IMG/VR virus record: IMGVR_UViG_3300009678_000002
Location: 27,406-91,405 of that record
Origin: a virus
Lineage: Duplodnaviria > Caudoviricetes
DNA: 64,000 nt
Reading direction: 5' to 3' (one strand)
Shown here: one piece after another, positions 1 to 64,000 of the stretch
How the letters are laid out: every line of letters starts with the position of its first letter
Position numbering within the stretch: position 1 is the first letter of the stretch
The notes under the pieces: generated by a model
What the model was told of the DNA's origin: nothing
Seen by the model: only the letters and a program-made list of their open reading frames with translations
Databases searched by the model: none
Position numbers and translations under genes: made by a program

Positions 1-7
1 ACCGCGA

Positions 8-295
8 TCACTGGCCGCTCCTGCAGCGGTCGGCCGCGTCGCAGGTCGGCGCGCCGGCGATGCACTCCGGCTGCCAGGACAGGGCAGGCACGAGCTCGGC
101 CTCGGCCTCATACCGCTCGCACGCGGCCCCACAGTTGGCGCCCGACCCAGGGCATCCCATCAGCCGCAGGCGCGCGCACGCGCGCTCACAGGGCGCCCCA
201 GCCACCGGCACGGGGCCGGGCGCGGGCTCTGGCGGAACGGGCTGGGGATGGCAGGCCGCCAGCGCCATCAGGACGGCCGCGAGGAGGTTACGCAT
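8..295 (-). CDS. Cys/Pro-rich lipoprotein (possibly o-spanin-like or virion accessory)
   Basis: MRNLLAAVLMALAA-C lipobox, Pro-rich linker, 8 further Cys. Overlaps the stop of the upstream protease gene. Confidence 0.75.
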   Translation of the reverse strand: MRNLLAAVLMALAACHPQPVPPEPAPGPVPVAGAPCERACARLRLMGCPGSGANCGAACERYEAEAELVPALSWQPECIAGAPTCDAADRCRSGQ

Positions 296-1070
296 GGATC
301 ACCGCCTGGCTCGGGCGAAGCGCCCACACGTCAGCCGTACCGTCAGCGGCGAGCCATTCCGCGGCCAGCCACGCCATGCCCAGGTCACCCCATGAACGGC
401 CATAGCTGTTCACGACCCGGACGCGCTCGCCGCCGCGGTCGAAGCCCGCGAGGTACATGGCGTGCCCGCCCAGGATCTCATCGTTCGTGCCCGGCGCAGG
501 CAGGGTCTCGGCGCCAGTGTGGTAGGCCAGGGCGGCCGTGATCAGCGTGCCGAACACCACCGGGCAGCGCGCTTGCAGCGCGTCGAGCGCGGCCTCGGCT
601 CGAGCGATGCCCGTCCCCGGTATGCGCTCGTAGACGCCATCGGCGCGCACGAGGCCGTCGACCTCGGCGCCGATGCTGGGGCGCTCGTTCACCCTGAACG
701 GGTCGAACGGCCATGCGGCCTCGCTCGGCAGACCGAGCCGGTGCGCGACACGCATGGCCGACCGGATGAAGGCGCCGCCGTCCTCGTTCTGGTAGCCGTT
801 GACCGCGCGCGCTGGCCAGTACAACCCGAGCGCCGACAGCGCGCGGTGCGGGTGCCCGTCGAGCGCGCGCCGGAGCTCGACCGCGCCGCGGCCCGAGTGA
901 CCGACGCAGCTGTTGGTGTTGCGCTGGTCGCGGATGCCGTGGACGTGATCGTCGAACCTGACCTCGACCACGCGCGCCGTCCCCGCCTTGCGCGCGCCGA
1001 ACAGCTGATCGCGTGCGTCGATCGGGTCGGGCCGGTACCCGAGGCCGCGGCTTGCCGCCGGCGTGGTCAT
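288..1070 (-). CDS. Papain-like cysteine protease (peptidase C1A), no signal peptide
   Basis: Q-RNTNS-C (oxyanion Gln and catalytic Cys), GG-H-AM, VV-N-SYGRSWG. N-terminal GYRPDPIDARD resembles bacterial C1A enzymes. Confidence 0.9.
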   Translation of the reverse strand: MTTPAASRGLGYRPDPIDARDQLFGARKAGTARVVEVRFDDHVHGIRDQRNTNSCVGHSGRGAVELRRALDGHPHRALSALGLYWPARAVNGYQNEDGGAFIRSAMRVAHRLGLPSEAAWPFDPFRVNERPSIGAEVDGLVRADGVYERIPGTGIARAEAALDALQARCPVVFGTLITAALAYHTGAETLPAPGTNDEILGGHAMYLAGFDRGGERVRVVNSYGRSWGDLGMAWLAAEWLAADGTADVWALRPSQAVIHA

Positions 1071-1507
1071 CGCGGAAGCCCGAACGTTTCGGCCGCGGGC
1101 ACCTGCAGCCGACCATCGATGTCGACGCCGAACGCGCCGGCCGGCAGCGCCTCGCGCACGCCGAACGGCTCGGTCACCGCGAGCAGGGCCTCGTATGCCT
1201 CGCGGAAGCTGGCGAACGCGGCCTCGAGCTGCTCGCGACTGAGTTCGTCAGCACCGCGGCCAGCGCGCTGCAGCGTGATCGCAGCGAGCCGAGCGCGGTG
1301 CACGGCCTGGTCGATCTTCGCGCGCGTAGCCTCGTCGATCGGCGAGCGGCTCACGAAGTCGGAGATCACGTCGACCCACGTCACCGCTTCTGCGGCGATG
1401 GACGTGATCGTCGCGATGATCGGCAGCGCGCCAGCGCACGCAGGGCCGAGCGTGAGCACGACCGCGAGCAGTGATTGAGCGATGATGGTTCGCATGTGGT
1501 TCCTCAT
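1067..1507 (-). CDS. Helical lipoprotein/membrane protein
   Basis: Hydrophobic N-terminus ending LGPA-C, then amphipathic helices. ATGA-coupled to both neighbours. Confidence 0.7.
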   Translation of the reverse strand: MRNHMRTIIAQSLLAVVLTLGPACAGALPIIATITSIAAEAVTWVDVISDFVSRSPIDEATRAKIDQAVHRARLAAITLQRAGRGADELSREQLEAAFASFREAYEALLAVTEPFGVREALPAGAFGVDIDGRLQVPAAETFGLPR

Positions 1508-4500
1508 GGGAGCGTGAAGTCCTCGCCGTAATATGCTTCGAAGTAAGCGACGGTGTCCGTAATCAACGGGTCCTCGTCGCCCACGTCAACGTCAACGTTC
1601 GCGATAAAGATCTCGCAGATCGGTCCATCCCACTGCGAGCCGATGCTCGAGCTCGCGCCGACGTACATGCGGTCAGCGTTCGCATTGAACACGATCGTGC
1701 CGGCCGTGTTGGTAGACGCTTCCCACTGGCCATTTACGGTAATGCGCCCCGAGTTGGTCGCGTCATCGCGGACCCACGCGACCACGAGCGCCCATGCGTC
1801 GTCTGCGATGTCAGTCGTCGCCGAGGGGAAGACCGCGGGCGTGAAGTTCCACCGATTCTCGAACAGATCGGTGCTCAGCTTCCGCAAGCGGGTAAGGATC
1901 CCGCTGCTGCCGCTGGTGTCGGTGATCTCCAGAACGACGTCTGTCGCGCCGCCGCCGTCCGTTTGCACGAGCGCGAAGATCACCGCCGCGTTGCTGGTCG
2001 TAAGCGCATTCCAGCCGGTCGTGAGCGCCATGTAATCGGCGTTCTGGAAGTCGAGGCAGTCGCGCCCGCCGACAGCCGCAGCCAAGACCGGCGGCTGCAG
2101 CGAGCCCGTCGCCTGCACGAGATCGAGCGCTCCGATCTTGTCGTTCCAGCTGCTCACGGGGTCGCCCGTCTTGTCGTCGCCGCGGTACCACGCGACGCCA
2201 GCCGCGCCCCAGATGTCGTCCGGCTCGGTCGTGTCGGGATCGATCACGACGTCGACCGTGTCAACGATCGTGTCGCACGTGACCACAATCGTCATGGTGA
2301 CTTCGGCCGTGTCGCAGGTGATGTCGAGCCCGTTGCAGCTCGCGGTCGACGTGCACACGCCAGCCGATTCAAACGTGCACGTGCCGTCCCCATCCGCCTC
2401 GCTCAGCACGCACGATGGCGTGGAGTCGACGTCGGTGATCGTAGTTGTCAGCTGAAACGCGACGTCCACGGTAGCGTCAGGCGCGACGCCAGCGACCACG
2501 GTCGGCGCGTTGTTGGTGAAGTCGTGCGCGACGCTGTCGGCAACGCCGTCACACGTAAGCACGAGCGTTTCCGACTGCGCCGCGTCACAAGTCACATCGA
2601 GGTCGCAGCTGGTCGCGTCGCATTCGCACTCACCAGCATCGTACTCGGCGCCGAGATCCTCAAACGTGCAGTTTGTTCCCGAGCTCTCTGTCCACTGGCA
2701 CGTGAGGCCGGTTCCGCTGCAACTGGCAGAGAGCGTGTACGCGACATCTTCGATCGGCACCGAGCTGTCCGAGCCGGCGCTGACCGATACGCCCGGGTTG
2801 ATCGCGACGATGTGCGTGTCTTCGATGGTGTCGCACTCGAGCTCGTGAGTCATGCTCACGCCGCCCGTGTCGCACGTGCTCGTGAGCGCGCGGCATGTCG
2901 CGGTTGAGGTGCACGTACCGCCGCTGCTGATCGTACAGATACCGTCAGGGTCGCCGCCGTCGACTTCCGCAAGCGTGCACGAAGGCGTGCTGTCCGGGTC
3001 GCTGATGAGAGCGTTCGTGAACGAGAACGCCGTATCCACGTCCGCGGTTGCGGGCAGGGTGCCGATGTCGACCGTGGGCGCATCGTTCGCGAAGCCGAGC
3101 ACGACCTGATCCTCTTCGCCCTCGCACGTGAGCACGAGTGTTTCGGACACGGCCGCGTCGCACGTCACGTCAATGTCGCAGCTGGTCGCATCGCACTCGC
3201 ATTCGCCCTCGCCGAGAGCCCCGGGGCCGTCCTCGAAGGTGCAGTTAGTTCCGGACAGCTCTGTCCACTGGCACGTCTCTTCCGTACCTGCACACGACGC
3301 GTTGAGCGTATAGGCAACGTCCTCGCGCGGCGCCAGGCTGTCGGAACCCGCGTTGACGCTCGAGGTCGCGAAGCCTTCCTGGATATAGGCGTTGATCGCC
3401 TGCGCCATGTAGTTCGGGTCCCACGCGGCTTTGTTCTGCGCGCGCACGGCCGCGATGAACGCAGCATCTGTACCAGCGCCGCCCAAACTCGCGTTGTACG
3501 TGCGGACCGAGCGCTCCGGGTCGCCGTATCCGGGATTGGGCTCCGATTGGCTGCCCCAGTCATAGATGACGTTCTCGTTGAGGTCGAGAACCAGCGCGCT
3601 CTGATTGTTGATCGCGACCGGATTCGCCCGGTTGCTGACCTCGTGCGCGATGATGTTGTTTTCAAAGGTGCCGCTCGTCGCGACCTCGACCCAGAAGCCG
3701 TAGCCCTTGAGCTGCGATGGCGCGATGTCGTCGCCCTCGAGCACGACGTTGTCCGAGCAGATGAACGTGCTGGTCAGGTAGCCGGCGCAGAGAATGCCGA
3801 TCGCGTTGCGCCAGCTGAAGTTTCCCGTTGCTTCACCGCCAGGCCGCAGCTGCAAGCCGTGCGAGCTCGCGCGCATGGTCAGGTTGTTGCGCACGATGAC
3901 GCCAGCCGAGGCGTACTGGATGTACATGCTGTGATTGAAGATCGTGCGCTCGGCTCCGGCGATGTCTTCATGCCAGCCGTTGTGGTCGAAGATGTTCTCC
4001 TCGACCAAGAGCGAAGCTGTCTCGCTCATGTACATGCCCTGCGAGTGCGTCGTCGTGCCGTACTGATCGAAGAACTGGTTTCGACGAATCCGGATGTTGT
4101 CGAGGCCGTACCCGTCGCTGTTCTGGAACGCGAGCGCGGTCTCGTAAAACGAGAACTTGCAATCTTCGATCAAGAGCCCGCGCGTGCCGCGTACCCACTT
4201 GATGCCGTCGACAGACGTGTTGACGTGGCCAGCGTCGAAGCCGGCGTTATCCGGGTCGCGCTTGTAGTAGTAGGCGTCCAGCCCGATGAAATGCACATAG
4301 TCCATGTGCGTGGGCGAGCTTCCGCCGCCATCGGTGCGCGTCAGCTGTCCAGACAGCTTGAACTGAGGTCGTGCGCCCGTGCCGTAGTTCGAGATCACCA
4401 TCGGCTCGGATGCGCTGCGGCCAGACTTGACCCAGCGTCCGAAGCCCTGATCGGTCCACGTGTCGCCGCGCTTGAAGTACAAGTGATCCGGGAATCCGGT

Positions 4501-5631
4501 GCGCAGCAACGCGATACCGGCAGCGACCGTCAGCTTCGGGGTTGCCGTAGTAAGACCGTCGTTCGAATCGTTGCCGTCGTCAGCGACGTAGATGAGCCGC
4601 GAGTCCGGGCTCGGCGCGATCTCGGTCCAGCCGTCCGAACTGTTGACTGTGACCGTAATCAGGTCCGAGGCGCTCAACCCGTCGCCGGGATCGCCGTCAT
4701 CGGTAGCGGTGCAGCGAAACACATACGCGCCGAGGTCGGTCAACCCGGTGATGCCGGTACTTGCTGCGGTCGAGCTCGTGATCGACGGCGTCTCGGGGCC
4801 GCTCACGAACTCCCACAGGTACTCGCAAGCGCCCTCGGCTGTTACATCGTCGTTGCAGGTGCACGCGAGCGTGGTCGTGCTTTCCGGGTCGGTGATCGTC
4901 TGATCGACGCCCGCGTCAGTCTCGGGCGCTTCGTTGCCGCCAGCTTCCAGAACCGTGACCGTGAGCGAGTCGGCGACGCTCAGCGGATCGCCGTCGTCGT
5001 CGGTAGCGGTGCACAGGAACGTGTAAACGCCTGTCTCGGTCAGGTTGCTCGCAACGGTCTGATCGTCGTCTTCCGGCGTAAGCGTCGCGGTTGCGGGTCC
5101 GCCGATCTGCTCCCACGCATAATCGCAGCTAGCCTCTGCCGTCGTCGCGTCGTTGCAGTCGCAGTCGAGGACGGCATCGTCGTCTGGCTGCGTTACCTGC
5201 TGATTGATGCCGGCGTTCGTGGCCGGTGCCGTGTTGCCGTTGCCGGCTGCGATGTCGACCTCGTCGCAGTCAAGATTGCCGTCGCTGTAGGCGCAGAGCT
5301 GTAGTGTGTACGTGTCGACCGCTCCAAAGCAGACTTCGGTGATCGGTGCGGACGAGTCCTCGAATACCACCGTTCCGGCAGGCTCGAAGGTCACGTCGAC
5401 CCACGCGCAGACCAGCCCGGGACCTCCAAGGCATACCCCCTCGAGCTGATGGCAGGTGGGCAGCGTGACAGCGTCATCGGTTCCAGCGTTCGCGAATGCC
5501 GGATTAGGCGTCGACCCGCACGTGCTCGCGACGTTCGTCGCCTGTGCGAGCGCGGTCCCGCTGTAGAGCACGGACAAAAGCGCGAGCGTCACCGCTACGC
5601 CGAGCCGGCGCATGTTGAATCTGGTCAGCAT
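1504..5631 (-). CDS. Sec-exported 1375-aa multidomain adhesin/depolymerase-like protein (PKD-like repeats, parallel beta-helix, Cys-rich Ig-like repeats, LamG-like C-terminus)
   Basis: Signal peptide MRRLGVAVTLALLSVLYSGTALA|Q. PKD-like NxAPxxxAGxDQ...WxxxxGP...GxYxFxCTATDD repeats. YVADDGNDSNDG...PKLT...FKRGDTW start of beta-helix. About 48 Cys counted. Confidence 0.85.
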   Translation of the reverse strand: MLTRFNMRRLGVAVTLALLSVLYSGTALAQATNVASTCGSTPNPAFANAGTDDAVTLPTCHQLEGVCLGGPGLVCAWVDVTFEPAGTVVFEDSSAPITEVCFGAVDTYTLQLCAYSDGNLDCDEVDIAAGNGNTAPATNAGINQQVTQPDDDAVLDCDCNDATTAEASCDYAWEQIGGPATATLTPEDDDQTVASNLTETGVYTFLCTATDDDGDPLSVADSLTVTVLEAGGNEAPETDAGVDQTITDPESTTTLACTCNDDVTAEGACEYLWEFVSGPETPSITSSTAASTGITGLTDLGAYVFRCTATDDGDPGDGLSASDLITVTVNSSDGWTEIAPSPDSRLIYVADDGNDSNDGLTTATPKLTVAAGIALLRTGFPDHLYFKRGDTWTDQGFGRWVKSGRSASEPMVISNYGTGARPQFKLSGQLTRTDGGGSSPTHMDYVHFIGLDAYYYKRDPDNAGFDAGHVNTSVDGIKWVRGTRGLLIEDCKFSFYETALAFQNSDGYGLDNIRIRRNQFFDQYGTTTHSQGMYMSETASLLVEENIFDHNGWHEDIAGAERTIFNHSMYIQYASAGVIVRNNLTMRASSHGLQLRPGGEATGNFSWRNAIGILCAGYLTSTFICSDNVVLEGDDIAPSQLKGYGFWVEVATSGTFENNIIAHEVSNRANPVAINNQSALVLDLNENVIYDWGSQSEPNPGYGDPERSVRTYNASLGGAGTDAAFIAAVRAQNKAAWDPNYMAQAINAYIQEGFATSSVNAGSDSLAPREDVAYTLNASCAGTEETCQWTELSGTNCTFEDGPGALGEGECECDATSCDIDVTCDAAVSETLVLTCEGEEDQVVLGFANDAPTVDIGTLPATADVDTAFSFTNALISDPDSTPSCTLAEVDGGDPDGICTISSGGTCTSTATCRALTSTCDTGGVSMTHELECDTIEDTHIVAINPGVSVSAGSDSSVPIEDVAYTLSASCSGTGLTCQWTESSGTNCTFEDLGAEYDAGECECDATSCDLDVTCDAAQSETLVLTCDGVADSVAHDFTNNAPTVVAGVAPDATVDVAFQLTTTITDVDSTPSCVLSEADGDGTCTFESAGVCTSTASCNGLDITCDTAEVTMTIVVTCDTIVDTVDVVIDPDTTEPDDIWGAAGVAWYRGDDKTGDPVSSWNDKIGALDLVQATGSLQPPVLAAAVGGRDCLDFQNADYMALTTGWNALTTSNAAVIFALVQTDGGGATDVVLEITDTSGSSGILTRLRKLSTDLFENRWNFTPAVFPSATTDIADDAWALVVAWVRDDATNSGRITVNGQWEASTNTAGTIVFNANADRMYVGASSSIGSQWDGPICEIFIANVDVDVGDEDPLITDTVAYFEAYYGEDFTLP
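2236..3360 (-). repeat. Internal tandem duplication (two ~185-190 aa Cys-rich units) in the 1375-aa gene
   Basis: SVNAGSDS..EDVAYTLNASC..TCQWTE.SGTNCTFED..GECECDATSCD.DVTCDAA.SETLVLTC occurs at about 2788-3360 and 2236-2787. Confidence 0.9.
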
Positions 5632-5644
5632 TGTGGAGCCCGCC

Positions 5645-6124
5645 TTACTTGGTCAGCCAGTGCGTATAGATGTCGATCGCTGCAGCTGCGCCGCCGCTCG
5701 TGCGGTCGTAGAAGAGGCGCGTGTATGGGAACGGGTTCTCGAGGCAGACGCCGACCGCGAGCGTGGCCGCGGGATCGTTGATTGCAACCGTCGTCCCGCC
5801 CGCGAAGCTGCCGTTTCCATAGACCTTGTTCGCGTCGAGGAACACGTCGAAGAAGTTCGTTCCGTCGATCGACGCCTCGACCTCGAGGTTTCCAACCGGG
5901 TCGCCGGTCGAGAGGATCACGAACTCGAAGCAGAGCAGCCGGAAACCGTTGTCAGCGACGAGCGTGCTTGTCGCGTCTTCCAAGCTCGAGAGGTCAGAGT
6001 CGAGCGTGCGCGATGGCAGCGCGCCGTAACGCTGCCCCTCCGGCTCCACGGCGCTCTGGCCCGTCGCACAGCCAATCATCAGAGCGAGCGCGAGCGCGCC
6101 CGCGAGCATTCGCAGGTTCTTCAT
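5645..6124 (-). CDS. Lipoprotein with jelly-roll (discoidin-like) motif; paralog of 6159-6743
   Basis: Lipobox LMIG-C. Motifs EASIDGTNF, LDANKVYG, ENP..YTRLFYDRTSGGAA. Confidence 0.8.
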   Translation of the reverse strand: MKNLRMLAGALALALMIGCATGQSAVEPEGQRYGALPSRTLDSDLSSLEDATSTLVADNGFRLLCFEFVILSTGDPVGNLEVEASIDGTNFFDVFLDANKVYGNGSFAGGTTVAINDPAATLAVGVCLENPFPYTRLFYDRTSGGAAAAIDIYTHWLTK

Positions 6125-6158
6125 GGATGGGATTCCTTGTGCTGGATGCGATCGCGGA

Positions 6159-6743
6159 TCAGCCGCAGCGATAGAAGCTGGTTGCGTCGACAGTGTTTGC
6201 AGCGCCGCCGCTCGCGCGGTCGTAGTAGATGCGCAGGTAACCGCCGGGGTTCTCTACCCCGACGTAGATCACGACGTTCCCGATGTCGCTCACGCCGATC
6301 GTGAAGCCTCCGGGGTACGCGCCCGCGTTCGTGAAGTTCGAGCCATAGACCCGGTTCGCGTCGAGATACAGGCTCGTCCAGTCGTTGGTGCCGTCGTCCG
6401 ATACTTGGATCGCGAACGAGCCGACCGGCGTGCTCGTGTTCGTCAGTTCGATCTTGAACCAGACGACGTGGCCGCAGCCGGCGTCGAGCGCGCTGCTCGC
6501 GTTGTCGCTGTTGCTCTCCCCGTCGACCCAATAGCTCGCGTCGTAGATGCGCCGCGGCGACTGCCATGGCGTGAGGTTGCCGCTGTCGGAATCACTCGAG
6601 AACGTGATCGCAGCGTTGCGCGCGTTCTTGTCGGTGAAGGTCCCGAAGCGCTTGTGATCGGGGCGCGCGGCAGTGAGCGGCGCGCATGCGACGAGCGACA
6701 GGGCGAGCGCCGACAGCGCCGCGAGTGTGGTGCGGTGGAGCAT
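6159..6743 (-). CDS. Lipoprotein with jelly-roll (discoidin-like) motif; paralog of 5645-6124
   Basis: Lipobox SLVA-C. Motifs QVSDDGTNDW, LDANRVYG, ENP..YLRIYYDRASGGAA. Confidence 0.8.
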   Translation of the reverse strand: MLHRTTLAALSALALSLVACAPLTAARPDHKRFGTFTDKNARNAAITFSSDSDSGNLTPWQSPRRIYDASYWVDGESNSDNASSALDAGCGHVVWFKIELTNTSTPVGSFAIQVSDDGTNDWTSLYLDANRVYGSNFTNAGAYPGGFTIGVSDIGNVVIYVGVENPGGYLRIYYDRASGGAANTVDATSFYRCG

Positions 6744-6919
6744 GGAACCTCGGTGGATGGATTGCTGCGACGTCGCTCGCGGGCTATCGTCTCGGTGCTT
6801 CTGCCTGGCCGCGCGCTGTGGTCCCGTGGCTCGCGGTCGTCAGTCGGAAGTCTCTGGGGCGCACGAGAACCGCGGACGCGCGGGGTACCGGCGAGCTGGA
6901 TGCAAAACGGGACGGTCTA

Positions 6920-7975
6920 TCAGGGCTCGTCGCCGCCGATGTTCAGGCCGTACATGTTGAGCGTGGTCGCGGTCGTGACCCGCGCCTCGCAGACGATCGT
7001 GTCGCGCACGCCGCCGCGCAGACCGCCGTCGCTGTCGAGCGTGGAGGGGTCTTCCGTGTTGAGCTCGATCGTGCCGCCGTACCAGCCGGCCGCGCCCTCG
7101 TCGACAGTGATCGTGTCGGTGTCGCCGCTCGCTGCGGTGAGCCGGACTTCGCCATCCCCGCCCGTCGCGCCCGCGTAGATGACCCACGGCACTGAGCGCG
7201 TGGTCTCGCCGTTATGCAGGTGCCGCGGCTGGATCGGAACGTCGCCGATGGACGTCGGCAGGAACGCCGCGAACGTGCCGAGGTCGAACTCGATGCCGGG
7301 CGGATAGAAGAACGTCAGCAGGTGCGCGCGCCGGCAGAGCTCCTTCGCGATCTCCATGTGAAGCCCGACCGCGTGCGCGCTCTTGATCTGATCGAGCGGG
7401 CTATCGGACTGATAGATGAGCCGCTGCGGCAGGCAGGTCTGCTCGTCGAGCAACTCCTCGTGAAACGTGCGCGGCAACTCCTCGCAACGGTGCGACGTGA
7501 CATACGGGTTCGTGTCCGCGCCGAGGTCGGTGCGCTGGTACCAGATGAATGCCTGTTGGTCCGCGCCGCTCGGTGGGTCGATCGTCTGGAAGATCTTGAA
7601 TCGAACCTCCTGATCGGCACGAGTGCCCGCCGGGATCCGCCATTCCGCTGTGGTCGCGTCCTCGAGCGTGACCGTGCCGGTTATCGTCTCGGCGACGTCG
7701 TCGGGACATGCCAGCCCGAAGTGCCAGACCCGCGTGATGTTGAGCGCGTGCGGCCAGATCCAGTAGCGATAGAGCGCGCCGTCCTCGACGTTGATCTCCT
7801 CGTCGGCAGCACCGGGCGCGCTGACCAGCGTAGCGCCGCGCGCGTTCATCCAGTTGCAGGCCGCGCCCCATGGCGACCAGTCGTCGCCGCCCATGATGGG
7901 CGCGGCGTTGCGGATCAGATTGCCGCTGACCTCCACGGTCGAGAGCCGCGGCGGGTAGAGCTTGACGAGTCCCAT
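6920..7975 (-). CDS. Putative tail tip/baseplate protein
   Basis: 351-aa beta-rich acidic ORF directly downstream of tail tip genes. Function inferred from synteny only. Confidence 0.6.
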   Translation of the reverse strand: MGLVKLYPPRLSTVEVSGNLIRNAAPIMGGDDWSPWGAACNWMNARGATLVSAPGAADEEINVEDGALYRYWIWPHALNITRVWHFGLACPDDVAETITGTVTLEDATTAEWRIPAGTRADQEVRFKIFQTIDPPSGADQQAFIWYQRTDLGADTNPYVTSHRCEELPRTFHEELLDEQTCLPQRLIYQSDSPLDQIKSAHAVGLHMEIAKELCRRAHLLTFFYPPGIEFDLGTFAAFLPTSIGDVPIQPRHLHNGETTRSVPWVIYAGATGGDGEVRLTAASGDTDTITVDEGAAGWYGGTIELNTEDPSTLDSDGGLRGGVRDTIVCEARVTTATTLNMYGLNIGGDEP

Positions 7976-7978
7976 CGC

Positions 7979-8638
7979 TCACCTGAACTCGCGCACGTAG
8001 AGCTGCAGGATCGCGGCCTCTTGCGCCGGATCGACCGACTCGACGTCGACCGTGACCTCGACGCGCATCTGATAGACGTAACAGGTCGGCCGCTTCGAGC
8101 CCTCGACCTGCGCGCTGTTGAACGCGTACAGCGCTTCAGAGACCGCGCGCGCTTGCGCCGCGTCGAAGATCAGCGGGTCGCCCTCGGTGTCGTAGATCCA
8201 GTTACTCGTGGCGGTTAGCGTTTCGACCTGATCGAGCAGCGTCGGCGCGCTGCTGCGGCCGATCGATGTCGCGTAGGGAAAGCCGCGGAAGTTGTCCGGC
8301 ATGATGCGCAAGCGCGCGGTGCCGGTCACGAGACCGGTGAACCCGAGCACGAGCTTGACGTCGAGGCCGGTCGGCTCGCTCGGCGAGTACCACGTGTGGA
8401 AGAACGGGAACGAGCGCGCGCCTACGATGAACTCGTCGGTCGCAAGCCGGATGCGCGTCGAGCCGACGCCGTTCGCAGCGCAGAACAGATTGAGCCGGTG
8501 CTGCGGGGCTTGGTCGAGTAGGTGCTGAACGTTGTTCTTGAGCAGGAACGCGCGCCCCGCGCTGACCGGCTGATCATCGGCGAAGCTGTCATCTGCAAAG
8601 CGCTCATAGTGACCGAGGTAGCTGCTTTGACCGCTCAT
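7979..8638 (-). CDS. Putative tail tip protein
   Basis: 219 aa, ATGA-coupled to the 912-aa tail gene. Confidence 0.6.
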   Translation of the reverse strand: MSGQSSYLGHYERFADDSFADDQPVSAGRAFLLKNNVQHLLDQAPQHRLNLFCAANGVGSTRIRLATDEFIVGARSFPFFHTWYSPSEPTGLDVKLVLGFTGLVTGTARLRIMPDNFRGFPYATSIGRSSAPTLLDQVETLTATSNWIYDTEGDPLIFDAAQARAVSEALYAFNSAQVEGSKRPTCYVYQMRVEVTVDVESVDPAQEAAILQLYVREFR

Positions 8639-11373
8639 GAGAACCGCCGTCCGCGCCCGCCCGGTATGTTGCCGTCACCGTTAGCCACGTACGCGTACCG
8701 GCGCTGCGCGGTCGTCCCCGTCGATCCGGCGTCCGCCTGGAACTCCATGAACGTCGCCGCCGCCGGCGTCCACGTGTCATCGAGCTGCACTGTCGCCGTG
8801 CCGGCCTCTGCGTCGAGGGCAGTGATCACGCCCGTGACCTCGGGCGACGTCGCGTCGTCCCGATCCACGAGCCGGATGAAGTCGCCGACCTCGAAGTGGT
8901 CGAGCACCTGTCCGTCGAGGTTCCCGCTGAGCAGGATGTTCAGCGCATCGGCCGTGTCGAACTCGAGCTGCCACTCGTCGCCGCCCAGGTCGGTCTGGTC
9001 AGTGACGCTCCCGCTCGCGGCGTAGCCAGCGATCGGCGTGGCTGGAGACCAGAGCTCGAGCGTGCCGGGCCCGACGTCGCCGGGCGCCGAGGGGTCGAGT
9101 TCCCACGTGCGGCCAACGCAGATGCATGCGCGCGACACGATGCCGCGGGTACCGTCGCCTCCGGGGATGAGCGAGTGCGTGAGCTTGACGACGTCGCCGC
9201 AGAGCACCGCGAAGTGCTCGAGTGTCACGCGGACTGTGATGACCACGTAGTCGCGGCCGAGGAGGGCGAGGTACCTGCGCGCGATGTCCTCGGTGGTGTT
9301 GACGCCTTTGCCCGGCGGGTTCCATGCGTGCGAGGCCGGCCGGCTGAACGGCTTGATCTCCATCTGCGACTGACCGCGCCCCTTGTGGGTCGCGATGACG
9401 TCAGCGTCTTGGAAGGTCTCGGGCTCGTCGCTCCACTCGTCTTCGACCGGGTCGTACCGGTGCTGGATCGTGACTGTTGTCAGCACGCCATCGCGCTGCG
9501 GCTCGAAGCGCGGCAGCATCTGCGAGCGCGGCGTCGTGATCGACGTCGTGTCGATCTCGTGCGTCGACAGCACGACCGTCGCCTCGGTCGGCAGCGGCAG
9601 CGGGATGATCCCGATCCGGCCGTCGCTCTCGATGCGCATCATGTGCGCGGAGAACTTGAGCTCCTCGCGCAGGACGTCCTCGACGGCTTTCTCCCGCGTG
9701 AAAATGTAGCGACGAAACGCGAGCTCTTGAACCGCTCCGCCGATCTCCCAATCGGACAGCTCGGCGTCTGTGATCCAAGGCGTGTCGCCGTCGTTGGCGT
9801 TCACGCTCTCGTTCTTGATCTCCTGCACCAGGTCGGCGACCGTGCCCTCGCCGTACGAGCGTTGGATCAGAAGCTCGGGTGCGGGGTCGCTCGACAGCAG
9901 TCCCTGAAAAACCAAGTCATCCGGGGCGAGCTCGATAAAGTCGTACGTGGTGCCGTCGACGACCTCCTGGTCGACGAGCGTAACGAAGAAGCTGGCGGCC
10001 AGGCTGAGGCCCCAGCGGAACTGAAAGTTGGAGATGCGGACCGCGCGCGCGCCCTCTAGCGACTGGTCCATCCACACGCGCCACGGCGGCCAGTCGATGA
10101 TCGCCTGCGGGTCCGGGTTCACGCAGGAGATGCCGCGGATGTTGTCGGTCATCACGCCGAGGTTGATCCCGGCCGCCGCGTCTCCGAGCGCGTAGGCCGG
10201 CCCGCCGTGCTGCCACTGGTCATCGCTGGCAGTGGGGCCGAGGGGGAGCGTCCACGTGCCCGACGTCAGTCCCTCGCTGAGCGAGCCTGGCCGTGCGTTG
10301 CCGGAGCTGACGTCCAGCCAGTCACCTCTGCCTGCGACGTCGACCGCGTACCCGAGCAGCGGCGAGCCGAACTCGATCGTGAAGAACGGCTCGAGCGGGT
10401 TGTTAGCGAACAGCTCGAGGTAAAGGCCGTTGTCGTCCGGCACCAGCGTGATGTGATCGATCTCGGCGAGGAGCGGCTCGATGACTGTGGCGGCGGCGAG
10501 CTCGTCTGCGATGAACGTGTTCAGGTTCGCGAGGAGCGTGACCTCGTCGATGTCGAAGTTGGAGTAATAGAACGGGCCGAAGGTCTGATCGTTGTAGCGG
10601 AACTTGAAGTGCACCGCGCACAGCGCGTGGTGATAGATGCCGATGATCGACGACTCCTGAATGCCGCCGGCGAGCGACTGCCGCAGAGGTTGCGTGACCG
10701 GATGCGTCTCGACGAGCCAGCTAACGCCATCGCGCGTGTCGAGCTTCGGCGGCCGCGCCACCTGGCCGACCCAGATCTGCTCGCCGTCTCCGGTGTCCTC
10801 GTGCCCATACCAGTACAGGTACGCGCGCCGGTTCTCGAGCGTCGACGGGTGATCGTAGACGCGCACCGCGCGTGTGCGGTCGACGTGCGTGATGTTGTGC
10901 TTTTGCGGCTGCGTGTCCCAGATGTGCCGCTCGATCGTGCCGATGTCGTCCCAGGCGGTGACGCGGACGGCCTCGGTGCCGATGTGGAGGATCGTCCCGA
11001 CGTCGATCGCGCCGCCGCCGTCGAGCTCGAGCTCGGTCGACTCGGACTCCATGTCGACGATGACTTCGCCGATCTCCTCGGGGATGAGCGAGAACGTTTC
11101 GAGCAGCGGGTCGAGCGAGTCCTCGGAGGTGTGCTCGAACGGCGGGGAGATGCGGAACGTGATGCCGCGCGCGTCGACCCGCGCGTCGCGCATGATCACG
11201 TGGTCGCTGAGCACGAGGCCGTCGAGCTGCAGGCCGGGCAGCAGCGTGCGGCCGTCGAGGTCGCTCGGGTCAGGCACCGACGGGTGGCTTACGAACTGGT
11301 AGGGGCAGCCCTCGATGACCAGCCGAAACCTAAGAGTTCCGAACCCTTGCTCGGTGACTTTGGCGATGCTCAT
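8635..11373 (-). CDS. Putative tail tip hub/central tail protein
   Basis: 912 aa, second minus-strand gene after tape measure. Contains LCGDVVKLTH, like the GD-V-V motif of phage tail tip proteins. Confidence 0.7.
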   Translation of the reverse strand: MSIAKVTEQGFGTLRFRLVIEGCPYQFVSHPSVPDPSDLDGRTLLPGLQLDGLVLSDHVIMRDARVDARGITFRISPPFEHTSEDSLDPLLETFSLIPEEIGEVIVDMESESTELELDGGGAIDVGTILHIGTEAVRVTAWDDIGTIERHIWDTQPQKHNITHVDRTRAVRVYDHPSTLENRRAYLYWYGHEDTGDGEQIWVGQVARPPKLDTRDGVSWLVETHPVTQPLRQSLAGGIQESSIIGIYHHALCAVHFKFRYNDQTFGPFYYSNFDIDEVTLLANLNTFIADELAAATVIEPLLAEIDHITLVPDDNGLYLELFANNPLEPFFTIEFGSPLLGYAVDVAGRGDWLDVSSGNARPGSLSEGLTSGTWTLPLGPTASDDQWQHGGPAYALGDAAAGINLGVMTDNIRGISCVNPDPQAIIDWPPWRVWMDQSLEGARAVRISNFQFRWGLSLAASFFVTLVDQEVVDGTTYDFIELAPDDLVFQGLLSSDPAPELLIQRSYGEGTVADLVQEIKNESVNANDGDTPWITDAELSDWEIGGAVQELAFRRYIFTREKAVEDVLREELKFSAHMMRIESDGRIGIIPLPLPTEATVVLSTHEIDTTSITTPRSQMLPRFEPQRDGVLTTVTIQHRYDPVEDEWSDEPETFQDADVIATHKGRGQSQMEIKPFSRPASHAWNPPGKGVNTTEDIARRYLALLGRDYVVITVRVTLEHFAVLCGDVVKLTHSLIPGGDGTRGIVSRACICVGRTWELDPSAPGDVGPGTLELWSPATPIAGYAASGSVTDQTDLGGDEWQLEFDTADALNILLSGNLDGQVLDHFEVGDFIRLVDRDDATSPEVTGVITALDAEAGTATVQLDDTWTPAAATFMEFQADAGSTGTTAQRRYAYVANGDGNIPGGRGRRFS

Positions 11374-11388
11374 GAGAGGCCGTATTCT
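11360..11388 (+). promoter_or_regulatory. Putative sigma70-type promoter for a leaderless transcript
   Basis: TTGGCG-N17-TATTCT, then 6 nt, then the ATG at 11395. Confidence 0.5.
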
Positions 11389-11394
11389 CTGGGG

Positions 11395-11802
11395 ATGGCA
11401 TCGCTCTCGATGTGGATGGTTCTGGCGTCCGCGCTGCTCGCGGTCGCGTGCTCAAGCGGCGGCAGCGGAACGCGCGCCGGCGATGACGCGGGGCCGGCAG
11501 CGGCCGGCCAGGGCGCGATCGATTCTCAGGACGGGCCAGACGCATGGAGCTGCGACTGCGAGTGCGAGCGCACCGACGAGGACGCGCCGCCCGAGATGTT
11601 CGCCGACCTGGCCTACTGCTCGGACTCATTCAACTGGCTACCGGACAGGTCGGTCTCGACGCAGTCTCGGCTCGAGTTCTTTCCGAGCGACGGCACCGAG
11701 CAGTGGCAGTGCACGTGCGCCTGCACGCGTGGCGCGGTCGACGGCTGCGTGTGCGGGCCGTGGGTCAGCGGCTATCAGGCATGGCGCGCCGAGTGTGACT
11801 AG
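11395..11802 (+). CDS. Cys-rich lipoprotein moron, antisense within the tail operon
   Basis: LASALLAVA-CSS lipobox, CxCxC motifs. Fills the gap between two tail genes exactly, and its stop overlaps the convergent stop (CTAG 11799-11802). Confidence 0.8.
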   Translation: MASLSMWMVLASALLAVACSSGGSGTRAGDDAGPAAAGQGAIDSQDGPDAWSCDCECERTDEDAPPEMFADLAYCSDSFNWLPDRSVSTQSRLEFFPSDGTEQWQCTCACTRGAVDGCVCGPWVSGYQAWRAECD

Positions 11803-12704
11803 ACGTCGTCGGGCACCAGCGCGCCGCGCACGTAGCTCGGATAGTTGATGTTCCAGCGCGAGTTCACGTTGAAGCTCGAACGCTCCGGCGCCCAGGCCGT
11901 GCCCTCGGGTCGCAGCGTGAAGATCTCCGCGTAGGGATTCCCGAACCCGCCATCGCTGACCACGTAGGGCAAGCCCTGCCGCGCGTCGCGCTGCAACTGA
12001 CGGTGCGTGTACGGGTGCGCCTGCACCGCGCTCAGAGGTTCGACCTTTGCGATCGGTTCCCACTGCTGCGTGTAGTCGCGCTCGACCGGCGCGCCCGGCC
12101 GCGCGAGCCCGCCGCCGCTGATGCCGTCGTCGCCGATGCCGTAGCTGCCGACCGGTCCCGACTCGCGATCTGCGCTCGGGTTGCTGACCGCGGGCAGCGT
12201 CGGCTTGACGATGAACCACGGGTGGTACGGCGCGGTGTATGAGATCTCGCCCGAGACCGACGCGAGCGGGAACAGCGATTCCCAGCCGAGGTACCGCGCA
12301 CCGTTGTCGGTCGTGAACACCAGGCCGATGTCGACGCCCGTGCCTGGCAGGTAGCCGACGACGTAGAGGCCGGTGTCGTTGTCGAACGCGACCGCGATCG
12401 AACTCGGGTCGGTCCAGCTGTTGTCGGCGGCCTCGGCCTGAATCAGCGCGGTCAGGATCGCGCCGACCGATGCACGCCCGAGCTTGCGGAGCGTGTCGGT
12501 GTCCGATCCGTCCTGCAGCTGGATCGAGAAAGTCTGCAGCTCGTGATGCATGAGCAGCGACGACGCGACGTCGTCATGGTCGAACGCGAGCAGCGAGCTC
12601 AGCTCGATCTCGATGTTCGAGTGCGTGCCGTCGCTGAGGATGAAGCTCCCCAGGTTGTGCGCCGAGTCTGCGACGTCGTGGATCTGGTGGTAACAGGCCG
12701 ACAT
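11799..12704 (-). CDS. Putative distal tail protein
   Basis: 301 aa, immediately after the tape measure (synteny). Confidence 0.6.
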   Translation of the reverse strand: MSACYHQIHDVADSAHNLGSFILSDGTHSNIEIELSSLLAFDHDDVASSLLMHHELQTFSIQLQDGSDTDTLRKLGRASVGAILTALIQAEAADNSWTDPSSIAVAFDNDTGLYVVGYLPGTGVDIGLVFTTDNGARYLGWESLFPLASVSGEISYTAPYHPWFIVKPTLPAVSNPSADRESGPVGSYGIGDDGISGGGLARPGAPVERDYTQQWEPIAKVEPLSAVQAHPYTHRQLQRDARQGLPYVVSDGGFGNPYAEIFTLRPEGTAWAPERSSFNVNSRWNINYPSYVRGALVPDDV

Positions 12705-12706
12705 GA

Positions 12707-14374
12707 TCAGGCTCGCTGAAGGCGCGGGTAAACACCGTCGCGCTCGCCGCGCTCGATCGTCCGCATGAGCTCGCGCGACTGCTCGGTCGTGCTCGGCACT
12801 GTGCTGTGGAAGTGGTAGTGCCTCTCGCTGCCGACGTTGCGCGGCCTCGTGAAGTCGCTGCCCGAGTCACGCGATGGCGCGATCGGCGTGGCGCCTCGAC
12901 CGCGCGCAGCGCCCGCACCCGCGCCGCCGCCCGAACCGACTGCGCCCATGCCCAGGCCGGTCGCGACCATCACTCCGCCGATGGCCATGTGTGCCGGGCC
13001 CTGCGGGTTCAGCGAGATGGTCTCCGCGATTCCCTTGAGGAGGTACATCGTGCCCTCCGCGAACAGCTGATCGCCGATGGCGCCGATGACGGCCTTGCCC
13101 GAGACCTTTTGCCCCTTGGCAAGCGCCTGCAGTGACTTCAGGCCGGCCGCGCCGAACGTCTCGAACACGCTGACGCCGGCCTTGCGCATGTCGTCCCAGC
13201 GCCGGGTCGTCGACTCGTCGATCTTCTCGTACTCGTCGGCCTGGTGCTTGTAGTTCTCGACCGCTGTCTCGCGTTCCTTTTTGTCGAGCTCGAGCGCTTG
13301 CATGTGCGCGTCGAGCCGCGACCGGATGACCGCCTTGTCGGCCTTCTCCTTCTCGCGCGCCGCAACGGTCTCCGCAGACGGGCCTGCGTTCAGCTGAGCT
13401 TGGAACCCGGCGAGCTCGCTGTCGCGGCGCTGGCTCGCTTCCATTCCCGCTTGGACGTTGTCGAGGTTGCGCTGGTGACGCTGCTCGAACGTCTCGTGTG
13501 CACGCGCGCCGGGATTGTTTTTCTTCTTGTTCTTATCGTTCTTCTCGCGCTCCTTGGCGGCCTCGAGCTCCTCGAAAAGCCCGGCCCTGGTCTGCTGCTC
13601 CTTGGCGAGCTCGTTCATGTTGCCGGTGTGGAGTTCCCCCGCGCCGATCTCCACTCCGAGGCCTTTGACCGCACCGAACTCCTTGCGCTTGCCGATCTCG
13701 GAGAGGCGCGCTGCGCTCGCGTCGAGGTCCTTTTGAATGTTGGCCGACGTGCGGACCTGGACGAACAGCGCCTTGTTCGATTCGAGCACCGCGTTGCTGG
13801 CGTCCTGATGAGCCTTCGCGCGGTCGCGCTCCGCCTTCGCCAACTCCTCGGACCGGACGCGCGCGTCCTCCATTGCGGTAGCGAACACGCCGAGCACCGC
13901 GATCGCGCCGCCGGCTACGATGCCAGCGCCGCCGCTGATCACGCTCGTGATGCCAGCGATCGCGCCGCCGGTACGACCGAGCGCGCCCGTGTACTGCGCG
14001 AGGTCCGGGGCGATGACCCTGATCTGATTGCCGAACGCAGCGAAGGACGGGGCCAGTCGACCCATGCCTTGCGCGAACTGCCGCGTCTGCGCCGCCTGGC
14101 TTTCTGTCGCGCGGGCGAGCTGGTCGATGTTGGCGCGGAGGCTTGTCGTGCTCTTGCTAACGCCCTCGATGCCGAGGCGCTGTTTCACCAGCGCATTGAT
14201 GGCGTCCTTGTTGATCAGGTCGATGTGGCGCTTCGTGCTCGACGCGAAGATCTTGTCGAACTTGTCCTGCGACAGGGTGTTCTTCGCGATCTCCTTGTCG
14301 ATCGATGCGTACGCGCGCGCGACAGCATCGGCCCCGGTTACCTCCAACCGGTATTGAACTGTTTCGTCTGCCAC
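12707..14374 (-). CDS. Tape measure protein
   Basis: Ala/Gly-rich helical and coiled-coil protein with hydrophobic stretches, following the chaperone genes. Confidence 0.85.
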   Translation of the reverse strand: MADETVQYRLEVTGADAVARAYASIDKEIAKNTLSQDKFDKIFASSTKRHIDLINKDAINALVKQRLGIEGVSKSTTSLRANIDQLARATESQAAQTRQFAQGMGRLAPSFAAFGNQIRVIAPDLAQYTGALGRTGGAIAGITSVISGGAGIVAGGAIAVLGVFATAMEDARVRSEELAKAERDRAKAHQDASNAVLESNKALFVQVRTSANIQKDLDASAARLSEIGKRKEFGAVKGLGVEIGAGELHTGNMNELAKEQQTRAGLFEELEAAKEREKNDKNKKKNNPGARAHETFEQRHQRNLDNVQAGMEASQRRDSELAGFQAQLNAGPSAETVAAREKEKADKAVIRSRLDAHMQALELDKKERETAVENYKHQADEYEKIDESTTRRWDDMRKAGVSVFETFGAAGLKSLQALAKGQKVSGKAVIGAIGDQLFAEGTMYLLKGIAETISLNPQGPAHMAIGGVMVATGLGMGAVGSGGGAGAGAARGRGATPIAPSRDSGSDFTRPRNVGSERHYHFHSTVPSTTEQSRELMRTIERGERDGVYPRLQRA

Positions 14375-14377
14375 GGC

Positions 14378-14895
14378 TCACCCCTGCTGCGACTGCTTAT
14401 TCGCTCGCTCGAGCGCGACCTTGTGCGCGTCGATGCGCATGATCATCGTCTGCAGGAACAGCACGCCCTGCATCTCGCGGTGACTGATGTCCGGCCGATA
14501 GATGTCGAGCTGCCCCTTGTCGAACATCTGCCAGGCGTCGAACACGCGCTCGACGAACGTGTCGCGCAGCGACATCCACGGGCAGCCGCGGCAGTCGATG
14601 CCGGTCCAGTCCTCGATCACCTCGAGCGCGGCGTCCGCCTGCTCGCGGCATTCACGAACGACCAGGTCAGCGTCGCCGCTGCAGTTGCAGCCGTAGGACC
14701 GCCGCAGCATGCGGCGCATCTGGCGGTCGGCGGGCAGGTCTTGTCGCGCCATGACCGGGTGCCCGATCAGGCTGTTGCGCTGCGCGTCGGTTGCGAGCTC
14801 AGGTTCGATCCCGCACTGCGGGGCGTTCCGCGTGTTCAGAGTTCTTGACACGAACGCGGCAGCGGATAGCGCACGTCGGTCGTGAGGGCTAAACG
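14378..14895 (-). CDS. Tail assembly chaperone, T-like part (likely expressed by -1 frameshift)
   Basis: In the -1 frame of 14836-15306 and open back past CGT-TTA (14890-14895). CxC and CxxCP motifs. Confidence 0.6.
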
Positions 14896-15306
14896 CGACC
14901 GCGTCAGCGCGATCACTCCGATCTCGCAGATCGTGTTGAACTCGAAACGATCGAGCGCCTCATCCTTGAGGATGCCGTTGTCGTAGCGAGCGAGGTCGTT
15001 CTCGTCTGGTAGAGACATCCCGCCCGCTTGACGAATGTTCGCGACCGACTGCACCGCGCACGCAAACGCGCGGCTCCAGTGCTCGGGCCCAGGCTCGTCG
15101 TCGCCGGTCACGTCCTTCATGACGAACCGGAACATGAGCCCCTGTGAAATCTCCTTCAGCGTGAACACCATCGGCTGCAGGCCGGGGATGAACTTCAGCA
15201 GCTTGAAGTCGCGCGAGGTCTTGTACTTTTCGAAGTCGGCACCCATGGCCTCGCGATCGATCGCGGGGTCGCGGTGCTCGACCACTTGGAACGCTTCCGG
15301 TTGCAT
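14836..15306 (-). CDS. Tail assembly chaperone, G-like
   Basis: Upstream of the tape measure, with an overlapping -1 frame ORF and an AGGAG RBS. Confidence 0.7.
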   Translation of the reverse strand: MQPEAFQVVEHRDPAIDREAMGADFEKYKTSRDFKLLKFIPGLQPMVFTLKEISQGLMFRFVMKDVTGDDEPGPEHWSRAFACAVQSVANIRQAGGMSLPDENDLARYDNGILKDEALDRFEFNTICEIGVIALTRSRLALTTDVRYPLPRSCQEL

Positions 15307-15318
15307 TGCAGGTCTCCT

Positions 15319-15795
15319 TCACTCGGCCGCGATCGGCAGGTCGCGCTCCGCCTTCAGGTCAATGAAGTGCGCGCGCGCTGCTGCGCGGATCATCTTGTCC
15401 AGCTTGGGGATCGGGTGCGGCTTACCGTCTGCACCGATCTCGAACGGGAACGCGTTTCGCTTTGGGCGATGCGGCCCGGCCTTCATGTGGTAGCGGAGCT
15501 TGCGCGGCGCCATCAGCACGAGGCCGTTGCGCGTCGATGCGAAGCAGCGGATCAGACCGTAGCTCTCGCCGGTGTCGAACAGCGGCGGCCCCGTGTTGCC
15601 CGACCTGCGCGGCTGCACGGCAGCAAATTGCTGCCCCGCCGGCGAGCGGCTCACATCGATCGCCCGCCGAGACATCGCCTCGATCTGCTTGGCGATGTGC
15701 GCCATGAGCGGCTGCGGGTTCTGCAGGTTCTTGATCCGCTGCGCGATGCGCTTGCGCTGGTAGGTCAGCGACCTGAACTCGCCCTGCTCAGGCAT
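15319..15795 (-). CDS. Phage virion morphogenesis protein (Mu gpG-like tail completion)
   Basis: PLMAHIA...SPAGQQFAAV...PLFDTG motifs; basic protein. Confidence 0.7.
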   Translation of the reverse strand: MPEQGEFRSLTYQRKRIAQRIKNLQNPQPLMAHIAKQIEAMSRRAIDVSRSPAGQQFAAVQPRRSGNTGPPLFDTGESYGLIRCFASTRNGLVLMAPRKLRYHMKAGPHRPKRNAFPFEIGADGKPHPIPKLDKMIRAAARAHFIDLKAERDLPIAAE

Positions 15796-15804
15796 GGCCG
15801 CACC

Positions 15805-17079
15805 TCAGAACAGCGCGATCGCGAACCTGCTGATCGCCTGGTTGTAGTCGGGCACGGTGCCGACCACGTCCGCCGAGTCCGAGTCGTCGTCGCAGCGCAG
15901 CTTGCAGCGCACGGTCAGACCGGTGATCGCGTTGTCGCGCGGCTTGACGTCCCAGACCTGCAGCGTGGGCCAGCTCAGAAGGATGCCGCCGCCGCCGTTC
16001 GCGGTGGGAGCGCTGCCGATCTGGAACCAGCACCCGAGCGCGTCGCGCGCATCCTTGTGGTCCATCCACGTGTGGTCCTCGTCGGCGATGTCGAACTCGA
16101 CGAACGACTCCGCGGGCACACGCAGCCACTGGTAGAACGTGTTGACGCCGTCCGGGCCCTCGTGCTTGACCATCGCGAAGCCAGGTTCGAAGCGGACCTC
16201 GCTGCACTTGACGATCGCGCCGATCGTGGTCGTGCCGTTCGTCTGCTTCCGGAACTCGCTGTCGCGGATGATCTTCGCGGTGTTGTTTGTGTACGTGGCG
16301 CGCGTGAGCACGCCCGAGTTCAGGTCGGCCGCCATCGCGGAGCCGTCTGCCTTTTCCCAGTTGGCGAAGTCCCACGCGGTGCTGATGCGCGCGATGCCGC
16401 GCGGTCCCATGGGCGCGAACGACAGCTGCGTCGGCATGCCGCCGAACAGGCCGTAACGCTCGTGCGTCGCGAGGCCTTCGATGATGGCCTGCATGGACGT
16501 GGTCTGGTCGCCGCTCGTGCCGTGCCAGAAGTAGTTCGCCGCCGCGTACGCGACGCCGGCGGGCACGCCGCTGAGCGAGTGCTTGAGGTGGACCGCGAGC
16601 GCGACGATGTCGTCGACCTGCCGCGCCTCGAGCCGGCCGCCCGAGCCCGTCGTGAACGCCAGCGCGCCGCCGCGCCGGATGCCGGTGGACGCGTCGACAG
16701 TGGGCGCGACCGCGCTGCCGCCGGTGATGGTCTGGCCGGTGCCGAGCTGCTCGCCGCCCATGATCACCTTGAGGATGCGACCGAGCGCGCCCTGCGCCGC
16801 GGCGGTGTCATTGCCGGCGCGCGCGAGGATGGTCTCGAGGTTCATGTCCCAGCTGGCGGTCGCCATCGGGGGCGCGAACTCGCCGACGTTCGCGTCGTCG
16901 ATGTGCTGCAGCGCGTGGCCGGGGTCGACCAGGTCCTCGTGCAACTCGTACTTCATCGAGCCGGTGATGAACGGGCACTCGAGGAAGTCGCCCAGCGTGC
17001 CGCTGTGGTCGGTGCCGAATGAACCGTTCGGCTCCTCGTAGAGGCGGAGTCGGCGGGGCTGCTGTGCCTGAATCGTCAT
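15805..17079 (-). CDS. Major tail tube protein
   Basis: 424 aa; N-terminal YEE..SFGT and LGRILKVIMG pattern typical of long siphovirus tube proteins; synteny. Confidence 0.7.
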   Translation of the reverse strand: MTIQAQQPRRLRLYEEPNGSFGTDHSGTLGDFLECPFITGSMKYELHEDLVDPGHALQHIDDANVGEFAPPMATASWDMNLETILARAGNDTAAAQGALGRILKVIMGGEQLGTGQTITGGSAVAPTVDASTGIRRGGALAFTTGSGGRLEARQVDDIVALAVHLKHSLSGVPAGVAYAAANYFWHGTSGDQTTSMQAIIEGLATHERYGLFGGMPTQLSFAPMGPRGIARISTAWDFANWEKADGSAMAADLNSGVLTRATYTNNTAKIIRDSEFRKQTNGTTTIGAIVKCSEVRFEPGFAMVKHEGPDGVNTFYQWLRVPAESFVEFDIADEDHTWMDHKDARDALGCWFQIGSAPTANGGGGILLSWPTLQVWDVKPRDNAITGLTVRCKLRCDDDSDSADVVGTVPDYNQAISRFAIALF

Positions 17080-17100
17080 CGCTCACCTGCTCGGATGGGT

Positions 17101-17160
17101 TTTGAAAACGCGGAACGCCCCGCGAAGCCGACGGGGACTCGTCAGCCAGCGGGGGCGAAG
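17101..17160 (-). terminator. Hairpin followed by a U-rich stretch (attenuator or terminator)
   Basis: Minus strand CGCCCCCGC..GGCTGACG-AGTCCC-CGTCGGCT..GCGGGGCG, then TTCCGCGTTTTC. Confidence 0.45.
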
Positions 17161-17195
17161 TGGCCTGCCGTGGCCGTGTGGATTGGCGCGCGCTG

Positions 17196-17759
17196 CTACT
17201 CGGGCGCGGCCTGCGGAACTTCGAGAATCGCGGAGCCGATCACCGACCAGCGAACGAGGTTCGCCTCGCGGTCCTCGATGGGCTCGGTCTGCACGGGCAC
17301 GCTCGCGCCGGCGTCCGGATCAGGGCCGAGCAGCAGACCGCTCGCCGCGATGGTCGACTCGCCCTCGAGCGTCGTGCCGATCTGCCCAGGCCACTTGAGC
17401 AAGTACTCGACGGCGACGCCATCGGAGGACACGTAGTCCATGGCCTCGGCGTGCGCGAAGTCGGCGAGCGTGCTGCGCTTGTGCGTGAGGAACTCGATCG
17501 TGACCGGCAGGACGCGGTGCTCGGTCGAAGCCATGTTGCTGACCGGCGACGAGCTGTGCGTGTACATGCGGCCGAAGCGAACGTCGAACCAGTGCCGCGC
17601 TTCGCAGTTCTTCGCGTAGGTCTGCTGCTTGTGCGGCGCCACGGTCGCGAGACCGGGCACGTATCCGAACACGCCCGGCAGCGCGCGCGGCGATCCGAGC
17701 TTGCCCTCGAGGACGTCACGGATCGCGTGCCGGATGTTCCTGATGTAGCTGACGTCCAT
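17196..17759 (-). CDS. Putative tail terminator/neck protein
   Basis: 187 aa between adaptor and tube; N-terminal IRHAIRDVL helix. Confidence 0.55.
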   Translation of the reverse strand: MDVSYIRNIRHAIRDVLEGKLGSPRALPGVFGYVPGLATVAPHKQQTYAKNCEARHWFDVRFGRMYTHSSSPVSNMASTEHRVLPVTIEFLTHKRSTLADFAHAEAMDYVSSDGVAVEYLLKWPGQIGTTLEGESTIAASGLLLGPDPDAGASVPVQTEPIEDREANLVRWSVIGSAILEVPQAAPE

Positions 17760-17762
17760 GGC

Positions 17763-18509
17763 TCACCCGAAGTCGGCCCAGTCGTCCGACATCCGGCCGC
17801 GGAACTCGTCGGGCTCGTCGGGGTTGCCGCTGACCACGCGCGCGCCGAGCTCCTGCGCCGGCGCTGTGTCGGACTGCTTGACCGCTCCGGTCTGCAGTTC
17901 CTTCAGCCACGCGAGCGCCTCGGCTCGAGCATCGGAGACCGACACCTCGACGCCGCCGCCCTGCAGCACGTGCTTCTTGAGGACGTACGCCGCGGCGAAA
18001 CACGCGGTGGCCTCGGTCATCGCAGGCGACCACTCGGTGAGCGGCAGCGGGTGCGCGCCGCCGACGCGGTGCGCGACGTGGCTGCTGGCCTTGATGAGGC
18101 CGCGGACGATGACGCCCTCCTTGGCCTGCTCGAGGACGTCGTCGGGCAGCGCGTCGTCGAGGTCATCGCGCTCGGCGAAGAGGGTGTGCGCGAAGCCTGC
18201 GACCGAGAACGTGCAGTCATCGGTCACGACCCAGCCTGCGCGCACGTACGCGTCGCAGCCGTCGAACGAGCCGCGGAGCTTGGCCGCGGCGGAGACGGGC
18301 GGGAAGGTTCCGATGCGGCGCCATCCGTTCGTGCCGTCCGGCGACGTCTCGATGTAGACCTCGAGCGGCTCGCCCTCCACCTCGGTGACGGTCAGGTGCA
18401 GGTCGACCGCGTGCCGGACCGTGTCGGTCTCGATCTCGACGGCGTCGCCTTCCCCGTCGGCGGCGCGCTCGTCGAGCTCGAGCAGTTCAATGGCGAGCTT
18501 GTGCGCCAT
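17763..18509 (-). CDS. Head-tail adaptor (Mu gp36/DUF1320-like) fused to an N-terminal jelly-roll domain
   Basis: C-terminal half ASSHVAHRVGGAHPLPL...ACFAAAYVL...ALAWLKELQTG. N-terminal IETSPDGTNGW...YVR. Confidence 0.75.
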   Translation of the reverse strand: MAHKLAIELLELDERAADGEGDAVEIETDTVRHAVDLHLTVTEVEGEPLEVYIETSPDGTNGWRRIGTFPPVSAAAKLRGSFDGCDAYVRAGWVVTDDCTFSVAGFAHTLFAERDDLDDALPDDVLEQAKEGVIVRGLIKASSHVAHRVGGAHPLPLTEWSPAMTEATACFAAAYVLKKHVLQGGGVEVSVSDARAEALAWLKELQTGAVKQSDTAPAQELGARVVSGNPDEPDEFRGRMSDDWADFG

Positions 18510-18513
18510 GGGT

Positions 18514-18987
18514 TCAGTCGTCGATCTTGAGCTGGCCGCGTGCGGCGCGGCGCTCGGCCTCGGCGCGCGGCATGACCACGACGTCGCCAGCGAAGTAGGG
18601 CATGCCGCCCCAGAGGTAGGTGCCGAGCGCGGTCGTCGACACGTTCCGGTTCGGCGGCGTCAGGGCGGGCTCGAGCAGGCCGGCCTCGCCGGCATCGATC
18701 GCGCGCACGAGCTCGTCGGCCTGGGCCGGTGTGCTGGGCACGGTCGTGTGGAAGTGGATGTGCGTGACCACGGGCTCGGGCGCGCCGGGCTCGGGGTCCT
18801 CGGGCTCGGGGTTTGGCGGCGGCGCGGGCTCGGTGACGGCCTCTGCCTGGTCGAGCTCGAACTCGGCCGCCTCGGGCTCCGTGGTGGCGCCAGCGGGCGG
18901 CGCCGATTCGGGCGAGGTGGTGGGCGCTGGCTGCGCCTGCGGGGGCGTGGCAGGCGCTGGTGAGCGACGGTTACGATTCTTCGCCAT
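18514..18987 (-). CDS. Capsid-adjacent Pro/Glu-rich protein (gpFI position)
   Basis: C-terminal GMPYFAGDVVVMPRAEAERRAARG domain typical of post-MCP genes. Internal motif shared with the tape measure C-terminus. Confidence 0.7.
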   Translation of the reverse strand: MAKNRNRRSPAPATPPQAQPAPTTSPESAPPAGATTEPEAAEFELDQAEAVTEPAPPPNPEPEDPEPGAPEPVVTHIHFHTTVPSTPAQADELVRAIDAGEAGLLEPALTPPNRNVSTTALGTYLWGGMPYFAGDVVVMPRAEAERRAARGQLKIDD

Positions 18988-19044
18988 GGTGCTCCGCTTG
19001 CCTCGGGTCGGGGTTGTGGGTACTCGGTTGAGGTAGGCACGTGC

Positions 19045-19102
19045 GGGGCCGCTGCCGTGCGACGGGAATCCCTCGCGGGATCATCCGTGCGGCAGCGGCC
19101 CC
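19045..19102 (-). promoter_or_regulatory. Long RNA hairpin downstream of the capsid gene
   Basis: Perfect 13-bp stem GGGGCCGCTGCCG/CGGCAGCGGCCCC enclosing ATCCC-GCGA-GGGAT (GNRA loop on the minus strand). No U-tract. Confidence 0.7.
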
Positions 19103-19126
19103 TGCCCGATCAGGCCGCTAGGCCGA

Positions 19127-20284
19127 TCAGGTGGTGATGCTGGTGATCAGGAAGCCGGCGTCTGCCGCCACGATCTTGTGGTCCTCGGAGACCGCGACCT
19201 TGGCGTAGATTCCGCCGCGCTTGCCGGTCTTCGGGTCCGCCCACTGCGTGGTCAGCGGGTCGCCGTTGCTGCGGAAGGTCGTTCCGAAGTGGAGCGACCG
19301 GCGGCTCGGACGCACCGCGACCGAGAGGATGCCGAACACGTCGCCGGTGACCATGCGAGCGTATGTCGCCGTCTGACCGTCGTTGGCCGTATCCTCGCGT
19401 GCGCGGGTGACGAGCAGCTCGTCGAGACCGAACCACCCCGCGACCATCTGCGGCGTGATGAGGCCGGTCTGCACGTACTTCATGCGCTCGGCCAGCGCCG
19501 CGTTGTTGATGATGCCGCTGTTCCACACGCCGAGCGAGCAGAACGCCACCTTGCGGGTCGGCGTCTGCCCGACCCACAGCGCATCCTTCGCCGCGGTGAT
19601 GTCCGCGATGATGGTGCCGCCGGTCGAGTCGCTCCAGTTGGTCGACGCGGTGGTCGTGTTGCTGCCGTAGCTGCCCGAGGCAGCGACGATCGCGAGGATG
19701 CGCTTCTCGCGCCGGAACGCGATGCCCTCGTTGATGGCCTCGACCAGGTCGACCATTTCATCGAAAGGCGCGTCCTGGTTCTGGATCGTCTCGAGGTCGA
19801 GGAAGTTCAGGTAGCCGTAATCCTTGACCGAGTAGTTGTCGGTCGTGCGGCTCGCGTCGACTTCGTTCGGCACACTGCGCGATCCGATCTCGTCATCCGG
19901 GAACGCGAGGCGTTCACGCTTCGGATAGATCGCGTAGTAGTCCGACCGCTTCGACACCGGCACGGCCGGCATCAGCCGCTCGCCGATGTACTCGTCATTG
20001 GCGTACTGCACCGACATCTCTGCGAGCAGAGTGTCGACGTGCACGCTGACGGGGTTCACCGAGCGCACGATGAGCTCGCGGCGGTACGCCTCGCCATGCA
20101 CCTCGCAGCCGAGGCCGCGGATGAAGTCGAGGTTCTTCGCCTTGAGGATCTTCTTGCTGTCCTCGGTCATGCCCGCGAGCTGGTCGCGGACCTTGTTCAT
20201 CATCGCCTCGTATGCGAGGCCTTTCTGGGTGCGCGAAATGGGCGCTTCTCGGCCCGCGCCCCCAAGCATGTTGTGCTGGAGCAT
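19127..20284 (-). CDS. Major capsid protein (lambda gpE-like, HK97 fold)
   Basis: VDTLLAEMSVQYAN.EYIGERLMPAVPV; REKRILAIV; KIVAADAGFLIT C-terminus. Start chosen at MLQHN. Confidence 0.9.
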   Translation of the reverse strand: MLQHNMLGGAGREAPISRTQKGLAYEAMMNKVRDQLAGMTEDSKKILKAKNLDFIRGLGCEVHGEAYRRELIVRSVNPVSVHVDTLLAEMSVQYANDEYIGERLMPAVPVSKRSDYYAIYPKRERLAFPDDEIGSRSVPNEVDASRTTDNYSVKDYGYLNFLDLETIQNQDAPFDEMVDLVEAINEGIAFRREKRILAIVAASGSYGSNTTTASTNWSDSTGGTIIADITAAKDALWVGQTPTRKVAFCSLGVWNSGIINNAALAERMKYVQTGLITPQMVAGWFGLDELLVTRAREDTANDGQTATYARMVTGDVFGILSVAVRPSRRSLHFGTTFRSNGDPLTTQWADPKTGKRGGIYAKVAVSEDHKIVAADAGFLITSITT

Positions 20285-20390
20285 CTTGATTACCTTTGTT
20301 GGAATGGAGGGTTGAGAGACGAGAGCGCGCGCGCGGCGAGCGACATGCCCGCCGCGGTCATCGATCACTCGACGATCAGCCGGTCAGCGA

Positions 20391-20819
20391 TTACTCGCCG
20401 ACCGCGTGGCGTACGAGTGCGAGGCCGACGTAGTCGCCGTCGGCGCCGTTCTGCGTGAAGTAGCCGGGGCTGTTCACGTCCGTGTCCGCGCCCGTGTAGT
20501 CCGGCACCGCATCGGTCAGCCTGCCGGCCGACACGTACTTGGCCGACTGACCGCGCGTCGCGCCGCCTGCGCCGACACGGACCTTCGCGACGCCGCCGAC
20601 GAGCAGCGCCACGGAGACCTTGTCGCCCGCCGCGCCGGCGAGCTTGCCCAGCATCACGACGACGCCGATCGGCAGCGCGACCGCGCTGTCGATGCGGAGG
20701 CATTCGTGGTCCGCGTTGCCGTCCATCACGACGTCACCGAGGAACACGGTGGCCGCTGCCTCCACCGTGCGTTCCACGATGGTGCAGCCGGAGAGGATCT
20801 GATCTGCGCGAGTAGCCAT
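20391..20819 (-). CDS. Capsid decoration/cement protein (DUF2190-like)
   Basis: PIGV...AGDKVSV...G.AKVRVG...G, ADGDYV; lies between protease and MCP. Confidence 0.8.
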   Translation of the reverse strand: MATRADQILSGCTIVERTVEAAATVFLGDVVMDGNADHECLRIDSAVALPIGVVVMLGKLAGAAGDKVSVALLVGGVAKVRVGAGGATRGQSAKYVSAGRLTDAVPDYTGADTDVNSPGYFTQNGADGDYVGLALVRHAVGE

Positions 20820-20946
20820 GGTCGAAGTCCTTTCGAGGACGGAGCTCCGCGCTCACTGCCGCGCTTGCGCGCGGAGCGTTCGGTTTCCCCGCCCGAGATC
20901 TGTTTGATTGGTTAGAGGTTGTGGTGTTGAACGCGAGTGGCGACCG

Positions 20947-22158
20947 TCAGGCCGCGGCGGCCGCCTTGCGGGCGATGTCGAGCAGGTCGTCCTTGACCAC
21001 GGGCTTGTCGGACGGCGCCGGCGTCGGCTGCGTCGCGCTCGTGAGCGGATCGCCGTCGACCTTCACCTCGGTCGCGAGCGGAATGTCGGCCGTCGCGTCG
21101 AGCTTCTCGAGTGCGAACTCGAGGCCCTTCGCGCTCGCCAGCACTTCCCAGACCTCGCGCTGCGCCTTCGCGAACTTCTTGCCCTCGCGGGCGTCGAGCT
21201 CGCTCTTGGTCACGCGTGCGTCCGCTGCGGTCGCGCGCTCGGCTGCGGCCTTGGCAGCGGTCTCGTGCTGCGCGCTGAGAGCCTTCTCCGCGTTCAGCTC
21301 GGCTTCGAGCTCGGCCACGCGCTTGCTGCCTTCCGCGTGCGAGGTCTCGGCCGTCGTCGCGCGCGTCTCGAGCTGCGTGACGCGAGCGTTCAGGGTTGCG
21401 TTGTCCGACAGCGCCTTGTCATACGCCGCCTTCTCTTCTGGGGTCATGGCCATGGTGGTCTCCGTGTCGCCAGTTACGGCGGCGTTGCGAGCCGCAACGA
21501 TGCGGCTCAGGTGCTCTCGACTCCGCTCGATCGACTTCGCGACCGCTTGCGGATTGCTTCCCATCGGAACGACGCTGATCTCGTGCAGCTCGTTCGGGAA
21601 CTCTTCTGAACCGACCTCGTAGAACTTCGTGTTGCCGGCCTTGTCCTTGACGGCCGTGATCGAGCCGGCGCGAAAGCCGACGCTGACCGCGCGCAGCACG
21701 CGCTGCGTGATGCGGCGCCAGAGCTTGTCGACGAGCGGCTCCTCTTCGGCCGTGCCCTTCACGAGCTGGATCGTCGCGTGCAGCTTCTTACTCTTGACCT
21801 CGACCTTGATGGCCTTGCCGATCGGCATCAGGTCTTCGGGGTCGACCGAGCCTTCGTAGGCCCATCGCGACACGCCGAAGAGGTTGTGCGCCCAGAGGAT
21901 GACCGGGTTGAGCTCGTACCGGGTCAGGTCCCAGTGCTGGCGCACGATGTCGCCATGGCTGTCCATCACCTCGGTCGAGGCGATCACCTCGAAGGTGCGC
22001 TCCTCTTCGTTGATGACCTTGACCTCGACGTCCATGCCCATGCGCACGAAGTCGCCGCGCTCGGTGTCGTCGTCGACGCGCTCGACGTCGGTGTCGTTGT
22101 CGTCGAGCTTGAGCCGCGCCTGCTTGCCCGGTTCAGTGGTGTTCGAGTTCAGCCGCAT
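20947..22158 (-). CDS. HK97-family prohead protease with C-terminal coiled-coil scaffold
   Basis: ASTEVMDSHGDIV, NPVILWAHN, PIGK, AVSVGF, LHEISVVPMGSNPQA. GAGGAG RBS before 22158. Confidence 0.9.
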   Translation of the reverse strand: MRLNSNTTEPGKQARLKLDDNDTDVERVDDDTERGDFVRMGMDVEVKVINEEERTFEVIASTEVMDSHGDIVRQHWDLTRYELNPVILWAHNLFGVSRWAYEGSVDPEDLMPIGKAIKVEVKSKKLHATIQLVKGTAEEEPLVDKLWRRITQRVLRAVSVGFRAGSITAVKDKAGNTKFYEVGSEEFPNELHEISVVPMGSNPQAVAKSIERSREHLSRIVAARNAAVTGDTETTMAMTPEEKAAYDKALSDNATLNARVTQLETRATTAETSHAEGSKRVAELEAELNAEKALSAQHETAAKAAAERATAADARVTKSELDAREGKKFAKAQREVWEVLASAKGLEFALEKLDATADIPLATEVKVDGDPLTSATQPTPAPSDKPVVKDDLLDIARKAAAAA

Positions 22159-22339
22159 GATCGTCTCCTCGGGGTTCGGGCTGCTGCGCGCGGTCCGCAT
22201 ACGGGACGCACCCGCACATGCCAGCGCGGCGGCTGTGCTGCTTACGCAGCCAGCGAGCACGCGCGGCTTGGTCTTCCGACTCGGGCGCGCCGCGCTCGGC
22301 GGCGGCCCGGGTCGGCTTGTCTCGCGTCGTCATCGCGCC

Positions 22340-22966
22340 TTAGCTGGCAGCCTTGCGCGTGAACTCGAGGACGATGAAGTGGATGATCAGGTCGTCGTCG
22401 TCGAGCGTGCCCGCGGTCGGCGTGATCGTGAACGCGATGCCGGCCGGACCCGCGGGGAGGTTCTCGGCAGCGAGCTCGAGCTCGATGACCTGAATCGTGC
22501 GGCTCGTCGCTTCCGGGTCGCCGATCTCTGCGGTCGTGTCGCCGTAGTCCGAGTCGGCGTTGTGCAGCGCGGCCAGTTCCTGGTTGATCGCCGTGATGTC
22601 GAGCGTGGCCGTGTTGTCCGCGGTCGCGCCGACCTTGCTGCAGTACACCTTGAGCGTCGCGACCGCGGTGTTGTCGAAGGTCTCGTCGACGATCGCGCGG
22701 AACGCGATCGCCTCGGGCGTGGCGTGGTCGTTCCAGCGGACGCCGATCGTGTCTTCGCCGACGTACAAGCCCGGCGTGCCGTCGTCGCCGTCGACGAACA
22801 GGGCCATAGGCGCGCCCGTGCCGAGAATGCAGTCGGTCGGCTTGATCAGGATGCGGCCGGGGCCGTTCAGGACGTCCGCCTGCTGCTGCTGCGCCGATGC
22901 CATGCCCGCGAGGTGCGTGAGCGCGGTCGTGATCTGGTCGCGGATTTCTCCGAGGGTGAGTGACAT
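22340..22966 (-). CDS. Putative beta-rich head accessory protein
   Basis: 208 aa, acidic and beta-rich, AGGAG RBS, between portal and protease. Confidence 0.55.
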   Translation of the reverse strand: MSLTLGEIRDQITTALTHLAGMASAQQQQADVLNGPGRILIKPTDCILGTGAPMALFVDGDDGTPGLYVGEDTIGVRWNDHATPEAIAFRAIVDETFDNTAVATLKVYCSKVGATADNTATLDITAINQELAALHNADSDYGDTTAEIGDPEATSRTIQVIELELAAENLPAGPAGIAFTITPTAGTLDDDDLIIHFIVLEFTRKAAS

Positions 22967-23009
22967 GGATCTGATTCTCCTGTGGAACGGTGGTGGTGAA
23001 CGCCGAGCG

Positions 23010-24446
23010 CTACTCGGCAGCGGCCTCGCCGCCGGCCGCCGCGGCCTCGAGCAGCGACAGGTCCTCTTCGATCTCGACTCCGAACCCGTCGGCGATCTCC
23101 TGCAGGTTCTTGACGCGGTAGCCGCCGGTCAGGAACGCGCGCGACATGAACGCCAGCGTTCGCGCGTCCTCGGCGACCATCGAGTTCTCGTTCACGAGTT
23201 CCTCGTCTTCGCCCGGCTGCGGCATGCCGACCTGGTCACGCACCCACGGCGCCGGGATCTTCAGGCCCGCAATGCGCAGCGTGTTGATGGCGGTCGCGAA
23301 CTCGCTGATGTCCGTGCCCTCGTCGGTCTGGAACACTGCCGCCGGGCACCGGATGTCGGCGCCCACGTTCAGCGCGACCGCGGGCATGAACATGCAATAG
23401 CGAAGGCCGGCTGCGATCGCGCGGCAGTCCTCTTCGCCGATGTCGGTGCGGACCTGGTCGCGCACCACTGCGCCGCGCTGGTCGCCGTGCTCGGTGCTCT
23501 CGGTGGTCGTGGTCTGGCCGAGGATGGCCTTGCTCATCTCGCGGCCGAGCGTGTCGAACAGCTCGCGGTGCGTGCTCGGGCTCGGCGCGCTGCCCTTCGG
23601 GTAGTGCACATCGATCTGCGTGTCGGTGTCGCAGACGCCGATGCCCTCGGTGCCGACCCGCTCGAGCATGGTGACGAGCTTGTCGATGTCGTCGATGTGC
23701 GTGCCGGGCTTGTACTTGCCGATCCGCCACGGCTTCCACGCAATCTCGGCGAGCGCGATCCAGTCACGCAGACCCCAGTTGCGGAGCAGCGCCGACCAGA
23801 CGAGCAGGCGCGCGAGGCCTTCGCGCGCAGGGACGTCGCCAACGATGCGGCGCTGGATCTGGATGATGCGGCCGGGGAACTCTGCGAGCAGGTCCACGCC
23901 GACGGTGTCGCCGGTTGTCTTGCGGTAGCGCAGCGAGCCGTCCGCGAGCGCGAAGATGAAGTCGCGCGCGTGCACGGGCTTGGCGCGGTACGGCAGCAGC
24001 AGGCCTTCGCTCGTGCGCTTCCACAGCAGCTCGGACGTTGCGTGCCCGAACAGAAAGCCGTTCATGTGCGAGATGAGCTCGGGCCAGTTCTCGAAGTCGT
24101 CCCGGATGCGGCGGCAGAGGTCGGCTGCCTCCTGCTCCTTTGGGCTCGCGTCCTTCGGAACCACGAACTCGAGATCGACCAGAGCGGGCGCGCGCTCGCG
24201 TGTGCTGAGCACGCCCTGAAGGTGGCCGTCTTTCTGACGGCTCTCGTTCATCAGGTCGACGAGCCGGTCAGGCTGGCCGCCATCGGCAGCGCGGATGATC
24301 TCGCTTACGCCCAGAGGGGAGAGGCCGCCGCCGATGCGCTGGAACTGCTCCCATAGCGGCTTGGCGTGGATGATCGGAGTGCTGGTCGGTTCGACCTGCG
24401 CAGGCCCGAATGCCTGCTTGATCCACGCGAGGAGGTTGAACGCCAT
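23010..24446 (-). CDS. Portal protein (Mu gp29/DUF935 family)
   Basis: KDGHLQGVLSTR, FGHATSELLW, PWRIGKY, REMSKAILGQTTTT. Confidence 0.92.
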   Translation of the reverse strand: MAFNLLAWIKQAFGPAQVEPTSTPIIHAKPLWEQFQRIGGGLSPLGVSEIIRAADGGQPDRLVDLMNESRQKDGHLQGVLSTRERAPALVDLEFVVPKDASPKEQEAADLCRRIRDDFENWPELISHMNGFLFGHATSELLWKRTSEGLLLPYRAKPVHARDFIFALADGSLRYRKTTGDTVGVDLLAEFPGRIIQIQRRIVGDVPAREGLARLLVWSALLRNWGLRDWIALAEIAWKPWRIGKYKPGTHIDDIDKLVTMLERVGTEGIGVCDTDTQIDVHYPKGSAPSPSTHRELFDTLGREMSKAILGQTTTTESTEHGDQRGAVVRDQVRTDIGEEDCRAIAAGLRYCMFMPAVALNVGADIRCPAAVFQTDEGTDISEFATAINTLRIAGLKIPAPWVRDQVGMPQPGEDEELVNENSMVAEDARTLAFMSRAFLTGGYRVKNLQEIADGFGVEIEEDLSLLEAAAAGGEAAAE

Positions 24447-24457
24447 GGGTGCTCGCT

Positions 24458-25024
24458 TCAGCCGAAGCCTCGGCCGCGCGAGTTGCCCCAGCGGCCGGTG
24501 GTGATTCGAGGGAGCTGCGTGCGCGGCAGCGGTTGAACCGCCGCCGGCGCGGCCCCGGGCGCCGGAAGGAATGACGACGCGTCGGCGGCCGCGCCGGCTG
24601 GCGCAGGCACGCGCGAGCTCGGCCTCGCCTGGACGACGGCGCCTGCCCCGTTGGCGATGAACAGCACGCCGCGGGCACGCAGGTCAGGCTCGATCTCGCG
24701 CAGCACGGTCTCGGCGCCCTTCCCCATCGTGCGCTGACCGGGCGTCAGCTCGACGAACGGGCTCGAGAGCCAGAACAGTTTCTCGCAGGGCTTGTCCGGC
24801 CCGGCGGCGAGCGCCTTGCGTAGCGCTCGGATGGCGGCGACGCCTTCGACGATCCACGGACCGCGGCGCTCGAGCATCCACTCGGCGGCCTTCGCGCTCG
24901 CCTCGGACCATCCCATCGAGATCAGGTTGTCGGTGCGGAGCAGCTCGTAGCCGAGCTCGGTGCGTAGCTGGTCGGCGAGCGTCGACTTGCCGGCCCGCGG
25001 TATGCCGGCGATCACGATGCGCAT
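24458..25024 (-). CDS. P-loop nucleotide kinase-like protein with TerL-like C-terminal tail
   Basis: MRIVIAGIPRAGKST Walker A, WIVEG, Ala/Pro linker, ends RWGNSRGRGFG. Confidence 0.8.
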   Translation of the reverse strand: MRIVIAGIPRAGKSTLADQLRTELGYELLRTDNLISMGWSEASAKAAEWMLERRGPWIVEGVAAIRALRKALAAGPDKPCEKLFWLSSPFVELTPGQRTMGKGAETVLREIEPDLRARGVLFIANGAGAVVQARPSSRVPAPAGAAADASSFLPAPGAAPAAVQPLPRTQLPRITTGRWGNSRGRGFG

Positions 25025-25028
25025 CGGG

Positions 25029-25457
25029 TCACCGATTCTTGGCTGGCTTCAGCTTCGGCCGCGGGCCGGGTGGGTCGTCGGTGCGGCCGAGCATCGGGTT
25101 CGCGAACGCCTTCGCCGGCCGCTCCACACTCGGCGGCCTCTCCTGCCTCACCCTCGGCGTGTGCACCGGCTTGGGGGTCCTGCCGCCCTTGCCGCGCAGC
25201 TTCGCCCGGTGCGCTTCGACCGCTGCCCTGCGAGCAGCCAGCCATGCGCGTGCACCCTCGGGCGTGTCCGCACCCTGCCGTGCGAGCTCGGCCGCTGCGT
25301 GCGCGGCGGCTTTCTGCATCACTGCGATCGTGCGCGGTCTCATGCGTTCACCCGTGTTCGTCGCATCCGTCCCGGGTGCCGAGCAGCCCGGGGCGTGGCT
25401 GGCCATGTCACAGCCCTTTGGACTCGCTGATCCGGAGCTTCCGCTCCCAGGACGCAT
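25029..25457 (-). CDS. Basic hypothetical protein (start uncertain)
   Basis: Fills the gap between TerL and the kinase; Arg/Pro/Ala-rich. Confidence 0.5.
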   Translation of the reverse strand: MRPGSGSSGSASPKGCDMASHAPGCSAPGTDATNTGERMRPRTIAVMQKAAAHAAAELARQGADTPEGARAWLAARRAAVEAHRAKLRGKGGRTPKPVHTPRVRQERPPSVERPAKAFANPMLGRTDDPPGPRPKLKPAKNR

Positions 25458-25466
25458 GCGACGAAC

Positions 25467-27023
25467 TCAACCGAACCCGCGACCGCGGAACCCATCCCAG
25501 CGCGAGCCCTCGCGCCGCGGCAGCGCGACGATCTTCGTGCGCGGTGCCTGGTAGACCGCGAGCTGCAGCGCGTCGAACCTGTCCGGCGAGCGCTTGATGC
25601 GAGCCTTGATGTCGAGCTTGCTCTCGACCTGGTAGCGGCCCTGCGTGTCGAACTTGTACCGCGGCGCGACGAGCTCGCCCTCGAGCTCGGGGTCCGGGTG
25701 AATCGTGCCGCCCTCGGCGAGCCAGTCGCGCACCGCGAAGTGCAGCTGCGCGCGGAGGTTGTGGTAGCCGGGGCCGGTTGTGCTGTCGGCCGAGCGTGAG
25801 CTCTTGCAGTCGACCGCGGTCATCTCGTTACTGCGGCAGAGGATGGCGAACACGCCAGCGCCGACGCCGATCGTGTCGATGTTGACGACCGGCACTTCGT
25901 CCTTCGCGCGCAGCTCGCGCACGAGCTCGAGCACCTGGCCGGCGATGTCGACCGAGTCCATCGAGTGGAGCACGATCGGGTGATAGGTCTTCTTGCCGCG
26001 GCGCGGCTGGATGACCGTGTCGTCGTCGCCGAACTCCGCGACGTCGACACCGATCTGCAGCTCGCCCTCGTACGTGGCCGCGTCCCAGTCGCGGCGCGCT
26101 GCCTCGAGCAGCCGCAGCGGGATGACCGCGTCGCTCGCCTGCTCGGGGAAGTCTCCGCGAACGCGGACCGCGTACAGCGATGAGGCCGTGCCCCAGACGC
26201 GCGCGCGCTCGGCTACCCACTCCGGCGTGGCCAGGCCCGGGATCGCGTTGTCGTTGGCTGGGGTGTGCTCGCTCGAGATGTGCAGGCAGTGGAAGACGTG
26301 GCGCTCGCTGTGGAACGCGTCGAAGAACTTGCCGCTGGTCTGGGTCGGGTTGCCGAATAGCAGCAGGTAGGCGCCGCCGGCGCGGTTGCCCTCGATGGCC
26401 TCGAAGATCGGCTCGTCGACGCCGGAGGCCTCGTCGACGATGTACAGCACGTGCTGGCCGGAGATGCCCGAGAACCGGTCGGCGTCGTCGGTGCTGAAGC
26501 CCAGGATCTCGCGGCCGTCGTCGGCGATGATGCCGGTCGACGGGTCGCGGCTCGGGTCGGGCCCGAGGTCTCGCCCCTTCACTCGAGCTCGCCGCCGAGC
26601 GATGCGGTACAGCCGCCGCACCTCGCGCCACAGAACGATCTTGACCTGCCGCGCGGTGGGTGCGGTAAGCACTGCTCGAGCCGCGGGGCGCGTGGCGAAC
26701 CACCAGATGGCGACGCCCGCTGCGATCGTGGACTTGCCGACCTTGTGGCCGCTGCGGACCGCGATGGCCTTGTGCTCGGGCAGCGCGCGCAGGATGTCGA
26801 TCTGCCCGGTCTGGCCGGGCATGGCCGCGGCCCAGGGCTCGATGCCGAGGATCTCGCGAAAGAAATCGATCGGCCGGTCCGCGTACTCGGGCAGCGGCGG
26901 CGGCGCGACTACGTGGTCGCAGTCGTCGGTGTCAGTGGACTTCGCTGTGATCTTCTGGAACTTCTGCGCCAGCCACTGCTTCGTCACCTTGCGCCTTCGC
27001 GATGGCGTGGACGAGGTCTGCAT
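25467..27023 (-). CDS. terL: Terminase large subunit
   Basis: VRSGHKVGKST, YIVDEASG, FGNPT, GVDVAEFGDD, SPDRFDA. Confidence 0.95.
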   Translation of the reverse strand: MQTSSTPSRRRKVTKQWLAQKFQKITAKSTDTDDCDHVVAPPPLPEYADRPIDFFREILGIEPWAAAMPGQTGQIDILRALPEHKAIAVRSGHKVGKSTIAAGVAIWWFATRPAARAVLTAPTARQVKIVLWREVRRLYRIARRRARVKGRDLGPDPSRDPSTGIIADDGREILGFSTDDADRFSGISGQHVLYIVDEASGVDEPIFEAIEGNRAGGAYLLLFGNPTQTSGKFFDAFHSERHVFHCLHISSEHTPANDNAIPGLATPEWVAERARVWGTASSLYAVRVRGDFPEQASDAVIPLRLLEAARRDWDAATYEGELQIGVDVAEFGDDDTVIQPRRGKKTYHPIVLHSMDSVDIAGQVLELVRELRAKDEVPVVNIDTIGVGAGVFAILCRSNEMTAVDCKSSRSADSTTGPGYHNLRAQLHFAVRDWLAEGGTIHPDPELEGELVAPRYKFDTQGRYQVESKLDIKARIKRSPDRFDALQLAVYQAPRTKIVALPRREGSRWDGFRGRGFG

Positions 27024-27564
27024 ACGACTCCGGCTTCATGAACGCTTCGACCATGTCGAGCAGGTCCTGCAGCTCGGCGAGCACGCGCACGTCCAGGCGG
27101 TCGCCGAACATCCCGTGCAGGTCCTTGCCGAGCGCGATCCACGCCGCATTCGAAGCACCGAACTGCTCGGCGGCCGCGGCCTTGCGCGCGTTACTCTTGA
27201 GCGCGCGCGTGATTTCAGTGCGCGAGACCTTCGCCTCTTCGTCGAGCCGACGGTCGAACGCCTCGATCGCTGCCTTCACGCGCGGCTTCTGCCGCAGCTT
27301 GTGACCGATCGAGATGCTGCTCGCGTGGTTGGCCTTGCTGCCAGCGCGCCGGACCGCGAGCGATGCATCTCGGCACTGCACGAACTCGCGCACGAACGCG
27401 CGCTCGAACAGCGTCAGGTCCTCGGCGACCGGCGCAGCGGTGCATTCGTGCGCCTCGCGCAAGAACTCCGCGTCGTCCTCGCTGCCGCGCTCCGCCTGCT
27501 CCTGGGCGTTGCGCAGGAACGCCAGGACATGCGCGCGGGCTTCGCTGACGGGGGCCGTGGCCAT
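26932..27564 (-). CDS. terS: Terminase small subunit
   Basis: AFVREFV...DASLAVRRAG...LRQKPRVKAAI HTH pattern; overlaps the TerL start. Confidence 0.85.
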   Translation of the reverse strand: MATAPVSEARAHVLAFLRNAQEQAERGSEDDAEFLREAHECTAAPVAEDLTLFERAFVREFVQCRDASLAVRRAGSKANHASSISIGHKLRQKPRVKAAIEAFDRRLDEEAKVSRTEITRALKSNARKAAAAEQFGASNAAWIALGKDLHGMFGDRLDVRVLAELQDLLDMVEAFMKPESYADLVHAIAKAQGDEAVAGAEVPEDHSEVH

Positions 27565-27643
27565 GGGGTGCCTCTGGGGAAACCCCGCCAAAACCAGGGG
27601 GATAACGCGGGTTTACGGGGGTGCCGAAGATTCTTTAGAACAC

Positions 27644-27697
27644 CGCTTGCAACAGTCTGCATGCTCGTGCATGGTGTTCGCCATGGACACGACGCAA
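27644..27697 (+). promoter_or_regulatory. Promoter/start cassette, copy 1 (leaderless)
   Basis: TTGCAA-N17-CATGGT-N7-ATG; 42/54 nt identical to 30168-30221. Confidence 0.7.
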
Positions 27698-28549
27698 GCG
27701 AATCTATTCGGCATCGAGATCGAGACGGTCGGCATCGACCGCGACGCAATCGCGCGGGCCATCCAGACCGTCGTAGGCGGGACGCTCGATGCGTACGCCC
27801 CCACGGTGCGCATGGCAGACGGGCGCGAATGGAAGGTGGTCAGCGATGGCTCGCTGGGCTACGGGCCGCATGGCGAGATCGTCTCCCCCAAGCTGCGCTA
27901 CGACGAGCTCGACACGCTGCAGAGCATCGTTCGCGCGGTGCGGCGCGCGGGAGCGCGGGTCGACGATAAATGCGGGATCCATGTCCACGTCGATGGCTCG
28001 CGCTTCGATGTCCGCGGGCTGCTCAACCTCGTAAACATCGTCCACAAGAACGAGCGGCTCATCGAGCGCGCGCTCGGGGTCGCGCCGGATCGGCTGGCGC
28101 GATACACGCGCGCGCTGCGCGCCGAGTTCATCACGCGGCTTGAGCAGCGCCGCCCGCGCACGATGTCGGAGTTCCAGCAGGCTTGGTATGGCAACGCGGG
28201 CGCGCCGAGCCGCTACGACCACACGCGCTACCACGGGCTCAACCTCAACTCATTCTTCTTTCGCGGCACGGTCGAGTTCCGCTACTTCAACGGCTCGCTG
28301 CACGCGGGCGAGATCAAGACCTACGTACAATTCTGCCTCGCGCTGGTGCATCGCGCGCAGACCACGAAGGCCGCGAGCAAGGCTCGCCGCGTAACCCAGA
28401 ACGACAAATGGGCGGTCCGGGTCTGGCTGCTCAAGCTCGGGATGATCGGCGACGAGTTCAAGACCGCGCGCTTCCACATGATGAAGCGCCTCGATGGCGA
28501 CAGCCGCTACGCTGCCGCGCAGACCGCGAGCGATGCGGTGGCGTCATGA
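27683..28549 (+). CDS. Putative amidoligase (Amidoligase_2 / COOH-NH2 ligase type 2)
   Basis: FGIEIET, WKVVSDGSL, EIVSPKL, CGIHVHV, RYHGLN, TVEFRYFNGSL. Confidence 0.92.
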   Translation: MDTTQANLFGIEIETVGIDRDAIARAIQTVVGGTLDAYAPTVRMADGREWKVVSDGSLGYGPHGEIVSPKLRYDELDTLQSIVRAVRRAGARVDDKCGIHVHVDGSRFDVRGLLNLVNIVHKNERLIERALGVAPDRLARYTRALRAEFITRLEQRRPRTMSEFQQAWYGNAGAPSRYDHTRYHGLNLNSFFFRGTVEFRYFNGSLHAGEIKTYVQFCLALVHRAQTTKAASKARRVTQNDKWAVRVWLLKLGMIGDEFKTARFHMMKRLDGDSRYAAAQTASDAVAS

Positions 28550-28752
28550 GACGCCTCGAAGAACAAACCACGTACGACGGCTGGCTGCGCGATGAATGGC
28601 AGCCCGCAATGGGAGAGCACCCGCGGACCGCTGGCATGCGCGACGAGGACGTCACGCGGTACGTGCGCGAGTGGAACAAGAAGGCGAAGGCCGAGGGCTG
28701 CAACACGCGCCTGCGCAGCGTCGAGGTCGACGAGTACGGAGACGAGTCATGA
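28546..28752 (+). CDS. Small hypothetical protein
   Basis: ATGA-coupled on both sides; 68 aa. Confidence 0.65.
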   Translation: MRRLEEQTTYDGWLRDEWQPAMGEHPRTAGMRDEDVTRYVREWNKKAKAEGCNTRLRSVEVDEYGDES

Positions 28753-29195
28753 CCCCGCTTCTCTATTTTGCCTACGGATCGAACCTCGACGAGGCCCAGA
28801 TGCGCGCGCGCTGCCCGAGCGCGCGGCTCATCGGGGTCGCCGAGCTCGCCAACCACGCGCTCTGCTTCGCGGGCTTCAGCCCAGCATGGGGCGGCGCGGT
28901 CGCGTCGATCACGCATCGACCGGGGTTCTACACGCCGGGGGTTCTCTATTCGATGAGCGCCGCCGACATGCGCAAGCTCGACGCCTTCGAAGGTCATCCG
29001 TTCGTCTACGAGCGTACGCGCAAGCGCATCACGGTCGCGAGCGGGCGCCACGTCTACGCGTTCACGTACGTGCATCGCGGCGGACGGTTCAGCATCGGGC
29101 CCGGCCCGAAGTATCTCCGCGTGATCGAGCGCGCCTACAAGCGCCACGGGTTCGCCAAGCAGCCGCTGACCATCGCGGCCTGGGGGCTGACATGA
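28749..29195 (+). CDS. Gamma-glutamylcyclotransferase (AIG2-like), copy A
   Basis: YFAYGSNL...MRARCP, LDAFEGHPFVYER. Confidence 0.9.
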   Translation: MTPLLYFAYGSNLDEAQMRARCPSARLIGVAELANHALCFAGFSPAWGGAVASITHRPGFYTPGVLYSMSAADMRKLDAFEGHPFVYERTRKRITVASGRHVYAFTYVHRGGRFSIGPGPKYLRVIERAYKRHGFAKQPLTIAAWGLT

Positions 29196-29584
29196 GAGAG
29201 GGAATCACACGCGTATTCGTCTACGGCTCGCTGCTGCGGGGCATGGGAAACCACGGCTTCCTCGAGCGCTCGCGGTTCGTTCGCAGCGCGCGCACCGCGC
29301 TCGGCTACCGCATGTATTCGCTCGGCGCGTTCCCCGGCGTCGCTCGGGACGTCGGCGGCCAGGTGCTCGGCGAGGTGTTCGACGTCGACGGCGCTACGCT
29401 CGCGCGGCTCGACCGGCTCGAGGGGCATCCTCACTTCTACATGCGCTCGGTGATCGCGCTGGAGGATGGCGAGCGCGTCGAGACCTACTTGATCCCGCTC
29501 GAGACCGTTGCGCCGCATCGCGCGGTCGTGGCTACAGGTGACTGGCGCGCGCACTGCGCGACCTTGGAGGAGGACCGAACATGA
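29192..29584 (+). CDS. Gamma-glutamylamine cyclotransferase (GGACT-like), copy B
   Basis: VFVYGSLLRG..NH, GEVFDV, LDRLEGHPHFY. Confidence 0.9.
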   Translation: MREGITRVFVYGSLLRGMGNHGFLERSRFVRSARTALGYRMYSLGAFPGVARDVGGQVLGEVFDVDGATLARLDRLEGHPHFYMRSVIALEDGERVETYLIPLETVAPHRAVVATGDWRAHCATLEEDRT

Positions 29585-29829
29585 ACATCACACTCAAAGA
29601 CGGGCGCACGCTGATCGGCACGCCGCTTCAAATCGTGAAGCAGATGCGGTCGCTGGCGTTCACCGACCCCGAGCAGACGCTTGGGCAGTACATCGACTGG
29701 GTCGCGGAGAACGCGCTGCGGTTCGACGACATCGCGCTCAACGTGACCGGCGAGACCGACGAGCAGCGCGCGGACTCGCTCGTGCAAGAGATGCTGCGCG
29801 CGGGTCTCGCGCGGAGCACCGCGAAGTGA
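29581..29829 (+). CDS. Small hypothetical protein
   Basis: 82 aa, GGAGG RBS, ATGA-coupled. Confidence 0.7.
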   Translation: MNITLKDGRTLIGTPLQIVKQMRSLAFTDPEQTLGQYIDWVAENALRFDDIALNVTGETDEQRADSLVQEMLRAGLARSTAK

Positions 29830-30089
29830 AAGCGCCCTACCCGACGACGCAGGCGCTCGCCGCGACCATTCGCGCCGATGACGACCGCGCCATTCGCTAC
29901 GTGATCGCGACGCTGCGTCGATGCGATGGCAACGTCAGCGCGACCGCGACTGCGCTCGGATGCAGCGTGCGCGTGCTCTACAACTGGCGAGACGCGAACA
30001 AGCGGCTCGCTGCTGCGTTCGAGAAGCATGCGCTGGGGCGCGAAGGCGCTGGGCCGAACGCGACCCGCGCGCGCATGCGGGACGCCTAG
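29826..30089 (+). CDS. Fis-type HTH DNA-binding protein
   Basis: TLRRCDGNVSATATALGCSVRVLYNW; GTGA-coupled start. Confidence 0.8.
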   Translation: MKAPYPTTQALAATIRADDDRAIRYVIATLRRCDGNVSATATALGCSVRVLYNWRDANKRLAAAFEKHALGREGAGPNATRARMRDA

Positions 30090-30167
30090 CCGCCCCCCCC
30101 AGAACCCGCCCGAAACCGCCCCAGAAACCCACAAGAGAACGCGCGTTTACGCGATAGTTGCGAAGGG

Positions 30168-30221
30168 CGCTTGTAACGGTCTGCGCCCGCGTGCACACTG
30201 TTCGACATGGAAACAACGCAA
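30168..30221 (+). promoter_or_regulatory. Promoter/start cassette, copy 2 (leaderless)
   Basis: TTGTAA-N17-CACACT-N7-ATG; near copy of 27644-27697. Confidence 0.7.
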
Positions 30222-30380
30222 ATGCGATTCGCGGTGCCCAGCGAAGCCCATGCATGGCTGCGCGCCAACGGATTCACGCTCAACTGGGCGATCGGACGCT
30301 GGTACGACGCCGCCGACCGCGCGATGGAAGTTCAGCGCTGGGCGCTCGGCTCGTATCGGATCGTCGAGGTCAAGTCATGA
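30207..30380 (+). CDS. 57-aa microprotein (METTQMRF...), not in the ORF track
   Basis: Read by hand; starts at the cassette ATG and is ATGA-coupled to the next ORF. Confidence 0.65.
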   Translation: METTQMRFAVPSEAHAWLRANGFTLNWAIGRWYDAADRAMEVQRWALGSYRIVEVKS

Positions 30381-30541
30381 AGCGCTTCATCGCATTGAGC
30401 ATTCCCGGGCGGGGCGACGAGCCGGCTGCATGGTTCGTATTCGACCGCGAGACCCACCGCAGCGTTCGCCGCGTCAGTGGCGGATGGACCGATGCGCGCG
30501 ATGCAGCGCGCGCAGCTAACCGCGCATGGAGGAAGTCATGA
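30377..30541 (+). CDS. Microprotein (MKRFIALS...)
   Basis: ATGA coupling at both ends. Confidence 0.6.
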   Translation: MKRFIALSIPGRGDEPAAWFVFDRETHRSVRRVSGGWTDARDAARAANRAWRKS

Positions 30542-30786
30542 AGCTTCGAATCGGCAGGCGGCTCAACGTCGTAGTTGCATCGCTCAGCGAAGCGAGCGTC
30601 ATCTATCAGCGCGAGCGCGACGCATCGGGCGAGGGATGCAGCACCTTCCCGCGCGGTCGGGTCGGCAAGCACACGATCAGCTACAACGGTCGGGTCTGGC
30701 TGGGAGACGTAGTCGTCGAAGAGGCAGCGCGCTACGAGCGCGCGCGACCGAGCTGGATGGACATCGACCTCGCGGGGAAGCCATGA
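30538..30786 (+). CDS. Small hypothetical protein (ISYNGRVW motif)
   Basis: ATGA coupling at both ends. Confidence 0.65.
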   Translation: MKLRIGRRLNVVVASLSEASVIYQRERDASGEGCSTFPRGRVGKHTISYNGRVWLGDVVVEEAARYERARPSWMDIDLAGKP

Positions 30787-30959
30787 AGCGCAGCGGCTTC
30801 GCATGCATGGAGTGCGGCTATCGGTTCCGCACGATCGCGGCAGCAGAGCGCGCTGCATTCGGCGAGTGCGGCTGCCCCAAGTGCGGCGGCTCGGACATCG
30901 ACATCGCGACGGAGCCCCGCACGGAGGCAGCAGCGCCGAGCACGGAGGCGAAGCCATGA
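30783..30959 (+). CDS. Zinc-ribbon microprotein
   Basis: CMECGYRF...CPKCGGSDI. Confidence 0.7.
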   Translation: MKRSGFACMECGYRFRTIAAAERAAFGECGCPKCGGSDIDIATEPRTEAAAPSTEAKP

Positions 30960-31150
30960 ACAGCGTAGCGATAGCCACCGAGATGCGCACCGCGCTGATT
31001 GGCATCGGGTGCTTGTGCACCCATGTCGAGACGAGCTGGCGAGACGGCTCGTCGAAGTTCCTCGTGTGCAACGGACCGGGGAAGCTTCGCCACATGCACT
31101 CGCGAACGATCGCTGCGGACGGGACCATGACCGTCACTAGGCTGGTATGA
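30956..31150 (+). CDS. Microprotein (MNSVAIAT...)
   Basis: GGAGG RBS and ATGA coupling. Confidence 0.55.
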   Translation: MNSVAIATEMRTALIGIGCLCTHVETSWRDGSSKFLVCNGPGKLRHMHSRTIAADGTMTVTRLV

Positions 31151-31386
31151 ACATCGACGACACGGTCAGCATCGATCACCCGACCCGCGATGGCGGGCGC
31201 TCGATCAGCGTCGGGCGCGTCACATGGATCGAGGACTTCGGCGAGTACATGTACTTCGGCTACGTCTGCTCGCTCGATGCGGTGCGCGCGGGATCAGAGC
31301 GCTGGGGCGCGGCGCGCGTCTACAAGAACGAAGCCACTGCGCCCAAATACGCCGCGCGCGTGACGACGATTCAGACAGCGCGCTGA
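31147..31386 (+). CDS. Small hypothetical protein
   Basis: ATGA-coupled; converges on the MTase stop. Confidence 0.55.
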   Translation: MNIDDTVSIDHPTRDGGRSISVGRVTWIEDFGEYMYFGYVCSLDAVRAGSERWGAARVYKNEATAPKYAARVTTIQTAR

Positions 31387-32699
31387 GCCTTGCCGCCGCT
31401 GAGATTCTGCCAGCGCTCGATGATGACGTCGCAGAACTTCGGCGCGAGCTCAATGCCGCATGCTGCGCGACCGACCTGCTCGGCGGCGATGAACGCGGTG
31501 CCCGAGCCGGCGTAGAGGTCAGCGACCGTGTCGTCGGCGTCGGAGTGGTTCAGGTACGCGTTCGCGTAGAGCTCGACGGGCTTCATGGTCGGGTGCTCGA
31601 CGCTGGCGCGCGGCTTGTCGACATCCCAGACGCTGGTGCGATGCGTGCCGAGCATCGGGCGCTTGTGGCGCTTGCCCCATGTCAGGATGATCGGCTCGTG
31701 CTGGTAGTCGTAGTCGAGCCGGCCCATCGAGAACGTTGGCTGGTTCTTTTTCCAGATGAGCACGTGGCGCGCGGGGAAGCCTGCCTCGAGCATCATGGCC
31801 AGCATGGTCGCGAACAGCTCTGAGCCCTGCGGCGAGCACACGAGCAGCGCGCAGTCGTCGCTCATGACGATCGCGCGCATGTTCACGAACGCTGGGAGCA
31901 GGCGCTCCTTCAGGTCATCGGGCGCGGCGTCGTCGTCCTCGATGTCGCTGAGGTTGCGTCCGCCGCGCTGGATCGAGTTCAGCAGCCTGTTCTTCGCGCC
32001 GATGGACACGCCGTAGGGCGGGTCGGTGAACACGCATGTGGCGCGCGCGTCGGCCATCACGCGCGAGACGCATGCGGGGTCGCGGCTGTCGCCGCAGAGC
32101 AGTCGATGCCGGCCGAGGATCCAGAGCTCGCCAGGCTGCACGATGGGCGTCGCCGGCGGCGCGGGGACTTCGTCCTCGACGACGCGGTTGGCGCGCGCGA
32201 TCGACTGCGTGAGCTTGCGGAGCTCCTTGTCGTTCCAGCCCACCGAGTTGGCTGCTGCGGCGTCGTACCGCTGCAGGATCTCCAGCACCTTGCGCTCGTC
32301 CCACTCGGCGAACTCACCGAGCCTGTTGTCGGCGAGCGCCAGGAGGTGGGCTTCACCTTCGGGCAGGTCGTCGCGCGCTCGCACCGGAGCTTCGCCGCGC
32401 TCGGCGGTCCGCACTGCTTCCGGGTGCCAGGTCGCGCGCTGCTCAGCGGTGGTGTTCGACCAGCGCTTGACGAGCTCGAGCGCTGCGAGGCGAGCGGTGT
32501 GCCCGATCACGAGCACGCCGCGGCGCGTCACGAGAGGGCGGCCCCAGCCGAAGCGCCGAATGGAGTCGGCGACCGCTTCGACAGGCCTGCCCTCGTTCTT
32601 CCTCGGGTTGTCGACCCAGGGCTTGACGGTCTTGAGCGGCGCCCAGACCGCGGCGGCATCGGGCGTTGGGGGCGCTGACGCGCGCTGTGGCTTGGACAT
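31371..32699 (-). CDS. ParB-like domain fused to N6/N4 DNA methyltransferase
   Basis: NPRKN..SIRRFGW..GHTAR..LADNR; LGRHRLLCGDS; FTDPPYG; HPTMKPVEL; DLYAGSGT. Confidence 0.93.
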   Translation of the reverse strand: MSKPQRASAPPTPDAAAVWAPLKTVKPWVDNPRKNEGRPVEAVADSIRRFGWGRPLVTRRGVLVIGHTARLAALELVKRWSNTTAEQRATWHPEAVRTAERGEAPVRARDDLPEGEAHLLALADNRLGEFAEWDERKVLEILQRYDAAAANSVGWNDKELRKLTQSIARANRVVEDEVPAPPATPIVQPGELWILGRHRLLCGDSRDPACVSRVMADARATCVFTDPPYGVSIGAKNRLLNSIQRGGRNLSDIEDDDAAPDDLKERLLPAFVNMRAIVMSDDCALLVCSPQGSELFATMLAMMLEAGFPARHVLIWKKNQPTFSMGRLDYDYQHEPIILTWGKRHKRPMLGTHRTSVWDVDKPRASVEHPTMKPVELYANAYLNHSDADDTVADLYAGSGTAFIAAEQVGRAACGIELAPKFCDVIIERWQNLSGGKAQRAV

Positions 32700-33044
32700 C
32701 GATCCTCGGGGCGCAGGCGTAGGGAGCACCGCGCGAGGCCGCGGCGGCGGCCGTGCGCTCGTACACGGGGCTTGGATGGGCGAGCACTTGGCCGCCGGCG
32801 CCGCCGACGCCTGAGCCTGGCCAGCGCCATCGCGATGCCCCGCACCTATGAAGCTGCGCGCCGTGGTCACTTGTGGCCGAGCGTGGCCGCGCGTGGTCGA
32901 GCGCACAGTGTCGGCGAGCGGCGGAGATCGAGATCTGATGTCCGCCGGTACCCGGAAACCACTTCGGGAACTGGAGCGGTTCTCGGAGTCCCCGTCCCAT
33001 TCCGGTTTGGGACGATCGGCCCGTTGACAAGAGGCGCGCGCGTT

Positions 33045-33072
33045 TTCCTAACACATGGGTGGCTGTTAGGAA
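33045..33072. promoter_or_regulatory. 9-bp perfect inverted repeat (protein-binding site candidate)
   Basis: TTCCTAACA-N10-TGTTAGGAA, AT-rich in a GC-rich intergenic region. Confidence 0.55.
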
Positions 33073-33266
33073 TTCGGGTGGTCGAGCAGCCATCCATTGC
33101 CGGCGCTGCTACGCTCGGCGGCGTTCCTGGTGCTGGTCAACCGCGGGGTCGCTCTCCGCGTAGGACGCTTTTGGCAACGTGGCGTCCGACCCGCCGGCAA
33201 TGGAACGCCCCGCGCGCGCTGACTCGGTGACGACTGCGAAGGCGCGCGCGGGGACAACGGCCCGCA

Positions 33267-33629
33267 TCACAGCGAGTCGAGCGCGTCGAGGTCCTCCTCG
33301 GGCACAACCAGCAGGATCTGTTCGAGCACGTCCGGGAAGCGGTCTCGCAGGCGTTCACGCGTCGTGAACCACTGACCTTTGGGCGGGTTCATCTGGAAGC
33401 CTGCGCCCGACTTGCGGAGCCACCTGCGCGCGCGGCGCGTAGTCCAGCGGTCGCCTGGGCTCGTGAGCGCGGCGGCGATCATGCGCGCGGGGATGAGCTT
33501 GCGCAGGCGGAGCGCTTCGAGCGCGTCCTCGAGGGACGGCGATGCGTTGGCGGGCGGAGGCGGCTCGCTGTCAATCCTAGGCGGTTCGACCACGGTGCGG
33601 TTAGGCTCCAGTCCGACGGCATCGAACAC
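33267..33629 (-). CDS. Putative winged-HTH DNA-binding protein (start uncertain)
   Basis: LIPARMIAAAL..WTTRRARRWLRKSG...GQWFTTRERLR resembles MerR/Xis-like HTH. Confidence 0.55.
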   Translation of the reverse strand: MFDAVGLEPNRTVVEPPRIDSEPPPPANASPSLEDALEALRLRKLIPARMIAAALTSPGDRWTTRRARRWLRKSGAGFQMNPPKGQWFTTRERLRDRFPDVLEQILLVVPEEDLDALDSL

Positions 33630-33681
33630 CGGACCTGGAGCCCTCGGCGCGCGAGCGTCGGGGGCTTTCGCTTTGCTGTAG

Positions 33682-34365
33682 TTAGTCCGCGCGGCCTCCC
33701 AGCACTTTTGGATGGCCGGCGGCCTGCGCCGACCCACCCTCGTACGTGTTATTTCCATGCCGCATTGGCCCAGCGACAACGGCCGCCTGTGCATCACCGG
33801 CAAAGCGCCGGATCCGAAACCGCCACGACTGCTTGGAACCCCCGAACGCCTCAACGAGGTCCAGCAGCGACATGGGCACCCCGAACACCGTGTAACGCCG
33901 CGCGCGCGACTTCCACACGAGAGCCGCCGCGGAAGCGGCTCGATGCGTTGCGCAACGGTGGCAGGAATACTCCTTCACCTTTCTCAAACGCGAGGGCTTG
34001 AACGCGCTGGCGCTGCGCTCCCACTCAAAACCACAAACCAGGCACCGACAGCGCCACCACGCGCCCGTTGCGTCGACGCGTCTTGTTTTTGCGCGCCCTA
34101 TCACCAGCACACTTCCAAACTTTTTACCCTCGTAGTTTTTCGCCTGTCGCTCTCCGCGGTTTCTACAGGCGGCGGAGACGATGTCGCCGGTGCACGCTCT
34201 GCACGCAACGGTGTGGTGACGCAGCGCCTTTGTCGTCACTATCCGCGTGCGCCGGCATCTACAGCGGCACAACCAAAGGGCTGCGCCACGCGCGTCGCTG
34301 CCCTCTCGCCTGATCACGGTCAGGCGTCCGAACGTTTCGCCAATGAGCGTCGGGCCGTTACGCAC
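33682..34365 (-). CDS. Zn-ribbon repeat protein of homing-endonuclease type, no visible nuclease core
   Basis: Two GxxFGxxxV...WxCRC...CxxC repeats and a C-terminal HTH-like segment; lower GC. Confidence 0.65.
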   Translation of the reverse strand: MRNGPTLIGETFGRLTVIRREGSDARGAALWLCRCRCRRTRIVTTKALRHHTVACRACTGDIVSAACRNRGERQAKNYEGKKFGSVLVIGRAKTRRVDATGAWWRCRCLVCGFEWERSASAFKPSRLRKVKEYSCHRCATHRAASAAALVWKSRARRYTVFGVPMSLLDLVEAFGGSKQSWRFRIRRFAGDAQAAVVAGPMRHGNNTYEGGSAQAAGHPKVLGGRAD

Positions 34366-35725
34366 TGTGACCCGGGATCTGCGCTGCCACCGCAGCACGA
34401 AGCCATGCGTCGCCGAGATGTCGTCGCTTAGCGAACGCACTAATCCTGGCCAAGCGCAGCGCACCGTGTACGCGCTCCAGCTTCGCCTCGGCCTCCTCCG
34501 GCGTCTCCACCCTCGGGAACTCGTGCCCGCACTCCGGACACTCGCGCGCGCTCGCCGGGATCAGCGCCTCGCACTCCGTGCACACCTTCACCGGCGCATT
34601 GCCCTTCATCTTCGGCACGCCGTCCAGCGAGTGCTCACGCTCCATCTGCGGCAGCCCGAAGCGCAGCGCGTTACCCGCGTGGTCGAGCACGATCGGCCGC
34701 TGCCTCTTGTACGGCCGGAGCGTGCGCCCCGCCTGCTGCAAGTACACCGTGAGGCTCTTGGTCGGCCGCGCGAGCACAACGCATTTGACCGCTGGCTGGT
34801 CCCAGCCTTCGCCCAGCACGCCGTAGTTGCAAACGACCTTGGTTGCGCCGCTGTTCAGCCTGCCGAGGATCGCCTTGCGCTCGTTCGGGTGTGTGCTCTC
34901 GTCGATGTGCTCGGCCTTCACCCCGGCAGCATTGAACCGCGCCGCGATCGTCTTGCTGTGCGGGATGCTGCTCGCGAACACGACGGTTGCGCGGTTTCGC
35001 CCGAGCCGCTTCCATTCGGTGATGATGTTGCCGACCAGCCTGCGGTGGTTCATCGCGCGGCCGAGCTCGCCGACGGCGTAGTCGCGACCGACCGTCTTGA
35101 CGCGCCGAACGCGCGCATCCCTGAAGCCGTCGGGCTTGCTGTACACGATTGGCGCGGCGAGGAAGCCTTGCGCGATGAGCTTGGACGCGGACGCAATCAC
35201 GTACAGTTCGTCGAAGCAATCGCGCAGCCCTTTGCCGTCCATGCGGTGCGGCGTAGCGGTCAAGCCGTACACGATCGCGTTCGGGTATTGAGCGAGCAGC
35301 GCCGTGTAGGTCTCCGCTGCGGCATGGTGCGCCTCGTCGACGAACACGACATCTGCGCGGACGAAGTCGCGGCGCGTCACCGTGAGGATGCCCGCGATCT
35401 GGATCGGCGCGTCGGGCCGGATGCGCTCGCGGTGGCCCTTCACCGCGGCGTCTGTCGCCATGAGCACGCCGACGTCTTCGGGTTTCAGCCCGAGCTCGAT
35501 CAGGTGGTCGTAGGTCTGCTCGATGATCGTCTGCGCGTGCGCGAGGAACAGGATTCGGCGCCCCCTGCGCAAGTGCCGGCGAATCACGTCGACCGCGATC
35601 ACGGTCTTGCCGCAGCCGGTGGGTCCGACGAGCAGCAAACGTTGTCCGGGCGCGGCTTGCAGCGAGCGCCGGACGGCTCTGCGTTGATAGCCTCGAGACT
35701 TCACGCGTCCCTCGCTGCGTTCCAC
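34358..35725 (-). CDS. SF2 DEAH helicase (RadD/YejH-like) with C-terminal Zn finger
   Basis: GPTGCGKT, DEAHH, GLTATP, EGWD, QQAGRTLR, CTEC..CPECG. Confidence 0.93.
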   Translation of the reverse strand: MERSEGRVKSRGYQRRAVRRSLQAAPGQRLLLVGPTGCGKTVIAVDVIRRHLRRGRRILFLAHAQTIIEQTYDHLIELGLKPEDVGVLMATDAAVKGHRERIRPDAPIQIAGILTVTRRDFVRADVVFVDEAHHAAAETYTALLAQYPNAIVYGLTATPHRMDGKGLRDCFDELYVIASASKLIAQGFLAAPIVYSKPDGFRDARVRRVKTVGRDYAVGELGRAMNHRRLVGNIITEWKRLGRNRATVVFASSIPHSKTIAARFNAAGVKAEHIDESTHPNERKAILGRLNSGATKVVCNYGVLGEGWDQPAVKCVVLARPTKSLTVYLQQAGRTLRPYKRQRPIVLDHAGNALRFGLPQMEREHSLDGVPKMKGNAPVKVCTECEALIPASARECPECGHEFPRVETPEEAEAKLERVHGALRLARISAFAKRRHLGDAWLRAAVAAQIPGHSA

Positions 35726-36498
35726 AGCAACCCCGCGCCGCGCAGCAGCTCATTGCTCTGCCGGTCGGTGCGGATGAGACCGACGCGCCTGCGCTCGCGG
35801 AGCTCGGCCTTCACGTTCGTGTTCGCGGTGGCGGCCACCTCGTTCTGCATCTGCTCGGTGGTCGTGGCCTCGCTGACGGGCTGGCCTGCCTTGCCGCGGT
35901 CGGCGGCGGCGAGCTCGAGCAGGCGCCTGCCCGCCGGCGTCATGTGGTAGAGCGAGCCGATGCGGCCGACCTTCGCGATTCGCGAATCACGGTGCAGCGA
36001 CCACTGCGCGCCGAGGTCGCCGCAGTAGTTCTCGAGCGTCGTGAACGCCTGCACGGCGGTGAGCACGTGCTTGTCGCGCGAGCCGACGACCTCGAGCTCG
36101 ACGGTCTCTGCGCGCTTGAGCATCTCGTGCAGGCGCGAGCTCGCCTTGTCGTAGCGCTGGATCAGCCACCGCAGCGGCGTGCCTGGGTTAGAGCTGTCGT
36201 GCTCGGCGGTGGGGAACGCGGTGATCTCATCCTCGGGGTAGATGATCTCGCCGTGCTCGACGTGCGGCCACTCGCTCGGCGTGCGCGAGAGCGTCTCGAA
36301 CGAGACGCGGGTCTTGTACTCCCAGAGCAGTTGCCGGCCGACCATGACCTGGTCGCGGAACCACTCGATGGCGCCCGAGCTCGAGAACAGCTCTGCATGC
36401 GTGAGCATGCCGCCCATGGTCGAGCGCTCGAACGCCGCCTGACCGGCGCCGAAGAACCACGTGAGCAGGGTCTGGTCGACTGTCGAGAGCACGTTCAT
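35701..36498 (-). CDS. Hypothetical protein
   Basis: 265 aa, GGAGG RBS, ATGA-coupled. Confidence 0.7.
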   Translation of the reverse strand: MNVLSTVDQTLLTWFFGAGQAAFERSTMGGMLTHAELFSSSGAIEWFRDQVMVGRQLLWEYKTRVSFETLSRTPSEWPHVEHGEIIYPEDEITAFPTAEHDSSNPGTPLRWLIQRYDKASSRLHEMLKRAETVELEVVGSRDKHVLTAVQAFTTLENYCGDLGAQWSLHRDSRIAKVGRIGSLYHMTPAGRRLLELAAADRGKAGQPVSEATTTEQMQNEVAATANTNVKAELRERRRVGLIRTDRQSNELLRGAGLLWNAARDA

Positions 36499-36971
36499 GT
36501 GGCCTCCACGGATACGGGAACGTGAGCGCCGAACATGGCGTGTAGCTTCGCGCCTGCCTGGTCCATGTCAGCGACGCCGAGCACCTGCAGGATCCTGCGA
36601 TCGCGCGCGCGGTGATGCGCCTGGGCGATGGCGCGAACGATGCGCGTGAACTCATCCTCGATCGGGTCGGCGATGCGCACGAGCACCGTGCCGTCGGGGT
36701 TGACCTGCACGACATGGCCGACCACGTCCTCGCTCGGTCGGCAGCCGACTATCGTGCCGTCGTCGTCGCCGTATGCGACGGGGTCGCCGATGAACAGCGC
36801 TCTGTGCTCGCGGCGCAGCTGCGGGACCGGCGCGCCGCGCGGCACTGCCCACCAGCGGCGGACGCGCTCAGGCTCGGCGAGCACGGGTGGCGGTGGCGTC
36901 GGCAGCACGAGCCCTGCCGCGGTCGTGAGCGCGCCGAGGCCGAGCAGCTTCATGAAGTCGCGGCGGTTCAT
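36495..36971 (-). CDS. Tat-signal protein
   Basis: MNRRDFMKLLGLGALTTAAGLVLP. Confidence 0.8.
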   Translation of the reverse strand: MNRRDFMKLLGLGALTTAAGLVLPTPPPPVLAEPERVRRWWAVPRGAPVPQLRREHRALFIGDPVAYGDDDGTIVGCRPSEDVVGHVVQVNPDGTVLVRIADPIEDEFTRIVRAIAQAHHRARDRRILQVLGVADMDQAGAKLHAMFGAHVPVSVEAT

Positions 36972-37357
36972 GGGTCGCTCCAGTCGTCGGCGTTCGGGTC
37001 GTAGAGGCCGGGCTTCATCTCGATCGTGAGCGCGTCACGCCGCAGCCAGGTCGCGCCGTCGAACGAGGTCTCGATGGTCACCTCGGGCGCCGGGACCGCG
37101 CCGGGGACCCACTGGATCTGCACGTCGCTCGGCAGCACCGCGCAGGCCACGTCGATGCGCTCGAGCTGGCGCACGATGGCGTCGAGCTCGCGCTCGCTCG
37201 TGCCCGGCGTGAACTTCACGACGCACCGCACCGGACCGTCCGGCGCAGGCGGTGGCGGAGCGTCGGCGGCCACGACCTCGGGCTCGAGCACGGCCGCAGC
37301 GGCGGCGGTGAGCGGTGCGCCCCATCCGATCAGCTTGAGGAAGTCACGACGTTGCAT
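36968..37357 (-). CDS. Tat-signal protein
   Basis: MQRRDFLKLIGWGAPLTAAAAAVL; GGAGG RBS. Confidence 0.8.
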   Translation of the reverse strand: MQRRDFLKLIGWGAPLTAAAAAVLEPEVVAADAPPPPAPDGPVRCVVKFTPGTSERELDAIVRQLERIDVACAVLPSDVQIQWVPGAVPAPEVTIETSFDGATWLRRDALTIEMKPGLYDPNADDWSDP

Positions 37358-37733
37358 GCTGGTCCTCCCCTGTGGTGTTCGGCCTGTTCGCGGCAGCGAG
37401 CACGCGCCGCAGGCGGTCGAGTCGGTCGCGCTGCTCCTGCAGGACCTCATCGGCGCGCGCTACGGCGCCCTGCACTGCGTCGGCGACCGTGAGCTTAGGC
37501 GTGGCATGGAACGGCGTTCCGTACGGACCGAGAGCACCGTACAGCGACACGACCCAGCCTTCGATCGTCGGTCGGATCGACGGGTACAGCGTGAACTGCT
37601 GGACGTCATGCGCCTGCCGCAGCACGAACCCCGCCTCGCTGAGCGCGGACTGAATGCGCTCGGTCTCGGCACGGTACCGATCGGACGTGCGCTCCCACTG
37701 CATGAGCAGCGCCAGTGCTTCGGCGTCGGTCAT
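37344..37733 (-). CDS. Hypothetical protein
   Basis: MTDAEALALL start, ATGA-coupled. Confidence 0.65.
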   Translation of the reverse strand: MTDAEALALLMQWERTSDRYRAETERIQSALSEAGFVLRQAHDVQQFTLYPSIRPTIEGWVVSLYGALGPYGTPFHATPKLTVADAVQGAVARADEVLQEQRDRLDRLRRVLAAANRPNTTGEDQHATS

Positions 37734-39013
37734 CGCTCGCCCCAGGTTCCGCTGTCGCTCGCGGCGATGATGCGCGTGACCCGCTCGTCGGTCATGCGCT
37801 CGCCGACCTCGATCATCGTGCCGCGATAGTTCGAGAGGGTGAGCACCGACCCGTCGCTGAGCTCGAGCGTCGTACGGGACTTGCCGCCGCCGAGCTCGAG
37901 GTCCCTGCGGACCACGTAGCGCGTGGCCTGGATGAACTCCTCGACGTTCGCGCCGACGTTCCTCTTGGCGAACTCCTCGGTCCATGCGTGGTCGTACACG
38001 ACGCCGGTCAGTCCGCTGAGCCGCTCCTTATGGTGGCCGTGACGCACGACCACGACATGCAGGTCCGCGAACCCGTACATCACGGTGAAGGCGCCGGTGA
38101 TGTCCGCGCCGTCCGAGAAGTGCTGGCGCAGGATGGCCATGGCATGCCCCGCCATCGCTTCGGTGTGCACGACGTAGTGAATGCGCTCGCCTCGACGCGC
38201 GCGCGCCACGGCCTCCTCGAGCTGGCGATACGTGCGCCCGCTGCCGCGCTCGGTGAACCTGCGCGGCGCGCGCTCGGGCTTGGGTTCGAACTGATTGCGC
38301 AGCCCTTTGAGGAACGAGAGCGCGCCCTCGCGCAGCGCTTCGAACCCGCGCCGCTCGACCTCGCTTGCATCGAGGCCGTAGCGCGTTCCCATATGCACGC
38401 CGTGCATCTCGAACGTCATGACGTAGTTGCCGCCGCGGTGGTCTAGGCGCAGGCCGGTGTGCACCTCGCGCTGCAGGCGCGCCTGGTGATCGGCGACCAC
38501 ATTGGCCGCGCCGTCGCCGAACGGGTGCTCTGCGCTGAAGTCTCCGCGGTACTCGACGCTGTAGCGCGCGTGGTCCGCGAACCTCGCGCCGCTCGGCGGT
38601 GCGAGCAGCGGGTTGTCGGCGAGCCCTTGGAACGAGCGCGCGATCTCCTGGTCCATCTGCTTGAAGATCGACGCCTTCAAGATCGACGCGAGCATGCTCG
38701 AGCTGGTCTGCGCTGGCTTCGCGGCCTCGGCCTTCGGCTCCGGCTTGGGCAAGCGCTCGCGGTCGCGGACCGTGCGCAGCGCATGCAGCGCAGCGTTCTC
38801 GGCGAGCCCGTGCGCGATGATCTCCTCGCGCGTCGCGAACAGCTTGGGCGCCTCGCGCGCCTTCATGCCCGCGAGGTCGCTGTCGAGCGGCAGCGCCATG
38901 CGCCCGACCCGGTTGGCCGAGCACCATGTGGCGCAGTCGCCGATCGCGCGGTGGCATCCTCGGCACGCGCCGCGGACTCCCTTGCCTGACTTCGGTTTGC
39001 CGGTGTTGCTCAT
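37730..39013 (-). CDS. Hypothetical protein with degenerate P-loop-like domain
   Basis: N-terminal CxxC..CxxxC; RGSGRT...IHYVV...VVYDHA. Confidence 0.65.
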   Translation of the reverse strand: MSNTGKPKSGKGVRGACRGCHRAIGDCATWCSANRVGRMALPLDSDLAGMKAREAPKLFATREEIIAHGLAENAALHALRTVRDRERLPKPEPKAEAAKPAQTSSSMLASILKASIFKQMDQEIARSFQGLADNPLLAPPSGARFADHARYSVEYRGDFSAEHPFGDGAANVVADHQARLQREVHTGLRLDHRGGNYVMTFEMHGVHMGTRYGLDASEVERRGFEALREGALSFLKGLRNQFEPKPERAPRRFTERGSGRTYRQLEEAVARARRGERIHYVVHTEAMAGHAMAILRQHFSDGADITGAFTVMYGFADLHVVVVRHGHHKERLSGLTGVVYDHAWTEEFAKRNVGANVEEFIQATRYVVRRDLELGGGKSRTTLELSDGSVLTLSNYRGTMIEVGERMTDERVTRIIAASDSGTWGER

Positions 39014-39017
39014 TGTC

Positions 39018-39209
39018 TCAGCCTCCAGGTGTCTTGCGCCGATACGGTGCGAGCGGTGCGTCGTCGACGAGGTCGGTGCCGCGCTCTAGCCAGAGCTTCA
39101 GCGCGTCGTCGGCGACGTACGCGCAGTCATCAGCGTGGCGGTGGTTCGCGAGCTGCGCGATCATGAACGCGGTCCACACCTCGCGCTCGCGTTCGTTCTT
39201 GAACTTCAC
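39018..39209 (-). CDS. Small hypothetical protein
   Basis: GTGA-coupled. Confidence 0.5.
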   Translation of the reverse strand: MKFKNEREREVWTAFMIAQLANHRHADDCAYVADDALKLWLERGTDLVDDAPLAPYRRKTPGG

Positions 39210-39361
39210 CAGGGCACCCTCCCCACTGCGGCGATGATGAGCAGCGCGGCGCACGCGATCACCTTTGCCGCGCCGGCGATGTGATCGTCGGGGCCGAAAA
39301 GGAACCCGAGCGCGGCTCCCCAGATCAGCAACGTGCGCGCGGTCTCGTCGAGCTCGATCAT
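39206..39361 (-). CDS. Small two-TM membrane protein
   Basis: Two hydrophobic stretches; coupled to neighbours. Confidence 0.55.
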   Translation of the reverse strand: MIELDETARTLLIWGAALGFLFGPDDHIAGAAKVIACAALLIIAAVGRVPW

Positions 39362-39573
39362 GGGATACGCTCCCAGGTCCTCGGCTCGTGGCCGAGCAGA
39401 TCGGCAGCCTCGAAGTATCCAAAGCCGCCGCGCTCCGCCATGCGCTCCGCTGTCTGCTCGCGCCCGTAGCGCTTGGCGTAGGCCTCCCAAATCTCGACGT
39501 GCTCAGCCCACGAGACCGTGCCGTCCGGCAGCTGGCGCTCGCCGCGCTTCTGACGCTGCATCGGCGCCCTCAT
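39358..39573 (-). CDS. Phage hypothetical protein (QTAERMAERGGF motif)
   Basis: Recognisable motif; ATGA coupling. Confidence 0.65.
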   Translation of the reverse strand: MRAPMQRQKRGERQLPDGTVSWAEHVEIWEAYAKRYGREQTAERMAERGGFGYFEAADLLGHEPRTWERIP

Positions 39574-39827
39574 GGCGACACCGCAACGATCACGAGGAAC
39601 AGAACGACGGCGGCGACCATCCCGCCGAGGAACCACGCGAACTGGCGAGCGTTCTCCGCGTCCTCGGCGCGCGCCTTGTCGAGCCGCTCTCGCCACGCGC
39701 GCGACCACTCGTCGTATTCGACGCGCATGCGCTCCTGCTGCTCGGACCAGTCGCGGATGTTGTAGACCCTGGCGTGCGGCCGAGATGGCGGCATCGGGAT
39801 CGGCGGATCGGACTCGTGTCGCTTCAT
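39570..39827 (-). CDS. Small protein with C-terminal TM helix
   Basis: Hydrophobic C-terminus; coupling. Confidence 0.6.
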   Translation of the reverse strand: MKRHESDPPIPMPPSRPHARVYNIRDWSEQQERMRVEYDEWSRAWRERLDKARAEDAENARQFAWFLGGMVAAVVLFLVIVAVSP

Positions 39828-40285
39828 GCTGACCCCTGCGGGTGGCCGCCGGTCACGTGGTCGACCGAGCCCCAGATGAGCCGGCGCCAGCGCGTGCGCC
39901 AGTCCGAGTCAGGCGAGAGCACGCCGCGGATGACGGCGTCGACCAGGAGCTCGAGCAGCTTGACCGCCTGCGCGTCGTTCATGCCGTGGAAGTGGTGGAC
40001 GAAGTCGAGCGGGTCGAGCGGCACCAGCGAGCCGAGCTGGTCGGGGTTGACCTCGCGGTCGGGATCGAGCGCCGCAGAGACGAGCTCGTATTCGGCGTCG
40101 GGGTACTGCTTGATCGCGGGCGGCAGACCATCGAGCGGCCGCAGGTGCACGAGGCTGACGCGCCAGTAGCGCCACATGACGTGCGCCCCTGGGCAGTCGA
40201 GCAGCCAGACCGCGAGCGCCGGCGGCTGCGTTGGCACGAGCCACGCGCTCCAGCCTACGTGGCCGGTCTTGTCCGGTTCCCTCAT
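39824..40285 (-). CDS. Hypothetical protein
   Basis: MREPDK start, ATGA-coupled, globular composition. Confidence 0.65.
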   Translation of the reverse strand: MREPDKTGHVGWSAWLVPTQPPALAVWLLDCPGAHVMWRYWRVSLVHLRPLDGLPPAIKQYPDAEYELVSAALDPDREVNPDQLGSLVPLDPLDFVHHFHGMNDAQAVKLLELLVDAVIRGVLSPDSDWRTRWRRLIWGSVDHVTGGHPQGSA

Positions 40286-40521
40286 GACTGCGCCCATTGG
40301 TAGATGTCTCCGCTTGCGTAGCGCTGCGCGCGCGTCATCGAGAGCGAGCGACCGCGCGTGCCGTCCTTCGCGATGAAGTGCCAGTGCTCGCCGTCCTTCC
40401 AGACCGCGGCGAGCTGCTTGCCGTAGATGAAGTTGCCGGCCTCGAAGCGGGCGAAGCGGCCGGCGATGGTCCCCGAGAATCGCGCCGAGGTCTTGCGCCA
40501 CTTGGGAGCGGGTGCGGTCAT
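40282..40521 (-). CDS. Small hypothetical protein
   Basis: ATGA-coupled. Confidence 0.55.
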   Translation of the reverse strand: MTAPAPKWRKTSARFSGTIAGRFARFEAGNFIYGKQLAAVWKDGEHWHFIAKDGTRGRSLSMTRAQRYASGDIYQWAQS

Positions 40522-40721
40522 GGCACGCACCCGGTTGCTTGCTGTTGGCCAGCGATGCAGCGCGGCATGCACACGCAGACGTGAGCATTGACCACGTACC
40601 CGAGGCCTTGCAGGTCGCAGCGCTCGTCGCAACGCGCGCGCACGTAGCCCGACCACAGGACCAGGGCCGCGATCAGCAGTCCGGGGATCGCAATGCCGAT
40701 GATGGTTTCGCGCGTGGTCAT
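40518..40721 (-). CDS. Small membrane protein with Cys motif
   Basis: N-terminal TM; CDERC..CVC. Confidence 0.55.
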   Translation of the reverse strand: MTTRETIIGIAIPGLLIAALVLWSGYVRARCDERCDLQGLGYVVNAHVCVCMPRCIAGQQQATGCVP

Positions 40722-41056
40722 GGCTCGAGCTCGCGGAGCGTGAGCTTGGCGAGTTCGGCCATCATGCTCGGCTGGATTCTTGCTGCGACCTCCTCCTGCA
40801 GCGAGTCGAGCTTCGCGTACAGCGGCGACTCCGCCCATGCGAGGGACTGCGCGAGTTCGTCCTCGGTCAGCTCGCGTGCGAACAGGGCCGCGAGCGGCGC
40901 CATGACAGCGACCCAGTCGAGCCTGTCGAGCACCGGGCCCGATCCCTTCGCGGTGATCGCGAGCGTACGCTTGATGGTCGGCACGAGCAGGCTCATGTAC
41001 GCGGCGGCGAGCTCGGTCGCGCGCGCGGTCGGTGCGGTCTTCTGTTCGTTCGTCAT
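40718..41056 (-). CDS. DUF2059-like protein
   Basis: FARELTEDELAQSLAWAESPLYAKL. Confidence 0.6.
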   Translation of the reverse strand: MTNEQKTAPTARATELAAAYMSLLVPTIKRTLAITAKGSGPVLDRLDWVAVMAPLAALFARELTEDELAQSLAWAESPLYAKLDSLQEEVAARIQPSMMAELAKLTLRELEP

Positions 41057-41268
41057 GAGATGAACCACCAGGCAAGCGAGCCACGGTCGAGCAGCGAGCA
41101 CACGGTGCCGAAGCCCCATGCGTAGACCGCTACGCCGAAGGCGAACACGCACAGGTCGCCGAGCACCTCCGCAGGCGTGTCGAGCGGAGATGCGAGCGCA
41201 ACGAACATCATCGCAGCGCCGGCGACGGTCGCGATGACTGCGGCGCACCAGAGCAGCGGGGCGGTCAT
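41053..41268 (-). CDS. Small membrane protein
   Basis: Hydrophobic 71-aa ORF, coupled. Confidence 0.55.
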   Translation of the reverse strand: MTAPLLWCAAVIATVAGAAMMFVALASPLDTPAEVLGDLCVFAFGVAVYAWGFGTVCSLLDRGSLAWWFIS

Positions 41269-41600
41269 CGTGCACCAGCCTTGGCGAGCACCGCCTGGAC
41301 GTACGCGTCGACGTTGTCCGGCCACGGCCGGCCCGCTGCGCGCCAGCGCGCGACCGCACCAGCGCCGGCGACGTACGCTGCGAGCGCGGCCTCGAGCGTG
41401 CCGAACTTCCGCAGCTGCAGGTGCAGCAGGCGCGACGCGCAGCGCCGAGCAGCGCGCCGGTCGAGCGGGTCGATGCCGCCGCACCATGCGACCGTGACCG
41501 GCATGAGCTGGTAACGACCGCGCGCGCCGCGAGGCGAGACGACGTCGTCGCGGCCTCGGCTCTCGACGTGCGCGACCGCGTCCAGGATCGCCGGTGTCAC
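41265..41600 (-). CDS. Lytic transglycosylase (SLT domain)
   Basis: AVAHVES (catalytic Glu), VSPRGARGRYQLMP, ALAAYVAG; GTGA-coupled start. Confidence 0.88.
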   Translation of the reverse strand: MTPAILDAVAHVESRGRDDVVSPRGARGRYQLMPVTVAWCGGIDPLDRRAARRCASRLLHLQLRKFGTLEAALAAYVAGAGAVARWRAAGRPWPDNVDAYVQAVLAKAGAR

Positions 41601-41851
41601 ACCTGGTTGCCGAGCTGGTGCAGCAGTGCCTGCAGCGCTTCGATGTACGAGTCGGCCTCGGCCAGCTGCACGTGGTCGAGCTTCGTGCCCGCGTTCACGC
41701 CGTGCACGTAGATCACCGCGCGGACCTCCTCGAGATGCTTCAAGCTCTTGACCACGTCCTGCAGGTGCTCCATGCGCTGCTCGTGGTGTTCCCACGACGG
41801 CGCCCGCTCCACTCCGATCACCTGCTTGTCGCTCGCGTTGTTGAAGATCAT
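41597..41851 (-). CDS. Hypothetical protein
   Basis: 84-aa helical ORF. Confidence 0.6.
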   Translation of the reverse strand: MIFNNASDKQVIGVERAPSWEHHEQRMEHLQDVVKSLKHLEEVRAVIYVHGVNAGTKLDHVQLAEADSYIEALQALLHQLGNQV

Positions 41852-41863
41852 CGCGGTCGCCTT

Positions 41864-42127
41864 TCAGCGCGGGTCGCGGCTGCGGGTCGGCTTGATGGAC
41901 GGTCCGCCGGTGCGCGACTCGCGCGCTGCCTCCAACGCGTCGCTCTTGACCAGCTCCATCTGGTGCACGTCGAACGTTTGGTTCTCGATGACCGAGCCGT
42001 CCTTGTTGCAGGCCTCGGGCTGGATGGTGATGCGCACGCAGCCGTTCAGCCACACCGTGCGCGCGATCACGATTCCCTTGAAGCCCGAGATCTTGTCCTT
42101 CGCTCTGTCGCCTAGCTTGATCTCCAT
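41864..42127 (-). CDS. Conserved phage hypothetical protein
   Basis: LGDRAKDKISGFKG......LNGC; AGGAGG RBS. Confidence 0.75.
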   Translation of the reverse strand: MEIKLGDRAKDKISGFKGIVIARTVWLNGCVRITIQPEACNKDGSVIENQTFDVHQMELVKSDALEAARESRTGGPSIKPTRSRDPR

Positions 42128-42149
42128 GACGTTCCTCCTGCGTCGCCGA

Positions 42150-42430
42150 TGTGGCGCGCGTTGATTGCAGGTCGATGAGCTCGCCTCGGGCTTCTGCCCG
42201 TTCGCGCGCGCTAGGTTCGCCCTGAGCCGTCGACCGCGGCTCTTTGTAGTTTTTGTGTGACCTTGAACGCGGCGCCGAGATGGCGCGCGAAAAGGTGCTC
42301 ACGAGCAGAGCTGTTTCATGACGCACGACCGCAGGCCGCGACATCTCGGCCAGTCGACGCGTTGCAGGATCGCCCTGCACACCATGGCTGCTGCTCGTGA
42401 GCGTGCCCGATGTCTCCTGGCCTCGGGCTG
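42150..42430 (-). ncRNA. Candidate structured RNA
   Basis: 12-bp perfect stem 42297-42308/42391-42402 enclosing two hairpins, further hairpins and an A-rich linker. Confidence 0.45.
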
Positions 42431-42598
42431 CCGTTGGAACCGCCTTCGCCGCAGTGAGGGACAAACCCGCAGCGGACGGCGGAGGAGCTTGGCGCGCGGC
42501 GAGTGCAGCGCGGAACAGGATCACGCCGGCGGCCGCGGCGGCGACGAGCACGACGCTGAGGAACAGCCGGTCGCGCGCCTGGCTGAACGGGTCTTGGA

Positions 42599-43000
42599 TC
42601 ATGGCTGCACCTGAGTGCGAAGCCATTCGCGATAGTCGAGCGGCTGCTTGCCGTCGTCGAGCAGCGCGTCGACCCACGCGATGAGACGCGGGCCGAGCTG
42701 CGCGGTGAGCGCTTCGACCGTGGTCGCGTCGGGGTCCTGCGCGGAGAACCGCGAGAGGTCGTCGGCGATTTTTGCAGCGTCCTCGGCGGTGTCTGCATCG
42801 CAGACGCAGAGCCCGCTTGGGATGTGGTCGACCGCCCATGCTCGCAGCGAAAAGAATCGGCTCGGGTCATCGGCGCCGTAGCCGTGCCGCTCGCGCGCGT
42901 CGTACTGGCGCACGGCGAACCGACCGACCTGCGTACCGCGCACGAGCCGTTGCCCGGTGCGATGGATGGCGGTGTACTCGATCTCGCTGGCGTTGCTCAT
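42599..43000 (-). CDS. Hypothetical protein; paralog of 49839-50228
   Basis: QVGRFAVR, WAVDHIPSGL, ADDLSRF, YREW. Confidence 0.7.
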   Translation of the reverse strand: MSNASEIEYTAIHRTGQRLVRGTQVGRFAVRQYDARERHGYGADDPSRFFSLRAWAVDHIPSGLCVCDADTAEDAAKIADDLSRFSAQDPDATTVEALTAQLGPRLIAWVDALLDDGKQPLDYREWLRTQVQP

Positions 43001-43716
43001 GCAGCCTCCCGAAGCAGCGACAGGACCGTGAGCACGGCCTTGCGTTGCGGCGCGGTCTCGGGCGAGCTCTGCCCGCTCACGCACATCGCGAGCATCATGA
43101 GCGCGTACGCGTCGGCCTCGTCGGTCGTGCTGAACGCGCGGCCGAGGCGCGCGGTGAACGCGCTGACCGATGCGGTCTTGGAGAGGTTGCCCTTGCCGCC
43201 CTGGTACTGCTTGAGCGTGGACGGGTTCGGCTCGAGCACGGCCGGCGCGACGTAGCGCAGCACGTGGCCGTCCTCGACGCGCCCGCCGATTGTCGGCACT
43301 GGTCCGCTCGGCAGGCTAATGCGCACGTCGAGCAGCCGGTCGATGAGAACACCGCGCAGCTCTGAGCGGTCGGCGTGGCCCTGCTGCGGCATGGGCTGCA
43401 GCTCCTTGGTCACCTTGTGGCGCCAGACCATCGCGCCGTGCGCCGCGCCCTCGATGAGCACGATCGCGACGTTGTGCTCCTGCACGAGCGCGACGATGGG
43501 GTCGACCAGCGAGCGGTAGCGCGCGCGCCGGTCGCGCGGGGACTCCGCGGGCTTGCTCGAGTACACGCGCACGAGCGGGGCCTCGCCGACCTGGCCGATG
43601 ACCAGAGCGCACGAGGTCAGCGACAGGTCGATGCCTGCGACCGCGCGGTGCTGCACTGGTGCGCGCGGAAGGCGCGGGTCGGGGATGCCGCCGAGTAGGC
43701 CTTGCTGAGTGATCAC
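42997..43716 (-). CDS. RuvC-like Holliday junction resolvase
   Basis: GIDLSLTS, LIEG, TLKQY.GGKGN.SK, DEADA. Confidence 0.85.
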   Translation of the reverse strand: MITQQGLLGGIPDPRLPRAPVQHRAVAGIDLSLTSCALVIGQVGEAPLVRVYSSKPAESPRDRRARYRSLVDPIVALVQEHNVAIVLIEGAAHGAMVWRHKVTKELQPMPQQGHADRSELRGVLIDRLLDVRISLPSGPVPTIGGRVEDGHVLRYVAPAVLEPNPSTLKQYQGGKGNLSKTASVSAFTARLGRAFSTTDEADAYALMMLAMCVSGQSSPETAPQRKAVLTVLSLLREAA

Positions 43717-44063
43717 GATGCACCTCCGTCGCTCGGCGCGACGATCTCGAGGACCTCTGCAAACGCTTGGATCCACTCGCCGGACATCGGCGCGACCTTG
43801 AGGATGTGCTCGCGGTCGATGCCGTGCTTGACCAGCACCGCAGCGACGCGCGCGCGAGTGACGGCCTCGCCGCTGCTGCAGAACGGGCACGGCTTGCGCG
43901 TCAGCTTGATGGGGATGAAGGCGCGCGCCACGAGGCCGCTGCCGTCGCAGAGCTTGCAGGGCGGTGATGGCTGAAGCACGTACGGGTCCGCGCACGGACA
44001 GAGCGCGTGGCACGGATGCAGGCTCACGCACGGGCACGCCTGCTTCGCGGTGGTCTCGCTCAT
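43713..44063 (-). CDS. Cys-rich zinc-binding protein
   Basis: CPCVSLHPCHALCPCADP..CKLCDGSG..CPFC. Confidence 0.7.
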   Translation of the reverse strand: MSETTAKQACPCVSLHPCHALCPCADPYVLQPSPPCKLCDGSGLVARAFIPIKLTRKPCPFCSSGEAVTRARVAAVLVKHGIDREHILKVAPMSGEWIQAFAEVLEIVAPSDGGAS

Positions 44064-44314
44064 GGCGCGTGCACCTCGTCGCGAGGCCGCTCGCGGTTCA
44101 GGTGGTAGTGCTTGCCGATGACCGTGCAGCCGGCCTCCGCGCACGCCTCGACGTGCACGGCCGCTGCGACGTGCTGCCAGGTGTCGCGCACGGCCTCGAG
44201 CGCGGTCGCGAGCTCGGCGTGCCCCTTGCTCCGCAGCTCGACGAGCACGTTGTCCATCGAGCCGACCGGGATCAGCGCGAGCGTGCGGACGTCGGTCGGT
44301 TCAGCGTGCGCCAT
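44060..44314 (-). CDS. Small hypothetical protein
   Basis: Coupled to dnaB; CxxxxC..HxH. Confidence 0.55.
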   Translation of the reverse strand: MAHAEPTDVRTLALIPVGSMDNVLVELRSKGHAELATALEAVRDTWQHVAAAVHVEACAEAGCTVIGKHYHLNRERPRDEVHAP

Positions 44315-45716
44315 AGCCGAAGTCCTCCTGCCGATAGGCGTCGATGTTGTGAAATTTCGTGTACTCCTTCCGGAACATGACCTCGACCACTGCCTCGGGT
44401 CCGCTGCGCTGCTTGCCGATGATGACCTCGCAAATCCCCTGCTTCGGGGTCGCGGGCTTGTAGCGCTCCTCGCGGTACAGCAGCAGGATCGTGTCGGCGT
44501 CGCTCTCGATCGACCCGCTCTCGCGCAGGTCGTGGATCTGCGGGCGCGGTGGCGTGCGCTTCTCCACCTCGCGGTTGAGCGACGACAGCACGAGCACGGG
44601 GCACTGGAACTCGCCGGCCATGGTCTTGAGCCCGGCAGTGATCTCGCTGAGCCCTTCGTCGCGATTGCCGCCGCGCCGGTTCTCGCTGCGGATGCGCTGC
44701 AGGTAGTCGACCACGATCATCCCGAGCTGACCGTGCGTGCGCACGAACCGATCGACCACGCGCCTGATGCCGTGCAGCGTGAGCGTGCGGTCAAAGCACA
44801 TGTGCAGCCCTGCCCTGCCCAGCTTCTCCGAGGCCTCGGCGATGCTCGTGAACTGGTGCGGATGCAGGCTCGCCGACCGGATGAGCCGCATGTCGATCTC
44901 GGCCTCGGTCGCCCACGCTCGGTGCACGAGCTGCTCCTGGCTCATCTCGTACTCGAACGACAGCACCGGCAGTTTGCTGCTGCGCGCCACGCCGCTCTTG
45001 CACCCGTACGCGAACGCGGTCTTGCCCATGCCCGGCCGGCCCGCGACGATGATCAGATCACCCTTCGCGAACCCGCTCAGGTGGTCGTCGAGCACGTGAA
45101 ACCCGGTGAGGTGTCCGATCGATGTCTCGCCGCGCTGCGCACGGCCTTGCAGGATCCCGTACTCGGCATGCACCGCGTCACCCATCGACACGACCGTGCT
45201 CGTGTTCGAGATGACGTGGTCGACGGCCAAGCCCAGGCGCGCGCTCGCGCGCTCGATGAAGTCCTCGATGTTGCCCGTGTCGCCGTACCCCTCGGCGGCG
45301 GTCTCGTGGCACGCGTGGATGATGCTGCGCACGATCGACTTCTCGCGCACGATCTTCGCGTGCGCCTCGATGTTCGCCAGCGTCGGCAGCGTGTCGGTCA
45401 GCCCGAGCAGGTACTCATCACCGACGCGCTGCAGCTTGCCCGAGGCCGCGAGCCGGTCCCGGATCGTGACCGTGTCGATGGGCTCGCCGGCGGCGACGAG
45501 CGAGCGCATCGCGTTGAAGATCGTCGCGTGCTTGTCGGAGTAGAAGTCCGCCGCTCGCATCTCGTCGAGCACGTGTCGCGACTCGTTGTCGAGCAGCACG
45601 CCGCCGAGAACCGAGCGCTCCGCGGCCAGGTCGTTCGGCGGGACCCGACCCGTGGCCACGCGCCGATCACTCTCGCGCTCTACCCCGTTGCCCGCGTGCT
45701 CGTTGCTCGTGGCCAT
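44301..45716 (-). CDS. dnaB: Replicative DNA helicase
   Basis: AERSVLG, AGRPGMGKT, VVDYLQ, LNREVE, DLRESGSIESDAD, KQRSG. Confidence 0.96.
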   Translation of the reverse strand: MATSNEHAGNGVERESDRRVATGRVPPNDLAAERSVLGGVLLDNESRHVLDEMRAADFYSDKHATIFNAMRSLVAAGEPIDTVTIRDRLAASGKLQRVGDEYLLGLTDTLPTLANIEAHAKIVREKSIVRSIIHACHETAAEGYGDTGNIEDFIERASARLGLAVDHVISNTSTVVSMGDAVHAEYGILQGRAQRGETSIGHLTGFHVLDDHLSGFAKGDLIIVAGRPGMGKTAFAYGCKSGVARSSKLPVLSFEYEMSQEQLVHRAWATEAEIDMRLIRSASLHPHQFTSIAEASEKLGRAGLHMCFDRTLTLHGIRRVVDRFVRTHGQLGMIVVDYLQRIRSENRRGGNRDEGLSEITAGLKTMAGEFQCPVLVLSSLNREVEKRTPPRPQIHDLRESGSIESDADTILLLYREERYKPATPKQGICEVIIGKQRSGPEAVVEVMFRKEYTKFHNIDAYRQEDFGYGAR

Positions 45717-46693
45717 CAGCGCACCTCCTTGCGCGTGCGCTCGATCAGTTCCTTCAGCGGCACCGGGCGAAGCTGCGCGGGGATCTCGTGCTCGGTGGTC
45801 GTTGCACGTGAAACCCGATCAGCGAGTCCAGCGAAGTCGCGCATGAGCCAGTCGAGCCGCAACGCGCGACCGCTCGCGCGCTGGTCAGCCACGAACGCTT
45901 CGACCATGCCCCGCCACAGCCCCACCGGGTCGCGCGGCGAGCGCTTGGCGCATGACCCCCAGGCCGTCAGCAGGTTGCGCTCGTGGGGCAGCCTAGGCCC
46001 GCACGTGTCGCTGCCGCCGCCGGCCAACTCTTCCCACACCGCCCACAGTTGCCACTGCGGCCTCGGCGGAGGCATCGCGTCGATCGGTTCGCCGTCCTCG
46101 TCGAGCTCTGGATCCCCTTCCGCGCTGGCGTATGTCCGCCCGGTTGATCCCCCGGCGCTGATCAGTGCGTGTGACCCGGCACGGCCGCTGCTGCCGTTGA
46201 CCCCTCCCTCTCGCGAAGGTTCGCGCGCGCTCCCCTCCCCTTCTAGGTCTAGGTCTAGGTCTAGGTCAGGCGCGAGACCCTCGCGAGACTCTCCGGAATC
46301 GTTCGCGGGAGTCGCGCGACCATCTCCGGAATCCTCCAAGACGTAGGAATCATTGGACTCAGGAGGGGGGACGCGCGGCTTGCCGGGCTTGTCGACGCGC
46401 TGGTGCTTGGTCCAGTTGCGGATCTCGAAGTAGCGCTGCCCGCGAACCTCGTAGAGCCTCACGAAGTGCATGGCGGAGAGCCTCGCGAGACTCTCGCGAA
46501 AGACTCGCGACGGTTCCTGGTCGAATGGGAAGACCTGGTGCGCGAGCGCTTCGGGAATGCACCGGCCCCTGCCGTAGTCGTCGGCGAGCAGGATGAGCGC
46601 GACCGAGAGCACCCGGGCGTCGCTGCCGGCGCGCAGGATGTCCTCGTCTTCGAGCCACTCCGGCTTGACCGTTCGTATGCGTAGGCCGCTCAT
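45716..46693 (-). CDS. Phage replication initiator
   Basis: RIRTVKPEW, ADDYGR, NWTKHQ, DLDLDL linker; directly upstream of dnaB. Confidence 0.85.
   Translation of the reverse strand: MSGLRIRTVKPEWLEDEDILRAGSDARVLSVALILLADDYGRGRCIPEALAHQVFPFDQEPSRVFRESLARLSAMHFVRLYEVRGQRYFEIRNWTKHQRVDKPGKPRVPPPESNDSYVLEDSGDGRATPANDSGESREGLAPDLDLDLDLEGEGSAREPSREGGVNGSSGRAGSHALISAGGSTGRTYASAEGDPELDEDGEPIDAMPPPRPQWQLWAVWEELAGGGSDTCGPRLPHERNLLTAWGSCAKRSPRDPVGLWRGMVEAFVADQRASGRALRLDWLMRDFAGLADRVSRATTTEHEIPAQLRPVPLKELIERTRKEVR
46242..46510. repeat. Probable origin iterons inside the initiator gene
   Basis: (TCTAGG)x4 at 46242-46265; CCTCGCGAGACTCTC at 46279 and 46481; TCTCCGGAATC at 46290 and 46323. Confidence 0.65.
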
Positions 46694-46746
46694 GGAAACC
46701 GAATCCCTTTCGTCCCTCGCGCGGGACGCTCGCGAGCACTGGTGGC

Positions 46747-47403
46747 CTAGGCGTTGAGCTGGTCGGAGTCCCCGGTCAGGTCCTGGTCGTCGGCGGGCAG
46801 GTCGTCGCTGATGTCGACGTCGTCGAGTTCGTCGATGGCGTCGGCGTCCTCGGCCTCGCAGGCGACGGGCTCGCCATCGATCTCGGCGGTCACCTGCGGC
46901 GCGCCGTTGCTGACGCCGGCGAGCTGCGTGTGGTCGCCGAGCCAGGGCATGCCGCGCTGGTGCTCGCGCTCCTCGGCGGTCATGGCGCGGTCGGTGATGA
47001 CCTCGTTCGTGTCGAGGCGCGTCTCGGTGATGCGGTTCTCCTTGAAGAACTTCGCGACCGCGACCTGGATGATCTTCTTTTCGCCGCCATCCTTGAACAC
47101 CTGCAGCAGCTTGTCGCGCTGCTCCTCGTGGGGCTTCATCTGCGCGTTGAGCACCTTGCGCCGAGCCTTCAGGTCGCCGAGCTTGCTGGCGTTCTCGGCG
47201 GCCTCGAGTCCGATCTCACGCCAGCGCGAGTCGGTCGGCGGGCACACGAGCTCGCGTGCGATGGTCGCGTGCTCGATGCCGCTGTCCTCGTCGAACGAGA
47301 CCACCTCGGGCTCGGCCTCGGCGGCGGTGTTGTCGTTCGCGGCCTTCAGCTCGGGCGGCTTGCGCGGCTTGCGTGGCTTCTTGGGCTTGGTCGACTTGGC
47401 CAT
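46747..47403 (-). CDS. Hypothetical coiled-coil protein with acidic tail
   Basis: GGAGG RBS; TRLDTNEVITDRAMTAEERE. Confidence 0.7.
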   Translation of the reverse strand: MAKSTKPKKPRKPRKPPELKAANDNTAAEAEPEVVSFDEDSGIEHATIARELVCPPTDSRWREIGLEAAENASKLGDLKARRKVLNAQMKPHEEQRDKLLQVFKDGGEKKIIQVAVAKFFKENRITETRLDTNEVITDRAMTAEEREHQRGMPWLGDHTQLAGVSNGAPQVTAEIDGEPVACEAEDADAIDELDDVDISDDLPADDQDLTGDSDQLNA

Positions 47404-47433
47404 GTCATTCCCTCCGGTCCGGTCGGTTTTCAT

Positions 47434-48006
47434 TCAGCGAGCAGCGGCGGCCGCTCGCGTTGCACTCTTGCCCTGCAGGGTCGCGCCGTCGGCGGACCAC
47501 TGGACCCGGCGCAGGCGGCGCAGGCCGGCGATGGCGCGGCAGACGCTCTCGTGGCGCGTCCAGAGCAGCGCTGCGATGTCGCGCTGCATGATCGGCGGGC
47601 AGCGGCCATGCTCGTCGGCGAGCAGCTCGAGTAGGCGATGCACCCGCCCGAGCGTTTCCTCGCGGGCCCTGATGTCGCACAGCGCGTCCACGCGCGCCGA
47701 GGCGTGCGCGAGAACCTCGAAGCCGGCTGCGGGGTCGACCACGGCGTCGAACCGCACCAGGGACGCGGACTCGGTTACGGCGAGCAGTCGCGTCGGGCCC
47801 GATAGCCACGCGCCCTGGCCCGCCGACATGATGTCCACGAACCTCGAGCGCTCGCCGGGCACCTCCGGCAGCGAGCGCAGCACAACGCCGCTCTGCACCA
47901 GCACCAGCGCTCCGCCCTCGTGAACGCGGCCGGCCTGCGCACGTAGCGTAAGGTGCTCGCCGCCGAGCCCAACCGCCGTGATGTCTCTGATTCGCTGCAG
48001 CTTCAT
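47434..48006 (-). CDS. Crp/Fnr-family transcriptional regulator
   Basis: cNMP-like beta-roll (LVQSGVV..FVDIMSAG..AVTES) plus HTH MQRDIAALLWTRHESVCRAIAGL. Confidence 0.78.
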   Translation of the reverse strand: MKLQRIRDITAVGLGGEHLTLRAQAGRVHEGGALVLVQSGVVLRSLPEVPGERSRFVDIMSAGQGAWLSGPTRLLAVTESASLVRFDAVVDPAAGFEVLAHASARVDALCDIRAREETLGRVHRLLELLADEHGRCPPIMQRDIAALLWTRHESVCRAIAGLRRLRRVQWSADGATLQGKSATRAAAAAR

Positions 48007-48560
48007 GCCGCCCTCGCTTTCTCGACCCTTCGCTGGGCCTGCTCTAGCTGCGCGATACGCAGCGTCATCAGCGCGTCCGCCTTGGCGAGGTACTTGGCCA
48101 CGGCCTCGGGCTTGTGCGCCTTCGCGAACGCGACCGACGACCAGCGCTTGAGGATGCGGCCGGTCCTGTTCGCGCGGCGCTCGGCGTGCGCGAGCTCGCG
48201 CTGCAGCGCTGCGATGCGCTGCTGCTTCGCGCTCGGTCCGCACGGCCGCAGCGCAGCTTGGCGCCGCCGCTTGCGCTCGCCGACGGTCGGGTGCGCGGGC
48301 TTGCCGAGCTTGAGCCGGGCCTTGCGAGTGGCCTCCCGAGCGGCGAGCAGGAGGTCGCGCTCCTCGGCTTTCATCTTGAGCCAGACCAGGCGCTTGGCCT
48401 TGCGCGCGGCGCGCAGTGCTTCGGGCGACGGGCGCTGGCGAGCGATGCGCGCGAGCCGGGCGAGGCTCGGGCCCTTGCGCCGCGTGCCCTGCCGGCCGCG
48501 CACCTGGGCCTCGAGCGCGGGGTTCGCTGCGAGGTCGGCGGGCGTGAACTTGTTTCCCAT
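48003..48560 (-). CDS. Highly basic hypothetical protein
   Basis: Arg/Lys-rich, coupled at both ends. Confidence 0.6.
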   Translation of the reverse strand: MGNKFTPADLAANPALEAQVRGRQGTRRKGPSLARLARIARQRPSPEALRAARKAKRLVWLKMKAEERDLLLAAREATRKARLKLGKPAHPTVGERKRRRQAALRPCGPSAKQQRIAALQRELAHAERRANRTGRILKRWSSVAFAKAHKPEAVAKYLAKADALMTLRIAQLEQAQRRVEKARAA

Positions 48561-48838
48561 CAGTTGAGCTCCATGCGGTTGGGCGCGCGAACGGGCGCGT
48601 AGTGCTCGCGGCGCGCGGCGGCGATGGCGTCGAGCTCCATCTTGAGCGCGTCGCGCTGGCGCTCGGCCGCGAGCATCCGCTGCCCGGTGCGAACGAAGCA
48701 CCAGGACCACGCAGCGATGGCCGCCGTGACCGCGGGCAGGACCGCGCGCGGGTCCATCGCGCCCGCGAACGCCACGCTTGCGATGCACAGCGCGAACAGC
48801 TCGAACGGTCGAACGACGTGCAGCCAACGCTTGATCAT
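48560..48838 (-). CDS. Small membrane protein
   Basis: Two hydrophobic segments plus a coiled coil. Confidence 0.6.
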   Translation of the reverse strand: MIKRWLHVVRPFELFALCIASVAFAGAMDPRAVLPAVTAAIAAWSWCFVRTGQRMLAAERQRDALKMELDAIAAARREHYAPVRAPNRMELN

Positions 48839-49842
48839 GCGAACCCCCGCAGTGGAACGAACACCTTGCCGAGCGGCGAGAACTCCGCGTGGAACTGCTG
48901 CAGCTCGGTGCCGAAGTAGAAGAACGTCTGCGCGTAGCGGTTGTCCTCGACCGGGCGGCCGTTCAGCTCGAACGCGATCCGCTTGTCCGGCAGCTGCATC
49001 GCGTCGCAGTGCTCGGCGAGCAGCTGGTACCAGCCTGCCTCGGTCGAGCTGTTCACGAGCACGATGGCGGCGTCGAACGCGCGCTGGTCGCGGTACTCGT
49101 GCACGAACTTGACTGCGAACTGCAGGATGAGACCGCGCGAGTAAGGCGGGTTCATCCACAGCGTGCGCGCTTCGCTCGACCACGACGACACGAGGCCGCT
49201 GTCGTCCTTCGTGTAGAAGCGCTCGGCGCGGATGACGTTCTGCGCCATCGCGTTGCTCGCGGGGTCGACGCCGATGCGACCGCCGAGCACCTTGCGCGCA
49301 GGCTCGACGTACAGCGCGGGCGTGCCGTACGCGTCGCCGTCGTAGTCGACCGCGGCCGAGACGCTGCCGACGTGCGACGCCCGGCTACTCTTCTCGATCT
49401 TCGCGCGCTTGCTGTTGACGCGCTGGCGCCACTCCTCCTCGGGGATATCTCCAATCTTTTCGAGCCGGCCGGCCTCGCCCCAGGAGATACCGAGCCGCTT
49501 GAGCTCCGCCGACTTCGAAACCGCTTCGGGAACGGGAGAGGTTTCCTCGTCGCCCGCCTTCCGCTTCTTGGGCCGGCCGCCGCCGGTCGGGTGCTGCGGC
49601 ATTTCCTTGATGAGCTGGCCGAGCCGGCGGTTGGCCTCCTCCGCAATGACGAACGCGTCGCCATGCGCGGAGGCCGCGTCCTTCCGGCGCTTCGCATAGA
49701 AGACCATCGCGAGGTGCACGTCGCGGAACTTCAGGACCTCGTCGAGGTCGCGCGACTCGGCGAGCAGAACGCGCGCCTCCTCGACCCTCGAGCTCGCGAG
49801 CGCGGCGGCGCCGGTGTCGAGCGTCGTGATGATGTCGTTCAT
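48835..49842 (-). CDS. Phage DNA N6-adenine methyltransferase (Dam-like)
   Basis: YGTP, DPAS, WMNPPYS, LVNSSTEAGWYQ, RIAF. Confidence 0.9.
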   Translation of the reverse strand: MNDIITTLDTGAAALASSRVEEARVLLAESRDLDEVLKFRDVHLAMVFYAKRRKDAASAHGDAFVIAEEANRRLGQLIKEMPQHPTGGGRPKKRKAGDEETSPVPEAVSKSAELKRLGISWGEAGRLEKIGDIPEEEWRQRVNSKRAKIEKSSRASHVGSVSAAVDYDGDAYGTPALYVEPARKVLGGRIGVDPASNAMAQNVIRAERFYTKDDSGLVSSWSSEARTLWMNPPYSRGLILQFAVKFVHEYRDQRAFDAAIVLVNSSTEAGWYQLLAEHCDAMQLPDKRIAFELNGRPVEDNRYAQTFFYFGTELQQFHAEFSPLGKVFVPLRGFA

Positions 49843-50228
49843 GCCGCCGCTCCCGTGCGCAGCGCACACCACTCGCGGTACGGCAGGACGACGCCCGTCT
49901 CGCGGACGTCGCGGAACCACGTGGTCAGCATTGGACCGAAAGCGTGCGCGAGCGCGCGGCTCGAGGTGCCGTCAGCCTCGTTGGCGCAGAACCGCGAGAG
50001 GTCGTCGGCGAGCACCATCGCGTCGGCGAACGAGGGCGCGTCGACGATACTAAGCCCGCTCGGCCAGTGGTCGACGACCCATCCGCGCACACGGCGGAGC
50101 AGGCCAGTGGAGACGCTCGGCACGGTTTCATTCACGAGCTCGGCGCGCACCGCGAAGTAGCCGACCTGCACCCCCGACACGAAGATCGGACCGGCCGGTG
50201 TCTCGTGCCTGTACACGAACTCGTTCAT
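49839..50228 (-). CDS. Hypothetical protein; paralog of 42599-43000
   Basis: QVGYFAVR, WVVDHWPSGL, ADDLSRF, YREW. Confidence 0.7.
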   Translation of the reverse strand: MNEFVYRHETPAGPIFVSGVQVGYFAVRAELVNETVPSVSTGLLRRVRGWVVDHWPSGLSIVDAPSFADAMVLADDLSRFCANEADGTSSRALAHAFGPMLTTWFRDVRETGVVLPYREWCALRTGAAA

Positions 50229-50668
50229 GCCGCCGCTCCCGCCGCGGCCTGGGCGCGCGCGATCTCCGCGTGCTCGTGTTCGAGCAGGCGCGCGATGCGC
50301 ACGAACGACCCGCCGCACGCGGCGGCGATGTCGAGCACGGTCTCAATCGTCGGCAGCTTGCGCCCCGTCTCGACCTGCCAGATGTGCGTGCGGTCCGCGT
50401 CGCAGCGCACGCCTACCTCCTCGAGCGTCATGCCCGTGCGGTGGCGCATGGCGCGCAGCTCGGCGCCGATCACCTTGGCCAGCGCAACGCTGCGGGCCGA
50501 GCGCACCCGACGACGCGCGCGGCGCGGCGCGCCCACGACACCGAGCCTGCGGAACATGCGCCCCGATCCATCTGGGCACGCAGGCAGAGACCAGTGCGGC
50601 GCCGGGACGTGCGTCGAGTACGCGCTGCGGCAGAGCAGGCACTTGGTCGTTGGTCGCGGCAGCTTCAT
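50225..50668 (-). CDS. XRE-family HTH protein with N-terminal Cys/His motif
   Basis: LRAMRHRTGMTLEEVG..DRTHIWQVETGRKLPT. Confidence 0.85.
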   Translation of the reverse strand: MKLPRPTTKCLLCRSAYSTHVPAPHWSLPACPDGSGRMFRRLGVVGAPRRARRRVRSARSVALAKVIGAELRAMRHRTGMTLEEVGVRCDADRTHIWQVETGRKLPTIETVLDIAAACGGSFVRIARLLEHEHAEIARAQAAAGAAA

Positions 50669-51117
50669 GCGCGCGCCCTCCCGTTCGGTGCTGACCACGA
50701 GGGCGGCGCCGGCGGCGGCCGCGGACCGCTCGGCTCGACCCGCGGCCTCTTCGAGTACAGCGCCGCGAGCACGTGCTCGACCATGATCGCCTTGCGCACC
50801 GCGATGGCGGCGTCCGACTCCGGCGTCGGCAGGTACGAGCGATCGTCATCGTCGAGCTGCGGCCGGCCGGGCAGGTCCCGCGCGCGGCCGGCGGCGACGA
50901 TTGCGGCAGCTACGAGGCGCGGGCCGACCTCGAGTTCGTCTGCGATCCAGATGAGCCAGTCGGCGCGCGGGCACTCGAGCCACGCGCGGCGGAACGATGC
51001 CTCGCCGACGCCGTCGGTGCGCACGTGCGTGAGCCAGAACAGCAGTTGCGATGGCGCGTCGCGGTGCGAGCGCACGAACGCAATCAGGTCTGCGATGGAC
51101 GCAGGTTCCTTGCTCAT
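50665..51117 (-). CDS. Hypothetical protein (W..C.R.DW..W motif)
   Basis: AWLECPRADWLIWIA; ATGA-coupled. Confidence 0.65.
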   Translation of the reverse strand: MSKEPASIADLIAFVRSHRDAPSQLLFWLTHVRTDGVGEASFRRAWLECPRADWLIWIADELEVGPRLVAAAIVAAGRARDLPGRPQLDDDDRSYLPTPESDAAIAVRKAIMVEHVLAALYSKRPRVEPSGPRPPPAPPSWSAPNGRARA

Positions 51118-51422
51118 GAGGCCGCCTTCGGTGCGATCGGCTCGGCGTCCGTCGCGTTGTCTGCGGCCGGCGGGTTCGTGCCCAGCAGCAGGTAGTCGAT
51201 CGACACGCCGAGCTCGGCCGCGATCCGAATCGTCAGCTTCCGGCCTGCGTTGCGCGCGAGAGCGCCCTTGCCGCTCTCGATGCGCCACAGCGCGCTCGGT
51301 GTGATTCCCAGCCGCCGCGCGAGGTCGGCCTGCTTCAGGCCCTTGCGGCAGCGCAGCGCGAGGATACGTGCGCCCATCGTGACCGCCGGCGGCGCCTCAC
51401 CATCGGACTCGGTTGATTGCAT
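51114..51422 (-). CDS. Cro-like XRE repressor
   Basis: GLKQADLARRLGITPSALWRIESG..LGVSIDYLLLG; first gene of the leftward operon. Confidence 0.85.
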   Translation of the reverse strand: MQSTESDGEAPPAVTMGARILALRCRKGLKQADLARRLGITPSALWRIESGKGALARNAGRKLTIRIAAELGVSIDYLLLGTNPPAADNATDAEPIAPKAAS

Positions 51423-51527
51423 AGCCGCTTTGGCCTATGACATTGTGGACGTTGAGTCAAGCGGCACTGCGCGGTATAGACCAAGGGGGGCAATTGCGTG
51501 GACGTGACCCTGTACGACGATAGGTCC
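51423..51527. promoter_or_regulatory. Divergent immunity control region
   Basis: Minus strand TTGACT-N17-TAGGCC; plus strand TTGCGT-N16-GACGAT; TATGAC half-site. Confidence 0.55.
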
Positions 51528-52109
51528 ATGAGGACCGACAAGACGACGCCGGCCGCGGCGCCGCCCGCTGCTGATGAACCGCCACCCGTGCCCCGCCCGT
51601 ACGCGGAACAGGGCCGGAGAATGCGCGAGGCGCGCGAGTCGCTTGATATTGATCAGGCCGAGATGGCGCGCCGCGTCGATGTCGAGCCGCAAACCTACTG
51701 GCGCTACGAGGTCGGCGAACGCTCACCCAAGCGCACGCGCATGGAGCGGATCGCCGGCATCCTCGGCCGGGCGCCCGAGTACTTCACGCGCGGCGAGGAA
51801 CCGCCGAAGCAGCTGTCGCGCGGCCAGGTCCTCGAGATGATCGAGGACGAGCTCGGCCTCAGTGAAGCGCAGAAAGCACGCATGCGTCTGCTGCTCGGCA
51901 AGTTCAAGCACCACCGCGTCGACGTCGACTACCTCGAGGCCGCCGCCGACCTCGTGAAATACCCTGACGTCACCGACGAAACCGTGCACGCGACCGCAGT
52001 GACCATCGCGACGAACGCGCAGGCGCGCGAGACGAGCGCGCGCAAGCTCGGCGCTCGACACGAGAGCGACGCGCCGCACAAGCCGCGCCGCACGCACCGC
52101 ACGCGCTGA
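51528..52109 (+). CDS. CI-like XRE repressor without S24 autopeptidase domain
   Basis: MREARESLDIDQAEMARRVDV..TYWRYEVGERSP; divergent from the Cro-like gene. Confidence 0.85.
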   Translation: MRTDKTTPAAAPPAADEPPPVPRPYAEQGRRMREARESLDIDQAEMARRVDVEPQTYWRYEVGERSPKRTRMERIAGILGRAPEYFTRGEEPPKQLSRGQVLEMIEDELGLSEAQKARMRLLLGKFKHHRVDVDYLEAAADLVKYPDVTDETVHATAVTIATNAQARETSARKLGARHESDAPHKPRRTHRTR

Positions 52110-52481
52110 TCAGGCTGGCGTTGCTGCAGGAGCAGGCGCAGCCGCGAGCATGCGCGCGCGCGAGCGCGTGGCGAGCATCTGCCCGACCAGGTACTCGACC
52201 GCGAACGCGGTGACGGGCACGCAGCGCGAGCGCAGCATCCACTCCGCCACGCACGCAGCGACATCGTGCTGCTGCTGCCGCTCGCTGCGCGTTGCGTCGT
52301 AGCAGATCCACGAGCCGACCAGGCGCGGGTCGCCGTCCTCGACGCGCAGCGAGAGGTCGCAGATCCACGCGAACCGGAACGCGTCCGGCTGCGCCGACGC
52401 GTCATCGCTCGCGAGGAGTTCCGACGCCAGCTCCGTGAGCCCCACTACAGCACCCGACCCAACCACAACGCGCAGTCCCAT
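52110..52481 (-). CDS. Degenerate ImmA/IrrE-like protein lacking HExxH (start uncertain)
   Basis: WICYDATRSERQQQHDVAACVAEWML aligns in position with the ImmA I...R.RF..AHELGH segment; convergent with the repressor. Confidence 0.5.
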   Translation of the reverse strand: MGLRVVVGSGAVVGLTELASELLASDDASAQPDAFRFAWICDLSLRVEDGDPRLVGSWICYDATRSERQQQHDVAACVAEWMLRSRCVPVTAFAVEYLVGQMLATRSRARMLAAAPAPAATPA

Positions 52482-52631
52482 GTGACCCGAAGGTTTCGCA
52501 CGCGCCCCCCGGAACGGTCAACCGGCCGAATCGGGCTATTTCCCAATGCTTTCGCGTACATCCGAGGAGATGGCCCCACAGTACACCACAGCCAAAACCT
52601 GGCCACCCTACGAATTTCTTCGATCTCCCCT

Positions 52632-52660
52632 TTGACGTATGCCCCTTTGTCATATACCGT
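52632..52660 (+). promoter_or_regulatory. Early rightward promoter with overlapping 17-bp operator-like palindrome
   Basis: TTGACG-N17-TACCGT-N7-ATG; the spacer is TATGCC-CCTTT-GTCATA (52638-52654). Confidence 0.7.
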
Positions 52661-52667
52661 TCTGACT

Positions 52668-52919
52668 ATGGAAATCCTGCACCCCATCATCAAGACCGAC
52701 TGGGCCGCCGCACTCCGCCGCGAGGAGGCCGAGGCCGTGCCCCACTTCGTCGCTGCGTACGAGCGCGCAGCGGACGCTGACGAGGACGGCATGCACCCCC
52801 CGACCGCTGCCGCTCTCCTGCACGAGGTCCGCCGCGCCTACGGGTGGAACGACGACGCGATCCCGAGCGCCATCCGCGAACACTTGGCCGCCGACTGGGG
52901 CGTCGAGGTCGCGTCATGA
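52668..52919 (+). CDS. First early gene (hypothetical)
   Basis: MEILHPII start just after the promoter. Confidence 0.65.
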   Translation: MEILHPIIKTDWAAALRREEAEAVPHFVAAYERAADADEDGMHPPTAAALLHEVRRAYGWNDDAIPSAIREHLAADWGVEVAS

Positions 52920-53158
52920 ACCGACCGCGCTACACCGCGCACTGCCGATTCGGCTGCGGCGCTTTCATCTACCGGTCGAGCACGCTCGACTGCGCGAGCT
53001 TCAGCGGGCGCTGCGACTGCGGCGCGCGCGTTGCCTTCGTTCGCGCGTACGAGCCCGGCGAGTCGGTCGGGCTCGGCGCGCAGCTCCGCGCCATCGGCGC
53101 GACCGACCTGACGCTGCTCCCGGCACAACCCCAGGACCGCGCGGAGGCGACGCCATGA
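52916..53158 (+). CDS. Small Zn-binding protein
   Basis: CxxxCG..CDCG; ATGA-coupled. Confidence 0.6.
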   Translation: MNRPRYTAHCRFGCGAFIYRSSTLDCASFSGRCDCGARVAFVRAYEPGESVGLGAQLRAIGATDLTLLPAQPQDRAEATP

Positions 53159-53520
53159 CGATCGAGCTGACCGAGCGCACGCAGGTCCGCGCGTTCTGGA
53201 GCGTCGGCGGGCGGGGCATGGACATGCTCGCCGCGGTCTACAAGCCCGAGGGCGAGCAGTGGAAGGCCTTCTATCGGTTCCGTTACTACGTCGACGGCAA
53301 GGCCTTCGACAGCGCGGACCGCAAGACCTTCTTTGAACTCGCCGCGCCGGACGTCGACACGCTCGTCAACGCGATCGAGATGGTCGCGGCGCTCACCGCC
53401 CAGACGTTCGGCGGAACGGTCGAGCGCGTCGACATCAACGGGACCGGCATCGACGCGCTCGAGAAGCTGGCCGCCAAGTCGTGGATCCACACGAAGATCG
53501 ACGGGGCGCCCGATGCGTAG
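53155..53520 (+). CDS. Hypothetical protein
   Basis: 121 aa; YRFRYY motif; GGAGG RBS. Confidence 0.7.
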   Translation: MTIELTERTQVRAFWSVGGRGMDMLAAVYKPEGEQWKAFYRFRYYVDGKAFDSADRKTFFELAAPDVDTLVNAIEMVAALTAQTFGGTVERVDINGTGIDALEKLAAKSWIHTKIDGAPDA

Positions 53521-53830
53521 GCCGCGACGCCGAACCCTCGAGGTCTCGTTCACGCCGAGCGGCGCGCGCGTGTTCTACCGCGCGACGGTCGAGGACACGT
53601 TCGCCGAGGTCGCGACCGTGCACGATGGCTGGCGCTGCAAGTGCGGCGCGGCCTGCGTGCGCGGTCACCTGCTGCACGACTCGGGCGCGCAGTACGGGAG
53701 CGACGACATGCGCGGCAGCGCCAAGTGCGACGCCTGCGGAGAGGTCGTCGGAGTCATGCGCGTGCGAGGTCTGTGCGCGCTGTTCGCTGGGTGTGACTAC
53801 GGAGTTCATCAAGAGGAGGCCGCGTCATGA
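53513..53830 (+). CDS. Zn-ribbon protein
   Basis: CKCG..CDACG. Confidence 0.6.
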   Translation: MRRPRRRTLEVSFTPSGARVFYRATVEDTFAEVATVHDGWRCKCGAACVRGHLLHDSGAQYGSDDMRGSAKCDACGEVVGVMRVRGLCALFAGCDYGVHQEEAAS

Positions 53831-54195
53831 GCAACGTCCTGCAATTCCCCGTGCGCGAGCACGCGTCATCGGAACCGAAGCTGCCCGCGCTCGGCGTGTA
53901 CCTGTACGACGGCAACGTGGTCGCGGTGTTCGAGAAGCTCGATCACACGGTCGCGGTCGTCGACCACCGGGGCACGCTGTTCGAGACCTGCCACCTGCCG
54001 GTCGGCTCGACGATCCCCGGACCGCTCTCGCGCATGCTGCTGAACGCGGCCGAGATGTTCAACGCGTCGGCGACCATCGTGCTCTCGCGCGGGCTCACGC
54101 CGCAGGCGCGCAAGGCGGCGATCGCTGCCAAGTGCGCGGCGCAACTCCTCTGCATCGAGCTCGCGGAGTTCATCCTGCTGGAGATGCGGCGATGA
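53827..54195 (+). CDS. Hypothetical protein, weakly RadC/JAB-like
   Basis: VVDHRG..VGST..LLNAA..NASATIVL; no HNHPSG. Confidence 0.5.
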   Translation: MSNVLQFPVREHASSEPKLPALGVYLYDGNVVAVFEKLDHTVAVVDHRGTLFETCHLPVGSTIPGPLSRMLLNAAEMFNASATIVLSRGLTPQARKAAIAAKCAAQLLCIELAEFILLEMRR

Positions 54196-54343
54196 GCTAC
54201 CGCGAACGCGAGAAGGCGCGCGCGCAGGCGAGCGAGGCTCGGAGCGCGATCGCGAGCATGCTGCCCGGAGAGCTCAAGCCCGCGGTGCGCGCAGCGATCT
54301 CGGCGCTAGCGCTGGAGCGGACAGCGAACGCGAGGTCGAACCC

Positions 54344-54649
54344 ATGACCCCGCAGGAGATCGCGGCGGCCATCCTGCGCGACGTGCTCACTGGGCCGAAG
54401 CGCTGGACGCGTGGCGCGTACGCGCGCAACTGGTACGGGATGCCGGTCGGACCGGAGAGCCACAACGCGGAGTGCTGGTGCATCTCCGGGGCAGCGCGTC
54501 GCGTATGCGATGAAATGACCGACCGCGACGTCCTGTTCGTGGACGTCGAGCGCATCGCCGGCGTGCCCGCGCCCGAGTTCAACGATGCGCGCGAAACAAC
54601 GTTCGACGACGTCCGCCGCGTGCTCGAGACCATCGCGAGGGCAGCATGA
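54344..54649 (+). CDS. DUF6197-like phage protein
   Basis: WTRGAYAR..G.PV..CWCISGA..FND. Confidence 0.65.
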   Translation: MTPQEIAAAILRDVLTGPKRWTRGAYARNWYGMPVGPESHNAECWCISGAARRVCDEMTDRDVLFVDVERIAGVPAPEFNDARETTFDDVRRVLETIARAA

Positions 54650-55386
54650 AGATCGAGGCGGACAAGTACGACGGGCAGACCGTGTACATCGTGCTGCGCG
54701 CGGGCGAGTACCTCTCGCCGGCCGCGATCGAGCGCGCGCTGAAGTACGCGCGCAAGCGCGAGCGGCCGTTCGTCGAGGTGTACGAGGGCGAGCAGTTCAA
54801 GCGGCTGATGCTGGCCGAGCCGGAGGGCGACCGTGGCTAGCGCGCGCGAGTACGGGTTCAACGGCCTGGCCGGATGCGTGACGCAGTTCCGGTCGCGCGC
54901 CACGCGCACGCGGGTCGGCATTTACCACAGCATGCAATCGGGCATGGAGTCCGACCCCGAGCTGCCGTGGTCGAGCGTGTGCGAGGAGCATCACACGCTC
55001 GTGTCGCACCCGACCCTCGAGGACGCGCGCCGCACCCGTGACCCGCGCGACTTCTGCGACGACTGCCGCGAGGCGCAGCCATGACCGCGCAGGCCGACGC
55101 ACGTCTCGAGCAGTGGTGCTGGCGCGAGCCCGCCGATCCGTTTCGTGCACCCGAGGTCAGCAGCAAGCTGCTGTGCGGCATCGTGTACGACCACCCCGGC
55201 CGGCCGGACGGTTCGCAGATCACGACAAGCCCCGTGGTGTCGTTCGCGGACGGCGTCGCGACCACGACCTCGGGCACGCGCTACCGCCTGGGTGAGCCCG
55301 CGCCGGAGTTCGTCGCGTGGATGGCCGAGCATTACCCCGGCTGGGATCCCGCGCGCCCGCTCGACGTCGCGATGAGGCGGCAGTGA
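54646..55386 (+). CDS. Three small coupled ORFs (54646-54840, 54833-55084, 55081-55386)
   Basis: Overlapping start/stop chain; the last has G.VY.HP...DG..ITTS...T.SG..YRL. Confidence 0.6.
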
Positions 55387-56147
55387 CGACGTTCTACCTC
55401 GGCGCGCACCATCCGGATTGGCTCGCGCGGTCCAGCGTTCCGCTGTTCGTGTCGCGCTCGTCGCTCGCGGGCCGGCGCAGCCTGCCGCGCGCGATCGCAC
55501 CGTGGGCGCTCGACTCGGGCGGCTTCACCGAGCTCAGCACGCACGGCCGCTGGCGCTCGACCGCGCGCGAGTACGCGGCCGACGTGCGCCGGTTCCGCGA
55601 CGAGATCGGCATGCTCGACTGGGCCGCTCCGCAGGACTGGATGTGCGAGCGCAAGCCGGTCGACATGCTGGCCAAGACCGGGTTGACGCTCGAGGAGCAC
55701 CAGCGCCGCACGCTCGACAACTACCTGGAGCTCCGCGCGATGGCGCCCGACCTGCCGATCATCCCTGTGCTGCAGGGCTGGGGGCTCGGCGACTACTGGC
55801 GCCACTTCGAAGCGTACGCCGCCGCCGGCGTCGACCTCGCATCGTTGCCGCTGGTCGGTGTCGGGACCGTGTGCCGTCGGCAGAACACCGCCGTCGCTGG
55901 GATCGTCCTGAGCATGCTCGCGAGCGAAGGCCTGCGGCTGCACGGGTTCGGCCTCAAGCTGCAGGGGCTGCGGCTGTCCGCGTCGCATCTCGCGTCGGCC
56001 GACTCGATGGCCTGGTCGTTCAACGCGCGGCGCAACCCGCCGCTGCCTGGGCACGCTCACAAGAGCTGCAGCAACTGTCTCGAATACGCACTGATGTGGC
56101 GCGAGGACGCGGTCAACGCGGTCGAGCGCGGGAGGACCGCAGCATGA
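55383..56147 (+). CDS. TGT-like/DpdA-family base-exchange protein
   Basis: LDSGGF, PQDWMCE, IPVLQG, VGVGTVCRRQ, LHGFGLK, SADSMAW. Confidence 0.8.
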   Translation: MTTFYLGAHHPDWLARSSVPLFVSRSSLAGRRSLPRAIAPWALDSGGFTELSTHGRWRSTAREYAADVRRFRDEIGMLDWAAPQDWMCERKPVDMLAKTGLTLEEHQRRTLDNYLELRAMAPDLPIIPVLQGWGLGDYWRHFEAYAAAGVDLASLPLVGVGTVCRRQNTAVAGIVLSMLASEGLRLHGFGLKLQGLRLSASHLASADSMAWSFNARRNPPLPGHAHKSCSNCLEYALMWREDAVNAVERGRTAA

Positions 56148-57433
56148 AAATCGAAACCCAAGTCAGCATCGACAAGCGCTTCGACGCGATGGTCGCGGCG
56201 CTGCTCGCGCTGGTCGACGACCGCGGGCACGCCATCGTGACCGAGAACGCCGCGCAGCTGTCCGTGTGGCAAGCGCTGCAGGCGCAGTCGGCCTTCGGCG
56301 CATGGACCGCGCTGCTCGGCGCGTCGCCGAAGCTCGACCCGGTATGGGTCCGCAACCTGCTGCGCGAGCACGACTGCTTCCCGCTCGCGACCGAGAGCGT
56401 CGCTGCGTTCCTCAAGCGCGCGGGCCTGCCGAACCCCGCCGACCGGCGCGGGGCGTCGGCGCTCGACCGGTTCCTCGGACGAACCACCCCACCAGGGCAC
56501 GCGCACAAGGAGTCGCGGTCATGAAAAACTTCGGAGGCAGCATCAACTGCGAGCCGGTGTTCCGCGAACACCGATTGCTGGCAGACCCCCAGGGCTCGGC
56601 CACGTTGACCGTGTACGTCATGAGCGCCGACGCCATCGGCAGTCGCGCGCTCGTTCGGCGCTACGCCCAGGGCGTGCCGGACGACAACGACGACGTGCGC
56701 CGCGTCGAGCAGTGGGAAGTGGCCAAGGTCTTGAACACGACCGCGGCCGTCAGGCTCGCGGTGACCGAGGCTGATTCATGGTTCGCGAGGGCGGCGGCTG
56801 AGCTCGCCGCGTATGGAGGAGAGGGATGAGTTCAACGTTCACGATGGCCGCTGCGTGGCAGATGTACCTGAAGCAGGTGCTGCCGGCTGACGCGCCACCG
56901 ATGCAGCGCACCGAGTGCCGGCTGGCGTTCTATGCCGGAGCGTTCGCGCTGTTCAACGGCATCATGGGCTCGCTCGATCCCAGCCCCGGTGTGACCGAGG
57001 CGGACGTGGCCGTGCTCGAGAACCTCGAGGCGGAGTTCGACAGCTTCCGCGCAGAGGTCGCAGCCACGCATCGACACGGAGCGCCGTCATGAACGCCAGA
57101 TCAAGAGCGCTCGCAGCCTTCGCTGTTCCCATCCAGCGCAACGCGCAGGAGCACGCGATCGCGGTCGTCGACTCGGTCGAGCTCGACATGCGCGCCCGCG
57201 TTACGATGTCGCTGGCCGAAGGCCTCGAAGACCTGAACCCGCGCGACGAGTGGGACGGCTCGGGCTGCGCATCGGGTGTGCCCGCTGGCGCGGTCGAGTG
57301 GGCCGCCGACGTCTGGATCGAAGCGTTCAACTCCGCGCTGCGTGTGATCGTCGATCAGCGGAATGCCGCGAGCGCGAGCGGCGAGCAGTTCATGCGCGAG
57401 CACCTGCGCGAGCTCGAGTCGAGGCGCACATGA
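56144..57433 (+). CDS. Four small coupled ORFs (56144-56524, 56521-56829, 56826-57092, 57089-57433)
   Basis: ATGA chain; the third has Q..E.R.AFYAGA. Confidence 0.6.
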
Positions 57434-58533
57434 TCCACCTCCGAAGCAGCGGCCTGCCGCTCTCGTTCATCTGCCCCGGCTCGGCGCGCCCGGCATCGCT
57501 CCTGGTCGACGAGCACAACGACGCGGCCGAGACCGGCTCGGCCGCGCACACGGCGCTGCGCTCGCTGGTCGAACTCGGGATGGTCGACTGGGACGCGCTG
57601 CCCGGACTCGCGCTCGCGCACGGCGTCGAGCTCGACGAGCTGCGCATGCTGTGCTCGATCGCGCTCAAGCTCTGGCCTGCGATCGAGGCGAGCTTCCCCG
57701 ATGCGATCACCGAGGTCTACCTGCGCGCGCCACTCGACGAGGACGGCAGCGTGCTGAGCGGGCACATCGACGCGCTGTCGCTCGCGCAGACCGTGGCGCG
57801 GTTCCTCGACTGGAAGACCGGCCGCAAGGATAAGGACTATCACGCGCAGCTGATGGGCTATGCCGCGCTCGTGCTCGAGAACCACCGCGAGGTCGAGCAC
57901 GTGACCGGCACGATCGTGTGGGTCCGCTCATCCGAGATCGAGAACTACACGGTGTCGCGCGCGCAGGGGGACGCATGGCTCGAGCGTGTGCGCGCAGAGG
58001 TCGTGCGCTGGGATGGCGCCTACCACCCCGGCGTGCACTGCGAGTGGTGCCCGCGCTCGCACGAGTGCTCGGCAGCGAACGCGCTGGCGCGGCGCGACGT
58101 GGCTGCGTTCATGGACGCTGGCATCGACGAGGCGGTCGGTCTGATGGCGCCCGAGCAGGCCATCGAGATGACCGAGAAGACCTACCAGATCGAGCGCATG
58201 GCGAAGCGCGTGCGCCAAGCGATCAAGGATCGCGTTCAGCAGCGCGGCGACATCGTGGGCGGCGGCAAGCGGCTGACGGTCGTGACCGAGCGCAAGCGCA
58301 AGCTCGACGTACTCAAAGCGTGGCCGGTGCTTGAGGACGCGGGTTTCGGCAATGCCGAGTTCGCGCGCTGCATCAAGCTCTCGGTGACCGCGGTAGAGAA
58401 AGTCGCAGCGGAGACGGCGGGGCGTGGCAACGGTGCCGCGGCAGTCCGCAAGTTGAAGGCCGCCCTCGAGACAGCGGATGCGGTCGAGGTCGAGGAAGAC
58501 AGCAGACTCATGATCAAGAGGGAAGGAACCTGA
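57430..58533 (+). CDS. PD-(D/E)XK Cas4/RecB-like exonuclease (DUF2800-like)
   Basis: CPGS, GSAAH, GHID, DWKTG, QLMGYA, PGVHCEWCP...C. Confidence 0.88.
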   Translation: MIHLRSSGLPLSFICPGSARPASLLVDEHNDAAETGSAAHTALRSLVELGMVDWDALPGLALAHGVELDELRMLCSIALKLWPAIEASFPDAITEVYLRAPLDEDGSVLSGHIDALSLAQTVARFLDWKTGRKDKDYHAQLMGYAALVLENHREVEHVTGTIVWVRSSEIENYTVSRAQGDAWLERVRAEVVRWDGAYHPGVHCEWCPRSHECSAANALARRDVAAFMDAGIDEAVGLMAPEQAIEMTEKTYQIERMAKRVRQAIKDRVQQRGDIVGGGKRLTVVTERKRKLDVLKAWPVLEDAGFGNAEFARCIKLSVTAVEKVAAETAGRGNGAAAVRKLKAALETADAVEVEEDSRLMIKREGT

Positions 58534-58537
58534 AGCC

Positions 58538-59605
58538 ATGGCAAACGAACAGAACAGAGCACAAGTGATCGAGCGCGAACGCGGCGACGACTTCGACTTC
58601 GACACCGGCGAGGTGGCGGCGATCCAGCACGTATCGATCTCGGCGATTGGCGCGCTCGCCAAGAGCGAGACCGAGGCGCAGCTCGAGGCCGCGCACCGGT
58701 TCCCGCGGTCGATCACGCGCTTCCTTCGGGAGGCGATGGCGCTGGTCACGTACGACCAGGAGGTCGCCGAGTCGTGCATCTACAGCCTGCCGCGCAGCGG
58801 TAAGGCAATCACCGGCCCGTCGGTCCGGCTCGCGGAGATCGCGGCCAGCTGTTACGGGAACCTGCACGTCGGCGCGCGCGTGATGGACGCCGAGGACAAG
58901 GAGGTAAACGCCCAGGGCGTGGCGTGGGACCTCGAGAAGAACCTGCGCGTGACCGTCGAGAACCGGCGCCGCATCACCGGCCGCGACGGCAAGCGGTTCA
59001 ACGACGACATGATCACGATGACCGGCAACGCCGCCGCATCCATCGCGCTGCGCAACGCGATCTTCCGGGTCATCCCCCGGAGCTACATCAATAAGCTGTA
59101 CGAGGCCGCGCGGAAGTCCGCGGTCGGCGACGCCACGACGCTGGTCGCCAAGCGCGACACGCTGATCGCTCGCCTGCTCAAGCTCGGCATCACGCTCGAC
59201 CGCGTGCTCGCTCGCATCGGCAAGGCCGGCGTCGAGGACATCGGGCTCGACGACATCGCGACGCTGATCGGGTACGGCACCGCCATCAAAGATGGCGACG
59301 CCACGATCGACCAGATGTTCCCCGCGGTCGGAGCTGCAGGCGCACCGCCGGCGCCCGCTGCCGCCGCCGACGACGGGCGGAAGATCTCGCTGCGCCCGGA
59401 GACCACGGCCGAGGCGAAGACCGATCCCACGCGGGAGGACAAGCCTGCGGAGGATGCGCCGCCCGCCGAGGACGACGCGGCCAAGCAGGAGCGCGACCGC
59501 GCCATGAAGGCGGCCGAGCAGAAGCTGGCCGAGCAGGGCCAGTCCAACGCGCCGGGCCCCGGCGACCTGTTCCACAAGGGCGACGGTCGCGGCAAAAAGA
59601 AGTGA
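58538..59605 (+). CDS. Putative single-strand annealing/recombination protein
   Basis: RFPR..YSLPR.GK.ITGPSVRLAE..GN; follows the exonuclease; disordered C-terminus. Confidence 0.6.
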   Translation: MANEQNRAQVIERERGDDFDFDTGEVAAIQHVSISAIGALAKSETEAQLEAAHRFPRSITRFLREAMALVTYDQEVAESCIYSLPRSGKAITGPSVRLAEIAASCYGNLHVGARVMDAEDKEVNAQGVAWDLEKNLRVTVENRRRITGRDGKRFNDDMITMTGNAAASIALRNAIFRVIPRSYINKLYEAARKSAVGDATTLVAKRDTLIARLLKLGITLDRVLARIGKAGVEDIGLDDIATLIGYGTAIKDGDATIDQMFPAVGAAGAPPAPAAAADDGRKISLRPETTAEAKTDPTREDKPAEDAPPAEDDAAKQERDRAMKAAEQKLAEQGQSNAPGPGDLFHKGDGRGKKK

Positions 59606-59952
59606 GCGCCATGCAGGCCAAGACATTCGAAGTCCGTGATCGGATGACGTTCATCCCCGCGCTCGCGGTGAAGCTGGACCCGGCGTGCGAGAGGGACCGT
59701 TACCTCCTCGCGCGCGCCGGGTACGGCCTCTCGCCGTTCGAGCAGGCCGAGTACGTGCTGCTGGTCAAGGTCTCCGGCGACGAGCCGAAGACGCAGCACG
59801 ATCCCCACTCGTGGGGCGACCGCACGATGCGCGCGGCACACCAGCACATCATCGAGAACTGGTCACTGCTCGAGTCCGGCGCAGTGGTCGACGTCGAGTT
59901 CATCCTCGGCGAGAAGCAGGCCCCCACCGAGAGCGAGGCGCGCAGCTCATGA
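59602..59952 (+). CDS. Conserved phage hypothetical protein
   Basis: EVRDRMTFIP..DP..W..RTM..AH..G.VVDVEFILGE. Confidence 0.7.
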   Translation: MSAMQAKTFEVRDRMTFIPALAVKLDPACERDRYLLARAGYGLSPFEQAEYVLLVKVSGDEPKTQHDPHSWGDRTMRAAHQHIIENWSLLESGAVVDVEFILGEKQAPTESEARSS

Positions 59953-60434
59953 CCGGTCGAGCAAACCTCATCAACGGTCGCCTGGTGCGTGGGCTCACGC
60001 TCTGGCGCCCGTGGCCTTGGGCGTTCGTGCACGCAGGGAAAAGAATAGAGAACCGCGACTGGCCCGCGCCGAAGTGGATGATCGGCGGCTACCTCGCGCT
60101 GCACGCGGGCAAGCACTTCGACCACCATGCGTGCGCGGACATGCGCGAGGGACTGTTCAGCGCGGCGGCGCGCGCCTGCCCCGAGGACAAGCACGCGCAC
60201 CCCGACAGCGTCGTGTTCGCGATCGCCCAGGTCACCGGGTTCTACAAGCTGCAGACACCGCATCCGCGGCGCGGCAAGGACCCGTTCGCGTTCGGCCCGT
60301 ACGTCTGGCAGACGCCCGATGTGATCGTGCTGCCGAGGCCGGTGCCGTGCGCGGGCAAGCAAGGCCTGTGGATTCTACCTGATGCGGTGTTCGCCCAAGT
60401 GGCAGAGCAGCTAGGAAAGGCGGCCGTAGCATGA
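59949..60434 (+). CDS. ASCH-domain protein
   Basis: LTLWRPW..GKRIENRDW..LALHAG..PVPCAGKQGLW. Confidence 0.88.
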   Translation: MTGRANLINGRLVRGLTLWRPWPWAFVHAGKRIENRDWPAPKWMIGGYLALHAGKHFDHHACADMREGLFSAAARACPEDKHAHPDSVVFAIAQVTGFYKLQTPHPRRGKDPFAFGPYVWQTPDVIVLPRPVPCAGKQGLWILPDAVFAQVAEQLGKAAVA

Positions 60435-61036
60435 CGACCGAGGCCGACATCCCCACCGACGCGATCGCGCCGGAGCCGAAGCGCGACCCGGGCGAGCTCG
60501 GCGAGTGCTGCAACCGGCCGTGGTCCACGCACAAGGACACGGCGCCGAACCCTGCGGCAGCGCGCGCCATCTGCAAGGGCACTGCGACGGGGTTCCGCCC
60601 GCGGAGCTCGGTGTTCGCGATGAAGGTCTGCGACATCTGCAAAGGCAGGACCGAGCATCGCGACGGGGAGTGCACGCAGCACCCGCCCGCGCGCGAGCTC
60701 GTCGAGACAGCTACGCCGCTCGGCCAGCCAGTAGGGATCCGAGTGAGCGCGCTCCGCGAGGACGCGCCCGCATGCGTTGACGGATCGTCGGACGCGCAGC
60801 ATGCGGCAAAGGTATCGACGGGCGAGACGGACTCGCATCAAGCCGGTGACAGCCGGGAACAGACCGGCACCTCTATGCTGCTCGAGCAGCTCACCGAGCA
60901 CACGACGATCGGCGCGCTGCAGGACGGCTACCACAAGGCGCGCGCGCTGCTCGCGGTGCTGGTCGAGCACGGCTACACCGGGCGCGACGTTGATCACGTG
61001 ACGTGGCTGCGCGAGCGGCTCGGAGGCAAGCCATGA
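60431..61036 (+). CDS. Hypothetical protein with Cys motifs
   Basis: ATGA-coupled; CDIC..TEH...C. Confidence 0.6.
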   Translation: MTTEADIPTDAIAPEPKRDPGELGECCNRPWSTHKDTAPNPAAARAICKGTATGFRPRSSVFAMKVCDICKGRTEHRDGECTQHPPARELVETATPLGQPVGIRVSALREDAPACVDGSSDAQHAAKVSTGETDSHQAGDSREQTGTSMLLEQLTEHTTIGALQDGYHKARALLAVLVEHGYTGRDVDHVTWLRERLGGKP

Positions 61037-62211
61037 TCCTCTGCGCTTTCCATCACGGGTACGTCGCTGGGTGCGTGACGTGCGAGATTGCGGACGGCTA
61101 CGCCAGGCAGAACGCCGCTTCCCAGCGCCCGCCCACGAGTCAGCGAGAGGGCTCTGTCACACCAGCGCAGCCCTGCCCGTGCGTGAGCCTGCCGCAATGC
61201 CACAGCCACTGCCCCTGCGCGAATCCGTGGGTGCTCGGCAATCAGCCGACCGCCCGCTGCAAGATGTGCGACGGCAGCGGCACCATGCCGTCGCCCACGC
61301 CAGCGCAAGCCCCGGAGCCGCCAGACATGTGCGGCCACGCGATGATCGGCGGCTTTCCCTGCACGCGCGCGCCGGACCACGGCGGGGAGCATGCGCGTCT
61401 AACGGCGGTCCTGGTTCACGACGGCGATTGCCCCACATGCGCATCCCCGCCCGTACCCCCGCCAGTGGAGCCCGCCCCGCAGCCGACGCGGCCGGAGTTG
61501 TGCGCGGAGTGCCAGCGCGGATGGAAGTGCCTACACAGCTTTACGTGCGTCGAACGCTGGGCACTGTACGGAAACGGTCACAACGCCGGCCACGCCGCAT
61601 CCACCGCCGAGTTGGCACGGCTGAGGGCCGCGTACACCGAGACGCTAGCCGAGCGTGACGCGATGCAGTCAGTAGCAACACAGGCGGGCCGCGTTCTCGC
61701 GGCTGCGCGTGCGCGCGTAGACATCGCGGAGAGCAAGCTGGTTTCGCAACGCAAGTACGCTCGCGCGCGGCTCGAGCAAGCTCGCTCCGACTACGACAAG
61801 AACCTCGACGCCGAGCGCGAGCGCCATGCAGAAGAGGTGCGGGGGCTACGGGCGCGGGTAGCCACGCTGAGCGTGGAGCTTCGCAACGCGCTCGACGAAC
61901 GCGACGCCGCCCGCGCCGAGCTCGAAGCCGAACGAGCCGGCCCGGTGAGCGCGCTCACGAAGCTCGAAGATGAGCGCGAGCGCCATGCAGCCGAGAACGC
62001 CGCCGCCATGAGCACCGCGATCGGGCTGCGCGAGGAACGCGACACCGCCCGCGCCGAGCTCGATGCTGAGCGTGAGAGGGTGCGGGAGTTGTGTGCGGCG
62101 GTCGATTCGGCCGATGTCGACTCGAAGCGCTACGTCGACCACTTGCCCGGAGGCATCATGTGGAACCGCGTGCTCGCCGCCCGCGCCGCGCTGGCGAAAG
62201 GGGGCGGGTGA
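61033..62211 (+). CDS. Multi-Cys-module protein with repeated coiled coil
   Basis: Several Cys/His clusters; ERERHA and ERDxARAEL repeats. Confidence 0.7.
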   Translation: MILCAFHHGYVAGCVTCEIADGYARQNAASQRPPTSQREGSVTPAQPCPCVSLPQCHSHCPCANPWVLGNQPTARCKMCDGSGTMPSPTPAQAPEPPDMCGHAMIGGFPCTRAPDHGGEHARLTAVLVHDGDCPTCASPPVPPPVEPAPQPTRPELCAECQRGWKCLHSFTCVERWALYGNGHNAGHAASTAELARLRAAYTETLAERDAMQSVATQAGRVLAAARARVDIAESKLVSQRKYARARLEQARSDYDKNLDAERERHAEEVRGLRARVATLSVELRNALDERDAARAELEAERAGPVSALTKLEDERERHAAENAAAMSTAIGLREERDTARAELDAERERVRELCAAVDSADVDSKRYVDHLPGGIMWNRVLAARAALAKGGG

Positions 62212-63548
62212 TGCGACTCGAACCAAAGGCGAAGCTGTACCACCGCGCGAAGTACATCAGCGACCGCGGCGTGTCCGCGCTCTGCTTCCCGAAGCCGCGC
62301 GCAATCGACCTACGCAAAGCGCTGTGGACGATCGTCGACGCGTCGGTGACGTGCCCGAAGTGCTTGAAGCTGATGGCCGCACCCCCAGCCGTACCGACGC
62401 CGGAGAGGGAGCTATGAGCGAACTGCACTGGATCTCATTCGTGATCGGCGGCGTTGTCGTGCCGGCCGGACTGCTACTTGTCGCGTGTCTTTACGAAGCC
62501 GCCAGCGAAACGATCAAGAGCTTCCGGTACAAGCGGTACATGGCGAAGTCGTGCGCGCTTTGCTGGGCCACGCGCGGCGAGCACGCGCTCGAAAGCTCGC
62601 TGTGTCCGATGCCGCGGCAGTGGAGCAAGGACGAACGCTTTACGCCACGGGAGCCCCAGCCATGAAGCCGCGCAAGCCCCGGGTGGGCATCGACACCGAG
62701 CAGCGCTGCGACGACCTAGATGCCGCGCGCGGCGCGTTCAAAGCGCACGACGGCACGCCCGGCTACCACACCGGATTCGCCGATGGCGCCGCCTACGCCC
62801 GCCAAGGTCAGGCCGACGCTGTACGGGAAGCGAGGCGAGCGGACTTGGAGCGGATCAGGCGCTCGCGCACGACGGGCTCGGTCAACGCGGTGATCGACGC
62901 CATCGAAGCGGAGCTGCGCGAGCAGAGCGGGGGCGGCGATGGCGCGTAAAGCGTTCATGGTCTACGTGCCAGAGGCTACGGCGGTCACACCGCTCGCGGG
63001 TCGCTGCATCGTTGACCACTGGTGGATCGTGCACCCGCAGCACGGGTTGGCGTTCTACGAGTGGGGCGGAGATGCGCCGTCCCCACAGTGCAACTCGGCG
63101 CGCGGCGTGGTCGAGCCGATGACGCACGAGGGCAGAATGCACGCTGGCCACATGGTCAAGCACTTCCCGGTCGTGTTCGTTGGGCACGCACACCGCGAGC
63201 TTCGGCGACTGCGCGAGTCCCGCACCCGTACCGCCGCCGAGCGTGGGGGCGACCGTGGGGAGTGACGCTGCGAGGCGCGAACCGTACGACGTGCTCGAGT
63301 GCAAGAGCTGCGGCGCACGCCTAACCCGCGAGCAGCTACATCCGGGCGCCATGGCGAAGATCGCCGCCGAGGTGTTCGAGAAGCCGATCGAGATGTTGCC
63401 CATGTGCCACAGCCGCATGGTCACGATCGGAAGTGGCGTCCGGGGGATGATCGGCAGCCGCATGGAGACGCGGGATTGCGGGCCCGTCGAACTACGCACG
63501 ATCAGCGTTCAAGAGCAGTTCGTCGAATGGCTCGAGGGCACACCATGA
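62211..63548 (+). CDS. Five small coupled ORFs (62211-62417, 62414-62665, 62662-62949, 62939-63265, 63255-63548)
   Basis: Overlapping start/stop chain; several CxxC motifs. Confidence 0.55.
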
Positions 63549-64000
63549 AAAAGCCACACCGTTTCGCCGAGGGCACCGCCGTGCCCGTCGAGAAGACGCG
63601 CGGAGAGATCGAGTCGCTGCTCATCAAGCACGGCGCGAACGGATTTCTGAGCGCGTGGCAGGACCGCAGCGCGGTGATCCAGTTCCGGCTGAACGGTCGC
63701 ATGCTGCGCTATGCGATCGAGATCCCCGACCCGGCCGAGTTCAAGCGCAACGCCACGCACTCGTGGAAGGTGAACAGCGCCGAGCGGTGCCAGGTATACG
63801 CGGACGCCGAGCACCGCCGTCGATGGCGCGCGCTGCTGCTCATCCTGAAGGCCAAGCTCGAGATCGTAGCGAGCGGCGACAGCTCGTTCGACCGCGAGTT
63901 CCTGGCCGACATCATGCTGCCGCAGGGCGGGACCGTCGGCGAGAAGCTCGTGCCGCAGATCGAGCACGCATACGAGACCGGAGAAATGCCGAGGCTGCTC
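63545..64000 (+). CDS. Conserved phage hypothetical protein, runs off the window
   Basis: MKKPHRFAEGTAVPVEKTRGEIESLLIKHGA...RWRALLLILKAKLE; no stop before 64000. Confidence 0.7.
   Translation, partial: MKKPHRFAEGTAVPVEKTRGEIESLLIKHGANGFLSAWQDRSAVIQFRLNGRMLRYAIEIPDPAEFKRNATHSWKVNSAERCQVYADAEHRRRWRALLLILKAKLEIVASGDSSFDREFLADIMLPQGGTVGEKLVPQIEHAYETGEMPRLL

Follow-up and report, generated by a model that had tools for sequence, protein, structure and literature searches.

The stretch of DNA analysed here (the window, 64,000 nucleotides) comprises bases 27406-91405 of a complete 91,405-bp virus record (IMGVR_UViG_3300009678_000002; 68% G+C). Head and tail genes here lie on the minus strand, and the head module is classed as Mu/B3-like. 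It encodes a portal (23010-24446, minus strand; Portal_Mu, 198 bits), a protease/scaffold-like protein (20947-22260, minus strand), a cement protein of 142 aa (20391-20819, minus strand; Phage_cement PF22758 (E217 gp24/Pam3 gp6), 30.2 bits against a threshold of 27) and the major capsid protein (19127-20368, minus strand; phrog_1005, E 3.7e-48). The last is 24-26% identical to its counterparts in Pseudomonas phage B3 and in Stenotrophomonas and Xanthomonas phages (tblastn). Directly downstream of the capsid gene lies that for a post-capsid protein of 157 aa (p157, P0003; 18514-18987, minus strand), which has a GGAG ribosome-binding site of its own, some 6 nt before the ATG, and is followed by a gp36-like adaptor (17763-18509, minus strand). 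Judged from these matches, the recognizable capsid cement protein is the product of 20391-20819 and not p157, which had no decoration or cement match in Pfam, PHROGs, Foldseek or VIA.

The 140-nt gap between the capsid gene and that for p157 contains a stable GC-rich hairpin (19035-19126, minus strand; MFE -58.6 kcal/mol, z -3.9 against shuffled sequences), which is not followed by a U-tract. Its role could be that of an attenuator or RNA-stability element, lowering expression of p157 and downstream genes relative to the capsid protein. Adjoining the terminase region, in divergent orientation, is a gene encoding an Amidoligase_2 protein (27671-28549, plus strand; E 1e-54), followed by a small ORF and a GGACT/AIG2-like gene (precomputed Pfam marks). 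Together the amidoligase and GGACT/AIG2-like genes look like a phage-borne peptide-ligase cassette.

The tail gene products are, in order, 187, 424, 158, 156, 157, 555, 301, 912, 219 and 351 aa in length (the 157-aa tail product is distinct from p157). The 555-aa protein (P0004; 12707-14374, minus strand) matches phrog_7025, 'tail length tape measure protein' (E 3.7e-7, residues 62-301), and has no Pfam match; both the PHROG match and the position of its gene support the earlier designation of this protein as the tape measure protein (TMP). The two genes immediately ahead of it (156 and 157 aa) are small, overlapping, tail-assembly-chaperone-like ORFs; a slippery site that would allow a chaperone frameshift was not detected. 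Directly after it are genes for a 301-aa protein (11799-12704, minus strand) and a 912-aa putative tail hub or tip protein (8635-11373, minus strand; weak match to phrog_1101, 'tail protein', E 0.0033), both of which, from gene order, are candidate tail-tip partners of the TMP end. The gene order of the closest relative found, the Logan contig L013, agrees up to the 299-aa counterpart of the 301-aa protein (a 41% identical orthologue), where the contig ends. That of contig L010 is similar and includes a 923-aa counterpart of the 912-aa protein.

Most of these tail proteins are without known relatives. No Pfam, PHROG or PDB-sequence match was found for the products of 187, 424, 156, 157, 301, 219, 351, 148 and 159 aa, and phmmer searches of PDB sequences with the 424-, 301- and 912-aa proteins were also negative. 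The AF2 model of the 424-aa protein had a mean pLDDT of 29.5. As this tail module (8635-17759, minus strand) is common only to a few metagenomic contigs (L010, L013 and the one bearing P0016), it may represent an undescribed tail type. Among the distal tail genes, ORFs 5645-6124 and 6159-6743 (both minus strand) encode paralogues that are 36.5% identical over 126 aa (E 5e-19). ORF 6159-6743 overlaps the 148-aa ORF at 6121-6567, which is counted among the tail genes, and either frame could be the real gene. Downstream of the paralogues are genes for a 1375-aa protein with PKD and beta-helix domains (1504-5631) and a papain-like protein of 260 aa (288-1070).

The gene encoding p157 is syntenic with small post-capsid genes in eight relatives (L013, L018, L022, L001-L003, L005 and L008), and the proteins they encode share an architecture. 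Each has a short, basic N-terminal tip, then a Pro/Ala/acidic linker that is hypervariable, and last a C-terminal domain of some 45 residues. Lengths run from 76 to 185 aa, and family members are alignable in the C-terminal domain only, the linker varying in both length and sequence; the linker is thus likely to tolerate insertions. In p157 the disordered linker (residues 10-75; 18763-18960, minus strand) is 30% Pro, 20% Ala and 20% Asp plus Glu, and the folded C-terminal domain, the sole part common to family members, occupies residues 113-157 (18517-18651, minus strand).

A word-based homologue search with p157 returned only p157 itself, and tblastn against cultured phages gave no match. An exhaustive search without profiles yielded a single true homologue, P0011 (100 aa, E 4.5e-4); this post-capsid protein of L013 shows 55% identity to p157 over the last 40 residues. 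A second candidate, P0010 (5875 aa, E 9.4e-9), was rejected as an artefact, its score being the sum of eleven repeats at about 3 bits each. Locus searches anchored on the capsid protein added the post-capsid proteins of L018, L022, L001, L002, L003, L005 and L008; capsid identity to the window is 72% for L013 and 60-62% for L018 and L022. The post-capsid proteins of L001 (7682-8239) and L002 (11068-11574) carry, at the same position in the linker, a conserved motif of their own (VPT[LF][ED]E[WY]xxAGY, then YHxRFGxNPKPN). It had no second copy in the 59-kb record of L002. Short motifs thus seem to be accommodated time and again in the linker of this protein family.

In the AF2 model of p157, run with a nine-sequence alignment, residues 113-157 were predicted with confidence (pLDDT 93-96) as four or five short strands and one helix, and pLDDT was about 50-65 elsewhere. 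A Foldseek search of the model against the PDB gave no match at E ≤ 0.001, and a profile search against PDB sequences was empty. Structural alignment of the C-terminal domain with VIA, for which matches stand out at a Z of about 8, gave values that were all lower: 7.7 for the GINS B-domain, 6.3 for the N-terminal domain of ribosomal L9, 6.1 for the C-terminal domain of lambda gpFI (2LSM; rmsd 4.0 Å, 52 residues) and 5.0 for residues 1-45 of Bacillus subtilis YqbF (PDB 2HJQ). DUF7210 (PF23843) matched five of nine family members in per-protein scans and six in an alignment-wide scan, with scores for the p157 homologues of 12.9-21.1 bits (best E 2.3e-4), all below the gathering threshold of 27 bits, and p157 itself had no DUF7210 match. 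For p157, the resemblance to DUF7210 comes from Atlas structure rows that match DUF7210 clusters (TM 0.82 by query, 0.67 by row), a lead only, as is the nearest Atlas feature cluster to p157, Packaging_FI (0.83). No mention of DUF7210 was found in the literature. Membership of p157 in the lambda gpFI family was rejected: none of the nine family members matched PF14000 at E ≤ 1, and hhalign of the family profile was negative (probability 0.06).

Between its linker and its C-terminal domain, p157 carries a peptide that closely resembles the end of the TMP. Residues 76-101 (18685-18762, minus strand) are identical to TMP residues 519-544 (12743-12820, minus strand) at 16 of 26 positions (pairwise BLASTP E 7e-9), confirming the coordinates and identity first reported for this pair, once both are read on the minus strand. 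Both intervals are coding on that strand and their plus-strand translations are unrelated. This core consists of a ladder of histidines (HxHFH) and then an amphipathic helix. The similarity extends without gaps to p157 residues 76-109 (18661-18762, minus strand) and TMP residues 519-552 (12719-12820, minus strand), with 18 of 34 residues identical by BLAST. At the nucleotide level, 57 of 78 positions are identical in the core and 67 of 102 across the 34 codons. As the TMP ends three residues beyond the match, what is shared is essentially the whole of its C-terminal module rather than an internal peptide.

An all-against-all BLAST of the 198 high-GC3 ORFs of the complete record placed the p157/TMP pair among five intragenomic matches (E 1.1e-6). 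With this and the pairwise value, chance is excluded and the similarity is taken to be real. A six-frame motif scan found no third copy of the module in the genome. Elsewhere in the record, a Cys-rich segment of 43 residues (60% identity, E 1e-14) is shared by a 143-aa ORF (43713-44144, minus strand) and a 402-aa ORF (61003-62211, plus strand). It has CPC motifs and CxxCDGSG, so is zinc-ribbon or DnaJ-like, and neither ORF has a Pfam match.

In the TMP the module follows a Gly-rich flexible segment, and several lines of evidence indicate that this is its native position, in keeping with the original view that the shared peptide is the C-terminal peptide of the TMP. Homologues of the TMP are P0012 (47% identity), P0016 and P0007 (of L010). 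The TMP of L013, 47% identical overall to that of the window, retains the C-terminal module, while P0016 and the L010 protein end in degenerate forms of it, an alternating strand followed by a helix; the L010 segment has one His only. A signature, HFH[ST]xVPxTxxQ, was defined, which is present in the window TMP (555 aa; 12719-12820, minus strand), the p157 copy, the L013 TMP (580 aa; L013:10657-10803) and the TMP of L038 (1287 aa; L038:1297-1440, minus strand), all from uncultured phages. L038 was the one in-frame case in a DNA-pattern scan of IMG/VR. Here the signature lies 47 residues before the end of the protein, again after a Gly-rich segment, in a TMP that is otherwise unrelated to that of the window.

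The same DNA pattern gave 29 matches in 596 Gb of prokaryote genomes; most were in short ORFs and none ended a TMP-like protein, so they were read as noise. With the TMP, or its 41-aa end, as query, tblastn against cultured phages gave no meaningful match, and TMP-based locus searches of viral, genome and metagenome collections gave no matches. Judged on its occurrence in these proteins, HFH[ST]xVPxTxxQ is a rare but genuine feature of the TMP C-terminus. Its alternating histidines point to a metal site on the axis of a trimer.

None of the eight p157 homologues (P0011 of L013 and the proteins of L018, L022, L001, L002, L003, L005 and L008) contains the TMP module, and a hidden Markov model of the module detected no second copy in any of the loci retrieved. 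No sister lineage carrying the p157 insert was found. In P0011 the linker passes directly into the C-terminal domain, with no segment equivalent to the insert. Since the module is native to TMPs and absent from all eight homologues of p157, the direction of transfer would have been from TMP to p157, which supports the proposal in the preliminary description that the peptide was copied from the one into the other. By parsimony, the lack of an insert in P0011 also indicates that p157 gained the module after its split from L013.

Sequence comparison of the copies points the same way. The p157/TMP pair within the window (pN 0.23) is more alike than are the orthologous TMP modules of the window and L013 (10 of 26 residues identical by script, pN 0.46), indicating that the copy postdates the L013 split. 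The p157 copy is also nearer to its own TMP (16/26) than to that of L013 (9/26, by eye). Dating the copy by dS was rejected since synonymous differences saturate: pS is about 0.33-0.51 even between orthologues, owing to extreme GC3 bias. When the p157 and L013 genes were aligned as DNA, divergence of the linker prevented the exact insertion junctions from being placed.

Very probably, then, the copy arose when the C-terminal module of the TMP was transferred in frame, and in a single lineage, into the p157 linker. A stretch of about 102 nt coding for it would have entered a hypervariable, disordered part of p157, presumably through illegitimate recombination, either inside one phage or between relatives. 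The piece transferred would comprise the His-ladder strand, the short amphipathic helix and a tail, which in the TMP may form the anchor in the tail tip. In p157 it would lie exposed between Pro-rich spacers, on the N-terminal side of the small folded domain.

That p157 instead had the motif ancestrally, and that it was lost from every relative sampled, is highly improbable, as is an origin by convergence or chance. A fast-evolving linker makes losses easy, but at least three or four independent losses would be required while the TMP family keeps the module, and the closeness of the copy to the TMP of its own genome argues against it. The E values given above tell against chance.

Since the transfer, the copy has changed in a patterned way. 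It is in frame and intact inside an otherwise fast-changing linker, and all seven signature residues (H, F, H, V, P, T and Q) are kept despite ten differences in 26 positions. Were differences random, retention of all seven would have P = 0.017, which is a weak test because changes on the TMP side are constrained anyway; it hints at constraint. The hydrophobic positions of the helix are also retained, and pN/pS for the pair is about 0.6. Ten of the 16 replacements in the 34-residue copy are to Ala, Pro, Asp or Gly, that is, to the composition of the linker. Five basic residues have been lost across the helix and the stretch after it, where basic residues are replaced by Ala or Asp, and net charge has gone from 0 to -4. 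A kept core with a changed surface fits either a tolerated insert that drifts neutrally or a self-associating core that has been retained.

What the module does in the TMP can be approached through solved tails. In phage JBD30, the TMP ends in a unit of 33 residues that is fixed in the core of the baseplate and coordinates a putative ion on the axis, and the C-terminal units of the T5 and 80alpha TMPs resemble it (PMC11445458). TMP ends in solved tails form trimeric bundles in the core of the baseplate or tip, and the JBD30 TMP contacts the baseplate through Lys, Arg and Gln residues at its end (PMC11445458). It is by analogy with these structures alone that the window TMP may plug its C-terminus into the tail tip, a point which had been given as known.

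There is perhaps an even chance that the insert is mainly a passenger, tolerated in a linker that accommodates insertions and deletions, with at most an accessory role. It would have drifted towards the composition of the linker while possibly keeping the intrinsic core of the module, perhaps a self-associating or metal-bridged bundle of His-ladders, and would not be a precise mimic of the surface by which the TMP binds its partner. In the preliminary description the copy was instead seen as a mimic that would cap tail tips, tether heads to tails or share a protease or chaperone site. On a reading of this kind it would still bind the partner of the TMP C-terminus, be that the 301- or 912-aa tail-tip protein or a TMP-specific chaperone, which we consider unlikely. 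It is equally doubtful that p157 is recruited to tail-tip complexes, or competes with them, as an assembly checkpoint, decoy or tether. Retention of all signature residues and hydrophobic helix positions would fit such binding, as would exposure of the module between flexible spacers in both p157 and the TMP and the role of TMP ends as docking units (PMC11445458). However, none of the eight p157 homologues conserves the motif, one of the two outcomes named beforehand as counting against the mimic, so the copy lies outside the function of the family. Its position differs too: it is internal in p157, between a Pro-rich linker and a folded domain, whereas TMP copies are C-terminal. Basic residues have given way to Ala and Asp across the helix and the stretch that follows, and as residues such as Lys, Arg and Gln make the contacts in JBD30 (PMC11445458), the combination of kept core and changed surface argues against exact mimicry of a partner-binding surface. 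Nor is there an evident benefit in a head-module protein binding the tail tip. The setting described for the copy, between flexible linkers beside a likely capsid-binding C-terminal domain, stands as regards a Pro-rich disordered linker and a folded domain; capsid binding gained no support, with all fold matches below Z 8 and the hhalign comparison with gpFI negative.

A different role would follow if the module were an autonomous trimerizing unit, its His strands sharing a metal on the threefold axis next to an amphipathic helix, and so caused p157 to oligomerize; this we regard as rather improbable. It is likewise only tentatively suggested, with low expectation, that p157 oligomers would raise the avidity of the small C-terminal domain for its target. 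HxH motifs coordinate iron in trimeric spikes of the P2 gpV type, and the pattern of change in p157, in which the HxHFH ladder and hydrophobic helix positions are conserved and surface charges are free to change, is as expected of a self-associating core. The trimeric bundles and axial ion of the JBD30 TMP end provide a precedent, and the JBD30 protein encoded directly after the capsid gene acts on the capsid as a trimer (PMC11445458). Against oligomerization, the AF2 monomer has only a low-confidence helix in the insert (residues 87-103, pLDDT about 65) and no strand, the relatives of p157 function without the module and the L010 TMP segment has a single His.

Were the copy functional, the terminal docking peptide of the TMP would be a transferable address, with a bearing on how the tail tip recognizes the TMP and on the engineering of phage assembly. 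In its strongest form, a working copy of a portable address has been installed on the head-module adaptor p157, letting the protein dock with tail-tip or hub complexes or assemble together with TMP ends, which would couple or police head and tail assembly; we think this fairly unlikely. Within that reading, it could be a decoy that titrates unassembled hub or TMP, or a metal-bridged His-ladder tag for trimerization. If true, it would be an instance of a wider, undescribed reuse of TMP terminal peptides as assembly tags. As a passenger, the insert is still a clean example of intragenomic peptide shuffling into a disordered linker. The previously unnoted HFH[ST]xVPxTxxQ signature, found at the C-termini of otherwise unrelated TMPs, is a better candidate for experimental study than is the p157 copy.

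Lambda gpFI bridges the capsid and the terminase-DNA complex (PMC13595911). Like p157, it is small, is encoded directly after the major capsid gene (order E-FI-FII) and has an acidic, flexible middle part and, at the C-terminus, a small folded domain; unlike p157, it has no TMP-derived peptide. Thus p157 is a positional analogue of gpFI and not a demonstrated member of its family. On the tail side, the 34-aa piece that was copied is like the C-terminal units of JBD30 gp46, T5 pb2 and the 80alpha TMP in size (about 33-37 residues) and in position, after less ordered sequence, with no similarity in sequence. Those units are pure coiled coil and their location has been seen in solved tails, whereas the window module opens with the HxHFH ladder and HFH[ST]xVPxTxxQ and its location at the tail tip is presumed.

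Accessory segments, for example Ig-like domains, are shuffled among phage head and tail proteins. As in such shuffling, a short autonomous segment of one structural protein recurs here in another protein of the same phage. What differs is that the segment is a terminal peptide of 34 aa and not a folded domain, that it lies inside the disordered linker of a head-module protein and that it is found in one lineage.

What the first reader, a model, noticed from the sequence alone, without database searches (positions are those of the whole stretch)
24458..25520. P-loop kinase carries a selected copy of the TerL C-terminal peptide
TerL ends LPRREGSRWDGFRGRGFG and the kinase ends LPRITTGRWGNSRGRGFG. 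They match at 11/18 residues, and 7 of those 11 use different synonymous codons, which points to selection on the peptide rather than recent DNA duplication. The tail follows an Ala/Pro linker. Known: TerL C-termini dock on the portal/prohead in lambda and T3. Inference: a kinase recruited to the packaging vertex, for nucleotide recycling or as a competitor or timer of packaging.
Basis: partly seen in the sequence, partly recalled or inferred. Interest (0 to 1): 0.78.

Follow-up and report, generated by a model that had tools for sequence, protein, structure and literature searches.

The report
Kinase borrowing the terminase docking tail
In this uncultured 91-kb phage, a small kinase-like enzyme encoded between the DNA-packaging motor gene and the portal gene ends in the same short tail as the motor, which suggests the phage parks an extra enzyme at the capsid's DNA entry gate, although binding itself is not shown.

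Summary
TerL (25467-27023, minus strand) and a 188-residue P-loop protein (24458-25024, minus strand) end in the same motif: R-W, three to six residues, then G-R-G-F-G and the stop. The two tails match at 11 of 18 residues, and 7 of those 11 use different codons. No other ORF in the 91-kb genome ends this way.

The P-loop protein has three parts: a 125-residue kinase-fold core, a disordered Ala/Pro linker and the tail. I found the same architecture, always between terL and a Mu-family portal gene, in ten further versions on related contigs. Together they form one well-supported clade. The tail is as conserved as the core, while the linker drifts.

The tail follows the head module, not the TerL family. 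Four unrelated TerL lineages carry it whenever they sit next to this portal family (35 strict and 6 variant tails among 46). None of 97 TerL-like ORFs elsewhere has it.

Most of the roughly 1,300 family representatives lack the tail. Some are instead fused to MuF, portal, TerS or a TerL nuclease domain.

My best reading is a tethered docking peptide that brings the kinase to the terminase site at the portal vertex. The substrate is unknown.

The parts
26932..27591 (-). Small terminase subunit (TerS)
   Evidence: Pfam Terminase_2 at 5e-07 and PHROG 51.
25467..27023 (-). Large terminase subunit (TerL), 518 aa
   Evidence: PHROG 2 and PHROG 5902 at 1e-32 to 5e-34. More than 1,300 homologues.
25467..25523 (-). 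TerL C-terminal tail: last 18 codons plus stop, L-P-R-x4-S-R-W-x3-R-G-R-G-F-G
   Evidence: The same ending occurs on TerLs of four BLAST-unlinked lineages next to this portal family.
25029..25457 (-). Doubtful ORF of 142 codons inserted between terL and the kinase gene
   Evidence: No Pfam, PHROG or NCBIfam hit. GC3 is 0.79 against 0.88-0.92 in the neighbouring genes. Absent from L001 and L002, where the kinase gene lies 15-92 nt after terL.
24650..25024 (-). P-loop kinase-fold core, residues 1-125
   Evidence: Walker A G7-x4-G12-K13-[ST]. Invariant D32, S43, E60, G61, R66, R69, K70 and Q97 in 44 homologues. pLDDT 96-98. Foldseek top hits are shikimate and adenylate kinases at 1e-6. VIA-align Z is about 10 to gluconate kinase, AK6/hCINAP and adenylate kinase. 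AAA_18 and AAA_33 score below their Pfam cut-offs.
24515..24649 (-). Disordered Ala/Pro-rich linker, residues 126-170
   Evidence: pLDDT 54-75. 75% A/P/S/T/G/Q. Length 24-44 residues, 25% identity and 22% gaps among eight homologues.
24458..24514 (-). Kinase C-terminal tail: last 18 codons plus stop, L-P-R-x4-G-R-W-x3-R-G-R-G-F-G
   Evidence: P172, R178, W179, G184, G186, F187 and G188 are invariant in eight homologues. The last 12 residues are 68% identical pairwise.
23010..24446 (-). Mu-family portal protein, the most likely receptor of the tail
   Evidence: Pfam Portal_Mu at 3e-58. Profile hit at 8e-68 to solved portals 8rka and 9khx. Its presence in a locus predicts the TerL tail.
19127..22966 (-). 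Rest of the co-inherited head module, the alternative receptors: orf208 22340-22966, protease/scaffold 20947-22260, cement protein 20391-20819, major capsid protein 19127-20368
   Evidence: Pfam Phage_cement hit, and weak Peptidase_S78 and Phage_capsid_4 hits. These genes are found together with the portal in nearly all related loci.

Best explanation
The 188-residue protein is an accessory P-loop enzyme with a nucleotide or small-molecule kinase fold. Its substrate is unknown. It is tethered by a 24-44-residue floppy Ala/Pro linker to a short linear motif at its very end: [ST/G]-R-W, three to six residues, then G-R-G-F-G.

The same motif is the C-terminal docking tail of the large terminase in phages with this Mu-family portal and head module. 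The kinase therefore most likely binds the receptor site that TerL uses at the portal vertex of the procapsid.

A portal ring has twelve subunits and TerL forms a pentamer (established knowledge). Spare sites could let the kinase sit beside the motor rather than only compete with it.

Shown here: the shared motif, its conservation, its link to the head module, and the domain-linker-motif architecture. Inferred: that the receptor is the portal, and that the kinase acts during packaging, for example in local nucleotide turnover or control of motor docking.
For: 1. The motif is shared exactly at both C-termini and occurs nowhere else in the genome.
2. Eleven tail-bearing versions of the kinase lie directly after terL: the window, L001, L002, L006, L007, L168, L169, L170, L256, P0209, and P0207 (the sequence L170 encodes). 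Wherever the contig extends far enough, a Mu-family portal gene follows. On core columns alone the eight placed on the tree form one clade with SH-aLRT 99.
3. The tail is as conserved as the catalytic core (68% against 61%), while the linker is at 25% with many indels.
4. The tail follows the head module, not the TerL lineage. Four BLAST-unlinked TerL clusters, all confirmed as PHROG terminases, carry it. In loci with this portal family, 35 of 46 TerL ORFs have the strict motif and 6 more have a Y-R-x-G...R-G-F variant. Of 97 TerL-like ORFs in loci without this portal family, none has it. Within the kinase clade the TerL lineage was swapped, yet both TerL types keep the tail.
5. The segment before R-W co-varies between TerL and kinase at clade level: L-P-R in one clade, R-[DE]-P in another. 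A permutation test gives p = 0.016 and is not corrected for phylogeny.
6. Published precedent: P22 TerL lacking residues 483-499 no longer binds procapsid-form portal, and the same holds for T3 and lambda (PMC5290284).
7. Independent Rosetta-stone evidence that the kinase family works at the packaging machine: among 41 longer family representatives, 12 are fused to Phage_Mu_F, 1 to the C-terminus of a Portal_Mu protein, about 3 to TerS, 1 to a TerL nuclease domain and 1 to DUF2213. Two of these were checked on their contigs as single ORFs in the terL-portal region.
8. Annotated neighbours of tailless homologues are almost all portal, TerL or MuF genes.
Against: - No binding test was possible.
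- Portal, protease/scaffold, cement and capsid genes are inherited together, so co-occurrence cannot single out the portal.
- One published model for another phage places TerL tails on capsid hexons around the portal rather than on the portal itself (PMC12407722).
- An ungapped within-genome co-variation test was not significant (p = 0.34).
- In L001 all six shared residues before R-W use the same codons. Occasional gene conversion between the two gene ends could explain clade-specific similarity.
- MuF and portal C-terminal fusions would put the kinase inside the capsid, whereas a TerL-like tail would put it outside. The site of action is therefore not uniform across the family.
- Most of the family (about 1,300 representatives at 50% identity) has no tail, so tethering by tail is a clade-specific solution.
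Confidence: 0.62

Rival explanations
1. The tail is a docking peptide, but its receptor is another protein of the co-inherited head module: capsid hexons around the portal vertex, the protease/scaffold or the cement protein.
For: All head-module genes travel together with the tail. A published speculative model for phage P74-26 puts the five TerL tails on the five-fold hexons around the portal (PMC12407722).
Against: In the three phages where it was tested (P22, T3, lambda), the TerL C-terminus binds portal (PMC5290284). The kinase gene always abuts the portal gene, and one homologue is fused to a portal.
Confidence: 0.17
2. The kinase is a virion cargo or injected early effector, like the enzymatic domains fused to MuF or portal in polyvalent phage proteins. 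The tail serves to load it into the particle rather than to help packaging.
For: Twelve family representatives are fused to MuF, one to a portal C-terminus and one to DUF2213. Iyer et al. 2017 interpret MuF and portal fusions, including a zeta-toxin-like P-loop kinase, as packaged and injected effectors (PMC5512222).
Against: Terminase is not part of virions, yet the window protein copies the terminase tail, and other homologues are fused to TerS or a TerL nuclease domain. No Zeta_toxin match was found, and the top fold matches are gluconate, adenylate and shikimate kinases.
Confidence: 0.13
3. The tail is not a protein-docking motif. It could be an Arg/Gly-rich nucleic-acid-binding end, a C-terminal degron, or a translational-coupling or ribosome-binding sequence for the next gene.
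For: The R-G-R-G-F-G ending resembles RG/RGG boxes. The kinase stop lies 11 nt before the portal start, and a GAGG sits in the tail codons.
Against: The residues are kept through synonymous codon changes. TerLs keep the tail even when the next gene is 1-2.7 kb away. The invariant W and the terminal aromatic residue fit a pocket anchor. The tail follows the head module, not the DNA or the TerL lineage.
Confidence: 0.05
4. The resemblance is a neutral leftover of a duplication or gene conversion of the terL 3' end onto the neighbouring gene.
For: The two gene ends lie about 1 kb apart or less. In L001 the shared residues before R-W use identical codons.
Against: The tail was acquired once and retained across kinases only 44-62% identical, while the linker decayed to 25% identity. 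In the window, 7 of 11 shared residues use different codons.
Confidence: 0.03

Closest known systems
C-terminal portal-binding tails of large terminases: P22 gp2 residues 483-499, lambda gpA C-terminus, T3 gp19 C-terminus
   Same: A short, flexible peptide at the extreme C-terminus of TerL, needed in those phages for binding the procapsid portal (PMC5290284). Here it is likewise at the extreme C-terminus and specific to one portal/head family.
   Different: The sequence is unrelated: R-W...G-R-G-F-G against the basic, proline-rich P22 stretch. Here the same peptide also sits on a second, non-terminase enzyme. I found no report of that in the papers searched.
Enzymatic domains fused to MuF or portal domains (polyvalent proteins, MuF polymorphic toxins; Iyer et al. 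2017, Jamet et al. 2017)
   Same: An accessory enzyme is physically attached to a portal-vertex protein. Homologues of this kinase are themselves fused to MuF and to a Mu-family portal.
   Different: The window protein is stand-alone and uses a tethered linear motif copied from TerL instead of a covalent fusion. The kinase is not recognisably zeta-toxin-like.
Small P-loop kinases: gluconate kinase 1knq, AK6/hCINAP 3iij, adenylate kinases, shikimate kinases
   Same: Walker A loop and the five-stranded kinase fold. VIA-align Z is 8-10 over 110-130 residues, and Foldseek E is 1e-6.
   Different: The core is only 125 residues with no recognisable LID insert. Identity is 13-20%. It scores below the Pfam and NCBIfam cut-offs. 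The substrate cannot be assigned.
Lambda gpW and gpFI, small accessory proteins acting at the terminase-portal interface (own knowledge)
   Same: A small gene in the terL-portal region (gpW lies between A and B in lambda) whose product acts at the site that terminase occupies on the portal.
   Different: No sequence or fold relation. gpW and gpFI are not NTPases and do not carry the terminase tail.

Membership tests
P-loop nucleotide/small-molecule kinase fold (Pfam AAA_18 / AAA_33 clan) | Walker A motif G-x4-G-K-[ST] | tested here: met
   G7...G12-K13-S14 in the window protein. Nearly invariant in 44 homologues.
P-loop nucleotide/small-molecule kinase fold (Pfam AAA_18 / AAA_33 clan) | Kinase-type alpha/beta fold | tested here: met
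   AlphaFold core pLDDT 96-98. Foldseek E of 1.6e-6 to shikimate kinase. VIA-align Z of 10.2 to gluconate kinase with 122 residues aligned at rmsd 2.9.
P-loop nucleotide/small-molecule kinase fold (Pfam AAA_18 / AAA_33 clan) | Score above the curated Pfam gathering threshold | tested here: not met
   AAA_18 scores 24.0 bits against a cut-off of 29.4. AAA_33 scores 23.2 against 27. Only the first 40-46 residues match.
Adenylate kinase (as needed for the ATP-recycling idea) | NMP-binding and LID elements with their arginines; family-level profile match | tested here: inconclusive
   NCBIfam adk gives E = 0.045 at 13 bits against a cut-off of 168. Adenylate kinases appear among the fold matches at Z 8-10, tied with many other kinases. 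R66, R69 and R118 are conserved, but their roles are not assignable.
Adenylate kinase (as needed for the ATP-recycling idea) | Phosphotransfer activity 2 ADP = ATP + AMP | not testable with these tools
   Needs an enzyme assay.
TerL C-terminal procapsid/portal docking tail | Short peptide at the extreme C-terminus of TerL, after the nuclease domain | tested here: met
   The last 12-18 residues of the window TerL and of TerLs from four lineages.
TerL C-terminal procapsid/portal docking tail | Specificity for the cognate portal/head type | tested here: met
   35 strict and 6 variant tails among 46 TerL ORFs next to this portal family. 0 of 97 elsewhere.
TerL C-terminal procapsid/portal docking tail | Physical binding of the peptide to portal or procapsid | not testable with these tools
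Needs pull-down, ITC or cryo-EM.
MuF/portal-fused virion effector (polyvalent-protein paradigm) | Covalent fusion to a MuF or portal domain | tested here: not met
   The window protein is stand-alone: 188 aa with a stop 11 nt before the portal start. Homologues are fused.
MuF/portal-fused virion effector (polyvalent-protein paradigm) | Presence in the virion and delivery into the host | not testable with these tools
   Needs virion proteomics.

The most novel reading that the evidence does not exclude
A small P-loop kinase-fold enzyme is an unrecognised, widespread accessory component of tailed-phage DNA-packaging machines. There are about 1,300 clusters at 50% identity, nearly always encoded beside terL, portal or MuF. 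Different phages hold it at the portal vertex in interchangeable ways: fusion to MuF, portal, TerS or a TerL nuclease domain, or, in this clade, molecular mimicry of the terminase docking tail. At the vertex it would act on nucleotides or on the DNA being packaged. The R-W...R-G-F-G ending would then be the first readable terminase-portal docking code for Mu-family portals.
Probability: 0.35. Interest if true: 0.85.

Novelty: new variant of a known kind. Interest (0 to 1): 0.7.

Why it matters
How terminase recognises its own procapsid is known only from deletion genetics in a few model phages. No sequence code has been defined.

Here a clear, conserved C-terminal motif marks every terminase lineage that works with one portal/head family. 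A second enzyme has copied it. That gives a defined peptide of about 12 residues to test for docking, competition and motor assembly.

It also points to a large, unstudied kinase-fold family tied to packaging genes by gene order and by domain fusions. If confirmed, phage packaging motors would have an optional third enzymatic partner. Short linear-motif mimicry would be shown as a route by which phages add parts to an assembly machine.

Looser versions of the ending occur in phage Mu, DMS3 and JD024. These are cultured phages, and portal structures similar to this family have been solved, so the idea can be tested at the bench.

Tried and rejected
- **Complex prediction.** Nothing was folded, and I did not try again.
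- **Other tail-bearing proteins.** I searched the 5.8-billion-protein collection with the linker and tail alone (residues 149-188). Only 11 candidates came back and only the query itself matched, so this was uninformative.
- **Cultured phages.** There is no close relative: TerL is at most 35% identical, portal at most 31%, and the kinase gave one weak hit.
- **Ungapped co-variation test.** Comparing the ten residues before R-W in TerL and kinase within genomes gave p = 0.34. The gapped version gave p = 0.016, which reflects two or three clades rather than seven independent pairs.
- **Iterated TerL HMM.** It did not unite the four TerL clusters. I confirmed them as terminases separately with PHROGs.
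- **DNA-base-modification kinase tethered to the portal** (like the 5-hydroxymethyluracil DNA kinases). No thymidylate-synthase-like gene exists in the complete genome, and tblastn found no similarity to cultured phages with those pathways. I dropped this idea.
- **TerS as the receptor.** This is unlikely, because window-type TerS is detectable only in the closest relatives while the tail persists.
- **Earlier notes of this scan.** The index held nothing on this sequence or genome. A word search showed other phages with unrelated shared tags, but none with this motif. None of those notes changed my reading.
Full report
**What is there.**
The window is part of a 91,405-bp virus record that CheckV rates as complete. 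On the minus strand lies a standard head-and-packaging block:
- TerS, 26932-27591
- TerL, 25467-27023
- a doubtful 142-codon ORF, 25029-25457
- a 188-residue P-loop protein, 24458-25024
- a Mu-family portal, 23010-24446 (Portal_Mu, 3e-58)
- an unknown ORF, 22340-22966
- protease/scaffold, 20947-22260
- cement protein, 20391-20819
- major capsid protein, 19127-20368

**Checking the observation.**
They match at 11 of 18 residues, and 7 of the 11 identical residues use different codons. A six-frame scan of the window and of the whole genome finds no third ORF ending this way.

The P-loop protein has three parts.
- **Core, residues 1-125.** It is modelled with pLDDT 96-98. It has a Walker A loop and a set of invariant residues: D32, S43, E60, G61, R66, R69, K70 and Q97.
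- **Linker, residues 126-170.** It is Ala/Pro-rich with pLDDT 54-75.
- **Tail, residues 171-188.**

The fold is that of small P-loop kinases. Foldseek gives 1.6e-6 to shikimate kinase. VIA-align gives Z of about 10 to gluconate kinase, AK6/hCINAP and adenylate kinase. Pfam and NCBIfam scores stay below their cut-offs, and no substrate can be assigned.

**The tail on the kinase is selected.**
I found tail-bearing relatives of the kinase in ten more sequences: L001, L002 (also L003-L005), L006, L007, L168, L169, L170, L256, P0209 and P0207. P0207 is the protein that L170 encodes. In every case the gene follows terL. A Mu-family portal gene comes next wherever the contig reaches that far.

On a tree built from core columns only, the eight tail-bearing sequences included form one clade among 86 family members. 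SH-aLRT is 99, and a single change of state suffices. The linker and tail were therefore gained once and kept while the cores diverged to 44-62% identity.

| Region | Mean pairwise identity | Note |
|---|---|---|
| Core | 61% | |
| Linker | 25% | 22% gapped positions |
| Last 12 residues | 68% | |

P172, R178, W179, G184, G186, F187 and G188 are invariant in the eight aligned sequences. This pattern is what a short linear motif on a flexible tether looks like. It is not what a decaying duplication looks like.

**The tail belongs to the head module, not to a terminase lineage.**
Many TerL homologues end in the same motif. I anchored a search on the portal instead of on TerL. It used 71 metagenome loci and 6 genome loci, with portals 32-67% identical to the window's.

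Large ORFs ending in the motif fall into four clusters that BLAST does not link. All four are confirmed as large terminases by PHROGs: PHROG 2-like, PHROG 38/979-like and two more distant groups.

| TerL ORFs, counted once per distinct ending | Strict motif | Y-R-x-G...R-G-F(G) variant | Neither |
|---|---|---|---|
| In loci with this portal family (46) | 35 | 6 | 5 |
| In loci without it (97) | 0 | not counted | |

Inside the kinase clade the terminase lineage was exchanged. The window, L001 and L002 have one type; L006, L007, L168, L169 and L256 have another that BLAST does not link to it. Both types keep the tail.

Window-type TerS is detectable only in the closest relatives. Portal, protease/scaffold, cement and capsid genes always travel together. 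The receptor is therefore a head-module protein, but co-occurrence cannot say which one.

**Why the portal is the favoured receptor.**
In P22, a TerL lacking residues 483-499 no longer binds procapsid-form portal. The same paper cites equivalent findings for T3 and lambda (PMC5290284). A different, explicitly speculative model for P74-26 puts the tails on capsid hexons around the portal (PMC12407722), so I keep that as a rival.

The direct computational test was not available.

The stretch just before R-W differs between clades but is similar between TerL and kinase of the same clade. One clade has L-P-R and another has R-[DE]-P. A gapped permutation test gives p = 0.016 and an ungapped one p = 0.34. 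This fits a shared receptor. It could also come from occasional gene conversion: in L001 the shared residues use identical codons, while in the window most do not.

**The wider kinase family.**
A profile search of 1.84 billion cluster representatives finds 1,321 members at E up to 0.001. Only four representatives carry the tail.
- **Tailless members.** They are typically 120-145 residues long. Among 65 neighbouring ORFs of tailless members in IMG/VR contigs, the Pfam families found are almost all portal (Phage_portal_3, Portal_Mu, Phage_portal, DUF4055), large terminase (Terminase_3, Terminase_6) and Phage_Mu_F.
- **Longer members.** Of 41 longer representatives, 12 are fused to Phage_Mu_F in either order. 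One is fused to the C-terminus of a Portal_Mu protein through an acidic, Ala/Pro-rich linker. About three are fused to TerS-type domains, one to a Terminase_6C nuclease domain and one to DUF2213.
- **Checks on contigs.** The portal fusion and one MuF fusion are single ORFs in the expected place.

By Rosetta-stone logic the family works physically at the packaging machine, and the TerL-like tail is one of several ways to keep it there.

MuF and portal fusions of other enzymes have been read as packaged, injected effectors (PMC5512222). That reading is a rival here. It does not explain the TerS and TerL fusions, or the copying of a terminase tail, because terminase is not a virion component.

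**Link to cultured phages.**
No close cultured relative exists. TerLs of cultured Mu-family phages end in looser versions of the theme, with Gly and an aromatic residue at or near the end:
- Mu: ...F-E-R-G-G-W
- DMS3: ...G-R-F-G-G-A-W
- JD024: ...G-R-M-G-G-D-W
- Mushu: ...F-R-R-G-A-Y
- a Ralstonia phage: ...G-G-N-W

SuMu and one Vibrio phage do not fit. Solved portal structures 8rka and 9khx match this portal family at about 1e-66 to 1e-68. This makes bench tests practical.

**Verdict.**
The tail is best read as a selected docking motif shared by the terminase and an accessory kinase-fold enzyme, aimed at the portal vertex. Binding, the exact receptor and the enzyme's reaction remain to be shown.

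I found no description of this motif or of a non-terminase carrier of a terminase tail in the papers searched. Terminase docking tails are known as a class, so I rate this a new variant of a known kind.

Noticed in passing
window 27314-29584 (+ strand): An Amidoligase_2 gene (27314-28549, 2.5e-54) and two GGACT/AIG2-like gamma-glutamyl cyclotransferase genes (28596-29195 and 29135-29584) are transcribed divergently from the terminase genes. The same cluster, with an ASCH-domain gene added, sits in the same place in relatives L001 and L002. It looks like a conserved peptide or amide-bond modification system of unknown target beside the packaging genes.
   Followed up: partly
window 25029-25457 (- strand): A 430-nt insert between terL and the kinase gene holds a 142-codon ORF with no family match and lower GC3 (0.79) than its neighbours. 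Close relatives lack it. It could be a recent insertion or non-coding DNA.
   Followed up: partly
P0259 (450 aa, metagenome protein; no window coordinates): A family member combines the small kinase domain (residues 98-223) with a Terminase_6C nuclease domain (245-389). This looks like a large terminase whose ATPase domain was replaced by the kinase-fold domain. Its genomic context was not examined.
   Followed up: no
L254:1733-3628: A Mu-family portal has the kinase domain fused to its C-terminus through an acidic, Ala/Pro-rich linker. It lies between a Terminase_6 TerL and a Mu-like protease. The portal C-terminus normally faces the capsid interior, so this would place twelve kinase domains inside the head.
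   Followed up: partly
L237:800-1258: An ORF just upstream of a portal (60% identical to the window's) ends in the tail motif. It contains a TerL-type N-F-T-G...H-D-D-Q-V-D nuclease segment preceded by a stretch that looks like the C-terminal part of an NrdR/ATP-cone protein. The contig is only 1.5 kb, and there was no PHROG hit.
   Followed up: partly
Whole genome G000:C1 (window = 27406-91405): The first and last 20 bases of the 91,405-bp record are identical. This may be an assembly overlap of a circular or circularly permuted genome. The record is classed as linear and 100% complete.
   Followed up: no
window 1504-5631 (- strand): A 1,375-residue protein with PKD-like (K319L-like) and right-handed beta-helix domains. 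It is probably a tail fibre or tailspike with a depolymerase-type domain.
   Followed up: no
L184:1669-4323 and L239:2058-4592: Two tail-bearing TerLs are 844-884 residues long. In L184, the one scanned, an extra N-terminal region matches primase/DnaC-like P-loop PHROGs. This could be a fusion or an intein-like insertion in the terminase gene.
   Followed up: no
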